This document shows, piece after piece, positions 1 through 64,000 of a DNA stretch of 64,000 bases; position 1 is the first letter of the stretch; every line of letters starts with the position of its first letter. Under the pieces are notes generated by a model that did no database searches, was not told the DNA's origin, and was given only the letters and a program-made list of their open reading frames with translations. A program made the translations under genes and the position numbers. The stretch is from a virus: IMG/VR virus record IMGVR_UViG_3300044953_000102, positions 1-64,000 of that record; one strand, written 5' to 3'.

Positions 1-3000
1 CTAGACCAAGCTACAAAACAAAAACTTGAAGATAGATATCAAGCAGCTAGAGAATGGCTTGGAAGAAGTAATTTATCAGCAGATACTTATGCTGGTAAAT
101 TAGTAAGAAGAGATATGATGCAAGCTGCTAAGGCTGATGGTATTTATGCTGTTTCAGAACTAGTTAAACCTGGTGTAAAAGGTAGAAAAGGATATATAAA
201 TAAAACTAATCATTCTATTATAGAAGGAGGAACTGGTTATGCTGTAGCTAGTGGAATTTTACTTGGTAAACAAGTGTATGTATTCAATCAAGATTCATCT
301 TATGGTTATCCTATTGGATGGTATAAATGGGATACTTCTAAAAATGATTTTGTTTCTACAAGTATTCCAGTTCTAACTAAAAATTATGCTGGTATTGGTA
401 GTAGTACAAATGAAACAGAAGCTGGTAAACAAGCTATTAGAGATGTGTATGCTAATACATTTAAAGCTACTACCCAACCATCTCAACAACAAGGTAGTGT
501 TAAACCAGGAGTAGATGAACTATTTGAATCTAATCCTGAATTAGCTAATCAAATTTATGAAGCTTTAGGGTTTAAACAATCTAATTCTGAATCTAAGATA
601 TACAATAGAACTTTTCAAAATGAGGAATATCATAATGCTTTTGTCAAAGGAGGCTTAGATGCAGTTAAGAAAGTAATAGAAAAAAATAAACAAAAGGAAC
701 TTTCTGCCGCAAAACAACTATCTAAAGAAGTAGATTTGTTGACTGAGTTTGAAGAACTAAGTAATAAAACTAATAAAACAAATAAAGAAAATGACAGAGT
801 TATAGAACTATATGTTATCTTAAAAAATTCAAAAGAACTAGATTTTGAATATTCTTTAAAAGAAATCGGTTTACCAAATAATTATGTAAAACCTACCATT
901 GAAATAACTCAACAACAAAAACAACAAGCACAACAACTTTATTCTGAATATCTTGATAGTTTAAGTAAACCCAATACTAATCCTATATTTCAAAGTAATA
1001 AACAAGAACAAGTTAAAAAGTTTACTGAACTACAAGAAAGACTTAACAATAAAGAGTTTTTAGAAGGAGCTAAAACTGCTTATGAATCTACACCTGCTTT
1101 AAAACAATATGGTACACAGGAAGAATACAATGATTACATAGCAAGAGTAAGCTTAGGTATTCTTAAAAATCCTTCAAGTGGAGAATATAATTATACCAGT
1201 AAAGTGAAGGATATTGTTTATCATACTACAGATAATGTTTTTAATTCCTTTGATGTCAAAAAAATAGGTAGTAATCAAAATACAAATGCAAAGGATGTTA
1301 TTAAAGGATTTCATTTTACAACTGATAAAGAATCTGAAACTATTTATGGAAACATTAAAATGTTTACAATATTAGATGTCAGAAATCCAAGAACTGTAGA
1401 ATACATACTACCTCAAAAGTTAAACGATAATGAAGATAGTATTATATATAAAGAATCAAATCCTACAACAGAAGATTCTAATAATATTATAGTCTTGAAA
1501 TCTAGTCAGATTCATATATTAGGTTCTAAACAAGATATAGAAGGGTTTAAAGAGTTTGTTAGTCAACCATCTACTCAAAAACAAGGTAGTGTTAAAGAAG
1601 GTGTATCAGAACTATTTGAATCTAATCCTGAATTAGCTAATCAGGTATATGAAGCTTTAGGGTTTACAGGAAATATTTCTTTAGAATCTAATTTAAAAAA
1701 TACAGGTAAGACTGAACAAGAGTTAACTGAGTATCTTAAAAAGAAATATCCTGAGATTAAATTAACCATTACCAACAATCCTGTATGGGAAAAAGATGAT
1801 AATATATTTAATCAAAAGTTAGAAGAACAAGTAAACAACTTTGAATTATTTGAAAACCAAGATAAATTATGTCCTAGTGGTATTTGCAATTATACTGCAA
1901 AAGCATCTACTGAACATTTGCAAAAAATAGGGCTTAATCCTTATCCTTCAAATTATAACGGTTCTCAATTACCAGTAAAAGTAAAATCTCCAATTGGAGA
2001 TTTTGATATAGAACATTATGTGTCAGCAGTAGCAATAAATAATGGAATATATATTTACGATATGCCTCAAAATGAGTTTATATCTAACGAATTTTTTGGA
2101 AAAGGTTCTGATGTTAAAGTTAAAGAATCTTATAAACCAAGATTGATACCTTTAACAATAGATGAAATAAAGGCTAATTATAATCTTTCTACAGAAGAAG
2201 CTGGGAATTTTATACATTCTATTTTAAACAATAATGGTTGGAGAGGGGCAGATGCAGCACCTTCTTTTAGAGAATATATAACAAAAAATATTAAAAACTC
2301 AGAAGAGTATATCAATTTACTAGAAGCTCAAATAAAAGATTCTGGCTATGAATTTAAACAGTGGGATGTAGAAGAATACAGAAAAAGTATTAAAAATAAA
2401 AAAGATATTTTAAAAACTAAAAAAATAACAAAAGAAGAAGAACAAAAGGTAATTAAATACTATGAAAACAAATTAAAATTAAAAACAAAAGAATATCTAC
2501 CTAAAAAAACAGACTCTTTTAGTTTAAGAACTTTAATTAACTCAGTTTTAGGAAGAGGTTTTGAAAATAAGATTGATTATAGTTCTTTTGAAACTGCATT
2601 AGAATCATTAGATAAATATTTAAAATCTGAAATTTTTATTGAAGATTTGTTAAATAAAGTAACAAATGCAAAAGAAAATTTAGATTCAATAAATAAATCC
2701 ATTGACCAAGTGTATTCATTGGCAAAATTATTTGCGTCTTTTACAAAACAAGTTAAAGTATATGGTATAGAAGAAGCTCTTAAAAAATATGATTCTAAGC
2801 AACAATACACAATAAAAACTTTATTACCGTCAAATGTTTTAGATAAATATAAATCTAAAGAACAAGCTGCTTTACTACTGCAAAAATATTGGGGAAATAA
2901 AGATAACATTGTTAAACAATTTAATATTTATAAAACTCAAACTTTTACAGACTTAATTACTAATAAATTTAAAGCTCATTCAGTATTTAATAAGTATCAA

Positions 3001-4242
3001 ACTGTTTTAAACTTTTTAAAATCAACAGATTTTGATTCCTCCTATTTATACCAAGCACTTTCAAACGAAGCTATAAGAAAATATACTTATTTTGATAAAA
3101 TAGAAAATACTCAATTTCAAAAAGATGAATTTAATAGAATAATAGGTCAAGCTAATATTAAAGCTATGACAGTACTTGTTGATGCTGTAAATAAAAAAGC
3201 AGATACAATACCTCATGAATATGCTCATCACTATATAGCTTGGTTTAGAAATACACCTATTGTACAAGAAGCTATTAAAAGATGGGGTAGTGAAGAAGCA
3301 TTAGTTCAAGCTATTGGAGAACAAGTAGTTAAACAAAAAGGAGAAGCATATAACTGGTGGAAAAAGTTTACCAACTTTATTCTTAGATTATTATCTGATA
3401 AACAATTATTACAGGTATTAACTGATAGTTTTCTTAATAGAGCTGACTTAAATGAATTTACTTATAATAAAGTAACCCCACAACAAAAACAACAAGCCCA
3501 ACAACTTTATTCTCAATACTTAGAGCAAACTGGTAAACAAGATATAGAAGGGTTTAAAGAGTTTGTTAGTCAACCATCTACTCAACAACAAGGTAGTGTT
3601 AGTACCCAACCCACTGTAAATACTCAAACAGATTCTACTAATATAGACACACTATCTGAAACAAAAAGACTCGGTTTAAAAAATACTGATGATCCAATGG
3701 TATTTACTTATAATGACTCCGGTGCAAAAAATTTGTTTTATTATAAAAATTTAGGTAAAAATAATCCGGATGTAGTGTTTGTACATAATGTAAGTGTTTA
3801 TGAAATAATGCCAAATCAGATTGAAAGAGGTATTAACTTAGGTGGATCATCTAACTTTATGACAGAAGTAGCAGATATGTCTGTTAACTTACCTACAGAT
3901 TTATTTATAAACGTAGTAAATAATCAAAGAGTTCCACTTAATCCTGAACAGTATAACACACTAAAAAACATTTGGGAGAAAAGAATTAATATACTAAAAC
4001 AAATTCAAGAAAAAGGTGGTAAAATTGCATTTCCTGAGTATGGTTTTGGCAATCCTAAGACAATGCCTCAAGAATTATTCGTATATTTAAGTAAGAGATT
4101 GTTTGAGGAATTTGGATACATCAATCCTGGTTCAACTATGTACAATGAAATACGAGATATGGTTGGAGTAATTCAAGGAATCTCTGATGAAGAAATATTA
4201 ATGCAATTGGAGCTAGAAGAAGATCCATTTAAATGTTCATGA
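1..4242 (+). CDS. Giant polyvalent virion protein, 5'-truncated by the window: SLOG/DprA-like domain, ADP-ribosyltransferase-like domain, papain-like insert, HExxH metallopeptidase-like domain
   Basis: Frame is open from base 1 (LDQATKQKL...), so the ATG at 115 is internal. Motifs: EGGTGYAV..GKQVYVFNQ..YAGIG (SLOG-like); IVYHTT..GFHFTT..QIHILGS (ART-like); C..H..D; PHEYAHHY. Internal repeats present. Confidence 0.7.
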   Translation, partial: LDQATKQKLEDRYQAAREWLGRSNLSADTYAGKLVRRDMMQAAKADGIYAVSELVKPGVKGRKGYINKTNHSIIEGGTGYAVASGILLGKQVYVFNQDSSYGYPIGWYKWDTSKNDFVSTSIPVLTKNYAGIGSSTNETEAGKQAIRDVYANTFKATTQPSQQQGSVKPGVDELFESNPELANQIYEALGFKQSNSESKIYNRTFQNEEYHNAFVKGGLDAVKKVIEKNKQKELSAAKQLSKEVDLLTEFEELSNKTNKTNKENDRVIELYVILKNSKELDFEYSLKEIGLPNNYVKPTIEITQQQKQQAQQLYSEYLDSLSKPNTNPIFQSNKQEQVKKFTELQERLNNKEFLEGAKTAYESTPALKQYGTQEEYNDYIARVSLGILKNPSSGEYNYTSKVKDIVYHTTDNVFNSFDVKKIGSNQNTNAKDVIKGFHFTTDKESETIYGNIKMFTILDVRNPRTVEYILPQKLNDNEDSIIYKESNPTTEDSNNIIVLKSSQIHILGSKQDIEGFKEFVSQPSTQKQGSVKEGVSELFESNPELANQVYEALGFTGNISLESNLKNTGKTEQELTEYLKKKYPEIKLTITNNPVWEKDDNIFNQKLEEQVNNFELFENQDKLCPSGICNYTAKASTEHLQKIGLNPYPSNYNGSQLPVKVKSPIGDFDIEHYVSAVAINNGIYIYDMPQNEFISNEFFGKGSDVKVKESYKPRLIPLTIDEIKANYNLSTEEAGNFIHSILNNNGWRGADAAPSFREYITKNIKNSEEYINLLEAQIKDSGYEFKQWDVEEYRKSIKNKKDILKTKKITKEEEQKVIKYYENKLKLKTKEYLPKKTDSFSLRTLINSVLGRGFENKIDYSSFETALESLDKYLKSEIFIEDLLNKVTNAKENLDSINKSIDQVYSLAKLFASFTKQVKVYGIEEALKKYDSKQQYTIKTLLPSNVLDKYKSKEQAALLLQKYWGNKDNIVKQFNIYKTQTFTDLITNKFKAHSVFNKYQTVLNFLKSTDFDSSYLYQALSNEAIRKYTYFDKIENTQFQKDEFNRIIGQANIKAMTVLVDAVNKKADTIPHEYAHHYIAWFRNTPIVQEAIKRWGSEEALVQAIGEQVVKQKGEAYNWWKKFTNFILRLLSDKQLLQVLTDSFLNRADLNEFTYNKVTPQQKQQAQQLYSQYLEQTGKQDIEGFKEFVSQPSTQQQGSVSTQPTVNTQTDSTNIDTLSETKRLGLKNTDDPMVFTYNDSGAKNLFYYKNLGKNNPDVVFVHNVSVYEIMPNQIERGINLGGSSNFMTEVADMSVNLPTDLFINVVNNQRVPLNPEQYNTLKNIWEKRINILKQIQEKGGKIAFPEYGFGNPKTMPQELFVYLSKRLFEEFGYINPGSTMYNEIRDMVGVIQGISDEEILMQLELEEDPFKCS
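475..573 (+). repeat. Intragenic repeat A copy 1 (QPS..QGSVK.GV.ELFESNPELANQ.YEALGF)
   Basis: Closely similar to 1564-1665 at DNA and protein level. Confidence 0.9.
1528..1665 (+). repeat. Intragenic repeat C (KQDIEGFKEFVSQPST) joined to repeat A copy 2
   Basis: 1528-1594 matches 3535-3601 with one mismatch; the downstream part matches 499-573. Confidence 0.9.
3472..3601 (+). repeat. Intragenic repeats B (T.QQKQQAQQLYS.YL) and C, copy 2
   Basis: B matches about 904-954; C matches 1528-1594. Confidence 0.9.
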
Positions 4243-4243
4243 T

Positions 4244-7200
4244 ATGGTTTGTGAAGTACAATTAAACTCTATAAAATACTTACAAAATAAAGGTGCTACT
4301 AATGATGTAAGAAGAATTATTGATGAAGATCTCTTTAATGAGCTTAATGATAAACTTACAGCACTTGCTGAAACTAAGTATGGTCTCAAAACTAATGGGG
4401 CTAAATTGTTTAGTATAAATATGTCTGAGCATATTGATCCTTGGAGATCAACATATTATAGAGATACTAAGTATAAAATACTAAGAGCAGAACCAAACGT
4501 ACCACTCTTTGATAGACTCCAAGAGTTATTCAACGCTAGACCTGATCAACCAATGATGATGAGAGAACTACCAGTTGAAACTCAAGAAGAAATAATTGAC
4601 TCTCAAGAAAATCCATTTATAGAAATTAACGGAGTACTCTTCATGGATGTCAAACTAGATGAACTCCAAAATCAAAGATCACGAGAAATTGCTGAAGTAC
4701 TTGCTAAAAGACTATCACTCGGTACAAACACCAAGTTTGAAAATATCACTAAGGAAGAGGCCGCTGAGATATTAAAAAACAGACCTGTCAAGTACAATGG
4801 AGAACCAGCCTTTTACTATGCAGGAACAGTTTATGTAGTAGGGGAAAATGTCAACGTGAGAACTGTATTGCATGAGTTTTCACATCCTGTACTAAACGCT
4901 CTGAGAAAGACTAACAACATCCTGTTTCAGAATCTATACAATCAAGCTATTGCTACTGAAGAAGGTCAGGGAATCTTTTATTATGTAAAGACTAACTATC
5001 CAGAATTAGAGGAGAGTTCAGATTTATTTAAAGAAGAAGTACTTGCATATGCAATGCAGTTAAAAGCACTCAACAGAATCAACAATGAAATTGAGACTGA
5101 AGGGTATAAGAGTTTCATGAATAAACTCTTCGCTGCCATCAAGCAATTACTTAGAAGATTGTTTGGTAATAAAGTAAATGTTGCCAAGTTAGATGTGGAT
5201 ACTACGTTAGAGGAACTTGCTGACATGCTCTTAGATAAAGACTTTGAGTTCTCTACAGATTTGATAACTGAAGATGACCTTGCAATGTTTTCCAGGGAAG
5301 TACTGGAACGAGCAAAAGAACTAAATAAATTCTCCAACAAAGAATCAATGGAGAAAGTTGTAAGGACTACATATGAATACACCAAAAGAATTCTGACAGA
5401 GGCCGAAAACTTTAAAGGTGATAAAGTATCTAGAAACTTACTTAAAGAATCACTGTTTCAAAAAGGTACTAATAGATACTTGCGGGAAGTTGTAAGTAAT
5501 TTAAAAAACAACCTGGATACTAATATAGAAGGTAAGTCAGAAGATGAACTTATACAAAATGCATTAGATGCTGCTAGAGTTGAGATGGATGTAGATCTCC
5601 AAAGAGCAATGGCATTAGTAAACAGTTTAGATAATATTAATGGCATGACTAAAAACATGTTGTTAGACATATCTAGAATCAACAACTCTAATATAAATAA
5701 CAGAAGTACTATTGCATTGATGATGCTTTACAAGTCTAACTCTAGAGCTTGGTTAAAAATGATCCAAGAGATAGATGAAGCTTTATCATTAAGTGGAGAT
5801 ATAATAGATAGTAATAATCCATTCTATAAAACAATGAATGAGATTATACTAAACATCACCCGGATCAATACAAACATTGCCAACTTACTTAAAAATAACA
5901 ATGTTCAGTTCTATGTTGAGATGACAAGTTATATGTCAAAATATGTTCAGGATAGATTGAAAGGTAATTTAGGCATTGCATTAAAACAAACATTTCCAAC
6001 AGAACAATTAGAACGTGAAGTGGATGACCTGTATAATAAAGTAGTTCAACAGACTCTTACTGATGCAGACATAGATGCATTAGTGCAGAAAGGTGTTCCT
6101 GCTGATGTATTACGTGGGTTTATAACTGAGTATAAAAACTTAGTAATTGATGAAGAAAAAATCAAAGCTGCACTTACTGGAGGAGCTCATGATGTAAGCT
6201 GGTTTAATAGATGGTTAGAGTCATATAGTTCTAGTAATGACATCATAGTAGGTCCATTAGCAATGTTTATTCAGAATGAAAAGACTCAAGTTCAACAACA
6301 AGTTTGGGAGAAGTCAATGAAGTTTAGAAATAAACTTGAAAAACTTTTACCCAAAGTTGGCTTTAGCAAATTGAATTCTATTGCAATGAGAGAGAAGATG
6401 GGATTCAAAGACAAAGTGTTCTGGGTAGATAAAGAAACCGGGAAACCTATTGAGAAAGAAGTTTGGAGTTATGTGGGTGCATTTAAAGATTATAGATATC
6501 ACTATGATCTATTAGAGTGGAACATAGAAGAACCAAAGAAAACTGAAGATCCTGCTAAGATTGCTCAGGCTATTATGGACTTTGATGATTTTAAAAGAGA
6601 CTACATGTGGCAAGAAAATGTTCCTGAATTCTATGCAAAGGATGACATATTTAAAAAATCTGAGGTAGGTCAATTAGCATACTATGTAAAGAAACAGAAA
6701 CTTCAAGCTTATAATAACTTAGTTAACTCAATGGAAAGTGAGCTTGAAAGAGTGGAAAAATACTCTACTATTCAAGCTGCATTTAGAGAATTCCAACAGT
6801 TATATTCTCTTACATATGAAGATGGTACTCCAAAGGTAGATGACCCTGCAAATAATGTCTATGATTTAAGTATAGCAAAAGTACTTATAGAACATAGAGA
6901 AGCTACTAAAGACTTTTATGAATGGAGACCTATTGAAGGTTTGTTACAGAGTGCATATAATGAGTATGTAGATTTGCTTGCTACTAAACAAATCTTTCCA
7001 GGATCTGCTGAGTTTAATAGAGAAATAGAAAAATGGAGAAGACAGAACCTACGTATGGAATATACAGAGGACTTCTGGGAATCTAGAGTTAAACTATGGA
7101 ATGAACTTGGTGAACTACAAGCAAAAATGAATGCTGCAACTAAATCAACTTTTGATTCTGCTGCCGCATTTAAAGAAATTAGTGATCTAATTTATAGTTA

Positions 7201-10192
7201 TAGGGATGAACAAGGAGAGCCTAATAGTTCTGCTATGGGTGAAACAAGACTCAAAAGAATTAGAGATCTTGAGCAAGCCCTTTCAGACTTTAAGTTTAGA
7301 TTTGACATGTCCATGGGTCTTTCAAGAGAAGATGCTGATGAACTTAGAGCTCTAACTAAAAAAGCAAAAAGTGGTTTAATAAAACCTGGTACTCCAGAAT
7401 CTAAAAGATATTTTGAGTTATTAAAAAGACAAGAAGCAGAGGGTATAAATCCTGATGATGTTGCAAGAATAGACGAAATCTTTGGTGAGTTGGGTGCACT
7501 AGCACAAAGTTTACCTACAGTACATTATATTGAAACCTTAAATTATAATCTATCTAAGCAAAATATCAAAGAGCTTGATATGGATAAGATTGATGAGTTC
7601 ATTAATTCTGAAGAGTTTCAAGATATATTAGATGCAGATGAAGGGTTTAAGAAGTGGTTTAATTTAAACCATTATACTGTTGAAGCATATGATAAAAAAA
7701 CTAAATCATATCAAACAAAGTATAAAAGAACTCGGGCCAATAATGTTTCAATACCAAAAAATCCAGATCATATTAAGTATACAAAGATCTTAGATAGAGA
7801 AGGTAATGAAGTTGAGTTAGTTGGTGTACCCTCAGCAAGACATTCTAGGTATGAAGTAAAAGATAAATATAGAACCATTCCTTTTGGTGCCAACAAAGAA
7901 GATTATATTGGAGAATATATTGATAATAAAAATCAGTGGCTACCAAGAATGTTTGATCCTTCAAGCAAATACAGTGCTAAGGATAACAGATTCATGAATC
8001 AGAAATATTTTCAAATGAAATCTGCAAACAATGCAGAATTTCAATTACTTGAAGCTATCAAAGAATACCATCTAGAGAATCAGAAAGGTATGAGTAACTA
8101 TAGTAAACTCTATCTTGATATGCCTAGGTATGCTATTAAAAAAGGTGATATTTATCAAGCATTACAAAAAGGAACATATGGTCAAAGATTCTCTGAACTT
8201 GGTAAAAACATTAAAGAATGGTACAATCAAGCTTTAGGTAAATCTGTAGTAGATGCTGAAAATGATTATAACTATAATCCAGAAAATAACTTAGTCAATA
8301 CAGATCTTGACGGTAATCAAATCACCTATGTGCCTGTATCAGGTATTTACAACTTAGATATAGAGAACCAAGATGCTGATATTTTCAAAGGCTTATTTAG
8401 ATATGCCTTATCTATACAAACCCAGGGTAAACTTTTAGAAAGCTTACCGCTTGTTAATTCCATACTTGAAACATTAGAGGATCCTGAAAATGCTCCAAAA
8501 GAACTAGAGAAGTTTGATAAAAACATGTATAGTCTTAAAGGAGCTCTTAGAATGGCAAAGAAAAAGTTTGATACTAATAATAGACTTGGACAAGTTAAGT
8601 CTCTTATAGAAAGAGAATACTATGGTAAAATGGTTGAAGGTATTGAAGAAACTCACCCAGGATTTGGTAAATGGGTGCAAAGTCTTCAAGGTTTTTCTGC
8701 TATGAGTGCATTAGCTATAAATATTCCTTCTGACCTTAAAAACAAATATGGTGCATATGTACAGTTAATTATAGAAGGTGCAGGTGCTGAGTTTATAAAT
8801 CTTAAAGATATTGCATTAGCAAGACCTTGGGCAGAAAAAGCTATGTTAGAATGGAGTACAAAAGGAATCTATCAAACTGGTCCAGGTGCAATATCTACAC
8901 AACTTATTCAAATCTTTGACCCCGTATTTAAATTCAAAGATGAATTTGGTAGAGAAGTAGAAAGATCTATGGTAAAAGATCTAGCTAATTTTGAGTGGAT
9001 GTATATGCATAGAAGATTTGGTGAGATGCAAGTTGCTACTTCACTTTTTGGTGCATTTATGTATGGTCAAAAAGTAGATCAAGTATTGAATGGTGCTAAA
9101 AAATCAATAAGATATATTGAAGCTTGGGAAAAAGATGAGGATGGTATTATTAGATTAAAACCAGGTATTCATCCAGGTTGGAGTAATTTACCAGTATATC
9201 ATGAATATACTAAAGGTGAGAGTTTAGAAGCAATTGCTAAAAAATATCACATCTCTGTTGAAGAACTTAAAGCTAAAAACAGAATTAAATCTGAAGTGCA
9301 GCTTGAAGATGGTCAAGAAATTATTATTGCTAAGTCAGAGTTATTTATGGGATTGAAAAATAGAATTCAAGGAACATCTCGTAAACTCTTTGGTGCATAT
9401 GATGATATGGGTCAACCAGAAGGAAATAAATTACTACTCTATAGATTATTTTTCTTTATGAGAAAGTGGTTTACCCCTATGTTGATGAATAGATTTGGAT
9501 TTGATTCTAAAACTATTAGTTGGACTCGTGGTGGAGAAAGATATGATTGGGCAACTACATCTTATGGTAAAGGTTTTTATATTACGGCATTTCAAACAAT
9601 GTTAAAAACTATAAAATCAGGTTTTAGAAATTACAGTTATTTAACTGATGAAGAAAAAAGTGCTGTAAGAAAACTTAGTACAGAAGCATTATTTGCAATT
9701 GGTCTTGCTTTGTTAGGTTTAATGATCTTTGGGTTTGATCCAGATGATGATGAAAAATGGAAAAAATTAAGAGCAAAATCAGGAGCAATTGGTCAAGATA
9801 CTTTTAATACATATGGGTTTTTATCTAATCATATGCTTCTTTTAATGATGGGTGTACAAGCAGAAACTTCCGCATTTGTTCCTCTACCTCAAGTAATGGG
9901 AATTAACTTTGGAGCAGATGATTATGTAAAAATGATTACTCAAACAACAAGTGCTTGGTATAACACAATTGTTCTTTATATTGATATTCTTGGAGATGTT
10001 TTAGATTTTATTACATTTCAAGATATGGATAGATATAAAAGAGATACTGGACCATATTCTTGGAAAGAAAAAGGCAGTTTAAAAGTTTGGAGTAAGTTGG
10101 GTAAAACAATTGGATTCAGTGGTGGAACTGGAGATCCAGTTACAGTATATGAAAATATGTTTAAAAATCAATCTAAATCAGGAGGACGTTAA
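4244..10192 (+). CDS. Giant virion/ejection-type protein with HExxH metallopeptidase-like domain, LysM domain and C-terminal hydrophobic helices
   Basis: 1982 aa; TVLHEFSH; LysM-like KGESLEAIAKKYHISVEELKAKNRI..LEDGQEIII; hydrophobic ALFAIGLALLGLMIFG; size and position typical of crAss-like giant virion proteins. Confidence 0.7.
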   Translation: MVCEVQLNSIKYLQNKGATNDVRRIIDEDLFNELNDKLTALAETKYGLKTNGAKLFSINMSEHIDPWRSTYYRDTKYKILRAEPNVPLFDRLQELFNARPDQPMMMRELPVETQEEIIDSQENPFIEINGVLFMDVKLDELQNQRSREIAEVLAKRLSLGTNTKFENITKEEAAEILKNRPVKYNGEPAFYYAGTVYVVGENVNVRTVLHEFSHPVLNALRKTNNILFQNLYNQAIATEEGQGIFYYVKTNYPELEESSDLFKEEVLAYAMQLKALNRINNEIETEGYKSFMNKLFAAIKQLLRRLFGNKVNVAKLDVDTTLEELADMLLDKDFEFSTDLITEDDLAMFSREVLERAKELNKFSNKESMEKVVRTTYEYTKRILTEAENFKGDKVSRNLLKESLFQKGTNRYLREVVSNLKNNLDTNIEGKSEDELIQNALDAARVEMDVDLQRAMALVNSLDNINGMTKNMLLDISRINNSNINNRSTIALMMLYKSNSRAWLKMIQEIDEALSLSGDIIDSNNPFYKTMNEIILNITRINTNIANLLKNNNVQFYVEMTSYMSKYVQDRLKGNLGIALKQTFPTEQLEREVDDLYNKVVQQTLTDADIDALVQKGVPADVLRGFITEYKNLVIDEEKIKAALTGGAHDVSWFNRWLESYSSSNDIIVGPLAMFIQNEKTQVQQQVWEKSMKFRNKLEKLLPKVGFSKLNSIAMREKMGFKDKVFWVDKETGKPIEKEVWSYVGAFKDYRYHYDLLEWNIEEPKKTEDPAKIAQAIMDFDDFKRDYMWQENVPEFYAKDDIFKKSEVGQLAYYVKKQKLQAYNNLVNSMESELERVEKYSTIQAAFREFQQLYSLTYEDGTPKVDDPANNVYDLSIAKVLIEHREATKDFYEWRPIEGLLQSAYNEYVDLLATKQIFPGSAEFNREIEKWRRQNLRMEYTEDFWESRVKLWNELGELQAKMNAATKSTFDSAAAFKEISDLIYSYRDEQGEPNSSAMGETRLKRIRDLEQALSDFKFRFDMSMGLSREDADELRALTKKAKSGLIKPGTPESKRYFELLKRQEAEGINPDDVARIDEIFGELGALAQSLPTVHYIETLNYNLSKQNIKELDMDKIDEFINSEEFQDILDADEGFKKWFNLNHYTVEAYDKKTKSYQTKYKRTRANNVSIPKNPDHIKYTKILDREGNEVELVGVPSARHSRYEVKDKYRTIPFGANKEDYIGEYIDNKNQWLPRMFDPSSKYSAKDNRFMNQKYFQMKSANNAEFQLLEAIKEYHLENQKGMSNYSKLYLDMPRYAIKKGDIYQALQKGTYGQRFSELGKNIKEWYNQALGKSVVDAENDYNYNPENNLVNTDLDGNQITYVPVSGIYNLDIENQDADIFKGLFRYALSIQTQGKLLESLPLVNSILETLEDPENAPKELEKFDKNMYSLKGALRMAKKKFDTNNRLGQVKSLIEREYYGKMVEGIEETHPGFGKWVQSLQGFSAMSALAINIPSDLKNKYGAYVQLIIEGAGAEFINLKDIALARPWAEKAMLEWSTKGIYQTGPGAISTQLIQIFDPVFKFKDEFGREVERSMVKDLANFEWMYMHRRFGEMQVATSLFGAFMYGQKVDQVLNGAKKSIRYIEAWEKDEDGIIRLKPGIHPGWSNLPVYHEYTKGESLEAIAKKYHISVEELKAKNRIKSEVQLEDGQEIIIAKSELFMGLKNRIQGTSRKLFGAYDDMGQPEGNKLLLYRLFFFMRKWFTPMLMNRFGFDSKTISWTRGGERYDWATTSYGKGFYITAFQTMLKTIKSGFRNYSYLTDEEKSAVRKLSTEALFAIGLALLGLMIFGFDPDDDEKWKKLRAKSGAIGQDTFNTYGFLSNHMLLLMMGVQAETSAFVPLPQVMGINFGADDYVKMITQTTSAWYNTIVLYIDILGDVLDFITFQDMDRYKRDTGPYSWKEKGSLKVWSKLGKTIGFSGGTGDPVTVYENMFKNQSKSGGR

Positions 10193-10194
10193 AA

Positions 10195-10341
10195 ATGGCA
10201 AAAATAAAAACAACCCCAGGAGCAGTTAAAACTTACAAGAAAATAAAAGTATCCCGTCCAGGAGTACATGCTAAAACTAAAACTAGTAAGTTAAAAAGTT
10301 CAAAGAATTATAAAAAGACCTATAAAAGACAAGGAAAATGA
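10195..10341 (+). CDS. Small Lys-rich basic protein (48 aa; not in ORF track)
   Basis: MAKIKTTPGAVKTYKKIKVSRPGVHAKTKTSKLKSSKNYKKTYKRQGK; starts just after the previous stop and has an ATGA overlap with the next ORF. Confidence 0.7.
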   Translation: MAKIKTTPGAVKTYKKIKVSRPGVHAKTKTSKLKSSKNYKKTYKRQGK

Positions 10342-10487
10342 ATTGGTGGAATTTAACTATAATGTTTGTTCTACCACATGAAAGATTTCTAGTTGGTTGG
10401 GAGTTTTATACCCCCAATGAAGACTATGATCACTATACATTCTCCTTGTCCCTAGGTATAATTACTATTTCTTTTGATTGGTCTTAA
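10338..10487 (+). CDS. Small hypothetical protein (49 aa; not in ORF track)
   Basis: MNWWNLTIMFVLPHERFLVGWEFY...; ATGA coupling to the upstream ORF. Confidence 0.6.
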   Translation: MNWWNLTIMFVLPHERFLVGWEFYTPNEDYDHYTFSLSLGIITISFDWS

Positions 10488-10860
10488 TAAACTTAGAAAG
10501 ATCAGGTTTAAAATAACCAGGTCCTTTTAATATTTTACCATCTTCTCTCATGACAGCTTTGCCATCTTCACCAAGTTTGCTCATGTTACTTGCTTGTATC
10601 TCTCTAAATACATCTTCTATTACATCTTGCATACCATGTTTTAGAATAGTCCCACATAAGATGTATAATTGATCACCTAGTGCATCAGCTATATCTACAA
10701 GAGAATTTTTTTGACATGCTTTTAGATACTCATCATTCTCTTCAGCCATTAAGTTGTGTCTTAATACTACTTCTCCATACTCTAATGGTTGTGGCCATTT
10801 ACCATCTTTCTGACCAAATGCTTTGTGAAACTCAGCCACAGAATTTAATTGTTCTTTCAT
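10465..10860 (-). CDS. MazG-like / PRA-PH nucleoside triphosphate pyrophosphohydrolase
   Basis: EFHKAFG..EENDEY..IADALGD..SNMSK..REDGKILKGPGYFKPDL pattern. Confidence 0.85.
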   Translation of the reverse strand: MKEQLNSVAEFHKAFGQKDGKWPQPLEYGEVVLRHNLMAEENDEYLKACQKNSLVDIADALGDQLYILCGTILKHGMQDVIEDVFREIQASNMSKLGEDGKAVMREDGKILKGPGYFKPDLSKFIKTNQKK

Positions 10861-10871
10861 AGTTCAAAGTT

Positions 10872-10907
10872 AAAAAAAAAAGGGGGACAGCCGAAGCCAT
10901 CCCCCTT
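10872..10907 (-). terminator. Intrinsic terminator
   Basis: GC-rich stem with CUUCGG loop followed by a long T run on the - strand, downstream of the 10928-12217 gene. Confidence 0.75.
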
Positions 10908-10927
10908 AAATTGATAATTATTCATCA

Positions 10928-12217
10928 CTAAAAGAAGTCAGGAACTTTGTCCGTGTCTTCATTAGTATCGTCAGTAAAATCTAAACCAAAGTTGTCAGGT
11001 TTTACTAATGTTGCTGCAATGTCAAATATACTAGGAGTTCCTTTTTCTTCTGCAAAAAGTTCTTCGTTAGATTTATCTATGTCAAAATCTGATCCTTTCA
11101 TATAAGATGCATTCTCACCAGTATATTCTTGATCCTCTGCAGGCTCATATGGTGGAACATCATCTTCAGGAGCAGCTTCTATTGGTAGATTCATCCAATC
11201 ATTTAAATCTTCTTCATCTTCTGGATCTTCCAATTGGTTAGTATCACTAACCACCTCATTATGAAAATTTATAGCTTCAAAAGTATTTCCAACTGGATCA
11301 GTATAAATAATAACCTCTTCTTGAGCTGCATATCTTACATCTTCATCCATTTGATCTGCTTCTAAATCAGCTCTGTTAGCTTGTTCTGCTTCTGCAATAG
11401 CAATCAAATCTAATAAATCCACCTGATTAGGATTAACTACAGGTGTGTTAGCATTAATATCTGTTGGAACAGGTACAACTATCTGTGCAGGTGCACTGCA
11501 CTGTTGAAAGTTATTAACAGTTGAAATAAAATAATGTAACACACGTTGATCTTCCATCCAAGTTTTAGGATGAGAATGCTGCAAAGCAATAGTCACAAAG
11601 TTGTAGAATGCCCACAAGCTGTTACTATCAGTATAGACATGACTAGGTCTTTCCATCTGTTGTCTTACAATACTAGCCTGCTCTGTAGTAAGAATCTGAT
11701 ACTCCGCAAACAAGATACCCAATAACTGAGCTTGTTTTCTCTTGTTCAGTGTGATACCCTTCATAGCTTCTTTGTCAGAGCATAACTGATTATAATACAT
11801 ATGTGCATTAGCTATTTGATCTTGTATGGTTTTAATTGTCTCTTCATCAGCTGTTCCAGTATGTTTTCTGGCCCAGCTTCCCATATCTCCACAAACCATA
11901 GTAGTTCCGGTCAAATTAATATAACCACCAACACCACACTTAAATCTTACTTGTTTGTTATAACTGTTTGTCCAAGCAAACATCATTGACAGCTCAGGGT
12001 CACTATTAAAATTTAACTTGTAAATCCCGTGAGCAATTTGTCCATCAGCAGTACATCTGTACTCCTCACTAATAACACTGAAACCTGCAGTAGCAAGCTC
12101 AGTATATACATAATCCATAACAGATTGGTGACTAATTACAGTATAACTAGCACCATGATTTGGTAGAGGCACACTAACTAAGTGTGCCTTTGTACATTCA
12201 GCAATTTTCTTTGGCAT
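10928..12217 (-). CDS. DUF932-like protein with long acidic C-terminal tail
   Basis: SYTVISH..NSYNK..CG..WARKHTG..SLWAFYNFVT pattern; D/E-rich tail. Confidence 0.65.
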   Translation of the reverse strand: MPKKIAECTKAHLVSVPLPNHGASYTVISHQSVMDYVYTELATAGFSVISEEYRCTADGQIAHGIYKLNFNSDPELSMMFAWTNSYNKQVRFKCGVGGYINLTGTTMVCGDMGSWARKHTGTADEETIKTIQDQIANAHMYYNQLCSDKEAMKGITLNKRKQAQLLGILFAEYQILTTEQASIVRQQMERPSHVYTDSNSLWAFYNFVTIALQHSHPKTWMEDQRVLHYFISTVNNFQQCSAPAQIVVPVPTDINANTPVVNPNQVDLLDLIAIAEAEQANRADLEADQMDEDVRYAAQEEVIIYTDPVGNTFEAINFHNEVVSDTNQLEDPEDEEDLNDWMNLPIEAAPEDDVPPYEPAEDQEYTGENASYMKGSDFDIDKSNEELFAEEKGTPSIFDIAATLVKPDNFGLDFTDDTNEDTDKVPDFF

Positions 12218-12219
12218 AA

Positions 12220-14118
12220 TTAAAATAAACTAAGTTGTGTTATAATAGGCTCAAGATCCCTTATCTCTTTATAGATCTTGTCCAGATAATAATCATAATT
12301 GATATCATAATCTGTAAATGGTTTTTCTTTGTAATCTATCATCAAAGTCTGCAACCACTTACCTGCTTCTATTTGTATTTCTCTATTGTCAGAGTTGTTC
12401 TTTTTAATCACTTTACTTCCAGTATTAGAGATAAAATATCTGATAGTATGTTGTACTTTTTCAATTAAATACTCTCCACCAACAACCTTGTGTTCATAAA
12501 AATTCCAATCTCCTTTAATTTTTACCCCGCCACAAAAATCAAATATATTTGTGACAGATTTAATAAACTCTTCGGGTCTAATTCCATCTACAAAATATGC
12601 ATGAATTGCTTTGGGAATAATCAGAAAACTTTTGTTTTTATGCATTGCTAAGTCTGCAAATTCAAACCTACCTTTACACTTAGATTTACCATCTTCTGTT
12701 ATAGCAATGTAATTATTTACATCTCCCAAAATAATCTTAGAATACTTGTCGTGTTCTAGTTGTAGATTAGTAATCTTCTCCCATTTTGCACAAATCTCCA
12801 TATATTTATCTACATGCTGTCTAGGGATCATAGTCTCCAAACCATCTGTGTTCTGCATTAGTGGAACAGCATTTGGTATTTCTTCACAGATCATCTCATA
12901 CAACATAGTAAGACTAAGCTGACCATTAATAGTAATTCTCATAGTAAACTCTGGGTCATACAAGAAACTATTCTCATCATTAGATAAACCATAAGTTGAA
13001 TTTAGAATAATCTTGTATACATAGTTCTTGGGATCATGCTTAGGAATCTTTTTCCTTTCCTCAAAAAACCACTCATATAGATTACAGAATTCTTCTTTAG
13101 GTAAATGAGCTGGTGCCCATTTATTTCTAATAGCAAGATTGGGATAGAAACTAGTAACGTCAGACATCATTATAATCATCTCCTCATTAGATGCATATAC
13201 TTTAGTAGATCTAGCACCATGAACACCACCCAAACCAAAATCTGTTTGGACACCTTTATACCTTACAGAATATTTAAACCCACCTTTTGTTCCTCCGGGA
13301 TAGATAACTACGTCCTGGAACTTTTTCAAAAGATTCTGAAAGGTGGCTGTTTTAAATTCTACATAAGGTAGTATAATGTCTTTAACAGTTATTCTTTCTC
13401 GACTTGTTCTCATTTTTCTTAGCTCATACTGTTTAATTCCAGTCTGTTTACTAAGAAAAAATAGAAACAGTTCTTTAGATATTCTTGGCTCAGATGCAGA
13501 ATATAAATCTATTCCATACTCATTTGTTAATTGTCTACGCAAATCTATCTGATTTTTACAGAGATGCATAATCTTTTTAGTGGACTGAACATCATTAATA
13601 CAATATTTGACTATTTCAGGTATTTGTTCTGCTGTAACTTCAGTAGTATGATGAATAGGCATATCAATAATGTTATGCCAATCAATTGTATACTGTATCC
13701 ACTTAAGACTAGATCTTTTAGCATTATTATCCCAATGGTTTAGTTTATAAAGATCTAATTGTCTAATTTTTAAATCTTTAGGGGCATACTCTTGAAAGTC
13801 ACCATTATTACTTCTGTTAATTATATCTTGTGATTTGTCATAAATAAATTTTGCAACATCATCACCGTATAATTTTAACAGAGTTTTTTTATTTCTTAAA
13901 ATGTGCTCGGTAATTTGACTATCAAAAGCAAGACCATTGAAACTTACATGCCATTCATCATAATCAATATTTCTTTCTAGAAATGTAATTAGTTCTATCA
14001 GATCATTTCTAGACTCATGAATAATAAAAACTTCTTGATCTGTGGATTTTACTCCGTCAAAGCAGGCTATGAAACAGTTGGATAATGTTTCATAGTCCAT
14101 TACATAGTGTTGCCTCAT
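12220..14118 (-). CDS. polB: Family B DNA polymerase (crAss-like)
   Basis: Exonuclease motifs DYE, FNGLAFD, YCINDV; polymerase motifs SDVTSFYPN, KIILNSTYG, NTDG. Start moved to the ATG at 14118 because the longer call overlaps a terminator region. Confidence 0.92.
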   Translation of the reverse strand: MRQHYVMDYETLSNCFIACFDGVKSTDQEVFIIHESRNDLIELITFLERNIDYDEWHVSFNGLAFDSQITEHILRNKKTLLKLYGDDVAKFIYDKSQDIINRSNNGDFQEYAPKDLKIRQLDLYKLNHWDNNAKRSSLKWIQYTIDWHNIIDMPIHHTTEVTAEQIPEIVKYCINDVQSTKKIMHLCKNQIDLRRQLTNEYGIDLYSASEPRISKELFLFFLSKQTGIKQYELRKMRTSRERITVKDIILPYVEFKTATFQNLLKKFQDVVIYPGGTKGGFKYSVRYKGVQTDFGLGGVHGARSTKVYASNEEMIIMMSDVTSFYPNLAIRNKWAPAHLPKEEFCNLYEWFFEERKKIPKHDPKNYVYKIILNSTYGLSNDENSFLYDPEFTMRITINGQLSLTMLYEMICEEIPNAVPLMQNTDGLETMIPRQHVDKYMEICAKWEKITNLQLEHDKYSKIILGDVNNYIAITEDGKSKCKGRFEFADLAMHKNKSFLIIPKAIHAYFVDGIRPEEFIKSVTNIFDFCGGVKIKGDWNFYEHKVVGGEYLIEKVQHTIRYFISNTGSKVIKKNNSDNREIQIEAGKWLQTLMIDYKEKPFTDYDINYDYYLDKIYKEIRDLEPIITQLSLF

Positions 14119-14150
14119 AATTAATTTAGTTAAGCTGTTTCCCCTTAAAA

Positions 14151-14179
14151 ACAAAATGGGGCAACCTAAGTCACCCCAT
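14151..14179 (-). terminator. Hairpin/terminator upstream of polB
   Basis: ggggtgac-TTAG-gttgcccc followed by a T-rich tract on the - strand. Confidence 0.55.
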
Positions 14180-14194
14180 GGTGACCTAAATTAC

Positions 14195-14548
14195 TTACTT
14201 TTCAGATTCAGTCATAAAAGAAGCATAATCAAATTCATTTGCATTTGATGCAAAGAAATGAATTATGTCTTTCATGGCTACTAAATCTTCCACATAAAAT
14301 TCTTGGAAGACTTCTAGTTTATGTCTTTCTTGTTTTACTCCTTTAGTACCAGCAACAGCTTGTCCATATTCATCCAATTTTGGAAGCATATGTAATGCTG
14401 TCTTTTTGATTTTAGAAATAATTACAAAGACTTTTGTTCCTGGATCATAGATACATTCCACGTATGGACATTGATCTGAAGTAGGAATCATTCTAAAGGT
14501 TTGTTGTTCTTGCCATGTAGCTTGAACTAACATCATTGAGTTATTCAT
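14195..14548 (-). CDS. Hypothetical protein
   Basis: 117-aa ORF in operon, preceded by TAAATTTG. Confidence 0.75.
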   Translation of the reverse strand: MNNSMMLVQATWQEQQTFRMIPTSDQCPYVECIYDPGTKVFVIISKIKKTALHMLPKLDEYGQAVAGTKGVKQERHKLEVFQEFYVEDLVAMKDIIHFFASNANEFDYASFMTESEK

Positions 14549-15137
14549 TTTCTGTTGGTTTTGACAAATTTAATAAATTATTTTCTTCTATACTACCTAA
14601 ATCTGCAAGTTCTAAAACTAATGTTTCTTTTTCAAAATCAGGTTTACTACACAATTCTCCCACTTGAATTAACATTTCAATGTCAACACCTAACAGTTCT
14701 GAATAATTACTAAAATATTTTTCGGGTATTAAGTAACTATGCATATAGGTATAATTTCCACTGTATTTATCAAAAAAGTCAAGGATCTTTTGCTTTAATT
14801 TTATGTTCATTTTACTGTATTTCCCATTTATAAAATGAGACCAATCATCACTTAAATCAGAAAAATCAAATGTAAGTACTGCTTGAGAACCAATTTTAAC
14901 ATAGTCATGCAACCTGTTATGTAATAACAAAGTATTCTTCTCAAAGAACTTGTACTCATCATCTTTTCTAATATCATAAACACATATTAATTTCATATCC
15001 TCAGAGGTATAGCATCCTTCCCAGCAAATATAAGTTTCTACTGGAACAACACTTACACCTCTTTTAATACCCAAGAGCGGATATAAAAACACCTTGGATT
15101 TTTGAAAATACTTTGTATAAACAGAATTTAAAGCCAT
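14541..15137 (-). CDS. Hypothetical protein
   Basis: 198-aa ORF in operon. Confidence 0.75.
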   Translation of the reverse strand: MALNSVYTKYFQKSKVFLYPLLGIKRGVSVVPVETYICWEGCYTSEDMKLICVYDIRKDDEYKFFEKNTLLLHNRLHDYVKIGSQAVLTFDFSDLSDDWSHFINGKYSKMNIKLKQKILDFFDKYSGNYTYMHSYLIPEKYFSNYSELLGVDIEMLIQVGELCSKPDFEKETLVLELADLGSIEENNLLNLSKPTENE

Positions 15138-15142
15138 AAAAT

Positions 15143-16159
15143 TTACAATTTCACATTACCAAATATTAAGTCATACGGTAGTGTAAAGTCTTTGTTTTTA
15201 TAATGATATTTTACCATATCACTTACTTCATCAAAGTCTTGCTGCCATATGGCCATTGTCTCTCTTGAGACTTGAAATGGATAAGCTTGGTTGTATTTGT
15301 CTATTACAATAAATGTAAAGTATAACTGCCACTCACCCAAATCTGGTAAATCTTTTAAGAATTTGTGAAATACAAGTTTCTCATATAACACTGCCTGAAC
15401 CCAATACTTGTAATATTGCACAGACTCAGGAAATTCTAATAAAGATTTACCTGTAGTCTTAAGGTCATTGATAAATATTGTTTTAGATTCTCTATCTATC
15501 ACAAGGTTATCTATTACACCCTTAAAACCATATGGTAGATAATCCACGTCAACCTGCACTTGCAACTCACTATACACTTCTATGTGATCATCTGTTTCTG
15601 CCCTATCAAATTGTAGTAATTGTCTTATGTCTTTATTAGACTTAAATACCTCAACACTTGCTCTACAGCCATCTAGAGTAGGTTGATCAACTACCGTTTT
15701 ATCACGGGCTTCTTTAAGAAAATTAAAGTATTGTTTGTTTTCCTCTGTGAGTATCTTATCAAGTCTCTGTTGATCTGTCTTAAGTGTTTGGTAGAGATTA
15801 GCTGTGAGTAGCTCTGTAAGTATATCTTGTGAGTAGTCCTCCAAAGATAGGGAATTATTTTCTATTGACAAGTGTGTCTTGAAAATATTATCAATAATTT
15901 TCTTCTGACTATCTGTTGGAATCTTGCCCGGCATGCTTGTAAAATAATCATCATACTTATCCTCTTCAAACAAGAGACAGTGTATGACCCTACCTGCTAC
16001 CAGGTGAGGGCCAACACTATCTTCTCTGTTGTTGAGCACATAATGATTATAGAATGCTACCGGAGAATAAAGAAGCTTACTAATGCTAGAATAACTAAAG
16101 TAAAACTTTTCTTTATAGAATTTTTCTAGTTCCTCAGAACCATTCAAAGTCATCTCCAT
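15143..16159 (-). CDS. PD-(D/E)XK exonuclease (RecB/exonuclease VIII-like)
   Basis: FSYSSI..GRVIHCLL..FKGVIDNL..INDLKT..YWVQAVLY. Confidence 0.8.
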   Translation of the reverse strand: MEMTLNGSEELEKFYKEKFYFSYSSISKLLYSPVAFYNHYVLNNREDSVGPHLVAGRVIHCLLFEEDKYDDYFTSMPGKIPTDSQKKIIDNIFKTHLSIENNSLSLEDYSQDILTELLTANLYQTLKTDQQRLDKILTEENKQYFNFLKEARDKTVVDQPTLDGCRASVEVFKSNKDIRQLLQFDRAETDDHIEVYSELQVQVDVDYLPYGFKGVIDNLVIDRESKTIFINDLKTTGKSLLEFPESVQYYKYWVQAVLYEKLVFHKFLKDLPDLGEWQLYFTFIVIDKYNQAYPFQVSRETMAIWQQDFDEVSDMVKYHYKNKDFTLPYDLIFGNVKL

Positions 16160-17366
16160 TTGTTTCTTCTATTTGATTGTTATTTAACTCTTCATGCGGA
16201 GTCTCATCTTGAGCTCCTAACTCTTCTTCAATAGCAATTAACTCTGACCTAAGTTCAGCTCTTTGAATGTTAGTTATTGCAGCTTCTATAAGTTCATCAG
16301 TAACTATTTCATCTACAGGATCTGTGACCTCAAGTTCTTCAGGATTAATTAAGTTAAGAGATGTTAAATTAAGTTTGTCAAGATATTCTTGTTTAATAGT
16401 AACTTCTTTGATTTCAAAAACTTCATCATATGCAATTCTTATATGAATATTATTAGCATACTCTTTATACAATATCTTAATCATATCTAAAGTTAACAGA
16501 CCCTTTCCATCTATTATTTTGATTATATTATCAGCATTAAAACTACTTATTTGTCTTGGAACCCAATTAAAATAAGCCAGCATAGACTTGAAGTTCACAT
16601 GATTTTTAGTATGTGTATTAGATATTACAACACTAAAATCACTTATTAGCATCAGTAAGTACACAACACTATTTTCATAATGAGAGTTAGCCATAATTTC
16701 CATAGCTAGGATATGATTGTCATCATCAGAGCTTTCAAACATAGTTTTTAGCTGTTTATAAACATCATAGTCTATAACTGTAGAATCATCACCATTGATA
16801 TTAGTAAGCAACTCTGACTCACAATAAATTGGTTTACCCTGAATAGCATCATATGTTTCTTGATACTCTGGTTCAATACCATAAACATATTGACTTTCAT
16901 AGATGGTAAAATCGTCATTACATAGAGTATTTTTCATGTCTGACCAACCTGAACAAACTTTGGTAGTACCTGTATTTAATATTGCTGTTTCTAGTTTGTC
17001 AATGTAATACTGATCATTGCAAAGATTTTTTACATTTTTAAGAATTTCATTTGCATCTGCAACATAATACCAAGTAGATGTAGTTAGTTTACCCACACTA
17101 CTTTTACCAGTAAATACTACATTAGCTTTTTCTGGATCTCTTACTACTCTAATACCAAGATTGAGTGCAAGATCCCTTAGTTTCATTCTTGGGATATTAA
17201 CTCCCGGCAATAGATATATTGTATCTCCTTTTGTAGGAACATATCCTTTTGAATTTACAAATGTAGCAACTGAATCTGCTAGTCCCTCTACAATAGATAC
17301 ATCAAGACCACGAATTACATTATAATCTGAACCATTAGTTAGTTCAACATGAACAAATTTTTCCAT
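16134..17366 (-). CDS. Hypothetical protein, possible N-terminal BRCT-like domain
   Basis: 410 aa; IYLLPGV..LGIRVVRDPEKANVVF resembles BRCT; acidic tail. Confidence 0.65.
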   Translation of the reverse strand: MEKFVHVELTNGSDYNVIRGLDVSIVEGLADSVATFVNSKGYVPTKGDTIYLLPGVNIPRMKLRDLALNLGIRVVRDPEKANVVFTGKSSVGKLTTSTWYYVADANEILKNVKNLCNDQYYIDKLETAILNTGTTKVCSGWSDMKNTLCNDDFTIYESQYVYGIEPEYQETYDAIQGKPIYCESELLTNINGDDSTVIDYDVYKQLKTMFESSDDDNHILAMEIMANSHYENSVVYLLMLISDFSVVISNTHTKNHVNFKSMLAYFNWVPRQISSFNADNIIKIIDGKGLLTLDMIKILYKEYANNIHIRIAYDEVFEIKEVTIKQEYLDKLNLTSLNLINPEELEVTDPVDEIVTDELIEAAITNIQRAELRSELIAIEEELGAQDETPHEELNNNQIEETNGDDFEWF

Positions 17367-17384
17367 AATTTAATTTATAAAGAT

Positions 17385-17408
17385 TAGGGGAGTATTACCT
17401 CCCCCTAT
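17385..17408 (-). terminator. Hairpin / probable terminator
   Basis: ggggag...ctcccc inverted repeat between the MoxR gene and the next gene. Confidence 0.5.
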
Positions 17409-17463
17409 CTTAGTTTTTAATTTGTATTGTTTTTATTTAAAAGGGAAACCCTTTACGTTTGTT

Positions 17464-18633
17464 TTACTGGATAGCCATCTTCACCACGTTAGTATTCTGC
17501 ATGAGCTTACTGAATTTTACCTTATTTCCGTTCACTATCTCTTTGACCATATAATATCTAAGGTCATTTGTAAATGCATCACATTCAGTAGTAAGGACTG
17601 CTAATCTGTCAATTACTCCTGCAGGAACTGAACTTTTTTCAGCTTGAACAAGTGAATAATTAATCAATCTGGTGGCAATAACACTAGAAATGTCGGCTCT
17701 AAAATCATCATCTTTACCAACTGCATTTGTTAGAGCTCCCATTACATAGTCTTTATCTTTTGTCAAGATATCTTCAGGAGAAATAATCCTATCAAGTTTA
17801 TTATTAATAAACATAGTAAACATAGAACTAAAATCTGCTCCAACAGAACCTTCACCAATCATCTGAACTAGTGGTAATGAATCTTCAAACTTATCAATAG
17901 AACTAATTGCATTAAAGAATGTAGTAATAGATCTTGGATTTACTCTTTGAGTTACCAACTCTGGGTGCATCAACATAAAGTTAATACATCTACCATCTAT
18001 TCCTGCATTCTCAGCCCACTTAGCCCATACATCTGAATCATATTTTAACTCAACAGAGATAAATCTAGTCTTTTGAGCTACATCAAGAGAAGTAACATTA
18101 TAATCACCATTATCTGGATTAGTAGTCAAGATAACATGCCAGTTCTTTGGTAACTTCCAAGAGACATATTCTTGTCTATCTAAAATCTCCATTGTTGCTT
18201 GCATAAAGCGGTGATCCGCACGAGTATAGTCATCAAGAATTAAGAAACCACCCTCTCCTTTACCCTGAATCCACTCAGGAGCAGCATGAGACATTCTCTT
18301 TCCAATAACCTTATAACCCTTTACAGTTGCAGCATTTATCTGAGACTCATTTATCCATGTAGTCTTACCTTCAGAATTTTGAATTTCAAATTCTTTAACT
18401 GGAAAACCAACTAAGTCACCCAATTCTTCTAACTGAGATAAATTCAATTTTACAATTTGCATATTAAGCTCTTTACCTAATTGCATAATAGCAGAAGTCT
18501 TACCAAGACCTGCATCACCCTCAATATTAATTGCTACAGGTACTTTACCTTGAGCTTGTATATGCTGGTTATTGTTAACCATGTGCTTAATAAAACCTTT
18601 TAACTCTTCAACATTTAGTTGTACTTGACTCAT
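17464..18633 (-). CDS. MoxR-like AAA+ ATPase
   Basis: Walker A GDAGLGKT, Walker B LILDDYTRA, TTNP sensor, Arg finger TRF; near a VWA gene. Confidence 0.85.
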   Translation of the reverse strand: MSQVQLNVEELKGFIKHMVNNNQHIQAQGKVPVAINIEGDAGLGKTSAIMQLGKELNMQIVKLNLSQLEELGDLVGFPVKEFEIQNSEGKTTWINESQINAATVKGYKVIGKRMSHAAPEWIQGKGEGGFLILDDYTRADHRFMQATMEILDRQEYVSWKLPKNWHVILTTNPDNGDYNVTSLDVAQKTRFISVELKYDSDVWAKWAENAGIDGRCINFMLMHPELVTQRVNPRSITTFFNAISSIDKFEDSLPLVQMIGEGSVGADFSSMFTMFINNKLDRIISPEDILTKDKDYVMGALTNAVGKDDDFRADISSVIATRLINYSLVQAEKSSVPAGVIDRLAVLTTECDAFTNDLRYYMVKEIVNGNKVKFSKLMQNTNVVKMAIQ

Positions 18634-18645
18634 AACTCTTTTTTT

Positions 18646-19386
18646 TTATAATTCTAATTTAATCACTTTACCTTTGCACTTAAATCCGTGTGTAAGTGCT
18701 TTTCTAACTGTGCCCTCATTAGCATTTAATAATAATGCAGCTTCTTTAACACTTGATACAATTACTTTTTCAGTACTATCAATAATGCTAATTTTCTTAA
18801 TAGAATACGGTTTTCTATTTTTTTTAGATATACATGAAATTGAATCAAACTTTTCTCTTCTCCATTGAAAGCCTTTTGAAGATTTATAGTTTCCAATTGC
18901 AGCATCTCCTATAGACTGCTCATTACCATTAACTGCTAATGCAGCTTCTCTTATTGTATCATATTCATTTACATATTCTCCTTCCAAAGTATATTGATAT
19001 ACTTTTACTGAAGCATGATTTTCCTTGCCTAACCTTTTATTTGTATTAGCCATACTTAACTTTTTTCTTGTTTCATTACTCTTTGCATGTGTTACAGGAT
19101 CTCTCTCTACATTTACATCACAGTTATAATACTCAATATAATAAGCTTCTCTTTCTACATAATTATTACAAATTTCAATAAGTTTAAAACTTATATCATC
19201 TGGATATTTATCATAGATTCTTTGTAAAAAACTATTATAGTGTTTTTTATTTTTTAACGCAAGCCTATGTTGTTTATATCTAGCATATAAATTAATACTG
19301 CTTCCAATGTATTTGTGAAAATTGCACTCAATAAGATATACTCCAGATTTCTTAATTAAATCTTCTTTTAATGCTAGTAACTTCAT
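18646..19386 (-). mobile_element. Free-standing GIY-YIG homing endonuclease with NUMOD-type DNA-binding repeats
   Basis: SGVYLI..YIGSS..R..H; SNETRKKLS (NUMOD3-like); VYQYTLEGEYVNEYDTIREAA (NUMOD1-like); own TATATTTG promoter; interrupts the VWA-MoxR pair. Confidence 0.88.
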
Positions 19387-19432
19387 ATACAAATATACAC
19401 ATAAAAAATGTGATTAAGTAATTAAATTAGAA

Positions 19433-20611
19433 TTAAAGTTCAAGTTTGATAACTTTTCCAGGAAGACTATCATTCATGTGTGATCTTTCTGACAATACCC
19501 AAAGGACATTACCTTTTGGTACTACAGATGTATAACACTCACCGTCAGTAAAATACACCAGGCTAGTATATTTCTTTTGGTTAGCATTATAATAATCCAA
19601 GACAGGATCAAACTCTGTTCCTCCTCTTCCTGCTACATTTATTTCATGTTTTCCTTTATAGGGTTCAATAGATCTAATACTAGTATCACATTGCACTACA
19701 GTAACATCTACACCTACTTTGTAAATATGGTGAATCTCTCCCATGAATTCTTGTAGTTCAGAATCACTCACAGAACCTGAAGTATCAATAGCTAACAACA
19801 TGTGTTGTTTCATTTTAATCTTTAGACCCGGATTGTCAGAGAATCTTCTGTTTTCTTTTCTACGGATTTTTTTAGTAAATACCTTTGTGCTCACTCCAGT
19901 AAACCTTCTAATATATCCTCTCCAATCAAACTTAGGTGGAACTATTTCCTCAATAACAATTACTCCTTCTATTTCACCCGGAATATTTCCACGCTTCTTG
20001 ATAGTCTGTTCTTTAGCATCAGATAAAACTTTCTGTAATTGTTTCTCTATTAACTTCTTCTCAGCTTCACTAAGATTATCAAACTCCTCCCATGTACTGT
20101 GATCCGGTCCTTCTCCATTAGCTACTTGGTCAAGTAACTTATCCATATCCTCATTACCACATGTACCTTTCTTATCCTTCTCATCCTGAAACTGATTAAG
20201 CTTGTCATAATAATATCTACAACCAGCTTTTCTTTCAAGATTTAGATCATTATAGTCATCTATATCTATTCCTTCCTCTGGCAACCAGTCTTTATCTATA
20301 TATTGATTGATTTCCATATCCATTGCAACATTAGCAAGTTTCTTATTCTTAAAAGAACTAAAACTTGTAAGGTGTCCAAAAGCAATATGAAGTAATTCAT
20401 GCTTTAGTAACCCCATCTTATGCATCTCACTCAGACCTGTCCAGAATTCTTCATTAATTGCTAACTGGAAGTTGATACCATTCTTACTCACACCTGCAGT
20501 GGGAAGATCTTTTCTCCATACTTTGTTGAGCATAATAAGAAAGAACCCATAATAGGGCTCTTTCAACATCAGCTCTTTACTAATTTTACTTAGACTTTTC
20601 TGTTTGTCCAT
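19433..20611 (-). CDS. Metallopeptidase + VWA-like domain protein (DUF2201-type), MoxR partner
   Basis: HELLH, NVAMDMEINQ, MIDAS motif DTSGS, GRGGT, FTDG. Confidence 0.88.
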   Translation of the reverse strand: MDKQKSLSKISKELMLKEPYYGFFLIMLNKVWRKDLPTAGVSKNGINFQLAINEEFWTGLSEMHKMGLLKHELLHIAFGHLTSFSSFKNKKLANVAMDMEINQYIDKDWLPEEGIDIDDYNDLNLERKAGCRYYYDKLNQFQDEKDKKGTCGNEDMDKLLDQVANGEGPDHSTWEEFDNLSEAEKKLIEKQLQKVLSDAKEQTIKKRGNIPGEIEGVIVIEEIVPPKFDWRGYIRRFTGVSTKVFTKKIRRKENRRFSDNPGLKIKMKQHMLLAIDTSGSVSDSELQEFMGEIHHIYKVGVDVTVVQCDTSIRSIEPYKGKHEINVAGRGGTEFDPVLDYYNANQKKYTSLVYFTDGECYTSVVPKGNVLWVLSERSHMNDSLPGKVIKLEL

Positions 20612-21014
20612 CTTCTTTTAGTTTTATATCTAACTCAAATTTATCTGTGGGATACCCCATAGCATCTAACATCTTAGTCATGTCTCTAATAAAATATTCT
20701 AAGAATAATTCTATTGATTGCTTACTAGATTTATTTGCTGTCATTAGTGAAAGTACTTCTCCAGAGCTTAGTTTATTTTCCCAATCTCCATTAAACTTCT
20801 CTATCCTTTTTACTATAAACTCATGTGCAGGTTTACAGTCTTGTTCCCAACTACTCAAGTTATACTCACCATATTTATACATTACCATTATCTCCCCAAT
20901 ATGTTTTTTAAGATCTAGATCTTCTATTATCTTAAAAGCTACAAGTCTATTATCCTTGTCGGGAGATCTTAGCATTCCAATCAGATTTTTTACTTCTTCT
21001 TTTGTTAAAATCAT
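20586..21014 (-). CDS. Hypothetical protein
   Basis: 142-aa coupled ORF; carries MLRSPDKDN motif. Confidence 0.75.
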   Translation of the reverse strand: MILTKEEVKNLIGMLRSPDKDNRLVAFKIIEDLDLKKHIGEIMVMYKYGEYNLSSWEQDCKPAHEFIVKRIEKFNGDWENKLSSGEVLSLMTANKSSKQSIELFLEYFIRDMTKMLDAMGYPTDKFELDIKLKEDGQTEKSK

Positions 21015-21355
21015 CAGTCTTCAATTTTTAAAGTTTTAATCATCCACTCTGTAGGTGTATTTATATTATCAACCCATTCTTTAGCACTTGGAATATATCC
21101 ATTGCAATCCTCTTTCACATGTTGTTCTCCAATGTACCTAACATACACTGTTTTACCCACTGAATTTACAAAAGAAATCCCAAATATTTGCTCAAGTTGA
21201 AATATACCCTCACTGTGATGTCTGAACATTCTATGTTTAGAATGTCCTATCCAAGCTTTTGTCTCATCAAACCATTCATGATATCTTAAATACTCATTTG
21301 GTTCACCTCCCCATTTTTTAGAAGAGGACTTTGCATGTTCATAAGGATGTGACAT
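21014..21355 (-). CDS. DUF6915-like His-rich protein
   Basis: MSHPYEHAKSS.KKWGG..H.WFDETK..HR..RHHSEGIF..EQHVKED. Confidence 0.7.
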   Translation of the reverse strand: MSHPYEHAKSSSKKWGGEPNEYLRYHEWFDETKAWIGHSKHRMFRHHSEGIFQLEQIFGISFVNSVGKTVYVRYIGEQHVKEDCNGYIPSAKEWVDNINTPTEWMIKTLKIED

Positions 21356-21750
21356 TATTCTTTTGTTTTTCTAAATAAATTACCCTCATGGAAATATTCT
21401 TCGTAGTTAATAATCCTAATGTTATTTTGTATGTAATATTCCCCAGAAGGAACTAGTATAGCCAATGTACCACTACCACCTTCATTATTCCACCAATCTT
21501 CTATGTCATCAAGGATTTTTTCATGTGCAAAGTTTTCTATACTATTTGCAAACCCATTATTTAATTTTCTTAAATCGTTAGAATCCCAAGGTAAATTCTG
21601 AACATCCTCTATAGAAACATCTTTTTCTTCTGTATAAAGTATAGTATCTATACAACCACTATCTCCACTACCTTCATAATCTATTCTAATACCAGTAACT
21701 CCCAGATCTCCTAACTGGATCAAGGTTTGTGTTAATTCTTGTTCTGTCAT
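21355..21750 (-). CDS. DUF6878-like protein
   Basis: YEGSGDSGCI..DWWNNEGGSG. Confidence 0.65.
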   Translation of the reverse strand: MTEQELTQTLIQLGDLGVTGIRIDYEGSGDSGCIDTILYTEEKDVSIEDVQNLPWDSNDLRKLNNGFANSIENFAHEKILDDIEDWWNNEGGSGTLAILVPSGEYYIQNNIRIINYEEYFHEGNLFRKTKE

Positions 21751-21752
21751 AA

Positions 21753-21893
21753 TTATTTGATTTTTACAATTGTATAAGGTCTAGACCAACATAAGTCTAA
21801 CCATTTTTTTGCAGCAGAAATACTTTCAAATTCTCCAGTAAGTATTTCTCTTCTAATTCCATGAAGTCTTATCTTACATTTTTGTGCTTTCAT
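21753..21893 (-). CDS. Small hypothetical protein (46 aa; not in ORF track)
   Basis: MKAQKCKIRLHGIRRE...; fills the operon gap with an ATGA overlap. Confidence 0.55.
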   Translation of the reverse strand: MKAQKCKIRLHGIRREILTGEFESISAAKKWLDLCWSRPYTIVKIK

Positions 21894-22009
21894 CTTTTTT
21901 GAATTTTGGACATTATAACAAATTTACCTTTACAATAATCTAGCATTTCTTTTTTAGTCCTAAAACAAATAGGATTCTCAAACCAAGCAACCCATTTAAA
22001 ACCTTTCAT
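21890..22009 (-). CDS. Small hypothetical protein (39 aa; not in ORF track)
   Basis: MKGFKWVAWFENPICF...; ATGA overlaps on both sides. Confidence 0.55.
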   Translation of the reverse strand: MKGFKWVAWFENPICFRTKKEMLDYCKGKFVIMSKIQKR

Positions 22010-22197
22010 AATCCTGCTTTTTTAATAAAATGTTTTGCTACTTCAGGAATGTGTTTCTTGTAATAAGGTTGTTCTGATTTACACCAGTCTTTTACTTCCT
22101 GTTTAGTTCTAAATTTTTGGTACGGAAATGTTATTTCCAACTCATTGATAAAATCTTGTACAGTCCAACCTTCCCAGATGTGTCTGTCATTACTCAT
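22006..22197 (-). CDS. Hypothetical protein
   Basis: 63-aa coupled ORF. Confidence 0.7.
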   Translation of the reverse strand: MSNDRHIWEGWTVQDFINELEITFPYQKFRTKQEVKDWCKSEQPYYKKHIPEVAKHFIKKAGL

Positions 22198-22199
22198 AA

Positions 22200-22625
22200 T
22201 TATTTGAATTTGTAAAACCTACCTAAAATATTACCATTTAGGAATTCTTGTTTCTCAAGTACTTCATAGACAAACTGATGTTTAGTCTCCTGATATGTGA
22301 GCTCCATTTGTGAATAGCATATTCTAAGAATCTCTCTTTTAATAACTATTCCTGCTTTGTGAGCATCTTTAAGAACCTTATTACTACTGTAGTAATTCAT
22401 AAAGTCAGGCTTCAGTTCTCGCTTGTACTTTTTTAATCTTTTATCTGTAGACATAGCCAGTGCTTTTTTACCAAAAGGTCTTTTGATATTAGCAAAGAAG
22501 TTTTTCTTACCTACATATAAAACTGATTTTCCATCTATAATAGCAGACATTATATAAACAAAGCCTACCGCTCTATCTGGAATATGTTTATCATCAAACT
22601 CTTTACCTTGATATATCCAACTCAT
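22200..22625 (-). CDS. GIY-YIG nuclease, T4 endonuclease II-like
   Basis: W.YQG..GFVY..YVGKK..YYSS..REIL..E..NGNILGRF. Confidence 0.75.
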   Translation of the reverse strand: MSWIYQGKEFDDKHIPDRAVGFVYIMSAIIDGKSVLYVGKKNFFANIKRPFGKKALAMSTDKRLKKYKRELKPDFMNYYSSNKVLKDAHKAGIVIKREILRICYSQMELTYQETKHQFVYEVLEKQEFLNGNILGRFYKFK

Positions 22626-23605
22626 AATAATGCCTGTTTTAGTAACGGCAAAAGATTATCTCTTACTTTGTCTATACCATGTACTTTAATAGCATCTGAT
22701 AAATCTTTCTCAAGATCAAGAACAACATACTCAAAACCATACTTTGATTTATACTTCTCAGCAGCTTTTATACCAGCCTCATCATTATCAAACAACACAC
22801 ATACTTTCTGATACTTAGAACTAATGCTATTCATCATGTTCTCAGGTATCATAGTATTCTCACTGTCTGGTGCAATTGCTTCTGAATTACTAATCTTTAG
22901 TTTTTGATATGCCATTAGATCTTTAAGGGAAGATGTAATTATCAAATAAGGTTTATCAAATACTAATTGTTCTGTACCTTGTATATAATCTCTTACCTTG
23001 ATAAATTTACTTTCTTTAACCTTTGGCTGATAGATCTTATAGAGTGTCCCGTCTTCTTTAAAATACCCATAGATGTAATTACCCTTGATTGTTATACTTG
23101 ACACAACATCATTTTCATCTGTCTTTGTCATCACATAATATTGTAATGGAACAACATTATATCTAGATAATAATCTAGAACCAATGTGAAATCCCATCCA
23201 ATATTTTTGGTCAAGAGTATTCCAATGCCGCATTTCATAATCAGTAACTTTAAATTTACTGTGTTGTTTATAAGACATTATAGGATTGTAACCATTGTTT
23301 AAAACATACTGGTTATAGTCTTCAATTATCTTATAACTTGCTGCACCTCTAGTAGATAAATTAAATAGATTTTGGACCAAAGTAAGTCCATCACCACCAT
23401 TACCTGAAGAAAAATCTTTAAATCTATAGATATTATTCCTATCAATATAAATACACATAGAAGGAGTTTTTTCCCGTGTATTAAACACTGACTTCATTTT
23501 AATATCTTGACCTGTAAGTTTTTCTGTAAGATTAAGATAGTGTTCAAAGACCCATTCTCTTGGGACATCAGCTAAATCATATATTAAATTTTTTGTAGAA
23601 ATCAT
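22622..23605 (-). CDS. DNA primase (TOPRIM)
   Basis: EKTPSM..FKDFSSG; ITSSLKD; LFDNDEAG; KDLSD. Confidence 0.85.
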   Translation of the reverse strand: MISTKNLIYDLADVPREWVFEHYLNLTEKLTGQDIKMKSVFNTREKTPSMCIYIDRNNIYRFKDFSSGNGGDGLTLVQNLFNLSTRGAASYKIIEDYNQYVLNNGYNPIMSYKQHSKFKVTDYEMRHWNTLDQKYWMGFHIGSRLLSRYNVVPLQYYVMTKTDENDVVSSITIKGNYIYGYFKEDGTLYKIYQPKVKESKFIKVRDYIQGTEQLVFDKPYLIITSSLKDLMAYQKLKISNSEAIAPDSENTMIPENMMNSISSKYQKVCVLFDNDEAGIKAAEKYKSKYGFEYVVLDLEKDLSDAIKVHGIDKVRDNLLPLLKQALL

Positions 23606-23624
23606 AGCAACCCGATTTAATAAA

Positions 23625-23653
23625 TAAAGGGGAGCTAGAATAACTCCCCTTTA
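23625..23653 (-). terminator. Intrinsic terminator
   Basis: taaaggggag...ctccccttta inverted repeat. Confidence 0.6.
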
Positions 23654-23664
23654 TATAAGAGTTG

Positions 23665-24351
23665 TTAATCTAAGCTAAAGTCTGAAGACTTTTTACTTGG
23701 TGTAGAAAAATCATCTTCATCATCACCAAACTTGTCTACAGGTTTTACATCTAATTTCTTAAGATGTTTTTCTTCATCATATCTAATTACTTTCCCTTCT
23801 TCCACTTCACCAAATGCATACTTTCCATTTTCTGCTTTTGGCAACCACATATCATAATTAGTATATCCTGTTTTACCAACATATTCTTTACCAGCAATAC
23901 AGAATTCTAGATATTTATCTTTAAATGGTGCAGTTTTATTAAATGCAGCTATGAAATTTTCAATAGTTTCATGCTTATTATGTTGAGCTTGCATCCACTC
24001 ATTGATACCCAAAGTTTTACAGAAATTCTGTAAAAAGATCAAGATTGATCTATCTCTTTGAATTTTAATACCAGATTTAGTCTCACCATCTGCAAATGCA
24101 TACTGTGATGCTTTTACTCTACCAATCTGACCTGCATAATGACCCTTTTCAGGATTATCTTTATCAATTGCAAAACCTTCAAAACCATCAATAGGTTCAG
24201 TTTCTACGTGCAAAATCAAATGGTATGCACCACCTATAAATTTGAAATCTTCTAACTCAAGGCTATTAATTTTTAATATCTTGTTACCCGGATTAATTGT
24301 TTTTGGTAGACTACTACTTCCTCCACCAAGATCTTCTGTACTTAAAGCCAT
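23665..24351 (-). CDS. Putative single-stranded DNA-binding protein
   Basis: Lies between the Sak4-like ATPase and primase; acidic tail ending DFSLD. Confidence 0.55.
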   Translation of the reverse strand: MALSTEDLGGGSSSLPKTINPGNKILKINSLELEDFKFIGGAYHLILHVETEPIDGFEGFAIDKDNPEKGHYAGQIGRVKASQYAFADGETKSGIKIQRDRSILIFLQNFCKTLGINEWMQAQHNKHETIENFIAAFNKTAPFKDKYLEFCIAGKEYVGKTGYTNYDMWLPKAENGKYAFGEVEEGKVIRYDEEKHLKKLDVKPVDKFGDDEDDFSTPSKKSSDFSLD

Positions 24352-24372
24352 TTTACTTTACTTTTTAAATTA

Positions 24373-25092
24373 TTAAACAAAAACTTTTTCCCATGATGTC
24401 TTTAGAACACCATCAATCATCTCAGAAATTACTATTTCTTCGTTACGTAAATGCTCTGGTCTTGCACCACAAGTAACTTCTTCATTTGTCTTGAAAGACA
24501 AAATAGTTTGATTACCCTTTCTGTACATGTACCCAATAGCATCTGCATTTGCACAAATTAAAGATTTTATTTTACCCGTTAAATCAATGTTTGCAGACAT
24601 AACCATTTCACCTTTATCATCTACCACTTTGTCTTTAATGTGACCTGATAGAATAATAGTGGGAGCTAAGGTATCAATAAAATCTAAAACTTGAAAGAAT
24701 GCTTGCCGAATATATAAATATCCAGCACCATTTGGTAAAGTTGTTACATTGTCTCCATCATAGTTTTTACCCATTGGGGTTTGTCTGTACAACTTTATTG
24801 CTAACGGCATAATCATATCTTCTAATGCAGTAACAGTATCAATAGTAATATACTTATATGGATTACCAGCTGCTTTAATTGCTTTGCCAGTATCCAATAA
24901 CTCTTGTAAACTACTTACTTTTACTTTAAGAGCTTCTACATAATCAGCACCATTTTCTAAATCAATAATCAGATTGTCTTCTAATCCTGCATATGCAGTT
25001 GTTTTACCAGTCTTTGGCTTTGAATAAATCACAATTCTTTTTGGATTAACTCTTTCTGCCTTAACTTTTTTAGTTGGAAGTACTATACTCAT
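24373..25092 (-). CDS. AAA_24 / Sak4-like ATPase
   Basis: YSKPKTGKTT, IIDLENG, ITIDTVT, ADAIGY. Confidence 0.8.
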   Translation of the reverse strand: MSIVLPTKKVKAERVNPKRIVIYSKPKTGKTTAYAGLEDNLIIDLENGADYVEALKVKVSSLQELLDTGKAIKAAGNPYKYITIDTVTALEDMIMPLAIKLYRQTPMGKNYDGDNVTTLPNGAGYLYIRQAFFQVLDFIDTLAPTIILSGHIKDKVVDDKGEMVMSANIDLTGKIKSLICANADAIGYMYRKGNQTILSFKTNEEVTCGARPEHLRNEEIVISEMIDGVLKTSWEKVFV

Positions 25093-25093
25093 A

Positions 25094-25693
25094 TTATTTA
25101 CTTTTTAAAGCTGTTGCAAGTTTTTTAAAGTTCTCTGCAATCTCTAATAAAATTTCAGATACTTCATTACTTGTTTCATTAGTTTTAGGAGCAAACTGCT
25201 CTTCAAAATCAGGAAAGATACTTAGTGTACTTTGTAGCTGTGGAATTTCTAAAGCTGCTTCTTCTTTTCTTTTCTCATAAAGAGCATAACTAATTTCTTG
25301 CCCATTAGAAAGAACTGCTACCATTTCATTTACAGGTATAAGGTATTTTCTATCAATTTTACCGTCTGGATCAACTGTCTCAGTAACATCATATTCTTCA
25401 TGAAAATATGGATTATACTTTAGTTTAAACAATTGACGTTCTGCTAACATAGGTTCTATTCCAGTACTTCTACCATCATTGTCATATGTGTTTTCGTAAA
25501 ACTCAATATAGATATCTTCACCTTTCTTTAATTCCCACTCAAAAAATTGTGATTGTCTACCAAACTTACCTTTTTTATAAAAAGCAGTTTTGATTGCAAA
25601 GAACGGATCAGCAAGTCCAATTGCTTTAAAGGTATTCATATGATCCATATAGAATTCCCTCTCTTTTTCTTTTCTTAGATTGTTGTTATTCAT
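25094..25693 (-). CDS. Hypothetical protein
   Basis: 199-aa ORF in replication operon. Confidence 0.75.
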   Translation of the reverse strand: MNNNNLRKEKEREFYMDHMNTFKAIGLADPFFAIKTAFYKKGKFGRQSQFFEWELKKGEDIYIEFYENTYDNDGRSTGIEPMLAERQLFKLKYNPYFHEEYDVTETVDPDGKIDRKYLIPVNEMVAVLSNGQEISYALYEKRKEEAALEIPQLQSTLSIFPDFEEQFAPKTNETSNEVSEILLEIAENFKKLATALKSK

Positions 25694-25698
25694 ATTAA

Positions 25699-26706
25699 TT
25701 AATTTACTTGGATTTTCTGTGCAACTTCTCTGGCTGGAGATTGCATCTCTACTATTCTCATAATAGTTCTGTCTAGTTTAAAGAAACTAATTCTTGTAAG
25801 ACCATTTCTAGATTTTAAGAAATGGAAAACCAATGTTTCAGGATCTTCAATCAAAAACTTTTCTGGACCATATTTATTTATTTTTCTTGTAGCAGGTTTA
25901 TTAATACCAATTACTACATCAGCATGTTGTAATAATGCATCAGAACCATAAATATCAGAATCAAGAACATAATTTCCATATGTACCTTCTACCTGTCTTT
26001 TAGTATCATCTATATTTCTATTTAATTGACTTAGAATTACAAAAGCTACAGGATAGTTTTTCTTCATATAAGTTAATGCTTCACCAAGAGCACTTAACAT
26101 TTCAAATTTGTCCTTTTGTCCAGTATCATTCTTAAATAATGCTGAGTGATCTATAGTAATAAGCATGTTTCTGTATTTCCCATCTTCTCTTTTGTACTTT
26201 TCAAATTCATGATGAATTGTAGCACACATCTCTTTCACAGTACAGGTATCATAAACTACATTTACTAAATCACTACCAGCACTTTCATGATAATATTCAA
26301 CACATTTTTCAAATATCTTTCTGTCCACAAGTTTACCACCCTTACTCATTAATGTGTTATAATCAGCACCTGTAATCATACCAAATCTTCTTATGGCACT
26401 TGTTTCATCAACCATTTCCATTTGAAACTTTAAAACTCTAAAGTCTTGATCTGGATTTTTTTCAATGATGTCAGAAACCAGCTGTTCCGCAAAAAGGGTC
26501 TTACCTATTCCAGGTCTTGCACCAATTACTGTAATTGTTTTCCATTCTAGACCATCACAAAAAGCATCATTAAATTTTGGCCAAGCACTGATAAGAAATG
26601 GTATCTTACCTTCTCTTCTTGCCTTCATTTTAATTAAACCTTTTTCAAGACCATCTCTTTCACTAACTGGTAGTAATGGTCGTGCACCATCAAATAACTT
26701 CCCCAT
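25699..26706 (-). CDS. dnaB: DnaB-like replicative helicase
   Basis: GARPGIGKT, ITIDH, LSQLNR, SD..GSDALLQHADVV, KSRNG. Confidence 0.9.
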   Translation of the reverse strand: MGKLFDGARPLLPVSERDGLEKGLIKMKARREGKIPFLISAWPKFNDAFCDGLEWKTITVIGARPGIGKTLFAEQLVSDIIEKNPDQDFRVLKFQMEMVDETSAIRRFGMITGADYNTLMSKGGKLVDRKIFEKCVEYYHESAGSDLVNVVYDTCTVKEMCATIHHEFEKYKREDGKYRNMLITIDHSALFKNDTGQKDKFEMLSALGEALTYMKKNYPVAFVILSQLNRNIDDTKRQVEGTYGNYVLDSDIYGSDALLQHADVVIGINKPATRKINKYGPEKFLIEDPETLVFHFLKSRNGLTRISFFKLDRTIMRIVEMQSPAREVAQKIQVN

Positions 26707-26722
26707 AGATTTTTACTTTTAA

Positions 26723-27310
26723 TTATACAATAAGATCAGGAAACAAAACTACATCATCATCTGGATTATCTTTTAAGAATTCACAGTAGGTTGCTAAATC
26801 TGAATCCCAACTTTTGTCTACATTTTGCTTTCTCAAAAAGTATTGAGCAGTTCTCATGTATTCATAGTTTTTAGATTCATATTCTAAAACATATTTTTGT
26901 GTTGCTGCAAATATAGTTTCCCAACTATAATCATACATTTCAAAGAACCATCTAAATGCATTCTCAAGATTCTTAGCAGGCACTCTTGCATATTTTCCAG
27001 AAGATAGTTTCTTATTAGGAAATATAGTTACATATGCCTCTATGTTTTGCATAAAATTATGACCCATTAAATCTTTAGATGTTTTCTTCTTTGACTTCTT
27101 AAAATATCCTTCAATCTCCGTAGTAAAGATAATGCTTTTATCTGTTAATGTCAAGTCCTCATTCAACCAATTTTCAGAAATTAATCTTCTAATTTCTAAA
27201 TCTTTATTTACAAAAGAACAAGGAATTATACTATTTTTTATACAGTGTAATATGTAATAACTATTTGGAGTTATATTCTCCCTAACTAATTTTAGAAATA
27301 TATCTTCCAT
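26723..27310 (-). CDS. Hypothetical protein, possible replication initiator/helicase loader
   Basis: Immediately upstream of dnaB; start taken at MEDIFLK. Confidence 0.6.
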   Translation of the reverse strand: MEDIFLKLVRENITPNSYYILHCIKNSIIPCSFVNKDLEIRRLISENWLNEDLTLTDKSIIFTTEIEGYFKKSKKKTSKDLMGHNFMQNIEAYVTIFPNKKLSSGKYARVPAKNLENAFRWFFEMYDYSWETIFAATQKYVLEYESKNYEYMRTAQYFLRKQNVDKSWDSDLATYCEFLKDNPDDDVVLFPDLIV

Positions 27311-27311
27311 A

Positions 27312-28013
27312 CTACCAATGTATTGTATTACCACTAGATTCTTTTACTAGATGATGTATCTTAGTAAATATATCATTACTATCCCATTTAGAGCCATTAT
27401 AAGCAGCAGAAGCAGGATGTTTAACAAAAAACTTATGGTTATTATCCCCAGTAAGTTCAGACCATTCTTCAGCTTTTTTACCCATGTACACATATACTAA
27501 TCCTGTATTATAATTATTTAACCAATCCAATAAATAAGCAGTAAATGGTTTCCATATATCATAATGACTACCAATTTTATCCACCTCAACTGTAAGAGCT
27601 GTATTTAACATTAATACACCTTGATTAGACCATCTAGCTAAGTCCAGAGGTCTATCATAAAAAGGATACATTTTCTGAGCTTCATCTAGAATAAATCTTA
27701 AAGAAGGTTGTTCTTTTTTAGTATTACTACAACTAAAAGCAATACCATCGGCAACTCCTAATTGTGGATATGGATCTTGACCAATCATTACAACTTGTAA
27801 TTTGTCATATGGGCATTCTTCAAATGCTCTAAATACTTGTTTTAATGGTGGAGTAAATCTTTTACCTTCCGTACTTAATTTATAAAGTTTATTTAAAATG
27901 TCAGTAAACTCATAACTAAATATAAAAGATTTAAAAATTCTACCCCAACCACTAGGTTCAAGTTTATCAAACAATTTTTGTTTAATTTCTTCAATTTCAG
28001 GTTCTATTTTCAT
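27312..28013 (-). CDS. ung: Uracil-DNA glycosylase (family 1)
   Basis: GQDPY, ADGIAFS, QGVLMLNTALTV, HPAS. Confidence 0.93.
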   Translation of the reverse strand: MKIEPEIEEIKQKLFDKLEPSGWGRIFKSFIFSYEFTDILNKLYKLSTEGKRFTPPLKQVFRAFEECPYDKLQVVMIGQDPYPQLGVADGIAFSCSNTKKEQPSLRFILDEAQKMYPFYDRPLDLARWSNQGVLMLNTALTVEVDKIGSHYDIWKPFTAYLLDWLNNYNTGLVYVYMGKKAEEWSELTGDNNHKFFVKHPASAAYNGSKWDSNDIFTKIHHLVKESSGNTIHW

Positions 28014-28046
28014 TTTTTTTCTTATTTTTGATACAAAATTAAAATC

Positions 28047-28364
28047 ATGATAAAAGCAAAAGAATTAAAAGACGATGCAATTTTAGACATCAAAGTCAAC
28101 AAAAGTTATTACTTAATGGCTAAAGCTGCTTCTTTCACAATATTGCAACAGATGAATGTTGTAGAAAAAGGAGAAGAGTATTTTAAGTCAATAATGACTC
28201 AAAAATACGAAGACCTTGATGATCTTCAAAGAGCTTTTTATACTATTCTTCTTCTTCTTGCTGAAATAGAAAAAAGAGCAACTGATGAAAATCTTTATAA
28301 TGAAAAAGAAATTCTAGAACCTGGGGATGAAGGTTATGTAGAACCTACCCCAGATTCAAATTAA
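28047..28364 (+). CDS. Hypothetical protein
   Basis: 105-aa + strand ORF preceded by TATTTTTG. Confidence 0.7.
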   Translation: MIKAKELKDDAILDIKVNKSYYLMAKAASFTILQQMNVVEKGEEYFKSIMTQKYEDLDDLQRAFYTILLLLAEIEKRATDENLYNEKEILEPGDEGYVEPTPDSN

Positions 28365-28722
28365 ATTGCTCTCTTCCTAGTTCAATAGCAGATTCTATTG
28401 CCATTGCTAATTCATCTTTACTACAATCTTTAAAAGACTTACAGTATTCAGCACCACCTCCGTCATAACACAGACCAGAGTGCTTTTTAACTATAAATTT
28501 CATTTCTTCAAATGTATAGCCAGATTTCTTGGCTAATTCTCTAATACAGGCATGTACTTTAGCTAATTGTGCTAAACTACCTGAATCTAAAGTAAGTCCC
28601 ATAAACACTTCAACTTCCTGACCTTCTTCAAGTTTATCAAGAAATAATTGATAAGAAATCTTTGTGTTTTCATTAATATGAACTAACTTTCCATTAGTTT
28701 TTGTAAGTTTGAAACTAAACAT
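28345..28722 (-). CDS. Hypothetical protein, NinB-like
   Basis: SLAQLAKVHA..ELA..GYTFEEMK..KSF..CSKDEL. Confidence 0.5.
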   Translation of the reverse strand: MFSFKLTKTNGKLVHINENTKISYQLFLDKLEEGQEVEVFMGLTLDSGSLAQLAKVHACIRELAKKSGYTFEEMKFIVKKHSGLCYDGGGAEYCKSFKDCSKDELAMAIESAIELGREQFNLNLG

Positions 28723-28736
28723 ACGGCATTTTTTAT

Positions 28737-28750
28737 TATATTATTATGTA
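28737..28750 (+). promoter_or_regulatory. Phage promoter-like motif TATATTATTATGTA
   Basis: Identical 14-mer at 41782; ends 3 nt before the ATG at 28754. Confidence 0.55.
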
Positions 28751-28753
28751 CTT

Positions 28754-29779
28754 ATGACTGAAAAATCTCATAACTCTTTCAAATCAAATACTAAAATTAT
28801 TTTAGAATATCTTGAAAAGTTTCCAAATTCTCCTACTAAAACTCTAGCTCGTAAAATATATCAAGAAAATCAAGCATTCTTTGAAACTTTTGATATTGTT
28901 TATGATAGAATAAGATATTATAGAGGTCAATCAGGAAGTAAGTCAAGAAAAAAAACAGCTAATAAAAAATTTCAACAAGAACTTAAAGTTAAAGTTATGA
29001 ATAATTTTGTATCATTACCCTCTTCTCTTACACAAAAAAGAGGAACATTTACATTTCCTGCAGGCTGTAAGAAGTTAGGTGTTATTGGTGACTTACACAT
29101 TCCCTATCATGATGAAGATGCAATAGAAACTGCATGTGACAGAATAGAATTAGAAGGTGTAGACAGCATCCTAATTAATGGAGACTTACTTGACTTTTAT
29201 CAACTTTCTTTTCATGAAAAAGATCCTAGAAAAGTTCATTTTAAAGATGAAATAGAATCAGGCAAACAGTTTTTTGAATACATCCGTTCTAGATTTCCAA
29301 ATATTCCTATTTATTTTATACCAGGTAATCATGAAAACAGGTTTGAAAGATATCTTAAAATAAAAGCATCTGAGTTACTTGATATGGATGAATTTAGACT
29401 AGATGTAATCCTACATGTTGCAGAATACAAAATAGAATATATTCCATTTAGAACTAAAGTTATTTTTGGTGATTTTATTATAGAGCATGGTGATAAAATT
29501 CCTGGCTCAGGTGGTGTAGTACCAGCTAGAACTGCTTTAATGAAGCTTAAAACTAATTGTATTGTTAATCACTTTCACAAAAGCTCCCAAAGCTCACAAA
29601 GAGTTTACGGGACTAGTGATTCTACAACTATACGTGCTTATAGCCTTGGATGTCTATGTGAACTAGCACCAGACTACATGGAGATAAATGAATGGAATCA
29701 TGGGTTTGCAATACTAACTAAACAAGATGATAAAGTATCTGTTTCTAATTACAAAATAGAAAATAACACGATAGTATAA
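28754..29779 (+). CDS. Calcineurin-like metallophosphoesterase with N-terminal extension
   Basis: GDLH, NGDLLD, GNHE, HG, HFH motifs. Confidence 0.88.
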   Translation: MTEKSHNSFKSNTKIILEYLEKFPNSPTKTLARKIYQENQAFFETFDIVYDRIRYYRGQSGSKSRKKTANKKFQQELKVKVMNNFVSLPSSLTQKRGTFTFPAGCKKLGVIGDLHIPYHDEDAIETACDRIELEGVDSILINGDLLDFYQLSFHEKDPRKVHFKDEIESGKQFFEYIRSRFPNIPIYFIPGNHENRFERYLKIKASELLDMDEFRLDVILHVAEYKIEYIPFRTKVIFGDFIIEHGDKIPGSGGVVPARTALMKLKTNCIVNHFHKSSQSSQRVYGTSDSTTIRAYSLGCLCELAPDYMEINEWNHGFAILTKQDDKVSVSNYKIENNTIV

Positions 29780-30096
29780 TGTTTTTACCAATTACATTTA
29801 AAGACAAAGACGGAGAATATATTGAATACATTAATATTACTCATATTACAAGAACTTCATTTGTAAATCTTATGAATGTTGATGCAGGTAGTAAAGTACA
29901 TTTAAGAACGGGAGAAGTTTTAACAACTCCCGTACCTATGGATATATTACAAACTGAAATAGATGAGTGTTATAAATCTGCTGCAGCAATGATTATGTTT
30001 AATATACTTGCTGAAAAAGCTCAACTTAAAAAATTTACTGGTGGTGTTGATTTAGATAACCCTGAACCTTTGCAATCTGAAAAAGTTGAAGAATAG
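29779..30096 (+). CDS. Hypothetical protein
   Basis: Coupled to the phosphoesterase gene by a TAATG overlap. Confidence 0.7.
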   Translation: MFLPITFKDKDGEYIEYINITHITRTSFVNLMNVDAGSKVHLRTGEVLTTPVPMDILQTEIDECYKSAAAMIMFNILAEKAQLKKFTGGVDLDNPEPLQSEKVEE

Positions 30097-30301
30097 CTTC
30101 TTTTTCTAAAGGTAATTTAACATCCCAATCTGGATTATATACTAACCATTCGTCTGAACTTTCATCATCACAAGATGTGTGTAATGATAAACCTGGCATA
30201 AGATCTATTATATAATAATAGTAATCATAACCATTTTGACTTTCAGAGTTTAAAACTTCTACTTTTTCAAAACCCATATTAATTATTTCTTGTTCTGTCA
30301 T
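30035..30301 (-). CDS. Hypothetical protein
   Basis: 88-aa ORF with ATGA overlap. Confidence 0.65.
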   Translation of the reverse strand: MTEQEIINMGFEKVEVLNSESQNGYDYYYYIIDLMPGLSLHTSCDDESSDEWLVYNPDWDVKLPLEKEAILQLFQIAKVQGYLNQHHQ

Positions 30302-30708
30302 TTTTCTATCATTGTTTCCATGAATACTGTATGGTTAAGAATCTCAAAACTATATTTTTGCTTTACTTCAATATAATTAGTATTTTCTTTAGAATAAACA
30401 CCTTTTTCTTTAATTCTTAAATCTCTTAAGTTTTTAAGAGTTAATGTTGCTATATGAAGATTATCTTTATCATCTGACTTCATCATTTTTACAACATTTT
30501 GCACCTCTGTTTCTGTTAAATATTCAAATTTTTTAAGTAACATTAACTCAGCCATATATATAAAGGGTCGGAAATCATCCTTTTTAGTACCCTTATAATA
30601 CATATACCATAGATAGTTTAGATTATTATCATAACCATCTGTTAAATTATAATGCTCTTCAGATATTGCTGCTACTAAATCTTTTATTTCTTTCATTAGC
30701 TCTTTCAT
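30298..30708 (-). CDS. Hypothetical protein
   Basis: Start moved to MKELMKEIK to avoid a large overlap with the radical SAM gene; carries MMKSDDKDN motif. Confidence 0.65.
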   Translation of the reverse strand: MKELMKEIKDLVAAISEEHYNLTDGYDNNLNYLWYMYYKGTKKDDFRPFIYMAELMLLKKFEYLTETEVQNVVKMMKSDDKDNLHIATLTLKNLRDLRIKEKGVYSKENTNYIEVKQKYSFEILNHTVFMETMIEK

Positions 30709-30727
30709 TTTGTTAAATGTCTCTACA

Positions 30728-31597
30728 TCAGAATATGTATCTGATTGTGTTCCACGGAAGAATGGAGTCATGTAAAGCTCTAAATTCTTCAATGTATTTG
30801 GATTTACACCCGGTCTTGTACCTAATATTTCTTCCTCCAAACTCAGAAGTTTTGGGTTCTTGTATAGATGGATTCCAAAGAATTTCTTCGCCCATGAGCC
30901 CATTTTTGATGTTGTATTCATGTTTATCTTTATTATGTGTTAGAAAGATTACTTCAGCTTTAACATCATCTGTATCCCAACTGTTATATATTGCATGTTT
31001 CTTAATTATATCAAACAAAAACTCATATTCAGTTAACCAATTATCATGAACAATAACAGGGCTAAAGTTTAAGTGCACTTCATAACCAGCATCAATAAAT
31101 CTTGGCACAGCATTTAATCTTAAATCAATAGGGCTAGTATTAGGTTCAAGTATCTTTCTCCATTTCTCTGGCATTAGACTAAATCTTATTCTAATTTTTT
31201 CATATGGATCAAACTGTAGCAAATCTGCATTTACATACTTAGTAGCAAATGAACCCATAGCAAGTGGATGATCCCGGAAGAACTTAAATATAGTCTTCCA
31301 ATCATGATATTTAACATGCAGAGCAAAGTCTTCATTACAAGAGATATCATAAGTAATATGCTCTCCTGTTTGATTAGGTTTCTCTACATCAGCAAACCAA
31401 ACATGTGAATTAATCTCTGTCAGGATATCCATAGTATTTGTTGCTATAGATAATCCTTCCGGCTTGTGCCTCTTCATATAACAGTAACCACAGTTATAAA
31501 GGCACCCGTGACCAAAACTGGGTGAAATAAAATCTGTACTTCTTCCTGATGATCTTATTTTAAATGTTTTTCTGGTAACTTTCTCTACTAGACTCAC
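30728..31597 (-). CDS. Spore photoproduct lyase-like radical SAM protein
   Basis: GCLYNCGYCY (CxxxCxxC), FATK, IRIRFSLMP, LEPNTS..RL, GYEVHLNFSPVI. Confidence 0.85.
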   Translation of the reverse strand: MSLVEKVTRKTFKIRSSGRSTDFISPSFGHGCLYNCGYCYMKRHKPEGLSIATNTMDILTEINSHVWFADVEKPNQTGEHITYDISCNEDFALHVKYHDWKTIFKFFRDHPLAMGSFATKYVNADLLQFDPYEKIRIRFSLMPEKWRKILEPNTSPIDLRLNAVPRFIDAGYEVHLNFSPVIVHDNWLTEYEFLFDIIKKHAIYNSWDTDDVKAEVIFLTHNKDKHEYNIKNGLMGEEILWNPSIQEPKTSEFGGRNIRYKTGCKSKYIEEFRALHDSILPWNTIRYIF

Positions 31598-31815
31598 TTA
31601 TCTAATTTAATCTGATTTTCATCTAGTATCTCATAGAACTTATCTCTGATTCTTTCTACCATCTTCCACTCCTCCTCACTGAGCTCCTCATACTTCCATA
31701 GTGTTCTTAACTCCTGAGAGATATCCCAAAGTGCCGAGTACATAGTGGCACCCTGAATAGCAAGATCAAAATCATGTTTGTCTTCTGGTAGATTATATTC
31801 AAGTGTTGCTTTCAT
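31594..31815 (-). CDS. Hypothetical phage protein
   Basis: MKATLEYNLPED...; ATGA overlap. Confidence 0.75.
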   Translation of the reverse strand: MKATLEYNLPEDKHDFDLAIQGATMYSALWDISQELRTLWKYEELSEEEWKMVERIRDKFYEILDENQIKLDK

Positions 31816-31853
31816 AGTAATTATTTAATAAGTCAATAGTTCTTTCAGCACCA

Positions 31854-32015
31854 TCATATTTTGATTCTGCGTGTAGCATTTCTCCATTGATATTTATATT
31901 TATATGTTGGTTCTAGGAAATATGCTTGCCAATGATCATTAGGTCTGGCAGTAAACCTTTTACATTTTTCTTTAACTGGACATTTAAATCCATGGCAATT
32001 AGCTATATCACTCAT
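31854..32015 (-). CDS. Small Cys-containing protein (53 aa; not in ORF track)
   Basis: MSDIANCHGFKCPVKEKCKRFTARPNDHWQAYF... Confidence 0.6.
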   Translation of the reverse strand: MSDIANCHGFKCPVKEKCKRFTARPNDHWQAYFLEPTYKYKYQWRNATRRIKI

Positions 32016-32223
32016 TTTTTTCTTCTAAATTACTATTTTTTCTTGAATCTCTATAATCAATAATAAACCCAATTGCAACTATTATGTTCATTCCCAGTGA
32101 CATAAGTATCTCATGGATATCCGCATATACATTTAGTGATAGATGTATATGCCCTACCATCCAAAATGGTATGGACAAGTTTTGGCTTATCCATACCAAT
32201 AGATATTTTATAAAGTGTTTCAA
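32008..32223 (-). CDS. Small membrane protein
   Basis: Two hydrophobic segments. Confidence 0.7.
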   Translation of the reverse strand: MKHFIKYLLVWISQNLSIPFWMVGHIHLSLNVYADIHEILMSLGMNIIVAIGFIIDYRDSRKNSNLEEKNE

Positions 32224-32672
32224 GGATTACTTATAGCATTGTATGCTGCAGTACTACCTGTCATCTTAAATTCATAAATTTCTGAATCACATGTAGTATC
32301 ATTAATTCTAATTTTTACAGATGATGCAGCTTTAAAATCTGCAAGAAACTCTGCATCTGAATTAAGATCATCTACCATAAATACCGTTTTATGATTTTCA
32401 GAAACTTCTCCTGCAATATTATACTTTTGATACTCCCCATTTACTAGGAATGAAATATCTACAGTAACCGATTCATCACATATATATACCCCACCTATGT
32501 AAAATGCAATACCCTTGTAGTTTTCAAGTTTTAAAAACTCACTCTGACCATCTTCAGTATATGCAATTTTATATGGTGTATCAAATCCATTATCAATCTT
32601 TCTAACTAGCCATTGTGATAATGCACTAAAACTAAATAAACTAACACTTACTAATACTAATAACTTTCTCAT
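32220..32672 (-). CDS. Exported protein with signal peptide
   Basis: MRKLLVLVSVSLFSFSALS-Q, a Bacteroidota-style signal peptide. Confidence 0.75.
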   Translation of the reverse strand: MRKLLVLVSVSLFSFSALSQWLVRKIDNGFDTPYKIAYTEDGQSEFLKLENYKGIAFYIGGVYICDESVTVDISFLVNGEYQKYNIAGEVSENHKTVFMVDDLNSDAEFLADFKAASSVKIRINDTTCDSEIYEFKMTGSTAAYNAISNP

Positions 32673-32684
32673 TTTTTTGGTTTT

Positions 32685-32915
32685 TTAATTGTTTTGTTTT
32701 CCTCCTGTTGATTCTCCTTCAGAATCTTCTGTAGTCTCTCCCAGATTTGCTTGTTGATCAAGTTGTAATCTGGCTCTTTCTTGCGCTCTTTCATACTCTT
32801 GCCAATGATAAATGTTTAATTCTCTCATTTTTAGGAAATCTTCAATGGTCATTTCCTCTGGTATACCATTATTTGCATGCATAATCTGCATATATACTTC
32901 TTTCATTCTTCCCAT
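32685..32915 (-). CDS. Hypothetical protein
   Basis: 76-aa ORF. Confidence 0.65.
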   Translation of the reverse strand: MGRMKEVYMQIMHANNGIPEEMTIEDFLKMRELNIYHWQEYERAQERARLQLDQQANLGETTEDSEGESTGGKQNN

Positions 32916-33343
32916 AACATTTTCATGCTTTTGTCTAATAAAAACTTAATTGTTATCCTTATATCATTGTGTCCATAAATAGAACCAGCAGCTTTTAGTT
33001 TATTAAACATGTTTCTACTAATATCAATTTGAACTCTTTTATTTCTCTGTACTTGTTGAACCGATTCAATTACACTAAAATCAAAAGGAAACATTTGAGC
33101 ATATACATAAACATTTGCTTGAAACAGCTTATCTTTATAAAATTGAACAGCTATTTTTTTATTATAGTTTACTCTAGACCTTTTAATATTAAAAATTTCT
33201 GCAATCTTTGGTTCAGACATTCCAAATCTATAAGCTAAAATACCTATAAGATAACTTCTTTGATCAACAAGTGATCTTGTTCTTAGATGTTGAGAAAGTT
33301 GCTTTAATGAAGCAATAACATCCTCTTTAGTATAATTTTCCAT
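32903..33343 (-). CDS. Putative HTH DNA-binding protein
   Basis: GMSEPKIAEIFNIKRSRVNY is HTH-like. Confidence 0.6.
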   Translation of the reverse strand: MENYTKEDVIASLKQLSQHLRTRSLVDQRSYLIGILAYRFGMSEPKIAEIFNIKRSRVNYNKKIAVQFYKDKLFQANVYVYAQMFPFDFSVIESVQQVQRNKRVQIDISRNMFNKLKAAGSIYGHNDIRITIKFLLDKSMKMLWEE

Positions 33344-33619
33344 TTATATTAAATCAAGTTGAACTTCTTTTTCTTCTATCTGATGTTCTTGATCATAAGC
33401 AATCAATCCATCTATTGGTAAAAACCTAGAAGCATCATAATACTCATAAGGAAATGATTTTTCAGTTAATTCTACTTCATTAAGTTTAAATCCTATTTTG
33501 TTTGGTTGTAAACCCATTCTTGTCATAGAAATTACAGTGTATACTACACCTTTTTTTATCCATTCCTCCAATGATATTTTTGTAGGTTTATTGCTTGCAT
33601 CAATACATATAACTTTCAT
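33344..33619 (-). CDS. Hypothetical protein
   Basis: MKVICID..KGVVYTV. Confidence 0.7.
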   Translation of the reverse strand: MKVICIDASNKPTKISLEEWIKKGVVYTVISMTRMGLQPNKIGFKLNEVELTEKSFPYEYYDASRFLPIDGLIAYDQEHQIEEKEVQLDLI

Positions 33620-33854
33620 GCGATTCTATTTCTGTAATCAGTTCTAGTTTTTCAAGATCTGTTTTTATTTCTAACATCTCTATAAAATCCCCATTTTTTA
33701 CAAAACATTTACCATTAGTATGTGCAAGAAGTGCACATTGTTCCGCTTGTAAAGGTTCGTGTTTACAGAATCTAATAAGACATGCAATAACATACAAAAA
33801 ATCATGAGTATTATCATTATACAATACTAATTTGTGTGTGTTTGTACCTTCCAT
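33600..33854 (-). CDS. clpS: ClpS-like Clp protease adaptor
   Basis: LVLYNDNTHDFLYVIACL..H...QAEQCALLAHTNGKC.VKNG. Confidence 0.8.
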   Translation of the reverse strand: MEGTNTHKLVLYNDNTHDFLYVIACLIRFCKHEPLQAEQCALLAHTNGKCFVKNGDFIEMLEIKTDLEKLELITEIESHESYMY

Positions 33855-33882
33855 ATACTACTAATATACAAAAACATTGGGG

Positions 33883-34989
33883 TTAATCTAATTTAACCCC
33901 AAAATCTTTCCATGTTATTTTATTTTGGTCAAAGTTTTCAAGTGCTTCTTTTACCCATTTTTCATCTATAGTATTCATATAACATAGTATATGTACAATA
34001 GCTTTATCATCTGGATTTAAACGGAGCAACCTTCCAATTCTTTGACTTGCTTTTCTCTCATTACCATAAGCATGCATAATAATGCCCTGTTTAAGTTCTG
34101 GAATATTCACACCCTCATTCAACTGCAATACAGTTGATAGTTGTTTAATTGTTCCCTCCTTAAATAGTTCTAGGTTTTTTTCAGATTGAGAATTACCACT
34201 ATGATAACTATAAGAACATAACTTATCAGCTTGAGCTTGTGTGTTTGCAAACACAATACATTTAGTTTTTATATGTTCCATTAATAGTTGAGTATACTTT
34301 TCTTTGCTTGGATATTCCATCATAGCTTTCATTCTCATTACTCTCAACATATGCATATTACCAGATCCGACATCTATTCTTCTAGACCAATATGTATAAT
34401 TAGACTGCTCATCTGTAAAAAATTGTTTACTAGACATTTTAACTGAATAGTTTTTTTCTTTTGATAAACTTATTTTGTGTACAATGATTTGATAGTCATT
34501 TAGAATACCATTTTCAACAGCATCATCTGCTTTAAATGTATAAACTACCGGACAGAATTCATTTAACAATTTGCCTTTTTCAGAATATCCTCTTTTAGGT
34601 GGTGTACCAGTCAGACCAAGTATAAGACCTTTATATAATTGTAAAAATCCTCTATGACTATCTAATAAACTGTGCACCTCATCTAAATATACTGCTTCAT
34701 AATCACTAGGAGTATGTTTATTTAGACTTAAATAAGTTGTGAATGTTATTCTATCTAATAAGTTTTCTTTGTTGAATTTAACAGCATCATCTTTCCAAGA
34801 CTGAAATATAGATCTCTTTGGTGCTACTACAAGTACACGCATTAATGGTGTTGTATTTCTTTCAATATGATGCAAACCCACAAGAGTTTTACCAACACCT
34901 GTACCAAGAACAACACTACATCTTTGTTTACCATTTGTAGCATCAAGTGCATCTAACTGTACTTTATTTTTTGTTATAAGTGTCTCCAT
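33883..34989 (-). CDS. Superfamily 2 DNA helicase
   Basis: GTGVGKT, DEVH, LTGT, QRIGRLLR. Confidence 0.9.
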   Translation of the reverse strand: METLITKNKVQLDALDATNGKQRCSVVLGTGVGKTLVGLHHIERNTTPLMRVLVVAPKRSIFQSWKDDAVKFNKENLLDRITFTTYLSLNKHTPSDYEAVYLDEVHSLLDSHRGFLQLYKGLILGLTGTPPKRGYSEKGKLLNEFCPVVYTFKADDAVENGILNDYQIIVHKISLSKEKNYSVKMSSKQFFTDEQSNYTYWSRRIDVGSGNMHMLRVMRMKAMMEYPSKEKYTQLLMEHIKTKCIVFANTQAQADKLCSYSYHSGNSQSEKNLELFKEGTIKQLSTVLQLNEGVNIPELKQGIIMHAYGNERKASQRIGRLLRLNPDDKAIVHILCYMNTIDEKWVKEALENFDQNKITWKDFGVKLD

Positions 34990-34993
34990 AAAA

Positions 34994-35398
34994 TTATTTT
35001 AAGTAACCAAGTGCTCTTGATTTTTTTGGATGAGCATGAATCCAATCATGGCAATTCCTACAGACTGCAAGCCATGTAGATTGCACTAAATAATAAGCAT
35101 CTCTGTTAGCACCAGCATATGTGTGATGTACATCTGTAGCATTTATGCTACAACCTTTCACTGCAATTTGGCATAGACTAAAGTCTGTAAGAAATCTGTT
35201 TCTAAGTTTTAAGTACTCTTGATCTTTTTTCTTTCTCTTAGAAGAAACCTGAGAGATAGCAGATTTTGTTGGTTTCTGTGTATTATCTTTACTTTTGTGG
35301 CAACTCCAGCAAAGTTTGCAATATCTGTATCCCTCATGGTTCTTCCAAATGACCGTCTCTTTCTGACAGCCATCACAAATTTTAAGCTTTAACTTCAT
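34994..35398 (-). CDS. HNH-type nuclease / zinc-finger protein
   Basis: CxxC pairs, ATDVHH..AVCRNCHDWIH. Confidence 0.7.
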   Translation of the reverse strand: MKLKLKICDGCQKETVIWKNHEGYRYCKLCWSCHKSKDNTQKPTKSAISQVSSKRKKKDQEYLKLRNRFLTDFSLCQIAVKGCSINATDVHHTYAGANRDAYYLVQSTWLAVCRNCHDWIHAHPKKSRALGYLK

Positions 35399-35873
35399 TC
35401 TTTAATCTTGGTAATATTACTGGTGCTTCCTTTAAACTTAAAAAGTTTTTAGGAAGTACACCTTCAGCTATAAAGATACTAATTATCTGGTCTTTCCCAA
35501 TATTTAAATCTTTAAAAGTTAAAGTATTTATAAACTTTTCATCTGTTTCATTACAGTTTACTAAGTCTTTAGTAATACTTGCTTTGGGAAATAAACTCAA
35601 GAATATTTTGTTAGTATACTCTATTGCAATTTTCTGTTTGAAGATATTCAATACATTTTGAGCTCTTTTGTATACATTTAGTATCCTTTGTTTTTTCTTT
35701 CCACACATTGTGGCAAGTTCTTTCTCACTTAAAGCACTTAAACCATATAGTGCTCTTTTGTACAAATAGTTCTGATATACAGAATATTTGTCTTGTTTAT
35801 ATTGCATGTAAGTTTTACCTCCATTCAATTGATAATCTCTGATGTCTTGTTTTAGCTTTTCCATTTTATACAT
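35382..35873 (-). CDS. Hypothetical protein
   Basis: 163-aa ORF. Confidence 0.75.
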   Translation of the reverse strand: MYKMEKLKQDIRDYQLNGGKTYMQYKQDKYSVYQNYLYKRALYGLSALSEKELATMCGKKKQRILNVYKRAQNVLNIFKQKIAIEYTNKIFLSLFPKASITKDLVNCNETDEKFINTLTFKDLNIGKDQIISIFIAEGVLPKNFLSLKEAPVILPRLKNEVKA

Positions 35874-35896
35874 TCATATTAATAATCATAATAATA

Positions 35897-35923
35897 AAAA
35901 TGGGGGTCATTGACCCCCATTTT
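35897..35923. terminator. Palindromic hairpin / bidirectional terminator
   Basis: aaaatgggggtca-t-tgacccccatttt. Confidence 0.65.
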
Positions 35924-35943
35924 AACCCTATCAACCTTATATC

Positions 35944-36426
35944 TTAGATATTAAAGTCTTGTCCTGCTGCATTTTGGATTGCACTTGTGTTTGCTTTAGA
36001 AGCATTTGCATAAGCAGCACGTAATTGTTCTACATTATCATGTTTGATTAATGTATCTTGTGCATTTCCATCTAAGGTAAATTTAGTTCTACGATAGATA
36101 GGAAGACCACCAATTGTACAAACAATACCAGTCTCTCCTGCAATCTTAAGATCACGTTCTGGAGTTTTAGCATTGAATGGCTCAAGAGATTCTTCTACCA
36201 CAATTTTACCATCCAATTGCTGACCAGCAAAGAATCCAGATTCTGTCAATTCAGACAAAGTACCTGGGATTAATGCAGATACTGGTTTTCTACGTAAGAA
36301 ACCATTATCATCAATCATCATTCTTACTTGTTGTACACGAATATATCCATAATCAGGATTATTCTCTGATACATTTACAACTGTTTTTGTTGATTCGTCA
36401 CCTAATACTACTACTTTTGAGTTCAT
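35944..36426 (-). CDS. Hypothetical protein
   Basis: 160-aa ORF flanked by terminator and AT-rich leader. Confidence 0.8.
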   Translation of the reverse strand: MNSKVVVLGDESTKTVVNVSENNPDYGYIRVQQVRMMIDDNGFLRRKPVSALIPGTLSELTESGFFAGQQLDGKIVVEESLEPFNAKTPERDLKIAGETGIVCTIGGLPIYRRTKFTLDGNAQDTLIKHDNVEQLRAAYANASKANTSAIQNAAGQDFNI

Positions 36427-36546
36427 AACTTAAAGTTTTAAAAATTAATAAATAAATAAATAGATTGTTTTGAGTAGATGTACTATATCATTAGTTACTC
36501 ATGCTAAGTGATAAGTGTTTAATATTGCATATCGCAATATGCAATA

Positions 36547-36819
36547 CTAGTTATCCATTGGATCTGTTAAGTCAATGATATCATCAAATGGTAAATCATC
36601 TGATGCAATATCATTTAAATCATAATCTTCCATAGGAAGAAACTCTGTGTCTATGAATTTTTCTCTGGTGTTTTTATCAACAGCAGAGCCGGTAAAAGGA
36701 TCCCTAATATGTTCACCGAAGTCTATTGACATGAGGTATTGTATATCTTCATCTGTAAGATCAAGAAATTCCTCTATTGTTAAGTGAACTACTTTCCCAT
36801 TAGGGAGTTGATATAACAT
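36547..36819 (-). CDS. Small acidic hypothetical protein
   Basis: Start taken at MLYQLPNGK. Confidence 0.7.
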   Translation of the reverse strand: MLYQLPNGKVVHLTIEEFLDLTDEDIQYLMSIDFGEHIRDPFTGSAVDKNTREKFIDTEFLPMEDYDLNDIASDDLPFDDIIDLTDPMDN

Positions 36820-36981
36820 TACCTGTATAAATATGCAGATAAATATATAGTATTTATAGTAATCTAAGTTGTTTAAACTAATAATATTTAGCAATATATA
36901 GCTAAACAATGAAAAAGGGGATATCTCTACCCCCTTATCATTTATTCAGGAAAAGCATATTTTACAATACACTGTCTTTAA

Positions 36982-37209
36982 TTAATCATTAGAACGCTTA
37001 TAATCAAGTAGTTTGTCATACAAGTCTTGATTAAAGCTAGTCCAAAACTTTTTATTTGTAATTTGATTTAGACTAACTGGTTTAATTTGTGCTTTGTAAT
37101 TAGAATAAATTACACCAGAATTTACAGGTTGACCATTTTGGTCTTGAACTTTACAAGTAAGGTCAAACCCCAGAACTGATTTAATAATGTTGTATGGATT
37201 ATTTCTCAT
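36982..37209 (-). CDS. Hypothetical protein
   Basis: 75-aa ORF downstream of the tRNA. Confidence 0.65.
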   Translation of the reverse strand: MRNNPYNIIKSVLGFDLTCKVQDQNGQPVNSGVIYSNYKAQIKPVSLNQITNKKFWTSFNQDLYDKLLDYKRSND

Positions 37210-37225
37210 AGAATTTAGTTTATAG

Positions 37226-37299
37226 TGGTCCCATTTGGATTCGAACCAAAGACCTACTGCTTAGAAGGCAGTTGCTCTATCCAGCTGAGCTACGGGACC
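37226..37299 (-). tRNA. tRNA-Arg (anticodon UCU)
   Basis: GGTCCCGTAGCTCAGCTGGATAGAGCAACTGCCTTCTAAGCAGTAGGTCTTTGGTTCGAATCCAAATGGGACCA forms a full cloverleaf with a TTCGAATC T-loop. Confidence 0.95.
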
Positions 37300-37363
37300 A
37301 ATATTAAACAGACTATAACACCTTTCATCTGTTTATTGCGGTTAAAGGTGAACGCAAATATAA

Positions 37364-37651
37364 TTAATATTCTGGTCCCAAGTCCTCCCAAGTGACATCA
37401 TCTTCACTTAGAACCCAAACTGATTCAGCAAAACCGGAAGTAGTATTTATTAAATACTTTATACTTCCAAACTCAACCATTAATCTGTCACTGTCAACTT
37501 TGTAAACTTTCTGGAGCTTTTCTGTCTCCATTCTTTCCAGATTTTTTACATACTTAACTTCAGACTTAGTAAGTCCCATATATTTATCATCATCATTAAA
37601 TAAAAGTAAAAATAAAGGGAAAATAAACAATAAAATCAATTTTGTAATCAT
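37364..37651 (-). CDS. Hypothetical protein with N-terminal hydrophobic anchor
   Basis: Start taken at MITKLILLFIFPLFLLLF (ATGA overlap). Confidence 0.65.
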   Translation of the reverse strand: MITKLILLFIFPLFLLLFNDDDKYMGLTKSEVKYVKNLERMETEKLQKVYKVDSDRLMVEFGSIKYLINTTSGFAESVWVLSEDDVTWEDLGPEY

Positions 37652-37899
37652 AGTGATAATATTAAACCGTAAATAATTAAACTCATTGAAGACGCTATAA
37701 ATAAAGCAAGTCCCCATTTAAAACCAATAAACATTCTTTCTTCTTCAATCTCCTTCTCAATTACATCAAGGTCCCACTGCAAATCATTTACTCTAAACAT
37801 TACAATCTCTGGATCTGCAGATGAATTATATGCAGCATCAATGAGGGATATAATATCCCTCTTTTGATGCTCTAGTTTATTAAGCTTTCTGTAAATCAT
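37648..37899 (-). CDS. Hypothetical protein with C-terminal TM helix
   Basis: 83 aa; ATGA overlaps. Confidence 0.7.
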   Translation of the reverse strand: MIYRKLNKLEHQKRDIISLIDAAYNSSADPEIVMFRVNDLQWDLDVIEKEIEEERMFIGFKWGLALFIASSMSLIIYGLILSL

Positions 37900-38036
37900 T
37901 TGCTTAAATCTTTTGTGTTAATACTCTGCTTTTCCTGACCATAAGCATCACAATGTGATGAACTCTTGCAACTAACTAAAGTTGCCAAAGCACCAATAAA
38001 TACAAACCATAATACTACAATCATACCTGTTTTCAT
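37896..38036 (-). CDS. Small lipoprotein (46 aa; not in ORF track)
   Basis: MKTGMIVVLWFVFIGALATLVS-CKSSSHCDAYG, lipobox-like. Confidence 0.6.
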   Translation of the reverse strand: MKTGMIVVLWFVFIGALATLVSCKSSSHCDAYGQEKQSINTKDLSK

Positions 38037-38047
38037 AATCATAAATT

Positions 38048-38374
38048 TTAAAAAGGTAAATTTAAATCAGTTATTAAATCCTCAGCACCAATTGCTCTAT
38101 CTAGCAATGTTGCTTTTTTGCTTGCAAGTTTCTCCATCTTGGCATTTACTTTATAAACCTCAAGTTTTTGAAACCAATTGTGACCAAGAGAATCATTATG
38201 AGAGAGAATTCCTTCTATTCTACATAACATTCTATCTTTTCTGCTTGAACGCATTACAGCAAAACCAAATATTTCTCTAATTTCATCTGCATCTGCAGCT
38301 GTAAGATTCATATTTAGTTTAATAATTGTGTGACCACCAAAACTGTGGTAGCCAAAAGGAATTGTTTTGTTCAT
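38048..38374 (-). CDS. Hypothetical protein
   Basis: 108-aa ORF with AT-rich leader. Confidence 0.7.
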   Translation of the reverse strand: MNKTIPFGYHSFGGHTIIKLNMNLTAADADEIREIFGFAVMRSSRKDRMLCRIEGILSHNDSLGHNWFQKLEVYKVNAKMEKLASKKATLLDRAIGAEDLITDLNLPF

Positions 38375-38391
38375 AAGTTTAATTTTTAAGT

Positions 38392-38571
38392 TTATTTTTC
38401 AGATTCAATTCTTAATGCAGTTGTCACAGTAGCAATTAGTATAATTACTTGGACTATCCATCCAAATATATTATACTGTTCAAAGTGGAATACCCCACCA
38501 AGTGTTGTCATTCCTTCAAGAAAAATGACTAGTAATATAGCCAAGGCTATATATTGGATTTTTTTAATCAT
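38392..38571 (-). CDS. Small two-TM membrane protein (59 aa; not in ORF track)
   Basis: MIKKIQYIALAILLVIFLEG...WIVQVIILIATVTTAL. Confidence 0.6.
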   Translation of the reverse strand: MIKKIQYIALAILLVIFLEGMTTLGGVFHFEQYNIFGWIVQVIILIATVTTALRIESEK

Positions 38572-38699
38572 AAGTTTAGTTTTAAATAGTTAATAATCAT
38601 ATACATTGAGTGGTACTAACTGTACTACTCATTAGTATTTAGTACTTGCTTGAAGCACTAAAAAGAAAGACCGAAACCGTTATAGTTCTAGTCTTTAAA

Positions 38700-39560
38700 A
38701 TTGTAAAGGGCTGAGTGTTGACCTTTTACTTGCAATAATTCTGACAGTTTTCACCATCTTACACACACTATTATTTCTAACAGTATATTGCATGCACAAT
38801 AGATTAGGTATCTATCAAACCACTACGTACCAACTAATAAGTTCCTGTTCCTACCAACTTCCCTGCAAAGGATTAACAAGATGCCTCCTGTTAGTTAGAT
38901 AGTACTTATTTCCTTTACCATCTGTCTTGCGGACATCAGGTATCTACATATTACAGCAGAATAAGTGCATTTTCATTAGTACGTGTCTGGACACTTTTGC
39001 ATTATAATTAGTAATAATTATTTTGCGGTCCAAGAATGTGAAAGTAGTGGTCCAAACCCTTAATAACATGCTACCTTTTGGGTAGTTTAGTTATACTACT
39101 TTCTGTTTTCACCTGCCAAGGATACTCACTGTCAAATGTAATTGTCCACGGTATTTCTACCAACAGACTACAAATGACTAATAGACGCTTCAAGACTGGC
39201 AATCTCTACTACATACTATTTACTATACCTATCTATTGAGATTTCTCTCTCAAACTCCTACTTGTTAGAAGTTCTGTAATACTGTGCATCAACCGTTAGG
39301 CCACAAGCACCCCACATTACAGGGAATATAGTATCTTTCAGTAGACAGGATAAATCCTGCGCAATATGTTACCAACATATCACTTTATACCATCACTGGT
39401 TTATCTTAAGGTCACGAAGACTGACCTGTTGTTTCAGTAACCCATCAAGTAGGTTTAACGTACACACCATGAGCATTTCAACTCTGAGGGTAACAACATT
39501 GTGTACTTATATTCAGGACTCTTACCTGCAAATCCCTACATAGTCAATAGGAATGGCTTT
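38700..39560 (-). ncRNA. Candidate large ornate structured ncRNA (GOLLD/ROOL size class; family unassigned; boundaries approximate)
   Basis: No credible ORF; GC higher than flanks; many hairpins, three GNRA-capped stems on the - strand and long-range helices (38797-38811/39225-39238; 38775-38782/39263-39270). Confidence 0.65.
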
Positions 39561-39919
39561 TTTACATATAGACCATTTGCAAAAAATAAAAGTAAACAAT
39601 AATGTTGGAGAGATACAAAACGATAGATTAATTACTTCTACCTTCCTTGTTGAAAATCTACTCTCTTTTCGATTGTTACATAGTTTTAGTTACCTACTGT
39701 ACTTGCGGCAACACTATTGCTTACTTCTTAAAATCACTTAAAGGAGCTACCTTTCGTTTAAAACGCTAATGAGTGATTTTATTTGTAACTTACAAAACCT
39801 ACAACAATAGGTACATCAGTTACAATGTTTTTCAACTTTAGGAAAACCAATACACTATTGTTCAAATAGTTTAATTGATTTTTAATGAACAAACCTGATT
39901 TAAATAGTTTACTCTATTT

Positions 39920-40112
39920 ACCCCTCTGCACTCAGTTTGTAATAGTAGCTTTGACGTGCTAATAGATGTCACTCTACTCAAATGTCAGGATTAGTTTTTT
40001 TCACCTGATTCTGGCTTGTTTGTTTACCAGCATTTGAACTATTACAAACTGCTCACCCTTACGGGTTAGTGCAAAGAGAAAATAAAGAGCAGTTTAATAT
40101 CATGCTCAGGAT
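39920..40112 (-). ncRNA. Candidate structured RNA (about 190 nt, multi-branch)
   Basis: Perfect 14-bp helix 39933-39946/40038-40051; outer helix with G-U wobbles on the - strand; accc-GTAA-gggt tetraloop. Confidence 0.6.
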
Positions 40113-40119
40113 AATGTTT

Positions 40120-40359
40120 TTAGTATATAGAATCTAAATCAGGAAGACCTGATTTAATTTCTTCTCTATACTGTTGTACAAGCCAGAGTTTATCTTCAAA
40201 CTCCATACTAGTAATTTCCCGGATTTTCTGTTCATCTAACTTTTCCCGGTAGTACTGTTTAGCAAAAACTAATAGTTCTTGATTAACTAATAGGTTCTGA
40301 TAAGCAAGAGTATCTGTATACTCTCTGTTGATAACTTGATTAATCATAGTTGCATTCAT
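40120..40359 (-). CDS. Hypothetical protein
   Basis: 79-aa ORF. Confidence 0.7.
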   Translation of the reverse strand: MNATMINQVINREYTDTLAYQNLLVNQELLVFAKQYYREKLDEQKIREITSMEFEDKLWLVQQYREEIKSGLPDLDSIY

Positions 40360-40455
40360 ATATATATGTTTAAAAGATTACGTAATTAAAAGTTAGCTAT
40401 ATTTTTTTATTATATAAATACTATAATAATATATAGTAATAATGTATAGGATGTA

Positions 40456-40631
40456 TGAGTAGTAAATGAGTAGTGAGTATAATACTCACATACTTAAACT
40501 CTCTTATCTAATACAGATTTCCGCGTAGAATTTTATTTAACTCTACAATTATTCTGTATCTTAATTAACCCATACAAAGTATTATAATAATATTATTTAT
40601 TTTTTGTTGAGTAGTATTGAGTATTGAGTAA
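40456..40631. repeat. Cluster of TGAGTA repeats in an AT-rich non-coding region
   Basis: TGAGTA at 40456, 40467, 40474, 40608, 40618, 40625; inverted TACTCA at 40483. Confidence 0.6.
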
Positions 40632-40706
40632 TATCTACTGATGTTAAACTCAATTACTATTTACTAAAAAAATCAGAAATAATGCGGTAACATTATTTCC
40701 CATTTC

Positions 40707-40732
40707 AAGTGAAGGGTTAGCAAAAAAGAGGG
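40707..40732 (-). promoter_or_regulatory. Repeated motif GCTAACCCT, copy 3 (candidate early promoter)
   Basis: ccctctttttTGCTAACCCTTcactt; related copies at 41271-41298 and 41577-41594. Confidence 0.5.
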
Positions 40733-40753
40733 TATTCTAATTACTAAAAAAAT

Positions 40754-40780
40754 GAAAAGTAGGACCTAAGTCCTACTTTC
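40754..40780 (-). terminator. Hairpin/terminator
   Basis: aaagtaggac-TTAG-gtcctactttt. Confidence 0.65.
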
Positions 40781-40794
40781 TCATCTCACAATGT

Positions 40795-41235
40795 CTACAA
40801 ATCTTCATTCAATGCAGCATCATCCCCATTTGCAACAGGTTCTTGTATGAATGCATTTGCAGTACTGCTGGATACTTTACCTGCACCAAATACTTTATCT
40901 GCAAGTCTATTTGCAAATGCAGTTGCAAGCACTGATGAAGTTTGCTCCAACATTTCCAATCTTGCAACATCTTTTCTTGTTTCAGATTGGTCTAATGTGA
41001 AGTTACCATCTTGTTTAAGATACAATGGTAGTTCATCTCTAAATGCATCCATATACATTGTATGCATTTGTGGTTCTCCACTTGCAGACTTCCGTGGATA
41101 TTGTTTGAACTGCGGGGAATTAATATATTGTTTAATTTCCTCGGTTGTACCTTTGATGGTATAAATATGGAAGGTTTTACCTTTTTGCTCACCTTCTTTA
41201 CGGATATAGTTCCCACTGTAAACTGCTTTCAACAT
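40795..41235 (-). CDS. Hypothetical early protein
   Basis: 146-aa ORF with its own upstream motif and terminator. Confidence 0.8.
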   Translation of the reverse strand: MLKAVYSGNYIRKEGEQKGKTFHIYTIKGTTEEIKQYINSPQFKQYPRKSASGEPQMHTMYMDAFRDELPLYLKQDGNFTLDQSETRKDVARLEMLEQTSSVLATAFANRLADKVFGAGKVSSSTANAFIQEPVANGDDAALNEDL

Positions 41236-41270
41236 AATGTTTAAGTTTTAGTTAATGAATAAATTATCAA

Positions 41271-41298
41271 GATAAGTTAAGGGTTAGCAAGTAGAGGG
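41271..41298 (-). promoter_or_regulatory. Repeated motif GCTAACCCT, copy 2
   Basis: ccctctactTGCTAACCCTTaacttatc, about 35 nt upstream of the ATG at 41235. Confidence 0.55.
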
Positions 41299-41318
41299 AA
41301 AAAAAAGAGAAAGACCTC

Positions 41319-41561
41319 CTAAGAGGTCTGGATCTTTTTGGCTTTACTGATGTAGATGGATTCATATCCAGCTGCATTAGTATAAAGCCTGTAAATGATT
41401 TCATACAATCCAGGAGATTGGATGGAATCTTTTACCACTGCTTTGGGGATTCTTGGAAGCCACAAATCAGTGTTGACTTTCTTTATAACATAGAGAAAGT
41501 CATGAGACTTACAAGGAAGGATGCTCACTAGAGCTGACTGAGTTGGAAGTTGTGTATTCAT
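41319..41561 (-). CDS. Hypothetical early protein (80 aa)
   Basis: Start taken at MNTQLPTQ; the longer call crosses the G-rich island. Confidence 0.6.
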   Translation of the reverse strand: MNTQLPTQSALVSILPCKSHDFLYVIKKVNTDLWLPRIPKAVVKDSIQSPGLYEIIYRLYTNAAGYESIYISKAKKIQTS

Positions 41562-41576
41562 AAAATTATATTTTAT

Positions 41577-41594
41577 GATAGGTTCAGGGTTAGC
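41577..41594 (-). promoter_or_regulatory. Repeated motif GCTAACCCT, copy 1
   Basis: GCTAACCCTgaacctatc, 15 nt upstream of the ATG at 41561. Confidence 0.5.
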
Positions 41595-41649
41595 CCATGC
41601 AAGACAGACAAGAAACTTTTTTTCCCAGAGGATAAAAAAGTTTTTTTTC

Positions 41650-41738
41650 TGGCTGATGCAGACACGTGTGCTGGCAGAGACAGGGGGGTACCCACCCTGG
41701 CTGCGGCTGGGGGGTGGCTGCTGCAGGGGGGTCCACAC
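41650..41738. other. GC-rich island with three G6 tracts at the strand-divergence point (possible genome end / packaging site)
   Basis: GGGGGG at 41683, 41709 and 41726 in an otherwise AT-rich genome. Confidence 0.5.
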
Positions 41739-41781
41739 AATCTCTAATGCAAAATATTTTTGGTGCCAAAGAAAATTTTTG

Positions 41782-41795
41782 TATATTATTATGTA
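41782..41795 (+). promoter_or_regulatory. Phage promoter-like motif TATATTATTATGTA
   Basis: Identical to 28737-28750; heads the + strand block. Confidence 0.55.
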
Positions 41796-41813
41796 ACCCA
41801 TTAAAACAAAAGA

Positions 41814-42740
41814 ATGGAGGTTAAAAAGATTAGTAAGAATATACACAATGTTATTTTTACTGGAAAAACAGCAGAGGTTGCTGTATTGTCAGACATACAC
41901 TGGGATAACTCACACTGTGATAGAAAGCTTTTAAAGAAACATCTTAATTACTGTAAGGAGAATAATATACCTGTGGTTATTGTAGGGGATCTATTCTGTC
42001 TTATGCAAGGTAGAGGAGATAATAGGAGGAATAAGTCAGATATACTCCCGGAACATAATAATGCATTTTACTTAGATTCAATTGTAGATACTGCCGTGGA
42101 GTGGTTTAAACCATATGCTGATATTATCAAGGTAATTGGTTATGGTAATCATGAGACCGGGATAATTAAGTACCAAGAGACTGATGTACTGAAGAGGTTT
42201 GTTGAGATAATGAATCTTAAGTATAATTCTAATATACAGGTTGGAGGTTATGGTGGCTGGATAGTGTATAGTTTACACTATAGAAAAAATGCTGTGTCTT
42301 CATTTAAGCATAAGTACTATCATGGTTCTGGCGGGGGAGGTATTGTGACTAAAGGTGCTTTGAATCTTACTAGAGCCTTAGAGATGTATGAGGATATGGA
42401 TCTATTTACTATGGGACATATACATGAGAACTCTTCCCGTAATGATGTTAGAGAAGGATTATTATATCACAATAGTAAATATAAGATCCAACAAAGACAG
42501 ATCAATCATTGTATTACTGGGACATACAAAGAAGAGTATGGTGAAGGATCACATGGTTGGCATATAGAGAGAGGTGCTCCTCCTAAACCATTAGGTGGTA
42601 GAATAATAACTTTTTCTGTAAAAGATTCAGTTGATGAAGACGGTAAAAATTATATAGAAAAAAAGTGGATAGTAAATCTTTTCCAATTTAATTTATATAT
42701 TTGCTTATCTAGCAAAAAACGGCAAGGGGTCTGGAGGTGA
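41814..42740 (+). CDS. Calcineurin-like metallophosphoesterase
   Basis: SDIH, VGDL, GNHE, HG, GHIH; the C-terminus may be frameshifted near 42660. Confidence 0.85.
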   Translation: MEVKKISKNIHNVIFTGKTAEVAVLSDIHWDNSHCDRKLLKKHLNYCKENNIPVVIVGDLFCLMQGRGDNRRNKSDILPEHNNAFYLDSIVDTAVEWFKPYADIIKVIGYGNHETGIIKYQETDVLKRFVEIMNLKYNSNIQVGGYGGWIVYSLHYRKNAVSSFKHKYYHGSGGGGIVTKGALNLTRALEMYEDMDLFTMGHIHENSSRNDVREGLLYHNSKYKIQQRQINHCITGTYKEEYGEGSHGWHIERGAPPKPLGGRIITFSVKDSVDEDGKNYIEKKWIVNLFQFNLYICLSSKKRQGVWR

Positions 42741-42760
42741 AAGCCCAGACCTTTTGTTTT
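42728..42760 (+). terminator. Intrinsic terminator-like hairpin
   Basis: ggtctgg...ccagacc followed by tttt. Confidence 0.55.
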
Positions 42761-42773
42761 AAAAAGACTTGGT

Positions 42774-43217
42774 ATGAAAAAGTATGACATGGGTAAATAC
42801 GTTCTATTAGCAGGTAATAATGCTACTGAAGTATTTGACCATTATGATGTTAAAGAGATGCATGGGTTAAATCGTAAAGATGCTCAAGCTGAAGAAGTGG
42901 ATAAGACTACTGGCAATGGAGTTTATATCTATGGACTTACTAACTATGATCCTTCAGATAAGAAACTTACCGCAAAAGATCCATACAAACCATTTCTATT
43001 TATTAACCTAGGAACATTCAAGAAGTATAGCCTTACAGAAAAAGCCACAGCTGTTATGCATGAAACCATGCACATGAGTATCTTGCTAAACAACTGGAAG
43101 ATTGCTGATAAGGAAGAAGAAGTTATTACCTTTGCTGAAGATGAGGCAAATAAGATCATTGAGAAATTAGGGTTTAGTTCTAAGGAACAACCTAAGAAAA
43201 ACTTCTTTAAAAAATAA
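42774..43217 (+). CDS. Hypothetical protein with HExxH motif
   Basis: VMHETMH...EE. Confidence 0.7.
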   Translation: MKKYDMGKYVLLAGNNATEVFDHYDVKEMHGLNRKDAQAEEVDKTTGNGVYIYGLTNYDPSDKKLTAKDPYKPFLFINLGTFKKYSLTEKATAVMHETMHMSILLNNWKIADKEEEVITFAEDEANKIIEKLGFSSKEQPKKNFFKK

Positions 43218-43849
43218 TGGCATACATAGAACACAACTTCTTTCCTCTCAAGTTGTTTGTTAGAAATGAGTATATGTACCAAGGTACTAAAGGTCATGGA
43301 GAATTTACCCCGGGGGTAATTATATCTGTAAGATGTCTACCGGGACAAGCTGTATTGTTCCAGGTGCTGTTAGAGAATGGTGTACTTAGAGACAAGTTAC
43401 CAAGTCACGCTTTACTAACAAAACCAGAATTACCAGAACCCGATCTACCCTTTCATTACTTACAGATATGGAATTGTTTCTCTTACAACTTTACTCTTAT
43501 AAACTTATCTTATCTGTATAATACACCAGTAGAAGTATACATGAAGGATAAAAAGTTCTATCCGGGTAGTTACTATGCTACAATAAACTGGGGTAGTGGA
43601 GATATTAACACTGACATATCTTTAGCAGAAGATCCATTAGAGCATAAGAGTCATCACATTATATTACTTGATAATGGGCAGATAGCATTACAACCAAATA
43701 ATAGAATTAAGTGGTCTGAACCAAGCTTTGTAACTAAACCTTTTCCTGAAAGACCTGATTACTTAGTCAATAAAGATTACTATAACTGTGAAGGATTTGA
43801 TAAGTGGCATACAGAAGATTCAGAAAGAATGTTCTATGACAATGAATAA
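43217..43849 (+). CDS. Conserved phage hypothetical protein
   Basis: VRNEY..GHGEF..WNCFSY..EHKSHH..GQIALQPNNRI.W. Confidence 0.75.
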   Translation: MAYIEHNFFPLKLFVRNEYMYQGTKGHGEFTPGVIISVRCLPGQAVLFQVLLENGVLRDKLPSHALLTKPELPEPDLPFHYLQIWNCFSYNFTLINLSYLYNTPVEVYMKDKKFYPGSYYATINWGSGDINTDISLAEDPLEHKSHHIILLDNGQIALQPNNRIKWSEPSFVTKPFPERPDYLVNKDYYNCEGFDKWHTEDSERMFYDNE

Positions 43850-44029
43850 ATTTTTAACTTTTTAAGTTTAAATAAAAAATGTTTTTATATTTGCCTTATA
43901 TCAAATTTATGTGTTGTTTAAAAAGAGATGACATTAGCGCAAAAAAAGTTATAATTGCTTGTTGCAAAGAAAACAGGATCTAACCTAGAATTCCGTATGA
44001 TATATGACGAATTAATTAAACAATTAAAT

Positions 44030-44230
44030 ATGGCAGAAAAATCAATAATGTTATCCATAGTAGAAACTGAACAGGGAATGGAGGTACACATAAATGAAAA
44101 AGCTTATGGTAATTTAGGCCTAGTTGGTTTGATAGAACAAATTAAGTTATCTTTACTATCTGACTCTGATATGAAATCAGAAAAAAGAGAAAAAATTTCT
44201 GAGTCAACTTCTCAGAGATACGATGCATAA
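44030..44230 (+). CDS. Hypothetical protein
   Basis: Start taken at MAEKSIM. Confidence 0.6.
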   Translation: MAEKSIMLSIVETEQGMEVHINEKAYGNLGLVGLIEQIKLSLLSDSDMKSEKREKISESTSQRYDA

Positions 44231-44247
44231 TAAATAAAACCAACAAC

Positions 44248-44526
44248 ATGAAAAGTCTAAGAAGTAAAAGAGTATTGTTAACAATGCCAGAATTAAAAAA
44301 ATCATCAGTTGAATTATCTGCTAAAGATGAAGAAACAATCATGCAAGAAACTATGAAAAAATGGTTAAAGCTTGAAGTCTTTGCCGTAGGAGATGAAGTT
44401 ACTGATATAAAAAAAGGAGATAAAGTCTATGTTCAAACATATGCTCTACAATCTGGGGAAAAAATTGAAATAGATGGCAGTATAAAACTTATGATTAATG
44501 ATACTGCTATTGCAATAATTTGGTAA
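44248..44526 (+). CDS. groES: GroES/Cpn10-like co-chaperonin
   Basis: KRVLL..EVFAVGDEVTDIKKGDKV..IDG..LMINDTAIAII. Confidence 0.7.
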   Translation: MKSLRSKRVLLTMPELKKSSVELSAKDEETIMQETMKKWLKLEVFAVGDEVTDIKKGDKVYVQTYALQSGEKIEIDGSIKLMINDTAIAIIW

Positions 44527-44527
44527 A

Positions 44528-44719
44528 ATGAAATTAATAATATTTATACTAGGACTATTTGTAATTGTAATTATGTTTTTTTTAGCAAAAGCATTAAATA
44601 AACCTATATACAATAAAATGCACAATGTTTGGCATGATGATCCTTATGGAAGAACTATTGCTGATTTTTGTATTATAATAGCAATAGTTACTGCTTTTAT
44701 TATTGGTATACTACTATAG
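44528..44719 (+). CDS. Small two-TM membrane protein
   Basis: Two hydrophobic helices. Confidence 0.7.
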   Translation: MKLIIFILGLFVIVIMFFLAKALNKPIYNKMHNVWHDDPYGRTIADFCIIIAIVTAFIIGILL

Positions 44720-44760
44720 CCTGTATCTCTCTTCTCCAAGGTTAATACAAACCAGGCTAG

Positions 44761-44788
44761 TCCCCAGATTTTTTTCTGGGGATTTTTT
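44761..44788 (+). terminator. Intrinsic terminator
   Basis: tccccaga...tctgggga followed by T6. Confidence 0.7.
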
Positions 44789-44808
44789 GTTTTCTAAATT
44801 ATTTTTCG

Positions 44809-44822
44809 TATATTATAGTATA
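44809..44822 (+). promoter_or_regulatory. Phage promoter-like motif TATATTATAGTATA
   Basis: Identical to 63275-63288. Confidence 0.55.
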
Positions 44823-44842
44823 TTTATTAAATAACAACAACC

Positions 44843-45343
44843 ATGGACATTTTAAATTTTATATACCTTAAGACTAAAGAGTTAATTAAACCAACTATTA
44901 ATAATGTTAATGAAGATATTATTCCTTTAGGTGCATATCTAGGACCTGTTAAAAAAGGTGATAGTTATTTAACTTATGGTATGACAATTCAGAATTTTGC
45001 AAATGCAATTTCTGCATTCTTACCAGTTAACAATACTGGATTTGTTACTCAAACAGGTAGTTCTGGAAATCCAGTAACTTTAAATACTTTAAGTGGTATA
45101 ATTACTACTGTATCTTTGACTAATCTACCAAATACTTCTATTACTTTTCAGTTATTTAATAGTAATATTACAACAAACTCTGTTTTTTTAGCATCAATAA
45201 ATTATACAGATGCTGGCTTAACAGGTACACCAGTAGTTAGAACTGAAACAGGAAATGGTGTAACAAAAATTACAATAACAAATGTGGATCCAGCAATAAG
45301 TTTAAATAATGTTGCTAAAATTCACTTTACAATAATAAATTAA
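44843..45343 (+). CDS. Putative structural / tail-fibre-associated protein
   Basis: T/N-rich beta-type sequence. Confidence 0.55.
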   Translation: MDILNFIYLKTKELIKPTINNVNEDIIPLGAYLGPVKKGDSYLTYGMTIQNFANAISAFLPVNNTGFVTQTGSSGNPVTLNTLSGIITTVSLTNLPNTSITFQLFNSNITTNSVFLASINYTDAGLTGTPVVRTETGNGVTKITITNVDPAISLNNVAKIHFTIIN

Positions 45344-45345
45344 TT

Positions 45346-45690
45346 ATGTCAATAGGAAATTTAAAAGATTACGGAAATAAGGGAAATAATTTTCCTTGGC
45401 AATTAAAAGTACTTGAAGGACTTCAAAGTATTTATAATGCTTTAACTGGTTCTGCAACTGGTCAAGTAAGAACTGCAAATATTCTTAATACATCTGGAGC
45501 AGGATCAATTCCAGCAGGAGCATATAGTTTTTCAGTTGCTAATGTTGGTGCTGCTAGTGGAACTTTTTTAGGGCAAACTATTCCTGCAGGTGCAACAGTT
45601 AATTTTGATGCTGGAGCTATGAGTAATACTTTTTTAGGAGCAGCATACAATGCAACTGGTACAACATTTCTAATAACTTGGGTATCTTAA
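45346..45690 (+). CDS. Putative structural protein
   Basis: GNKGNNFPWQLKVLEGL followed by a G/A/T-rich domain. Confidence 0.55.
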   Translation: MSIGNLKDYGNKGNNFPWQLKVLEGLQSIYNALTGSATGQVRTANILNTSGAGSIPAGAYSFSVANVGAASGTFLGQTIPAGATVNFDAGAMSNTFLGAAYNATGTTFLITWVS

Positions 45691-45736
45691 TACAATGCCA
45701 ACTTCAATTGATCAGTAATGTATAAAGTTAATTAAT

Positions 45737-46225
45737 ATGAAAAAGTTATATATAGTTAGTTTAGTATTAGTATTTATTACTTCTTGTTCATTAGAAAAAA
45801 AGCTTGCAAAATATTGTCCTTTGTGTACCCAAAAGGATAGTACAGTAACAGTTATACAGTACAGAGATACCACAATAGAGATCCCAGGAGAAACTGTATT
45901 TATAGAAGATACATTATTCTGTGATTCTCTTGGTAATGTATATGCTTCTAGACTATCTGAAAAAGATGGAACAATACTTAAACTTCAAGCTAGAATAAAA
46001 GACAATAAATACAAAGTAATTGCTAAGACAGATACTATTTATAAACTTGTACCCGGTAATACTATTTACAAAACACAAGTAGTAACTAAAACAATAAAAC
46101 CTGAAAAAATAAAATATATCCCTGGTTGGATTAATTTCTTAGCATGGTTAGGCGGTATATGGCTAATAATTATTATAATATATACTATATATCGTTTTAT
46201 TAAATCTCAAATACCTACAATATGA
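45737..46225 (+). CDS. Putative unimolecular spanin
   Basis: N-terminal lipobox FITS-C plus C-terminal TM helix; adjacent to holin and endolysin. Confidence 0.65.
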   Translation: MKKLYIVSLVLVFITSCSLEKKLAKYCPLCTQKDSTVTVIQYRDTTIEIPGETVFIEDTLFCDSLGNVYASRLSEKDGTILKLQARIKDNKYKVIAKTDTIYKLVPGNTIYKTQVVTKTIKPEKIKYIPGWINFLAWLGGIWLIIIIIYTIYRFIKSQIPTI

Positions 46226-46713
46226 AAACACAATTAACAATACTAGCAACGACGATACAGAATAAGTGGCCTCTGTACCTATCAATGATGAGTGCATTCT
46301 TCATGCCTATCACGGGGCTTATGTTTATGATTGGATTTTCTATAGCTGTGGATACTATTACAGGAGTTTGGAAGGCACGTAAACTCAAACAACCTATTAC
46401 ATCATCTAGACTATCTGCTGTCATTAGTAAGATGTTACTATATGAATTTACTGTTATATTATTCTATTTAATTGATTATTTTATCCTCAATGATATTGTT
46501 CTTATTTTTTTCAGTATACCTTTAATGCTAACTAAGATGTTGGCATTGGTCCTAGTATCCATTGAAGTGGTGAGTATCAATGAAAATTACAAGGCGGTGA
46601 AGGGAATAGACCTGTGGGTAAGTGCTAAGAATTTAATATCACGAGCAAAAGAATTGAAAAAAGATGCAGATGAAATTAGATCTAACGAAAATAGTTCAGG
46701 AGAGACTAGATAA
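46222..46713 (+). CDS. Holin (toxin-secretion/phage-lysis type)
   Basis: DTITGVWKA..ITSSRL..K..E.VSINEN with several TM segments. Confidence 0.8.
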   Translation: MKTQLTILATTIQNKWPLYLSMMSAFFMPITGLMFMIGFSIAVDTITGVWKARKLKQPITSSRLSAVISKMLLYEFTVILFYLIDYFILNDIVLIFFSIPLMLTKMLALVLVSIEVVSINENYKAVKGIDLWVSAKNLISRAKELKKDADEIRSNENSSGETR

Positions 46714-47317
46714 TAACCAGTATTTCCATGAAGATTTTGATAAAAAACAGATATATCTTCACCATACAGCAGGTAATGGTAATGCTGTGGGGGTGGCTAA
46801 GTTCTGGAATAGCAATGATACAAGAATAGCTACTGCCTTTGTCATTGGAAACAATGGTACAATAGTACAATGTTTTAGTTCCAAGCACTGGGCCTATCAC
46901 CTTGGCATTGATAGTCAAGACTTTCAAATGCATGGCCTCCGGTATCAGAACCTCAACAAACTTAGTGTTGGCATTGAGGTGTGCAACTGGGGCCCACTTA
47001 AGCAGATCAATGGTAAGTACCTCAACTATGTTAAGGGTGTGGTAGTTCCTTCGGAGGTAACTATCCTGGAAAAGCCATTCAAAGGTCATGTTCTATGGCA
47101 TAAATACACGGATCAGCAGATAGAAAGCACTCGGCAGTTACTTGTGTATCTATGTGAGACATACAACATACCCAAGGCATACCGTAAAGAGATATGGGCC
47201 ATTGATAAGGAAGCCTTCAAGGGTACACCTGGCATTTACACCCACAATTCAGTGAGGAAGGATAAGAGTGATATCTACCCATGCCCTCGAATGTTAGCAA
47301 TGTTACAGAACCTATAA
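46670..47317 (+). CDS. Endolysin, N-acetylmuramoyl-L-alanine amidase (Amidase_2)
   Basis: IYLHHTAG, WAYHLG, SVGIEVCN, YTDQQIES, H..VRKDKSD..P. Confidence 0.9.
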   Translation: MKLDLTKIVQERLDNNQYFHEDFDKKQIYLHHTAGNGNAVGVAKFWNSNDTRIATAFVIGNNGTIVQCFSSKHWAYHLGIDSQDFQMHGLRYQNLNKLSVGIEVCNWGPLKQINGKYLNYVKGVVVPSEVTILEKPFKGHVLWHKYTDQQIESTRQLLVYLCETYNIPKAYRKEIWAIDKEAFKGTPGIYTHNSVRKDKSDIYPCPRMLAMLQNL

Positions 47318-47318
47318 T

Positions 47319-47477
47319 ATGAAATTTAGAAACTCTTGGAAATCATCCACAAAACAATGGGATAAAATAATGATAAGAATAAGAATTTCTTCATTAGATA
47401 TCTTTTCATTTGAAATAGATATCTCCAGAAACTTTTATTTATTATCAATATTAAACTTCACAATTAAAAATAGATAA
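47319..47477 (+). CDS. Small hypothetical protein (52 aa; not in ORF track)
   Basis: MKFRNSWKSSTKQWDKIMIRIRIS...; starts right after the amidase stop. Confidence 0.6.
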   Translation: MKFRNSWKSSTKQWDKIMIRIRISSLDIFSFEIDISRNFYLLSILNFTIKNR

Positions 47478-47503
47478 TACTTTATCTTCTCTATATAAAG
47501 TAA

Positions 47504-47534
47504 TCTAGGTATATAGTATACCTGGATTTTTTTT
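47504..47534 (+). terminator. Intrinsic terminator
   Basis: tctaggtata...tatacctgga followed by T8. Confidence 0.65.
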
Positions 47535-47595
47535 GTTTAAATCTTTTCTATTTAAACTTTTATAGTATATTTGTGTAAACTTTAATTAATATATC

Positions 47596-47898
47596 ATGGA
47601 AAACCAACAAATGAATGAGGAGTTAACTCCTGAGCAATTAGAAGCAAGAAGAGATGAAATGAAACAATTTTATGAAAATTCTCTTCCCTATCTTGAAGCA
47701 CAAGCAAAGTATGAAAAATTACTTACTGAGGTTGAAGAAGCAAGATATAAAAGAGCAACAATGCAACTTCAGTATGCATCAATGATGGCTGCTACACAAC
47801 CACCAATGGAAGATGAAGAAGAAGATTTTCCAACACAAACACCACCAAAACCTGTAGCACAAGCACCAGCTAGAGGTAAAAAATTAAAAAGAGGTTAA
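47596..47898 (+). CDS. Coiled-coil hypothetical protein
   Basis: Preceded by TATATTTG. Confidence 0.75.
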   Translation: MENQQMNEELTPEQLEARRDEMKQFYENSLPYLEAQAKYEKLLTEVEEARYKRATMQLQYASMMAATQPPMEDEEEDFPTQTPPKPVAQAPARGKKLKRG

Positions 47899-48278
47899 TG
47901 GCACTTGTTAATCAAGTTCAGAAAAGGGTTAGAATGCCCAAATGGGATATTGTAAAGTTTCAGATTTTAACTCATTGTTATATTAACCGTATAGCAATGA
48001 GTGAATCTGATCTTGACTGTCTTACTTTACTTAGTTTCAATCAACCAATTGAACTTAGTAATTTTTGTCTTGATGCATCTTCTGAAGAAGATTGGATTTT
48101 TAAATCACCTCAAACTGTTAGAAATAGTGTAAATAAAGCTGAGAAAAATGGACTTGTGATTAAGGATGCAAGTAACAAAAAAGTAATTATGCTTAATCCA
48201 AATATTAAAGTTCAAACAGAAGGAACTATACTATTAGACTATAAATTTTTAGGAAATGATACCGAAGAAAGCAAGTAG
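47898..48278 (+). CDS. Putative winged-helix DNA-binding protein
   Basis: SPQTVRNSVNKAEKNGLVIK. Confidence 0.55.
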   Translation: MALVNQVQKRVRMPKWDIVKFQILTHCYINRIAMSESDLDCLTLLSFNQPIELSNFCLDASSEEDWIFKSPQTVRNSVNKAEKNGLVIKDASNKKVIMLNPNIKVQTEGTILLDYKFLGNDTEESK

Positions 48279-48666
48279 TCTATATAAAGAAATAACAAAA
48301 GAGTTTGAAGTCTCTAAAGATTTAGTTGAAACTTTAGTAGAGAATTATTATGAAACATTAAGAAAAAAACTAAGTAGTTTAAGTGATTTAAGAATAAATG
48401 TAGATGGCTTAGGTCACTTTGTTATTAAAATTCAAAAAGTAAAGAAAGCAATACCTCATTATGAAAAAGTTTTAAAAAATCATGACACATCAACTTTTGG
48501 TGCTTATCATAATAAAAAGAATGTTGAGGAAAAATTAGAACTTTTAACAGAAATTCATAAAAAGGCAGAACAAGAATTATTAAAACGAAAAACTTTTAAA
48601 GATGAAAAATACTCTAAAATTAATTTGGCAAAACCGGAAACAGATCCTGGAAGGGATAACCAATAG
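48256..48666 (+). CDS. IHF/HU-like DNA-binding protein
   Basis: RINVDGLGHFVIK resembles the HU/IHF signature; position upstream of terminase as in crAss-like phages. Confidence 0.6.
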   Translation: MIPKKASSLYKEITKEFEVSKDLVETLVENYYETLRKKLSSLSDLRINVDGLGHFVIKIQKVKKAIPHYEKVLKNHDTSTFGAYHNKKNVEEKLELLTEIHKKAEQELLKRKTFKDEKYSKINLAKPETDPGRDNQ

Positions 48667-48904
48667 TATAATTAGAGATGAGACCGTAGAAGAAATAGCT
48701 AGACTAAGATATTCTATTTGTGATGAATGTGAACATATAGATTTAAAAGGTAAAGACTGTGCTATGAAAGGTACTCAACCTTGTTGTGCAGAATGTGGAT
48801 GTTCACTAAATTTTAAAACTAGATCTCTTGCCTCTGAGTGTCCCCTTGGTAAATGGGATGCAATTGCTACGGTAGAAGAAGAAGATAAATTAGAGGAGTT
48901 ATGA
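48602..48904 (+). CDS. Cys-rich zinc-binding protein
   Basis: R..ICDECEH..C..CGC.L..K.R...ECPLGKW. Confidence 0.7.
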   Translation: MKNTLKLIWQNRKQILEGITNSIIRDETVEEIARLRYSICDECEHIDLKGKDCAMKGTQPCCAECGCSLNFKTRSLASECPLGKWDAIATVEEEDKLEEL

Positions 48905-49731
48905 TTGTATTTAATGCAGATGATCATAGTTACAGAAGTCTTGATGACAGTAACATTGATTGGATAAGTGTTACTACACTAGTCTCTCATTTTAAAAAAC
49001 CTTTTGATGCTAAGAAAATAGCAGAAAAAGTAAGTAAAAAGAAAAATTCTAAATGGCATGGTATTGAGCCAAAATTGATTCAACAGATTTGGAATAATGA
49101 ATCTGAAAGATCACTAACACTTGGAACATGGTATCATAATCAAAGGGAAGCTGACTTATGTTCATTTGCATCTATGGAAAGAGAAGGTGTTACAGTACCT
49201 GTATTTAAACCATCAGAAGTTCAAAATGGTATTAAAGTTGCTCCTTCACAAAAATTAGAACCAGGCGTGTATCCAGAACATATGGTCTATTTAAGATCAG
49301 CAGGTATCTGTGGACAATCAGATTTAGTTGAAGTAGTCAATGGTAAAGTAAATATCATTGACTATAAGACTAATAAAAAGATTGATACTGAATCTTATGT
49401 TGACTGGGAAGGTAAATCTGAAAAAATGAATCCACCTTTAGATTCACTTGATGATTGTAATTTTTACCACTATGCATTACAGCTTAGTATATATATGTAT
49501 ATTATACTGAAGCACAATCCTAAATTAAAACCTGGAAGAATATTTATTCATCATATAGTTTTTGAAATAGAGAAAGAGGATGAGTGGGGATATCCGGTAA
49601 ATAAAACAGATGAGAATGGTGAGCCTATAGTAAAAGAAGTTAAGCCAATTTCAATACCTTACCTTGTGGATGAAGTACTTGCAATTTTTCATTATCTTCA
49701 TAATAACAAGAATAAAATTAAAAAGAAATGA
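48901..49731 (+). CDS. PD-(D/E)XK exonuclease
   Basis: SVTTLVS..GT..H..ICGQSD..IIDYKTN..YALQLSIY. Confidence 0.82.
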   Translation: MIVFNADDHSYRSLDDSNIDWISVTTLVSHFKKPFDAKKIAEKVSKKKNSKWHGIEPKLIQQIWNNESERSLTLGTWYHNQREADLCSFASMEREGVTVPVFKPSEVQNGIKVAPSQKLEPGVYPEHMVYLRSAGICGQSDLVEVVNGKVNIIDYKTNKKIDTESYVDWEGKSEKMNPPLDSLDDCNFYHYALQLSIYMYIILKHNPKLKPGRIFIHHIVFEIEKEDEWGYPVNKTDENGEPIVKEVKPISIPYLVDEVLAIFHYLHNNKNKIKKK

Positions 49732-50246
49732 TACTAACTAAACTATTTGATGTTCAGAATGGTGTTGTAATTCCAACAGAACATTGCTATACATTGAGAG
49801 CATTAAAAGATGTTATGGATGAATATCCTGAAGACTATCTTAAAATATATATGTATTTGTTTTATATGTGCTGCCCTAATCCGGATTTAAATCCTTTTTT
49901 CTTTACACCAGATATGGAAAAAGAGAATATGATTATGGATCAGATTGGAGCAGAGTTTTCTACTGAAGATGAAACAGTATTTAGAGCATTACAGTTTTGT
50001 CAGAAAATGTATGAAACACCTACATCTAGAGCATACAAAGGTATTGCAACTATGTTGGATAGATTGGGTAGATATATGGAAACTACACCTATTACACACG
50101 GTCGTGATGGTAATATGAACTCTCTTATTGCAGCAGCTAAAAACTATGAAGCAATAAGACAATCTTTTAAAGGTGCATATAAAGATTTACAGGAAGAACA
50201 ATCTAGTAGAGTAAGAGGTGGACAAGGATTAGCATATGATATGTAA
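49728..50246 (+). CDS. Hypothetical protein, possible terminase small subunit
   Basis: Directly upstream of and coupled to terL; assignment is positional only. Confidence 0.5.
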   Translation: MILTKLFDVQNGVVIPTEHCYTLRALKDVMDEYPEDYLKIYMYLFYMCCPNPDLNPFFFTPDMEKENMIMDQIGAEFSTEDETVFRALQFCQKMYETPTSRAYKGIATMLDRLGRYMETTPITHGRDGNMNSLIAAAKNYEAIRQSFKGAYKDLQEEQSSRVRGGQGLAYDM

Positions 50247-52450
50247 TGAGTGAAATTTATCAAGACATACCGACTTATGATAATGAAACATGGACAACAA
50301 CAAGTTTTGAATCCAGAGAAGACTTCAGTAACTTCATTAGAGATCTATTCAAAGAACCAGGAAAGTATAACTTTAATGAAACAACAAATCAAGTATTCAT
50401 ATCGGAATCAGTTAAATTTAAAAAAGATGGAGTATACTGTACAGCTCCATTTAAATCCCTAGACTTTATAAATTACTGGGATGATCAAAAGACAAAATGC
50501 CGTAAGGGTATTATAGTTAAAGATGGAGATAATACATGGTTTGTTGCAAGAGAGTACTACATGTGGTTAAACTTTCTTCCAATCTTTGACAAAGAAATTC
50601 AACAGTTTGGTTTTGCTAAAATTAGAGATGCACAATATCACATGGCATTGTATGAACTATTAGCAGAACTAAATTATAAACATGCAGCTATTTTAAAGAA
50701 ACGTCAGATTGCTTCTTCATATTATCATATGGGTAAGTTTATAAATCAACAATGGTTTGAAGCAGGGGTAACATTAAAGATGGGTGCATCACTAAAAGAC
50801 TATATAAATGAAAAAGGGTCTTGGAAATTTTTACAAGAGTATGCAGCATTCTTAAATGAGCATACTGCTTGGTATAGACCAATGTCACCAGATAAAGTTA
50901 TGATGTGGCAACAAAAGATTGAAGTAAGAAAAGGAGATAGAAAAACTGAGGTTGGTCTTAAAGGAACTATACAAGGTATGTCATTTGAGAAAGATCCAAC
51001 AAATGGTGTAGGGGGTCCAGTTAAATACTTCTTTCATGAGGAGGCTGGGATTGCTCCTAAGATGGATCAGACATATGAGTATATGAGACCAGCAATGAGA
51101 TCAGGTCTCATCACTACGGGAATGTTTATAGCTGCAGGATCTGTGGGGGATTTATCCCAATGTCTTCCACTTAAAGATATGATACTAAACCCTACTGCAA
51201 AAGATATATATGCGGTAGAAACAGATCTTATGGATGATAAAGGTACTGTTGGTCTTTCTGGTTTATTTATTCCAGAACAATGGTCAATGCCACCATATAT
51301 TGATAAATATGGTAATTCACTTGTAGAAGAAGCAGTAGATGCTTTAGAAAAACAATTCAAACAATGGAGAGATGAACTTGCTCCAGAAGAATATCAGTTA
51401 AGAATTTCTCAGCATCCAAGAAATATAAAAGAAGCATTTGATCATAGAACAGTATCTGTATTCCCTCCACATCTTCTTGCAGCACAAGAAAGAAGAATAG
51501 AAGATAAAGAATATGGTTTTGAATTCTTAAATATTTCAGCAGATGCTGATGGTAGACCTGAAGTTACTAAAAGTAACAAAAGGCCTATCATAGAATTTCC
51601 AGTAAACAAAAAGACAGAAGATAAAACAGGATGTCTTGTTGTTTGGGAAAGACCCGTTAAGGATCCAAATTTTGGTGATTACTATGCATCTGTTGACCCT
51701 GTATCAGAGGGTAAAACAACAACATCAGAATCATTATGTTCTATATATGTGATGAAAGCACCTATTCAAGTAACTAGACATACTGGTTCAGAATCAGAAA
51801 CTTATATAGAACAAGGTAAAATTGTAGCAGCTTGGTGTGGTAGATATGATGATATTAATCAGACACATAAGCAACTAGAACTTATTATTGAATGGTATAA
51901 TGCTTGGACACTTGTAGAGAATAATATATCATTGTTTATTCAATACATGATATCTAGACGTAAGCAGAAATATCTTGTGCCAAAAAATCAAATCATGTTC
52001 TTAAAAGATCTTGGATCAAATAACAATGTATTCCAAGAATATGGGTGGAAAAATACGGGTACTTTATTTAAATCACATCTTCTTAGTTATGCCATAGAAT
52101 ATACTAAAGAAGAATTAGATCAAGAATTAAAATCTGATGGTACTGTTGTAAGAACAACATATGGTATTGAACGTATACCAGACCCTATGTTAATCAAAGA
52201 GATGAGAGAATATGCAGATGGGGTTAACGTGGATAGACTAGTTTCTTTTGCAGCTCTTGTTGCTTTTATGAAAATTCAAGAGTCAAATAGAGGATATAGT
52301 AAAAGAACAATAATGGATGAGACTGCTAAAAACTTGCAAAAGTCAGAAAATTTGTTTAAATTAAATAAGAGTCCGTTTAGACATATGGGCAGTAAAATGA
52401 GCAACACTACTGGTAGATTTAAAAAATCTGCATTTAAAAATATTAAATAA
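50246..52450 (+). CDS. terL: Terminase large subunit
   Basis: LKKRQIASSY, FHEEAG, nuclease ASVDP..ENN..NVDRLVS; upstream of portal. Confidence 0.9.
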   Translation: MSEIYQDIPTYDNETWTTTSFESREDFSNFIRDLFKEPGKYNFNETTNQVFISESVKFKKDGVYCTAPFKSLDFINYWDDQKTKCRKGIIVKDGDNTWFVAREYYMWLNFLPIFDKEIQQFGFAKIRDAQYHMALYELLAELNYKHAAILKKRQIASSYYHMGKFINQQWFEAGVTLKMGASLKDYINEKGSWKFLQEYAAFLNEHTAWYRPMSPDKVMMWQQKIEVRKGDRKTEVGLKGTIQGMSFEKDPTNGVGGPVKYFFHEEAGIAPKMDQTYEYMRPAMRSGLITTGMFIAAGSVGDLSQCLPLKDMILNPTAKDIYAVETDLMDDKGTVGLSGLFIPEQWSMPPYIDKYGNSLVEEAVDALEKQFKQWRDELAPEEYQLRISQHPRNIKEAFDHRTVSVFPPHLLAAQERRIEDKEYGFEFLNISADADGRPEVTKSNKRPIIEFPVNKKTEDKTGCLVVWERPVKDPNFGDYYASVDPVSEGKTTTSESLCSIYVMKAPIQVTRHTGSESETYIEQGKIVAAWCGRYDDINQTHKQLELIIEWYNAWTLVENNISLFIQYMISRRKQKYLVPKNQIMFLKDLGSNNNVFQEYGWKNTGTLFKSHLLSYAIEYTKEELDQELKSDGTVVRTTYGIERIPDPMLIKEMREYADGVNVDRLVSFAALVAFMKIQESNRGYSKRTIMDETAKNLQKSENLFKLNKSPFRHMGSKMSNTTGRFKKSAFKNIK

Positions 52451-52456
52451 TAGGTT

Positions 52457-55204
52457 ATGCAAGTATACAACGCATTACAACTTAAAAAAGGAGCTAAGAC
52501 AGAACAAAATAGATTGGGTAGTATTACTCAGCCGTTGCAGTTTTTACCTAAAAAAGATAAAACAGAAGAGTGGGCTGCTTGGAACTTAGACTGGTTAGAA
52601 TGGCAAGGATTAAAACAAATCCGTAGAAATGCCAGAAGATTAATGAAAAACTACAAACTTGCAAAAGGTATTATTGATAGAACTGATTATATAATTGAAG
52701 AGGATAATGAATATAGAGATGTTGTAGAACTATTAACAAAAGAAGATGTATCTGCACTAGAATTAAAGTTCTATCCTATTATTCCAAATGTTGTTAATGT
52801 TTTAGTAGCAGAATTTGCTAAAAGATCAACAAGATTAACCTATAGAGCTGTTGATGATTTTTCATACAATGAAATGCTTGAACAAAAAAGAGCACAAGTA
52901 GAACAAACATTAATGGCTGATGCTGCTACAAAAATGTTAGCGGCTATGTTAGAACAAGGACTAGATCCTGGGTCAGAAGAAGCCCAACAACAACTTACAC
53001 CAGATAATTTAAAGACACTACCTGAAATAGAGCAATTCTTTAAAAAGGATTATAGATCTATGGTAGAACAATGGGCTGAACATCAACATAAAGTAGATGT
53101 TGAAAGATTTAGAATGGATGAACTTGAAGAAAGAGCATTTAGAGATATGCTTATTACAGATAGAGAGTTCTGGCATTTTTATATGATGGAAGATGATTAC
53201 CAAGTAGAACTCTGGAATCCGGTGCTTACATTCTATCACAAATCTCCAGATATTAGATACATATCACAAGGTAACTGGGTAGGTAAAACAGATATGTTTA
53301 CTGTATCAGATGTTATTGATAAGTTTGGACATGTACTTACTGAAGAACAACATAGAGCACTTGAATCAGTATATCCAATTAGATCTGCTGCTTATAACAT
53401 TGGTGGTTTACAAAATGATGGAAGTTTTTATGATGGAACTAAAACACATGACTGGAATGTCAATATGCCATCTTTAGCATACAGACAGTATACATCATTT
53501 ATGGCAGGTAATATTTTTGATGGTTCAGATATTATTGCACAGATACTTGCCGAAGGTGAAGATTACTATGATCAGGGTACAGCATACTTGTTAAGAGTAA
53601 CAACAGCATACTGGAAATCTCAAAAGAAAATTGGTCACTTAACTAAAATATCAGAAGAAGGTGAAGTAACTAATGAAATTATTTCTGAAGATTATAGAAT
53701 TACAGATAAGCCAATTTATGATACTAGACTCTTTAAAAATAAAACAAAAGATAATTTACTCTTTGGAGAACATATTGATTGGATTTGGATTAATGAGGTT
53801 TGGGGTGGAATTAAAATAGGACCAAATGTACCATCATTCTGGGGTATGAATAATCCAGGTGGATTTTCTCCTATATACATTGGAGTAAATAGAAATCATA
53901 TTGGACCAGTTAAATTTCAATTTAAAGGAGAAGCAAATCTATATGGATGTAAACTTCCGGTAGAAGGTTCTGTATTCTCAGATAGAAATACTAAGTCTAC
54001 TGCACTTATTGATTTAATGAAGCCATATCAGATTGGATATAATATTGTAAATAACCAGATTGCAGATATCTTAGTAGATGAGCTTGGTACTGTAATCATG
54101 CTTGATCAAAACTCATTACCTAGACATTCATTAGGAGAAGATTGGGGTAAAGGTAATTTAGCTAAAGCATATGTTGCAATGAAGAACTTCCAGATGTTAC
54201 CTTTGGATACTTCAATTACAAATACAGAAAATGCATTAAACTTCTCTCATTTCCAAAAACTTGACTTAGAACAGACTAATAGACTTATGTCAAGGATTAA
54301 CCTTGCAAACTATTTTAAACAGCAAGCATATGAAGTTATAGGTGTAAATCCACAAAGAATGGGACAACAACTATCACAGACTACTGCTACTGGAGTAGAG
54401 CAAGCAATGCAAGCATCTTATGCTCAAACAGAAACTTACTTTATTCAACACTGTGATTATTTAATGCCAAGAGTACATGAAATGAGAACTGACTTAGCTC
54501 AGTATTATCATTCTACAAAACCTTCAGCAAGATTAACATATGTAACATCTGCAGATGAAAAAGTAAACTTTGAAATTAATGGAACAGATCTTTTACTTAG
54601 AGATCTTAATATTGCTATAAGTACTAATGCAAATCACAGAGCTATTCTAGAGCAGTTAAAAAAAATGGCTATTCAGAATAATACAACAGGGGCTTCTATA
54701 TATGACTTAGGTAAAATTGTACAATCTGACTCTATTGCTTCTCTTAACAGTGTTCTTAAAGATTCTGAACAAAAACAACAGCAGATGAAACAACAGGAGA
54801 TGCAGCAACAACAGCAAATGCAACAAGAACAACTTCAAAAACAACAAGAGATTGAACAAATGAAGATTGATTCAACTGCTGCTGAGAAAGAAAAAGATAG
54901 ACAAAGAGATATTCTAGTTGCAGAAATTAGAGCTGCTGGCTACGGATCTATGGCAGATGTTGATCAAAATCAAATGTCTGACTATAGAGATGCTATGAAA
55001 GATATTCGTGAAACAGAACAATATCAAGAACAAACTGGACTTCAAAGAGAAAAAGAAGTAAATAGAATGACTATTGAAAATCAAAAAACTCAGTTAGAAC
55101 GTGAGAAAATACAAGCACAGAAACAAATTGCAGATAGACAATTACAAATTGCACAAGAAAATAAAAACAAATTTGATGTAAAACCTCCTAAAGAAAATAA
55201 GTAG
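52457..55204 (+). CDS. Portal protein
   Basis: 915 aa; FYPIIPNVVNVL..E, SLIDLMKPYQ-like segment, GVNPQRMGQ, C-terminal coiled coil; crAss gene order. Confidence 0.85.
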   Translation: MQVYNALQLKKGAKTEQNRLGSITQPLQFLPKKDKTEEWAAWNLDWLEWQGLKQIRRNARRLMKNYKLAKGIIDRTDYIIEEDNEYRDVVELLTKEDVSALELKFYPIIPNVVNVLVAEFAKRSTRLTYRAVDDFSYNEMLEQKRAQVEQTLMADAATKMLAAMLEQGLDPGSEEAQQQLTPDNLKTLPEIEQFFKKDYRSMVEQWAEHQHKVDVERFRMDELEERAFRDMLITDREFWHFYMMEDDYQVELWNPVLTFYHKSPDIRYISQGNWVGKTDMFTVSDVIDKFGHVLTEEQHRALESVYPIRSAAYNIGGLQNDGSFYDGTKTHDWNVNMPSLAYRQYTSFMAGNIFDGSDIIAQILAEGEDYYDQGTAYLLRVTTAYWKSQKKIGHLTKISEEGEVTNEIISEDYRITDKPIYDTRLFKNKTKDNLLFGEHIDWIWINEVWGGIKIGPNVPSFWGMNNPGGFSPIYIGVNRNHIGPVKFQFKGEANLYGCKLPVEGSVFSDRNTKSTALIDLMKPYQIGYNIVNNQIADILVDELGTVIMLDQNSLPRHSLGEDWGKGNLAKAYVAMKNFQMLPLDTSITNTENALNFSHFQKLDLEQTNRLMSRINLANYFKQQAYEVIGVNPQRMGQQLSQTTATGVEQAMQASYAQTETYFIQHCDYLMPRVHEMRTDLAQYYHSTKPSARLTYVTSADEKVNFEINGTDLLLRDLNIAISTNANHRAILEQLKKMAIQNNTTGASIYDLGKIVQSDSIASLNSVLKDSEQKQQQMKQQEMQQQQQMQQEQLQKQQEIEQMKIDSTAAEKEKDRQRDILVAEIRAAGYGSMADVDQNQMSDYRDAMKDIRETEQYQEQTGLQREKEVNRMTIENQKTQLEREKIQAQKQIADRQLQIAQENKNKFDVKPPKENK

Positions 55205-55292
55205 TTAGCCATATATTACAAAATTTTTTTTGCAGAGTTTTAAATTTTTGAAGTTTATTTTATATATTGATATATAAACAAAAACCAACAGA

Positions 55293-56549
55293 ATGGAAAC
55301 AACCAACACAAATCCTGAAAATCAGGTCCAAGATTCTACAACGGTAGAACAGGTAGATGTAAATATTGATGCCCTCTTTGGAATGCCTGGAGCAGAGAAT
55401 GTAATGCTCCCTGCAGAAGAAGAAAAACCTAAATCAGTGTTTCATAAAGAAACAGTTGATACATCGTTCTTTGACAACCCTACTGCTTCACCAGAAGAAA
55501 GACAACAAGAGCAAGAAAAGAAAATTGAAGTTCAAGAAACAATTAATGAACTAGATAATCTAATTGCTCAAGAAGAAGAAGCCGGTAATAAAGGAAGACC
55601 AAAGGTTGATAAATCAGGTCTTGCAGAGTTAGCACAGAAAATGATTGAGGATGGGTCTTTAGTACCTTTTGATGATGATAAACCATTAGAAGAATATACT
55701 ACAAAAGATTTTCGTGAACTCTTTGAAGCAAATTTTCAAGAAAGAGAAAATCAAATAAGAAGAGATACTCCAAGAGAATTTTTTGAAGCATTACCAGAAG
55801 AACTTCAAGTTGCTGCTAAATATGTAGCTGATGGAGGACAAGATTTGAAAGGTCTATTTAGAACTCTAGCTTATGTAGAGGAAATGAGACAACTTGATCC
55901 TGCTGATGAATATGATCAAGCAGAAATTGCAAGACAATATTTACATGCTACAAACTTTGGTACTCCAGAAGAAATTGAACAAGAGATTCAAGACTGGAGA
56001 GATTTAAACCGACTTGAACAAAAAGCTAATCAGTTTAAACCAAAGTTGGATGCAATGCAAGAAGAAATTGTTGCAAGACAACTAGCAGAACAAGAGCATA
56101 GAAGAAATATGCAAGCAGAACAAGCTAAAGCATATCAAGAAAATGTGTATAGTACACTTGCTGCAGGAACAATTGGTGGATTAAAACTAGATAAAAAAGT
56201 ACAAGGTCTTTTATTTTCTGGATTAGTTCAACCTAATTATCCTTCTATCTCTGGTAAACCTACAAACTTACTAGGCCACCTTTTAGAGAAATATCAGTTT
56301 GTAGAACCAAGACATGACCTTATTGCTGAAGCACTTTGGTTACTTGCAGATCCAAATGGATATAAGAATAGAGTAAGAGAACAAGGATCAAGACAAGCAG
56401 TAGAAAAAACTGTAAGACAATTGAAAACAGAGGAGTCTAGAAAGATTGCTTCTTCAACAAATACATTGTATGATGATGAACCAAGAAGAACACCTTCTAG
56501 ATCTGAACCTAGAAAATTGTCAAAAAACAGTATGTTTAAAAGATTTTAA
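55293..56549 (+). CDS. Acidic helical protein between portal and capsid (scaffold-like)
   Basis: Position and composition. Confidence 0.6.
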   Translation: METTNTNPENQVQDSTTVEQVDVNIDALFGMPGAENVMLPAEEEKPKSVFHKETVDTSFFDNPTASPEERQQEQEKKIEVQETINELDNLIAQEEEAGNKGRPKVDKSGLAELAQKMIEDGSLVPFDDDKPLEEYTTKDFRELFEANFQERENQIRRDTPREFFEALPEELQVAAKYVADGGQDLKGLFRTLAYVEEMRQLDPADEYDQAEIARQYLHATNFGTPEEIEQEIQDWRDLNRLEQKANQFKPKLDAMQEEIVARQLAEQEHRRNMQAEQAKAYQENVYSTLAAGTIGGLKLDKKVQGLLFSGLVQPNYPSISGKPTNLLGHLLEKYQFVEPRHDLIAEALWLLADPNGYKNRVREQGSRQAVEKTVRQLKTEESRKIASSTNTLYDDEPRRTPSRSEPRKLSKNSMFKRF

Positions 56550-56578
56550 ATTAAGTAACAAATAAAACAAATATAAAA

Positions 56579-58195
56579 ATGGCAACTCCAGTTTTAAACA
56601 ATGGTATCTTTCTACGGGATACAGCCTACCAGGCAAGCTCACACGTAGACTCCTACCACTTGGTTAACATGTTGAAGGATGCAGAACCAATGGACCTTGG
56701 TCCAGTAGACCTATGGGCTATGGCTCAGAAGGTGGAAATGCCCCTTTACCAAATGTCTAGCTTTGGTGGTAAGAATGTAATCATGGTGGATAACCACCGA
56801 GGAGAATATAGATGGCAGACTCCTGTATCTATTGATCTTCCATACATTGTTGAGGATATTGAACCTCAAGCAGCTTACAGAGGTACTGATGGATCTACCT
56901 TCCGTATCAAAATCAACAGACGTGAATTTGGACATGGTGATATCATCACTTATCACAAATATAACGGAGTTGAGATGTACATCACTGACGAGGATATCCT
57001 TCCTGTAGGTGACGGTTATATCTATACTGTACAGTTGGTAAACAACGATAACTACAAGTATCTAGATGCAAAATATCTTACTAATGGTACTAAAATCTTC
57101 CGTAAGGGTTCTGCCCGTGGGGAGTATGGTGAAAGATTCTCTGACATCACAACAAGAACTGGTTTCCGTGAATTCTACAACTTTGTAGGAGGTGCTGAAG
57201 CTCACGTACATTATTCTATCTCTTCTCGTGCAGACTTGATGATCAAAGGTGGAATGAATGCAGATGGTACAGTTCCTGTAACTGAGATCTGGAGAACTTT
57301 TGACAAAGGTATGGATCCTTCTATTTCTTCATTAGAAGATATGGTTAAAGTAATGGGTAAAGATAAAGTTAAACGTGCATTTGACAATGGTGACTTATCT
57401 AGAACATTCTTGACTCAAATGGAAGCTGCACACTTAAGTAAAGTTGCAAGTGACATTGAGACCTACTTAATGTGGGGACAAGGAGGTCGTGTACGTCAAG
57501 ATGGACCAGATGACATTAGATTATCTGTGGGTCTTTGGAGACAGTTAGATAACTCATTTAAAAGAGTATATAACAAAAATAACTTTACACTTGATTTGTT
57601 CCGTGGAGAAATCTACAACTTCTTCAATGGTAAGGTTGAGTTCCAAGGTCCAGATCCAAAAAGATCTCTAGTAGTTCAAACTGGTATGGGTGGAATGAGA
57701 ATGGTAAATGAAGCTATCAAAAGAGAAGCTGTTGCTTCTGGTCTATTGATTCAGGCTGCTGATATTGGTGCTATCACTGGTAAAGGTATGGACTTGAACT
57801 TTGGATTTGCTTATACTTCATATGTAATTCCATTCTTGGCAAATGTTAAGTTTGTTCTTAACTCAGCATTTGACAATGTTCATACAAATGATATTGAGAA
57901 CCCAATCATTGATGGTTTCCCATTATCTTCTTATAGCTTTATCATCTTTGATATCACTGATAACACTAATGACAATATCTACTTATTGAAATTGTCTTGG
58001 GATAATCAATTGAAGTGGTGGTATCAAAATGGTACTATGGATTACATGGGACGTACCCAAGGATTCCAGTCTTCTGGTCAATTCAACGGATACCGTGTAA
58101 TGATGTCTCAAACAATGCCTGCAATTTGGGTAAAAGACCCAACTAAGGTATTGAAGATTGTTATGAGAAACCCAGTAACCGGTGGTTCATTCTAA
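56579..58195 (+). CDS. Major capsid protein
   Basis: 538 aa; strongly biased, highly-expressed-type codon usage; followed by terminator; crAss order terL-portal-x-MCP. Confidence 0.85.
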   Translation: MATPVLNNGIFLRDTAYQASSHVDSYHLVNMLKDAEPMDLGPVDLWAMAQKVEMPLYQMSSFGGKNVIMVDNHRGEYRWQTPVSIDLPYIVEDIEPQAAYRGTDGSTFRIKINRREFGHGDIITYHKYNGVEMYITDEDILPVGDGYIYTVQLVNNDNYKYLDAKYLTNGTKIFRKGSARGEYGERFSDITTRTGFREFYNFVGGAEAHVHYSISSRADLMIKGGMNADGTVPVTEIWRTFDKGMDPSISSLEDMVKVMGKDKVKRAFDNGDLSRTFLTQMEAAHLSKVASDIETYLMWGQGGRVRQDGPDDIRLSVGLWRQLDNSFKRVYNKNNFTLDLFRGEIYNFFNGKVEFQGPDPKRSLVVQTGMGGMRMVNEAIKREAVASGLLIQAADIGAITGKGMDLNFGFAYTSYVIPFLANVKFVLNSAFDNVHTNDIENPIIDGFPLSSYSFIIFDITDNTNDNIYLLKLSWDNQLKWWYQNGTMDYMGRTQGFQSSGQFNGYRVMMSQTMPAIWVKDPTKVLKIVMRNPVTGGSF

Positions 58196-58211
58196 TCTAT
58201 CATATATAATA

Positions 58212-58244
58212 AAAAAGGGAGGGGGTAACTCCTCCCTCTTTTTT
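58212..58244 (+). terminator. Intrinsic terminator after MCP
   Basis: agggagggg-gtaa-ctcctccct followed by a T run. Confidence 0.75.
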
Positions 58245-58288
58245 AAAAAGTAATTTAATAACCAACAAAAATAAAAACCAACAAAAAC

Positions 58289-59311
58289 ATGGAAACAACA
58301 GGATTTACAATGGTAGAAGTAGGGGTAGGCAGCATTAAAAAAACATCACTTGCTGTTAGACCTTACTTTGATAAACAAGCAACTAATATGGGGCTTGAAG
58401 AATATGGAATGAGTCTCTTTGATGGAGTAACTCATAATGAGCAACTTGCATGCTTAGAATTAAATGGAGTAATTAGATATATCACAGGTTTAAATGAATT
58501 TGCACCTGAGATTAAATTACTTGACTCAGAAGTAAGAGAAGCAAGAATCAGAGAAATTAGAACTTCAATTGCAGAACTTGAAAAAGAACTTGCTGCAAAT
58601 TTTATTGAAATTGATGATAAAGATTTTTGGAATAAAGTAAAATTACTAAAACCTGATAATAAAGAGTTTTGGAATAAAATTGAGATATCATGTGGTAATG
58701 AACCATTATATTTAGATCCAACTAAACCATTTGATAAAATAAAACTTCATGCAATTGAGGCAGGTGGTTTTCCAATGATAGCAAAAAGTTATGAAGATGC
58801 CAGAGCAAAAGCAGTACCACCTAAGTTTTATCTAGATAAAGAAGAAGAAACTGTAATGGCAAGAACTGAATACAAAAAGATGCGTAACAAAGCACTTTCA
58901 GAACTTCAGAAACTATATGATAAAAACAGTACTAAACTATTCTATGTTGCTAAAGTAGTAGATGCAAATAGTTCTCAGTACAGAAAATCAACTCCACTAG
59001 ATATTATTTATGAGAATATGGATAAATATATTTCTGGAGAAGGAGCTGAGTCAAACAAAGAAAGAGCTTCAAGAACATTCCTTGATGCAGTAAATTTAGA
59101 TATGGAATCATTAAAAATTAAATCAATTGTACGAGATTCCGTATTTTTTAAGTATATTATTAATAAGCCGGATGGATATATTTACCATGCTAAAACAAAT
59201 GCTTTACTTGGTAGAAATGTATCTGATGTAATTGAACACTTAAAAAATCCTTTGAATGAGGATATTTTAAAAGATTTAATTGCATCCTGTGAAAAATATT
59301 GGAACACTTAA
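58289..59311 (+). CDS. Conserved virion-module protein
   Basis: 340 aa immediately after MCP. Confidence 0.65.
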   Translation: METTGFTMVEVGVGSIKKTSLAVRPYFDKQATNMGLEEYGMSLFDGVTHNEQLACLELNGVIRYITGLNEFAPEIKLLDSEVREARIREIRTSIAELEKELAANFIEIDDKDFWNKVKLLKPDNKEFWNKIEISCGNEPLYLDPTKPFDKIKLHAIEAGGFPMIAKSYEDARAKAVPPKFYLDKEEETVMARTEYKKMRNKALSELQKLYDKNSTKLFYVAKVVDANSSQYRKSTPLDIIYENMDKYISGEGAESNKERASRTFLDAVNLDMESLKIKSIVRDSVFFKYIINKPDGYIYHAKTNALLGRNVSDVIEHLKNPLNEDILKDLIASCEKYWNT

Positions 59312-59322
59312 AATTAAATAAC

Positions 59323-59520
59323 ATGAAAGCAAAAATGCCAATGGTAACAAAAGACGGTAAACAAATACCAGCTTTTGCTGCAGATGGAAAAGGTAAAATG
59401 AAAATGGGTGGAGCTAAAAAACCAAAGATGATGGCTGGTGGTGCTAAACCAAAAGCTATGTATGGTACTGCTATGAAACCTAGTATGATGAAAAAAGGTG
59501 GAGCTAAAAAAATGAAATAA
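59323..59520 (+). CDS. Small basic K/M/G-rich protein
   Basis: IPAFAADGKGK; MKMGG, MMAGG, MKKGG. Confidence 0.7.
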   Translation: MKAKMPMVTKDGKQIPAFAADGKGKMKMGGAKKPKMMAGGAKPKAMYGTAMKPSMMKKGGAKKMK

Positions 59521-59717
59521 TGGCCACTAAGAAGACAACTAAAAGCAAAGTAAACCAGGCTGGTGTTTATACTAAGCCTGGTATGCGTAAGTCTTTGTTT
59601 GAAAGAATTAAAGCTGGTACAAAGGGAGGAGATCCTGGAGAATGGTCTGCAAGAAAAGCACAACTTTTAGCTAAAGAATATAAGTCTAAGGGTGGTGGTT
59701 ATAAAACTAAGAAGTAA
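59520..59717 (+). CDS. Small basic protein (DUF5872-like)
   Basis: YTKPGMRK.LFERIKAG.KGG.PGEWSARKAQLLAKEYK..GGGY. Confidence 0.7.
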   Translation: MATKKTTKSKVNQAGVYTKPGMRKSLFERIKAGTKGGDPGEWSARKAQLLAKEYKSKGGGYKTKK

Positions 59718-59983
59718 TGGCTAAAGATCCTCAGCAAAGTTTAAGAGATTGGTCAGCACAAAAGTGGATGACATCTGGAACTTATGCAAATAAGAAGAAA
59801 GGTTCTTCTAAAGAGGTAAAGTCAAAAGGTAAAAAAAGGTATTTACCTGAAGCTGCTTGGGGTTCTTTATCAGCAGGAGAAAAAGCAGCTACAAATAAAG
59901 CAAAGGCTAAAGGTAATAGTAAAGGAAAACAATTTGTTAAACAGCCAAAGGGTATAGCCCAAAAAGCAGCAAGATTTAGATAG
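59717..59983 (+). CDS. Small basic protein
   Basis: QQSLRDW..QKW..RYLPEAAW..LS..EKAATN..K..GKQFVKQPK. Confidence 0.7.
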   Translation: MAKDPQQSLRDWSAQKWMTSGTYANKKKGSSKEVKSKGKKRYLPEAAWGSLSAGEKAATNKAKAKGNSKGKQFVKQPKGIAQKAARFR

Positions 59984-59985
59984 TT

Positions 59986-60225
59986 ATGGCAATTAAAAAA
60001 ACAACAACAAAATCAACACCAGCTAAGAAAAGTTCTTCAGTTGGTATTTCTATTTTTGGTGGTAACAAAGCAGAAATGAGAAAATGGGAAGTTGAATCTG
60101 CTATGTCTACATTACAAAGAGCTTCTGAGATTCAGAAGAATGCAAAGTTAATGGCAGATGTAAAAAAGATGGCAGCTGAGAAAGCAAAAGAATTTAACAG
60201 TATTGCATCTGGTAAAAAGATTTAA
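59986..60225 (+). CDS. Small basic protein
   Basis: 79 aa, K/A/S-rich. Confidence 0.7.
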   Translation: MAIKKTTTKSTPAKKSSSVGISIFGGNKAEMRKWEVESAMSTLQRASEIQKNAKLMADVKKMAAEKAKEFNSIASGKKI

Positions 60226-60227
60226 TA

Positions 60228-60572
60228 ATGGCACAGGCAAAAACTAAGAAAGTAAAAGTTACTGCCGGTGGTGAAAAACATGTAGTATATAAGAAGACTA
60301 CAAAAAAAGGAGAAGGAAAGGTTGGTCATATTATGGTCAACCATCCTACTAAAGATAAAGGACAGTGGGATACTATAGATTTAACTGCTAAAGCAAAAGC
60401 AAAAACAGTTAAACAAGGTGTGGCAGCAACTAGAAAATGGCATAAAGAAAATCCTTATCCCAAACAAAAAATGAAGTTGGGTGGAAGTGCAAAGAGTTGT
60501 TGGCCTGGTTATGAAAAAAAAGGTACTAAAAAGATGTATGGTAAAACATATAACAACTGTGTAAAAAAATAG
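60228..60572 (+). CDS. Small basic protein with C-terminal CWPGY..NCVKK module
   Basis: Two modules separated by MKLGG. Confidence 0.7.
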   Translation: MAQAKTKKVKVTAGGEKHVVYKKTTKKGEGKVGHIMVNHPTKDKGQWDTIDLTAKAKAKTVKQGVAATRKWHKENPYPKQKMKLGGSAKSCWPGYEKKGTKKMYGKTYNNCVKK

Positions 60573-60574
60573 TC

Positions 60575-60895
60575 ATGGCAAGTAGTAGAGCACAACAAGC
60601 AGCAATAGCTATCTCAATGAAGAAAGCTGGTAAGAAACCTAAGATGAAATCAGGTGGTTCTACTCCTGCTTGGACAAGAAAAGAAGGAAAATCTCCTTCT
60701 GGAGGACTTAATGCTAAAGGTAGAGCTTCTTATAACAAGTCTACTGGTGGTAATCTTAAAGCTCCTCAACCAGAAGGAGGTCCTAGAAAAAAATCATTTT
60801 GTGCTAGATCTGCAGGTCAAATGAAGATGTGGCCTAAAGCAGCTAAGGATCCAAATAGTAGATTACGATTAGCTAGAAAGAAATGGAAGTGTTAA
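60575..60895 (+). CDS. Small basic protein (DUF6321-like)
   Basis: TPAWTRKEGK...GGLNAKGRASY..LKAP..RKKSFCAR..DPNSR...WKC. Confidence 0.72.
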   Translation: MASSRAQQAAIAISMKKAGKKPKMKSGGSTPAWTRKEGKSPSGGLNAKGRASYNKSTGGNLKAPQPEGGPRKKSFCARSAGQMKMWPKAAKDPNSRLRLARKKWKC

Positions 60896-60925
60896 AAATA
60901 TTATTAATTAAAAAATAAATGTATA

Positions 60926-61141
60926 ATGAAAAAGTTAGTAAAAAAACAAGTGGGTGGTCCAGTAAGACCTAAAAATGTACAAAGAACAAGCGGTTCACAA
61001 CCTTTAACAGAATATAGTCCAAAGATTAATAGAGGAGGTGGAAATCTTATACCTGTTGGAGCAACTAAACATCCTAAAACAGGAAAACCTTTAAAACCTT
61101 CTATGAAGAAAGGTGGAATTGTAAAAGGTAAGAAAAAATAA
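60926..61141 (+). CDS. Small basic protein
   Basis: KQVGG ... MKKGG. Confidence 0.65.
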   Translation: MKKLVKKQVGGPVRPKNVQRTSGSQPLTEYSPKINRGGGNLIPVGATKHPKTGKPLKPSMKKGGIVKGKKK

Positions 61142-61233
61142 TGAAAGGTATGAAAGCTAAACTTACATCTGCTAAGACAGCTAATGATCCTAACTCTAGG
61201 ATCAATAAGTCTTTAAGAAAGTGGAATTGTTAA
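61141..61233 (+). CDS. Orphan DUF6321-like C-terminal fragment (30 aa; may be a remnant)
   Basis: MKGMKAKLTSAKTANDPNSRINKSLRKWNC parallels the end of the 60575-60895 protein. Confidence 0.55.
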   Translation: MKGMKAKLTSAKTANDPNSRINKSLRKWNC

Positions 61234-61250
61234 ACTAAAAATTATAAGAA

Positions 61251-61916
61251 ATGAAAATGTGTGCTAAATGTGGTGGATCTATGAAAAAAGGTGGTGCTAC
61301 AAAAAAGATGGCTAAAGGTGGTGTGCAAAAAATTGTTGGTATGCCTGGATATAATGCAACTCTTTACCCTACATCTTTTAAGAAAGGTGGTGTTAAGAAA
61401 ATGCAGAGTGGTGGAGAAAAACCTGATAAAAGTGTTTTAAAAAATATACTAGGTTTAATTGGTGGAGGATCTGGTATTTTAGCTGGCACAATATTAGGAA
61501 ATAGAGAAAAGGATTCTGAAAAAGCTAATGAAAGAGATAATAAAAGAATCCAAAGAAAAAGTGATAGAAGGGAAAAGAAAGGTTACAAACCAATCTCTAG
61601 ACCATCATTCAAAAATGGTGGTTCTACTTCTTTTGGTATGCTTTCAGTAAAAGCTGGTGTAGATAAAAATCCTAAACCAACTGCTGCTGATAGAATTGCT
61701 GGAGCTAAGATGAAAAAGAAAATGGGTGGTTCAGCAAAACCTTCTGCTGATCTTAGTGCAAAAACTAAATCTAACATTGCTAAAAAAGCTAGTGCTGGAA
61801 AAGACATTGGTAAGAAAGGTAAAGGTTTTGCAAAAGTAGCTGCTGCTGCAGGTGGTGGTGAAAAAGGTAAAAGAATTGCTGCAGCTGCAATGTGGAAAAA
61901 TATTAAAAGAGGATAA
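61251..61916 (+). CDS. Basic multi-module K/G/A-rich protein
   Basis: Six x-x-x-G-G junctions: MKKGG, MAKGG, FKKGG, MQSGG, FKNGG, KKMGG. Confidence 0.7.
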   Translation: MKMCAKCGGSMKKGGATKKMAKGGVQKIVGMPGYNATLYPTSFKKGGVKKMQSGGEKPDKSVLKNILGLIGGGSGILAGTILGNREKDSEKANERDNKRIQRKSDRREKKGYKPISRPSFKNGGSTSFGMLSVKAGVDKNPKPTAADRIAGAKMKKKMGGSAKPSADLSAKTKSNIAKKASAGKDIGKKGKGFAKVAAAAGGGEKGKRIAAAAMWKNIKRG

Positions 61917-62614
61917 TGTTAAATAGTACTATTACCATAAAGATTAAACAAAGACTCAATAAACTTGACAGTCAAGATTATGATAACATAACCTGCTGGC
62001 AAGTTGTTGAGGCTTTTAATAAAGCTCAGGTGGAATGGTCTAGGAGACAGCTACATGGTATTAATGTAGTTAAGGAAGGTGATGAACAATCTACTCGTAG
62101 AAAGGATGACCTTCAAAAACTTTTAATTAAAACACCTTTGACTTCAGTAAAGAAAGATCTTTATTATGAAGGAGATGTTCCTGTAAACTATTTACAATGG
62201 AAACGTGTAGACATCTATGCAAAAAAAGAGTGTTGTGATAAAAGAAGAATGACTGTATATCTTGCAGAAGAAGGGAATCTTAATCAACTTCTGAGAGATA
62301 AATCAAAACAACCAAGTTTTGAATGGGCAGAAACATTTGCAACTTTAATCAACGACACAGTACATCTTTACACAAACAATGAATTTGAAGTAGAGGAAGC
62401 ATACCTAACCTACTACAGACAACCGGTAAAAATACAAATTGATGGATGTTCAGATCCATACACCGGGATTACTTCCACTACAAATGTAGATTGTGAATTT
62501 AAAGATGACATAATAGAATTAATAATTGATGAGGCAGTAAGTATTCTAGCTGGAGACATAGAGTCTGGAAACCAATTCTCTAGAACACAAGAATCTGCTG
62601 AACGTAGTAACTAA
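61916..62614 (+). CDS. Putative head-tail ring/adaptor protein
   Basis: LNKLDSQ..FNKAQ..EQSTRRKDDLQ.L..LTYYRQP..CEF...IIDEAV; crAss-like position. Confidence 0.6.
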   Translation: MLNSTITIKIKQRLNKLDSQDYDNITCWQVVEAFNKAQVEWSRRQLHGINVVKEGDEQSTRRKDDLQKLLIKTPLTSVKKDLYYEGDVPVNYLQWKRVDIYAKKECCDKRRMTVYLAEEGNLNQLLRDKSKQPSFEWAETFATLINDTVHLYTNNEFEVEEAYLTYYRQPVKIQIDGCSDPYTGITSTTNVDCEFKDDIIELIIDEAVSILAGDIESGNQFSRTQESAERSN

Positions 62615-62620
62615 TAAATA

Positions 62621-63238
62621 ATGGAATCAAAACCAAGAACTTTAAAAAGACCAGAAATTGTAAAAGTGCCTCAATCAACTGGCATACCAAATATTGATAA
62701 ACCAAGTACAGGAACATCAAAAGATACTCCTGAATTTAAAACCATGAACCCTCTAATTACAGAGTCATGTGTAGAATATCTTAATTATAGAATTCAACAA
62801 GAAGAATATTCTTCTAGAATCTACATGGCAATGACGATGTGGTTGGATGAAAAAGGATTTAAAGGAGCTGCTGGTCTTTGGAGAAAATATTCAGATGAAG
62901 AACTTACTCATGCTGACATAGCACGTAAGTATCTTTTATCTTTTGGTGTACAACCATTAACTCCAAGATTAGACCAACCTCAACAAGATTTTCCAGGAAG
63001 TCTTCCTGAGATTATTCAGTTATCTTATGAGCATGAGATAGAAGTATCTACTCAAATTAAAAAGATGGCTGATCATGCACTTGGCATGAAAGATCATATG
63101 TTATATGAATTATGTCTTGGTTATCTTAAAGAACAAGTTGAAGAGCATGATAAAATGCAAACATGGGTTGACAAATTAAAAACATTTGGTACAGATCCAT
63201 TAGCTCTTAGATTACTTGATAATGATATGGCCGGATAA
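62621..63238 (+). CDS. Ferritin-like protein (non-heme ferritin)
   Basis: LN.RI..E.YSSRIY.AM..W..G..G.A..EE..HA..HE..V..EQVEE ferroxidase pattern. Confidence 0.88.
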   Translation: MESKPRTLKRPEIVKVPQSTGIPNIDKPSTGTSKDTPEFKTMNPLITESCVEYLNYRIQQEEYSSRIYMAMTMWLDEKGFKGAAGLWRKYSDEELTHADIARKYLLSFGVQPLTPRLDQPQQDFPGSLPEIIQLSYEHEIEVSTQIKKMADHALGMKDHMLYELCLGYLKEQVEEHDKMQTWVDKLKTFGTDPLALRLLDNDMAG

Positions 63239-63274
63239 TTTTTATAATAATTTGGATAATTAAAAACTTTTGAC

Positions 63275-63288
63275 TATATTATAGTATA
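63275..63288 (+). promoter_or_regulatory. Phage promoter-like motif TATATTATAGTATA
   Basis: Identical to 44809-44822; 25 nt upstream of the ATG at 63314. Confidence 0.55.
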
Positions 63289-63313
63289 TATTTATTAACT
63301 AAAACAAAAAACA

Positions 63314-64000
63314 ATGGCTTATTTTGATCATGCGTACAGAAAAGTCCTTTTGGCAACAAATGGAGTTTCTAACCTAACAGGTGTACAATTAGGTACTCCT
63401 ACTGCACCTGGTGCAACAACTACTTACCAGCTTGCTCCTGGTACAATTACATTTATCAACCCTGAAACATTTATTGTTGATGATGCTCCTGCATCTTGTT
63501 GTGATGTAATTCTTGCTGCTGGTTCAATCTATCCTAAAGATAAGATTGGTCCTTTCCACGGAGGTTATCAAGAGTCTAACAAAACTAAGACTATCAAACC
63601 TCAGTATGTAAGCAAGTATTGGTATGTTAATGCTAATGCACCTTCTAACTATATTATCCATGTTGGATATACTCCATGGACAGATGCAAATCCACCTTCA
63701 AGCAGCAACCCTGGTGAAACAGGAGGTACTTGTTGTAAAGAGTTCTTATGTGGTGAGACTTATTATCTACGTTTAGATGTTAAAGGTTCTCCTGCAATGA
63801 GATACTTAAATCACAATGCATATGAGACTCTTGAGGCTTATACAGGATGTTGTGATCCTGCTGCAATTGCACCTACTCCAGTTGATCCACGTAAAGTATA
63901 TCTTGCTTGGGCTAATCAACTTTTAGAGTCTCCAATTGTAAATCCTTTTGCATATCCAGTAGTTACTTTCTCAAATGATGGTGGAGCAACTTGGACATAC
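63314..64000 (+). CDS. Structural protein, 3'-truncated by the window (not in ORF track)
   Basis: MAYFDHAYRKVLLAT... stays open to the window end; Cys-Cys motifs; MCP-like codon usage. Confidence 0.7.
   Translation, partial: MAYFDHAYRKVLLATNGVSNLTGVQLGTPTAPGATTTYQLAPGTITFINPETFIVDDAPASCCDVILAAGSIYPKDKIGPFHGGYQESNKTKTIKPQYVSKYWYVNANAPSNYIIHVGYTPWTDANPPSSSNPGETGGTCCKEFLCGETYYLRLDVKGSPAMRYLNHNAYETLEAYTGCCDPAAIAPTPVDPRKVYLAWANQLLESPIVNPFAYPVVTFSNDGGATWTY

What the first reader, a model, noticed from the sequence alone, without database searches (positions are those of the whole stretch)
38700..39560. Candidate ~850-nt ornate non-coding RNA in the early region of a crAss-like phage
Seen: 38572-40119 has no credible CDS in a genome that is otherwise densely coding, yet it is more GC-rich than ordinary spacers and full of helices. 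GNRA-capped stems read correctly only on the - strand: ggta-GAAA-tacc (39150-39161), gaga-GAAA-tctc (39238-39249), acca-GTGA-tggt (39389-39400). Other hairpins: cagga/tcctg (39346-39359), atatgtt/aacatat (39364-39380), aggtca/tgacct (39409-39427), gaaagtagt/actactttc (39040-39103) enclosing ataac/gttat and ctacc/ggtag, and ctgtaat/attacag (39274-39322). Two nested long-range helices span 430-490 nt: caatagat(t)aggtat 38797-38811 with atacctatctattg 39225-39238, and ttctaaca 38775-38782 with tgttagaa 39263-39270. Known: GOLLD and ROOL RNAs are phage-associated ncRNAs of several hundred nt, often near tRNA genes; a tRNA-Arg lies about 1.4 kb downstream on the same strand. Inference: a GOLLD/ROOL-class RNA or a new giant RNA family, possibly expressed early.
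Basis: partly seen in the sequence, partly recalled or inferred. Interest (0 to 1): 0.88.

Follow-up and report, generated by a model that had tools for sequence, protein, structure and literature searches.

The report
Divergent GOLLD RNA in freshwater phage
The gene-free stretch encodes an ~800-nucleotide folded RNA that belongs to the known phage GOLLD family (RNAs that build RNA-only cages), so it is a real and expressed RNA but not a new kind.

Summary
Window 38572-40119 has no credible ORF under any code tried. A block at 38708-39511 (minus strand, about 803 nt) is sharply conserved in 18 related IMG/VR phage contigs, and four more distant contigs share its 5' motif.

The block folds better than shuffled controls (z = -4.8). 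In its predicted structure 98.7% of pair cells are paired, and 73 of 215 pairs show compensatory double changes, against 8-11 in slid controls.

Rfam's GOLLD model (RF02032) matches 38708-39103 end to end at 121.6 bits, E about 3e-33. That is below the curated 150-bit cut-off, which is why the default scan missed it. The upstream 408 nt is the GOLLD 5' domain. Its core junction recurs in 20 independently retrieved GOLLD loci and in env-38, the GOLLD solved by cryo-EM.

RNA contigs from four freshwater metatranscriptome studies cover only this block, at high depth. Several end at 38707-38712, and two of those run straight into sequencing adapter.

Its two long-range helices are not conserved. 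The phage is about 115 kb, from lake water, and only distantly crAss-like. Close relatives lack the RNA or carry a pistol ribozyme after it.

Verdict: a new member of a known family. This scan has already reported divergent GOLLD RNAs in related phages (e1-5938885, e1-5938901).

The parts
38708..39511 (-). Whole GOLLD RNA: the conserved, covarying core of about 803 nt
   Evidence: Conservation among 15 homologues jumps from about 0.5 to 0.8-0.98 exactly between these limits. BLASTN matches in 18 IMG/VR contigs reach 71-89% identity, most over positions 1-803. The structure has 215 pairs, 73 with double changes. RNA contigs cover only this block.
38708..39103 (-). GOLLD 3' region: a hairpin with a conserved CAAAA loop, an AU-rich linker, and the 3' domain with its long-range helix
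   Evidence: Rfam RF02032 matches at 121.6 bits, E 3.4e-33, model positions 1-416 of 416. Its helices are recovered independently by RNAalifold with covariation (helices 22-38).
39104..39511 (-). GOLLD 5' domain (408 nt), including a GAAA-capped hairpin at 39150-39161 and the junction 'hairpin - GAUAAACCA-GNRA-UGGUAUAAAGUG - hairpin - UGCG - hairpin' at about 39341-39429
   Evidence: Helices 1-21 covary. Covariance model R1 of the junction hits 20 other GOLLD loci at E<0.05; in the six I cross-checked the hit lies upstream of the 3' domain on the same strand. The same motif order is present in env-38.
38988..39034 (-). Short AU-rich variable linker between the domains; it holds no tRNA
   Evidence: It aligns to the unstructured stretch of RF02032, with a deletion. 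It is the least conserved part of alignment A2. ARAGORN finds no tRNA here.
39513..39560 (-). 48-nt module directly upstream of the RNA, a candidate promoter: TTGACT at 39547-39542, a 17-nt spacer, TAAGAG at 39524-39519. This would start the RNA at about 39511.
   Evidence: The module is 94-100% identical in 7 loci whose GOLLD core is only 72-89% identical. Other loci carry an unrelated module here. It occurs once in the genome. The promoter reading is inference; the tool's sigma-70 scan did not list it.
38660..38696 (-). Terminator-like hairpin followed by CUUUUU, 12 nt after the RNA core
   Evidence: strand folding gives -16 kcal/mol, z -2.3. The element is not conserved in relatives, which carry other elements here.
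37225..37299 (-). tRNA-Arg(TCT), same strand, 1.4 kb downstream
   Evidence: Rfam tRNA at 69.9 bits; ARAGORN.

Best explanation
The stretch 38708-39511 on the minus strand is a gene for a GOLLD RNA, in a lake-water phage of about 115 kb that is distantly crAss-like. It is made as a discrete, abundant RNA of about 0.8 kb. It probably starts at about 39511, behind a dedicated upstream module, and ends at about 38708-38712, just before a terminator-like hairpin.

By homology with env-38, the GOLLD solved by cryo-EM, the RNA most likely folds into two domains and self-assembles without protein into a closed multimeric cage. env-38 forms a 14-mer, in which the 5' domains make the caps and the 3' domains make the ring.

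What the cage does is unknown for the whole family. The published suggestion is that it encloses or scaffolds partners such as tRNAs or ribosomes during lytic growth.

Shown here: family membership, extent, strand, fold, and presence in RNA libraries. Inferred: promoter, terminator, cage assembly and any function.
For: - RF02032 matches end to end at 121.6 bits, E 3e-33, and it is the only such hit in the 115-kb genome.
- The block is 803 nt, split 408 + 396 nt. env-38 splits 420 + 413 nt.
- 98.7% of pair cells are paired and 73 pairs show double changes. Slid controls give 34-45% and 8-11.
- The A-rich CAAAA loop is invariant in alignment A2. Kretsch et al. single out conserved A-run loops, naming L14, as quaternary contacts; that this loop is L14 is my inference, since the figures are not held.
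- The 5' junction model R1 hits 20 independent GOLLD loci; in the six I cross-checked the hit lies upstream of the 3' domain on the same strand. env-38 aligns to it collinearly.
- A phage tRNA lies 1.4 kb downstream, and homologue L229 carries a tRNA inside the linker, as described for GOLLD.
- RNA contigs from four studies, at word depth 55-196, cover 38707/38712 up to 39405-39483. The flanks are near zero. Two contigs run into adapter at 38712.
Against: - The score is below Rfam's gathering cut-off (121.6 against 150 bits).
- R1 did not hit the four GOLLD loci that do pass the cut-off, at 254-278 bits. Their 5' domains share only the CCA-GNRA-UGG hairpin by eye. The 5' domain here is therefore of the environmental type, not universal.
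- The RNA evidence comes from assembled contigs of close relatives (90-99% identical). It does not give strand, level or true ends, and no DNA run was laid as a control.
- Cage formation and the mapping of individual quaternary contacts could not be tested.
- The promoter's -10 box (TAAGAG) is poor.
Confidence: 0.9

Rival explanations
1. It is a new giant RNA family that only resembles GOLLD superficially.
For: The score is below Rfam's gathering threshold. The default Rfam scan and the genome search first look both missed it. The 5' domain has no sequence-level match in other GOLLD loci by nhmmer.
Against: E is 3e-33 over all 416 model positions, with conserved motifs and the long-range helix kept. 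The structure-aware model of the 5' junction links it to 20 other GOLLD loci and to env-38. Intermediate homologues exist at 54-104 bits.
Confidence: 0.04
2. It is a protein-coding or recoded region, for example with stop-codon reassignment as in some crAss-like phages, and not an RNA gene.
For: Some crAss-like phages reassign TAG or TGA (my own knowledge). With TAG=Q, frames of up to 94 aa appear.
Against: The frames are short, lie on both strands and overlap. Substitutions among homologues are compensatory in helices, not codon-patterned. Neighbouring genes read normally in code 11.
Confidence: 0.01
3. It is a GOLLD-derived relic, or a mere mobile cassette without present function in this phage.
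For: Distribution is patchy. Four near-complete relatives with a capsid protein at least 90% identical lack it, and G005 carries ORFs of 303 and 139 aa in the stretch that lies here. The flanks are mosaic.
Against: Pairing is kept in 98.7% of cells across lineages 71-89% identical, which shows ongoing selection on the fold. Closely related copies are abundant in RNA libraries of four studies.
Confidence: 0.05

Closest known systems
GOLLD RNA (Rfam RF02032; env-38 cryo-EM 14-mer cage, Kretsch et al. 2025, PMC12286853)
   Same: The 3'-region covariance model matches end to end. Length is about 800 nt, with a 5' domain, a variable linker and a 3' domain. The CAAAA loop, the GAAA-capped 5' hairpin and the 'AUAAAGUG - hairpin - UGCG' junction are all present. 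It is phage-borne, near a tRNA, and comes from lake water.
   Different: It scores 121.6 bits, below the 150-bit cut-off. About 85-95 nt (two to three hairpins, 39430-39511) lie 5' of where the env-38 construct begins. The linker is short and holds no tRNA. The host phage is a distant crAss-like lineage that is not among the phages named in the stored part of the published alignment.
Lactobacillales/isolate-type GOLLD loci that pass Rfam's cut-off (L145, L115, L117, L087; 254-278 bits)
   Same: The same 3' region, with tRNAs directly adjacent.
   Different: Their 5' domains are not hit by the junction model R1 and share only a CCA-GNRA-UGG hairpin by eye.
Divergent GOLLD followed by a pistol ribozyme in related phages (earlier notes e1-5938885 and e1-5938901; here L222, L209, L220, L217)
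   Same: The same GOLLD clade, 71-82% identical.
   Different: Those loci have a pistol ribozyme (RF02679, 42-56 bits) at about 0-390 nt after the RNA. The window has no pistol and has a terminator-like hairpin instead.
ROOL RNA (octameric cage)
   Same: A large ornate phage RNA that often lies near tRNAs and forms a cage.
   Different: No Rfam match at E up to 10. The sequence and fold are unrelated.

Membership tests
GOLLD RNA (RF02032) | Statistically significant, end-to-end match to the family covariance model | tested here: met
   121.6 bits, E 3.4e-33, model positions 1-416 of 416, not truncated.
GOLLD RNA (RF02032) | Reaches Rfam's curated gathering score of 150 bits. This is an annotation cut-off, not a biological feature. 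| tested here: not met
   121.6 bits. Thirteen of the 17 environmental loci scanned, all carrying the GOLLD 3' motif, also fall below it. So do the window's homologues, at 54-104 bits.
GOLLD RNA (RF02032) | RNA of about 800 nt with a less conserved 5' domain, a variable linker and a conserved 3' domain | tested here: met
   The conserved block is 803 nt, split 408 + 396 nt, with an AU-rich variable linker at 38988-39034. The env-38 figures are given.
GOLLD RNA (RF02032) | 3'-domain helices, including the long-range helix, maintained by covariation | tested here: met
   Helices 22-38 are 92-100% paired. Helix 27 (columns 550-559 with 702-711) has 4 pairs with double changes.
GOLLD RNA (RF02032) | Conserved A-run loop used for A-minor quaternary contacts (L14 type) | tested here: met
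   The CAAAA loop is invariant in all 13 sequences while its stem covaries. The role of such loops is described. Whether it makes the contact here cannot be tested.
GOLLD RNA (RF02032) | 5' domain homologous to that of the solved env-38 GOLLD | tested here: met
   The junction model R1 hits 20 other GOLLD loci at E<0.05; in the six I cross-checked the hit lies upstream of the 3' domain on the same strand. env-38's 5' end aligns collinearly. Only the junction was tested formally; the rest was compared by eye.
GOLLD RNA (RF02032) | Encoded by phages or prophages, often near tRNA genes | tested here: met
   The genome has a large terminase, a portal protein and a major head protein. tRNA-Arg lies 1.4 kb downstream. 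Homologue L229 has a tRNA inside the linker and sits in a tRNA array.
GOLLD RNA (RF02032) | Self-assembly into an RNA-only 14-mer cage | not testable with these tools
   This needs mass photometry or cryo-EM of the transcript.
ROOL RNA | Match to the Rfam ROOL model | tested here: not met
   ROOL is not among the matches at E up to 10 in 38300-40400.

The most novel reading that the evidence does not exclude
This clade may be a distinct GOLLD subclass with two features of its own. First, a 5' extension of two to three hairpins, which could change the cap or the stoichiometry of the cage. Second, it may be one module of a swappable 'RNA island': GOLLD, a second conserved structured RNA of about 100-160 nt, a pistol ribozyme or terminator, and a tRNA. 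In that island, interchangeable end-forming modules would define the mature RNA. The presence/absence polymorphism among near-identical abundant lake phages would then offer a natural experiment on GOLLD function.
Probability: 0.25. Interest if true: 0.45.

Novelty: new member of a known kind. Interest (0 to 1): 0.3.

Why it matters
GOLLD is one of the largest bacterial or phage non-coding RNAs. It builds RNA-only cages, yet its function is unknown.

This copy shows four things:
- The family reaches into an abundant lineage of freshwater phages that are distantly crAss-like.
- Rfam's cut-off misses this whole branch.
- The 5'-domain junction of the solved env-38 structure is widely conserved among environmental GOLLDs.
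- Closely related phages differ in whether they carry the RNA and in how its 3' end is made (terminator-like hairpin, pistol ribozyme, or another structured element).

These points help annotation and help in choosing constructs. They do not change what is known about the family.

Tried and rejected
- Default Rfam scan of the window at gathering scores: only the tRNA. The GOLLD match appears only at the E-value threshold.
- BLASTN of the region against 50,697 GenBank phages: no match.
- The genome search with RF02032 over 40 capsid-related records: 0 hits. This is unreliable, because direct cmscan finds an 85-bit GOLLD in one of them, G004. I therefore judged absence in G001, G002, G003 and G005 from BLASTN plus direct cmscan of the syntenic loci. 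It still rests on the parts I scanned.
- nhmmer with a profile of the 5' domain against 117 other GOLLD-motif loci: no hit. The structure-aware model was needed.
- The 48-nt upstream module as a repeated phage promoter: it occurs once in the genome.
- The GCAGTTNGTAAT motif as a repeated signal in the window: not clearly above chance, with 6 matches against 1.4 expected and 2 of 100 shuffles reaching 6.
- PHROG search of ten neighbouring small ORFs: nothing, except a DNA-repair exonuclease-like protein at 41814-42740.
- RNA contigs give no cover of 39628-40730. That stretch is not conserved in the relatives present in those runs, so nothing follows about its transcription.
- Mapping the individual cryo-EM bridges (B1-B9) onto this sequence: not possible, because the figures are not held.
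- Literature search for GOLLD together with crAss: no relevant paper in the held library.

Full report
**The region.** Window 38572-40119 lies between two small minus-strand ORFs. It holds no ORF longer than 62 aa in code 11. With TAG=Q, TGA=W or TAA=Q only short overlapping frames appear, on both strands. GC is 0.35-0.38 over 38700-39600, against about 0.30 beside it. The window is part of an IMG/VR virus record of 114,943 bp, estimated 96% complete. DNA runs that hold this stretch are lake-water metagenomes.

**Identity.** Rfam at gathering scores reports only tRNA-Arg at 37226-37299. At the E-value threshold, the GOLLD model RF02032 matches the minus strand at 38708-39103. The score is 121.6 bits (cut-off 150), E is 3.4e-33, and all 416 model positions are covered. 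The alignment keeps the family's conserved motifs (GCAAAAGU, CGCAAG, the CCUAA loop, UACU...GAAA...AGUG). It also keeps the long-range helix, ACGUACUAAU with GUUGGUACGU. No ROOL, OLE, intron, RNase P or tmRNA match appears at E up to 10. This is the only GOLLD match in the genome.

**Extent.** Two short-motif scans of IMG/VR brought in 22 contigs. Eighteen of them match the window at 71-89% identity, most over positions 1-803 of the query 38709-39511.
- Column conservation is about 0.3-0.7 in the flanks and 0.74-0.98 inside. It steps up sharply at 39511 and falls off below about 38700.
- The RNA therefore spans 38708-39511. It consists of 408 nt upstream of the Rfam match plus the 396 nt of the match.
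- This compares with 420 + 413 nt in env-38, the GOLLD solved by cryo-EM.

**Structure.** RNAalifold on 13 homologues gives 215 pairs, 73 of them with compensatory double changes.
- Counted against controls, 98.7% of cells are paired, against 34-45% when partners are slid by 1-3 columns.
- Pairs with double changes number 73, against 8-11 in slid controls.
- The covariation score is 0.371, against 0.075 or less. None of 500 shuffles reaches the observed values.
- The single sequence folds with z = -4.83.
- Many invariant G-U pairs fix the strand as minus.

Its two long-range helices are perfect in the window, but they fall to 7/14 and 4-6/8 pairs in other clades and compete with covarying local hairpins. 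One of those local hairpins is part of the RF02032 consensus.

**The 5' domain.** Rfam's model and the published alignment cover only the 3' region ('env-38_3end'). I therefore tested the 5' half separately.
- A sequence profile of it finds nothing in 117 other loci retrieved with a generic GOLLD 3' motif.
- A small covariance model (R1) of its core junction was built from 15 sequences, including four distant homologues. The junction is: hairpin, GAUAAACCA-GNRA-UGGUAUAAAGUG, hairpin, UGCG, hairpin.
- R1 hits 20 of those independent loci at E<0.05, the best at 1.4e-9.
- In the six loci I cross-checked (L190, L118, L165, L181, L172, L170), each hit lies upstream of the locus's 3' domain on the same strand.
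- The 5' end of env-38, printed in the paper's supplement, aligns collinearly with the same order of elements.
- By eye, env-38 also has a counterpart of the window's GNRA hairpin followed by CAAUA, and a GAAA-capped hairpin further on.
- The four loci that pass Rfam's cut-off (254-278 bits) are not hit by R1. They share only a CCA-GNRA-UGG hairpin. This agrees with the published statement that the 5' region is less conserved.
- Compared with the env-38 construct, the window's RNA has about 85-95 extra nucleotides at its 5' end, forming two to three covarying hairpins (helices 1-5).

**Expression.** Contigs of four freshwater or riverine metatranscriptome runs, from four studies, were laid on 36500-42000.
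- They cover 38707/38712 up to 39405-39483 at word depths of 55-196.
- The bins 37420-38707 and 39628-40730 are at or near zero.
- In two runs, contigs run directly into Illumina adapter at 38712. Other contigs stop at 38707 or 38708.
- Some of these contigs differ from the window by only 3 letters in about 150.

Contigs cannot give strand, level or true ends, and I could not lay a DNA control. This is therefore good evidence of presence in RNA and a hint, not proof, of a discrete RNA ending at about 38708-38712.

**Ends (inferred).** Directly upstream lies a 48-nt module (39513-39560).
- It is 94-100% identical in seven loci whose GOLLD core is only 72-89% identical to the window.
- Other loci carry an unrelated module at the same place. 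This includes L211, whose core is 99% identical to that of L219, which has the module.
- The module occurs once in the genome.
- It contains TTGACT, a 17-nt spacer and TAAGAG, placed so that transcription would start at about 39511. The -10 box is poor and the scan tool did not call it.

Twelve nucleotides after the core lies a terminator-like hairpin with CUUUUU, at 38696-38660.

**Relatives and context.** The large terminase, portal and capsid proteins identify a tailed phage. The terminase is 24-26% identical to Crassvirales and Flavobacterium phages. The capsid protein's best named hit is a Leptolyngbya phage at 28%. So 'crAss-like' holds only distantly.

More than 599 IMG/VR stretches encode a relative of the capsid protein, and the best 80 are at least 90% identical. 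The RNA is nevertheless patchy among them.
- Present: G004 and contigs such as L209, L210 and L218.
- Not found in the syntenic loci of the near-complete genomes G001, G002, G003 and G005, by BLASTN and direct cmscan.
- In G005, ORFs of 303 and 139 aa lie in the stretch between the flanking matches, where the window has the RNA.

Following a lead from earlier notes of this scan, I scanned the relatives. A pistol ribozyme (RF02679, 42-56 bits, above its cut-off) follows the GOLLD in L222, L209, L220 and L217, at about 0-390 nt. The window has none. Distant homologue L229 has a tRNA inside the GOLLD linker, and L228 has a hatchet ribozyme about 1.1 kb upstream. GOLLD here behaves as a cassette whose flanking start and end modules are exchanged among phages.

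**Mechanism and verdict.** By homology, the RNA most likely folds into two domains and assembles into a protein-free multimeric cage like env-38. This, and any downstream function, is inference. Cage assembly cannot be tested with these tools.

It is a new, sub-threshold member of a known family. This scan has already reported divergent GOLLDs in related phage genomes.

Noticed in passing
window 39925-40068 (minus strand); also just after the GOLLD in L223, L219, L224, L214 and others: A second structured element folds with z = -5.0. Its parts are a short hairpin, then GAGCAGUUUGUAAUAGU, a variable insert, ACUAUUACAAACUG and AGUGCAGAGGG. A shorter version with the same conserved flanks (...CCCAAGGGU(A/G)G...CAGUUGUAAU...GAGUGCAGAGGGA) sits a few nucleotides after the GOLLD 3' end in clade-2 relatives. 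In L209 and L220 a weaker look-alike (a hairpin followed by GGCAGUUGUAGAA) lies between the GOLLD and the pistol ribozyme. In the window it lies about 410 nt upstream of the GOLLD instead. No Rfam family matches it.
   Followed up: partly
L222:2050-2111, L209:4605-4666, L220:1979-2040, L217:1434-1498: Pistol ribozymes above Rfam's cut-off lie about 0-390 nt downstream of the GOLLD in related phages. The window has none.
   Followed up: yes
L228:9177-9379: A hatchet ribozyme (RF02678, 55.4 bits, above its cut-off of 51) lies about 1.1 kb upstream of a distant GOLLD homologue.
   Followed up: no
L229:10166-10683: A distant GOLLD homologue (54 bits) has a tRNA at 10520-10593 inside its linker and sits in an array of at least ten tRNAs.
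   Followed up: no
window 40075-40113: A 39-nt stretch just upstream of the ORF at 40120-40359 matches three separate places in the relative G005, at 8943-8977, 9850-9888 and 10088-10116 (89-93% identity). It looks like a repeated intergenic signal in this phage group.
   Followed up: no
window 115-10192 (plus strand): Two giant ORFs of 1375 and 1982 aa have no PHROG match at E<=1e-5. They may be counterparts of the very large virion proteins of crAss-like phages (my own knowledge, not tested).
   Followed up: no
The genome search with RNA family RF02032: The tool's loose first look missed an 85-bit, full-length GOLLD in G004 that direct cmscan finds. Its zero tallies for divergent RNAs should not be read as absence.
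   Followed up: yes
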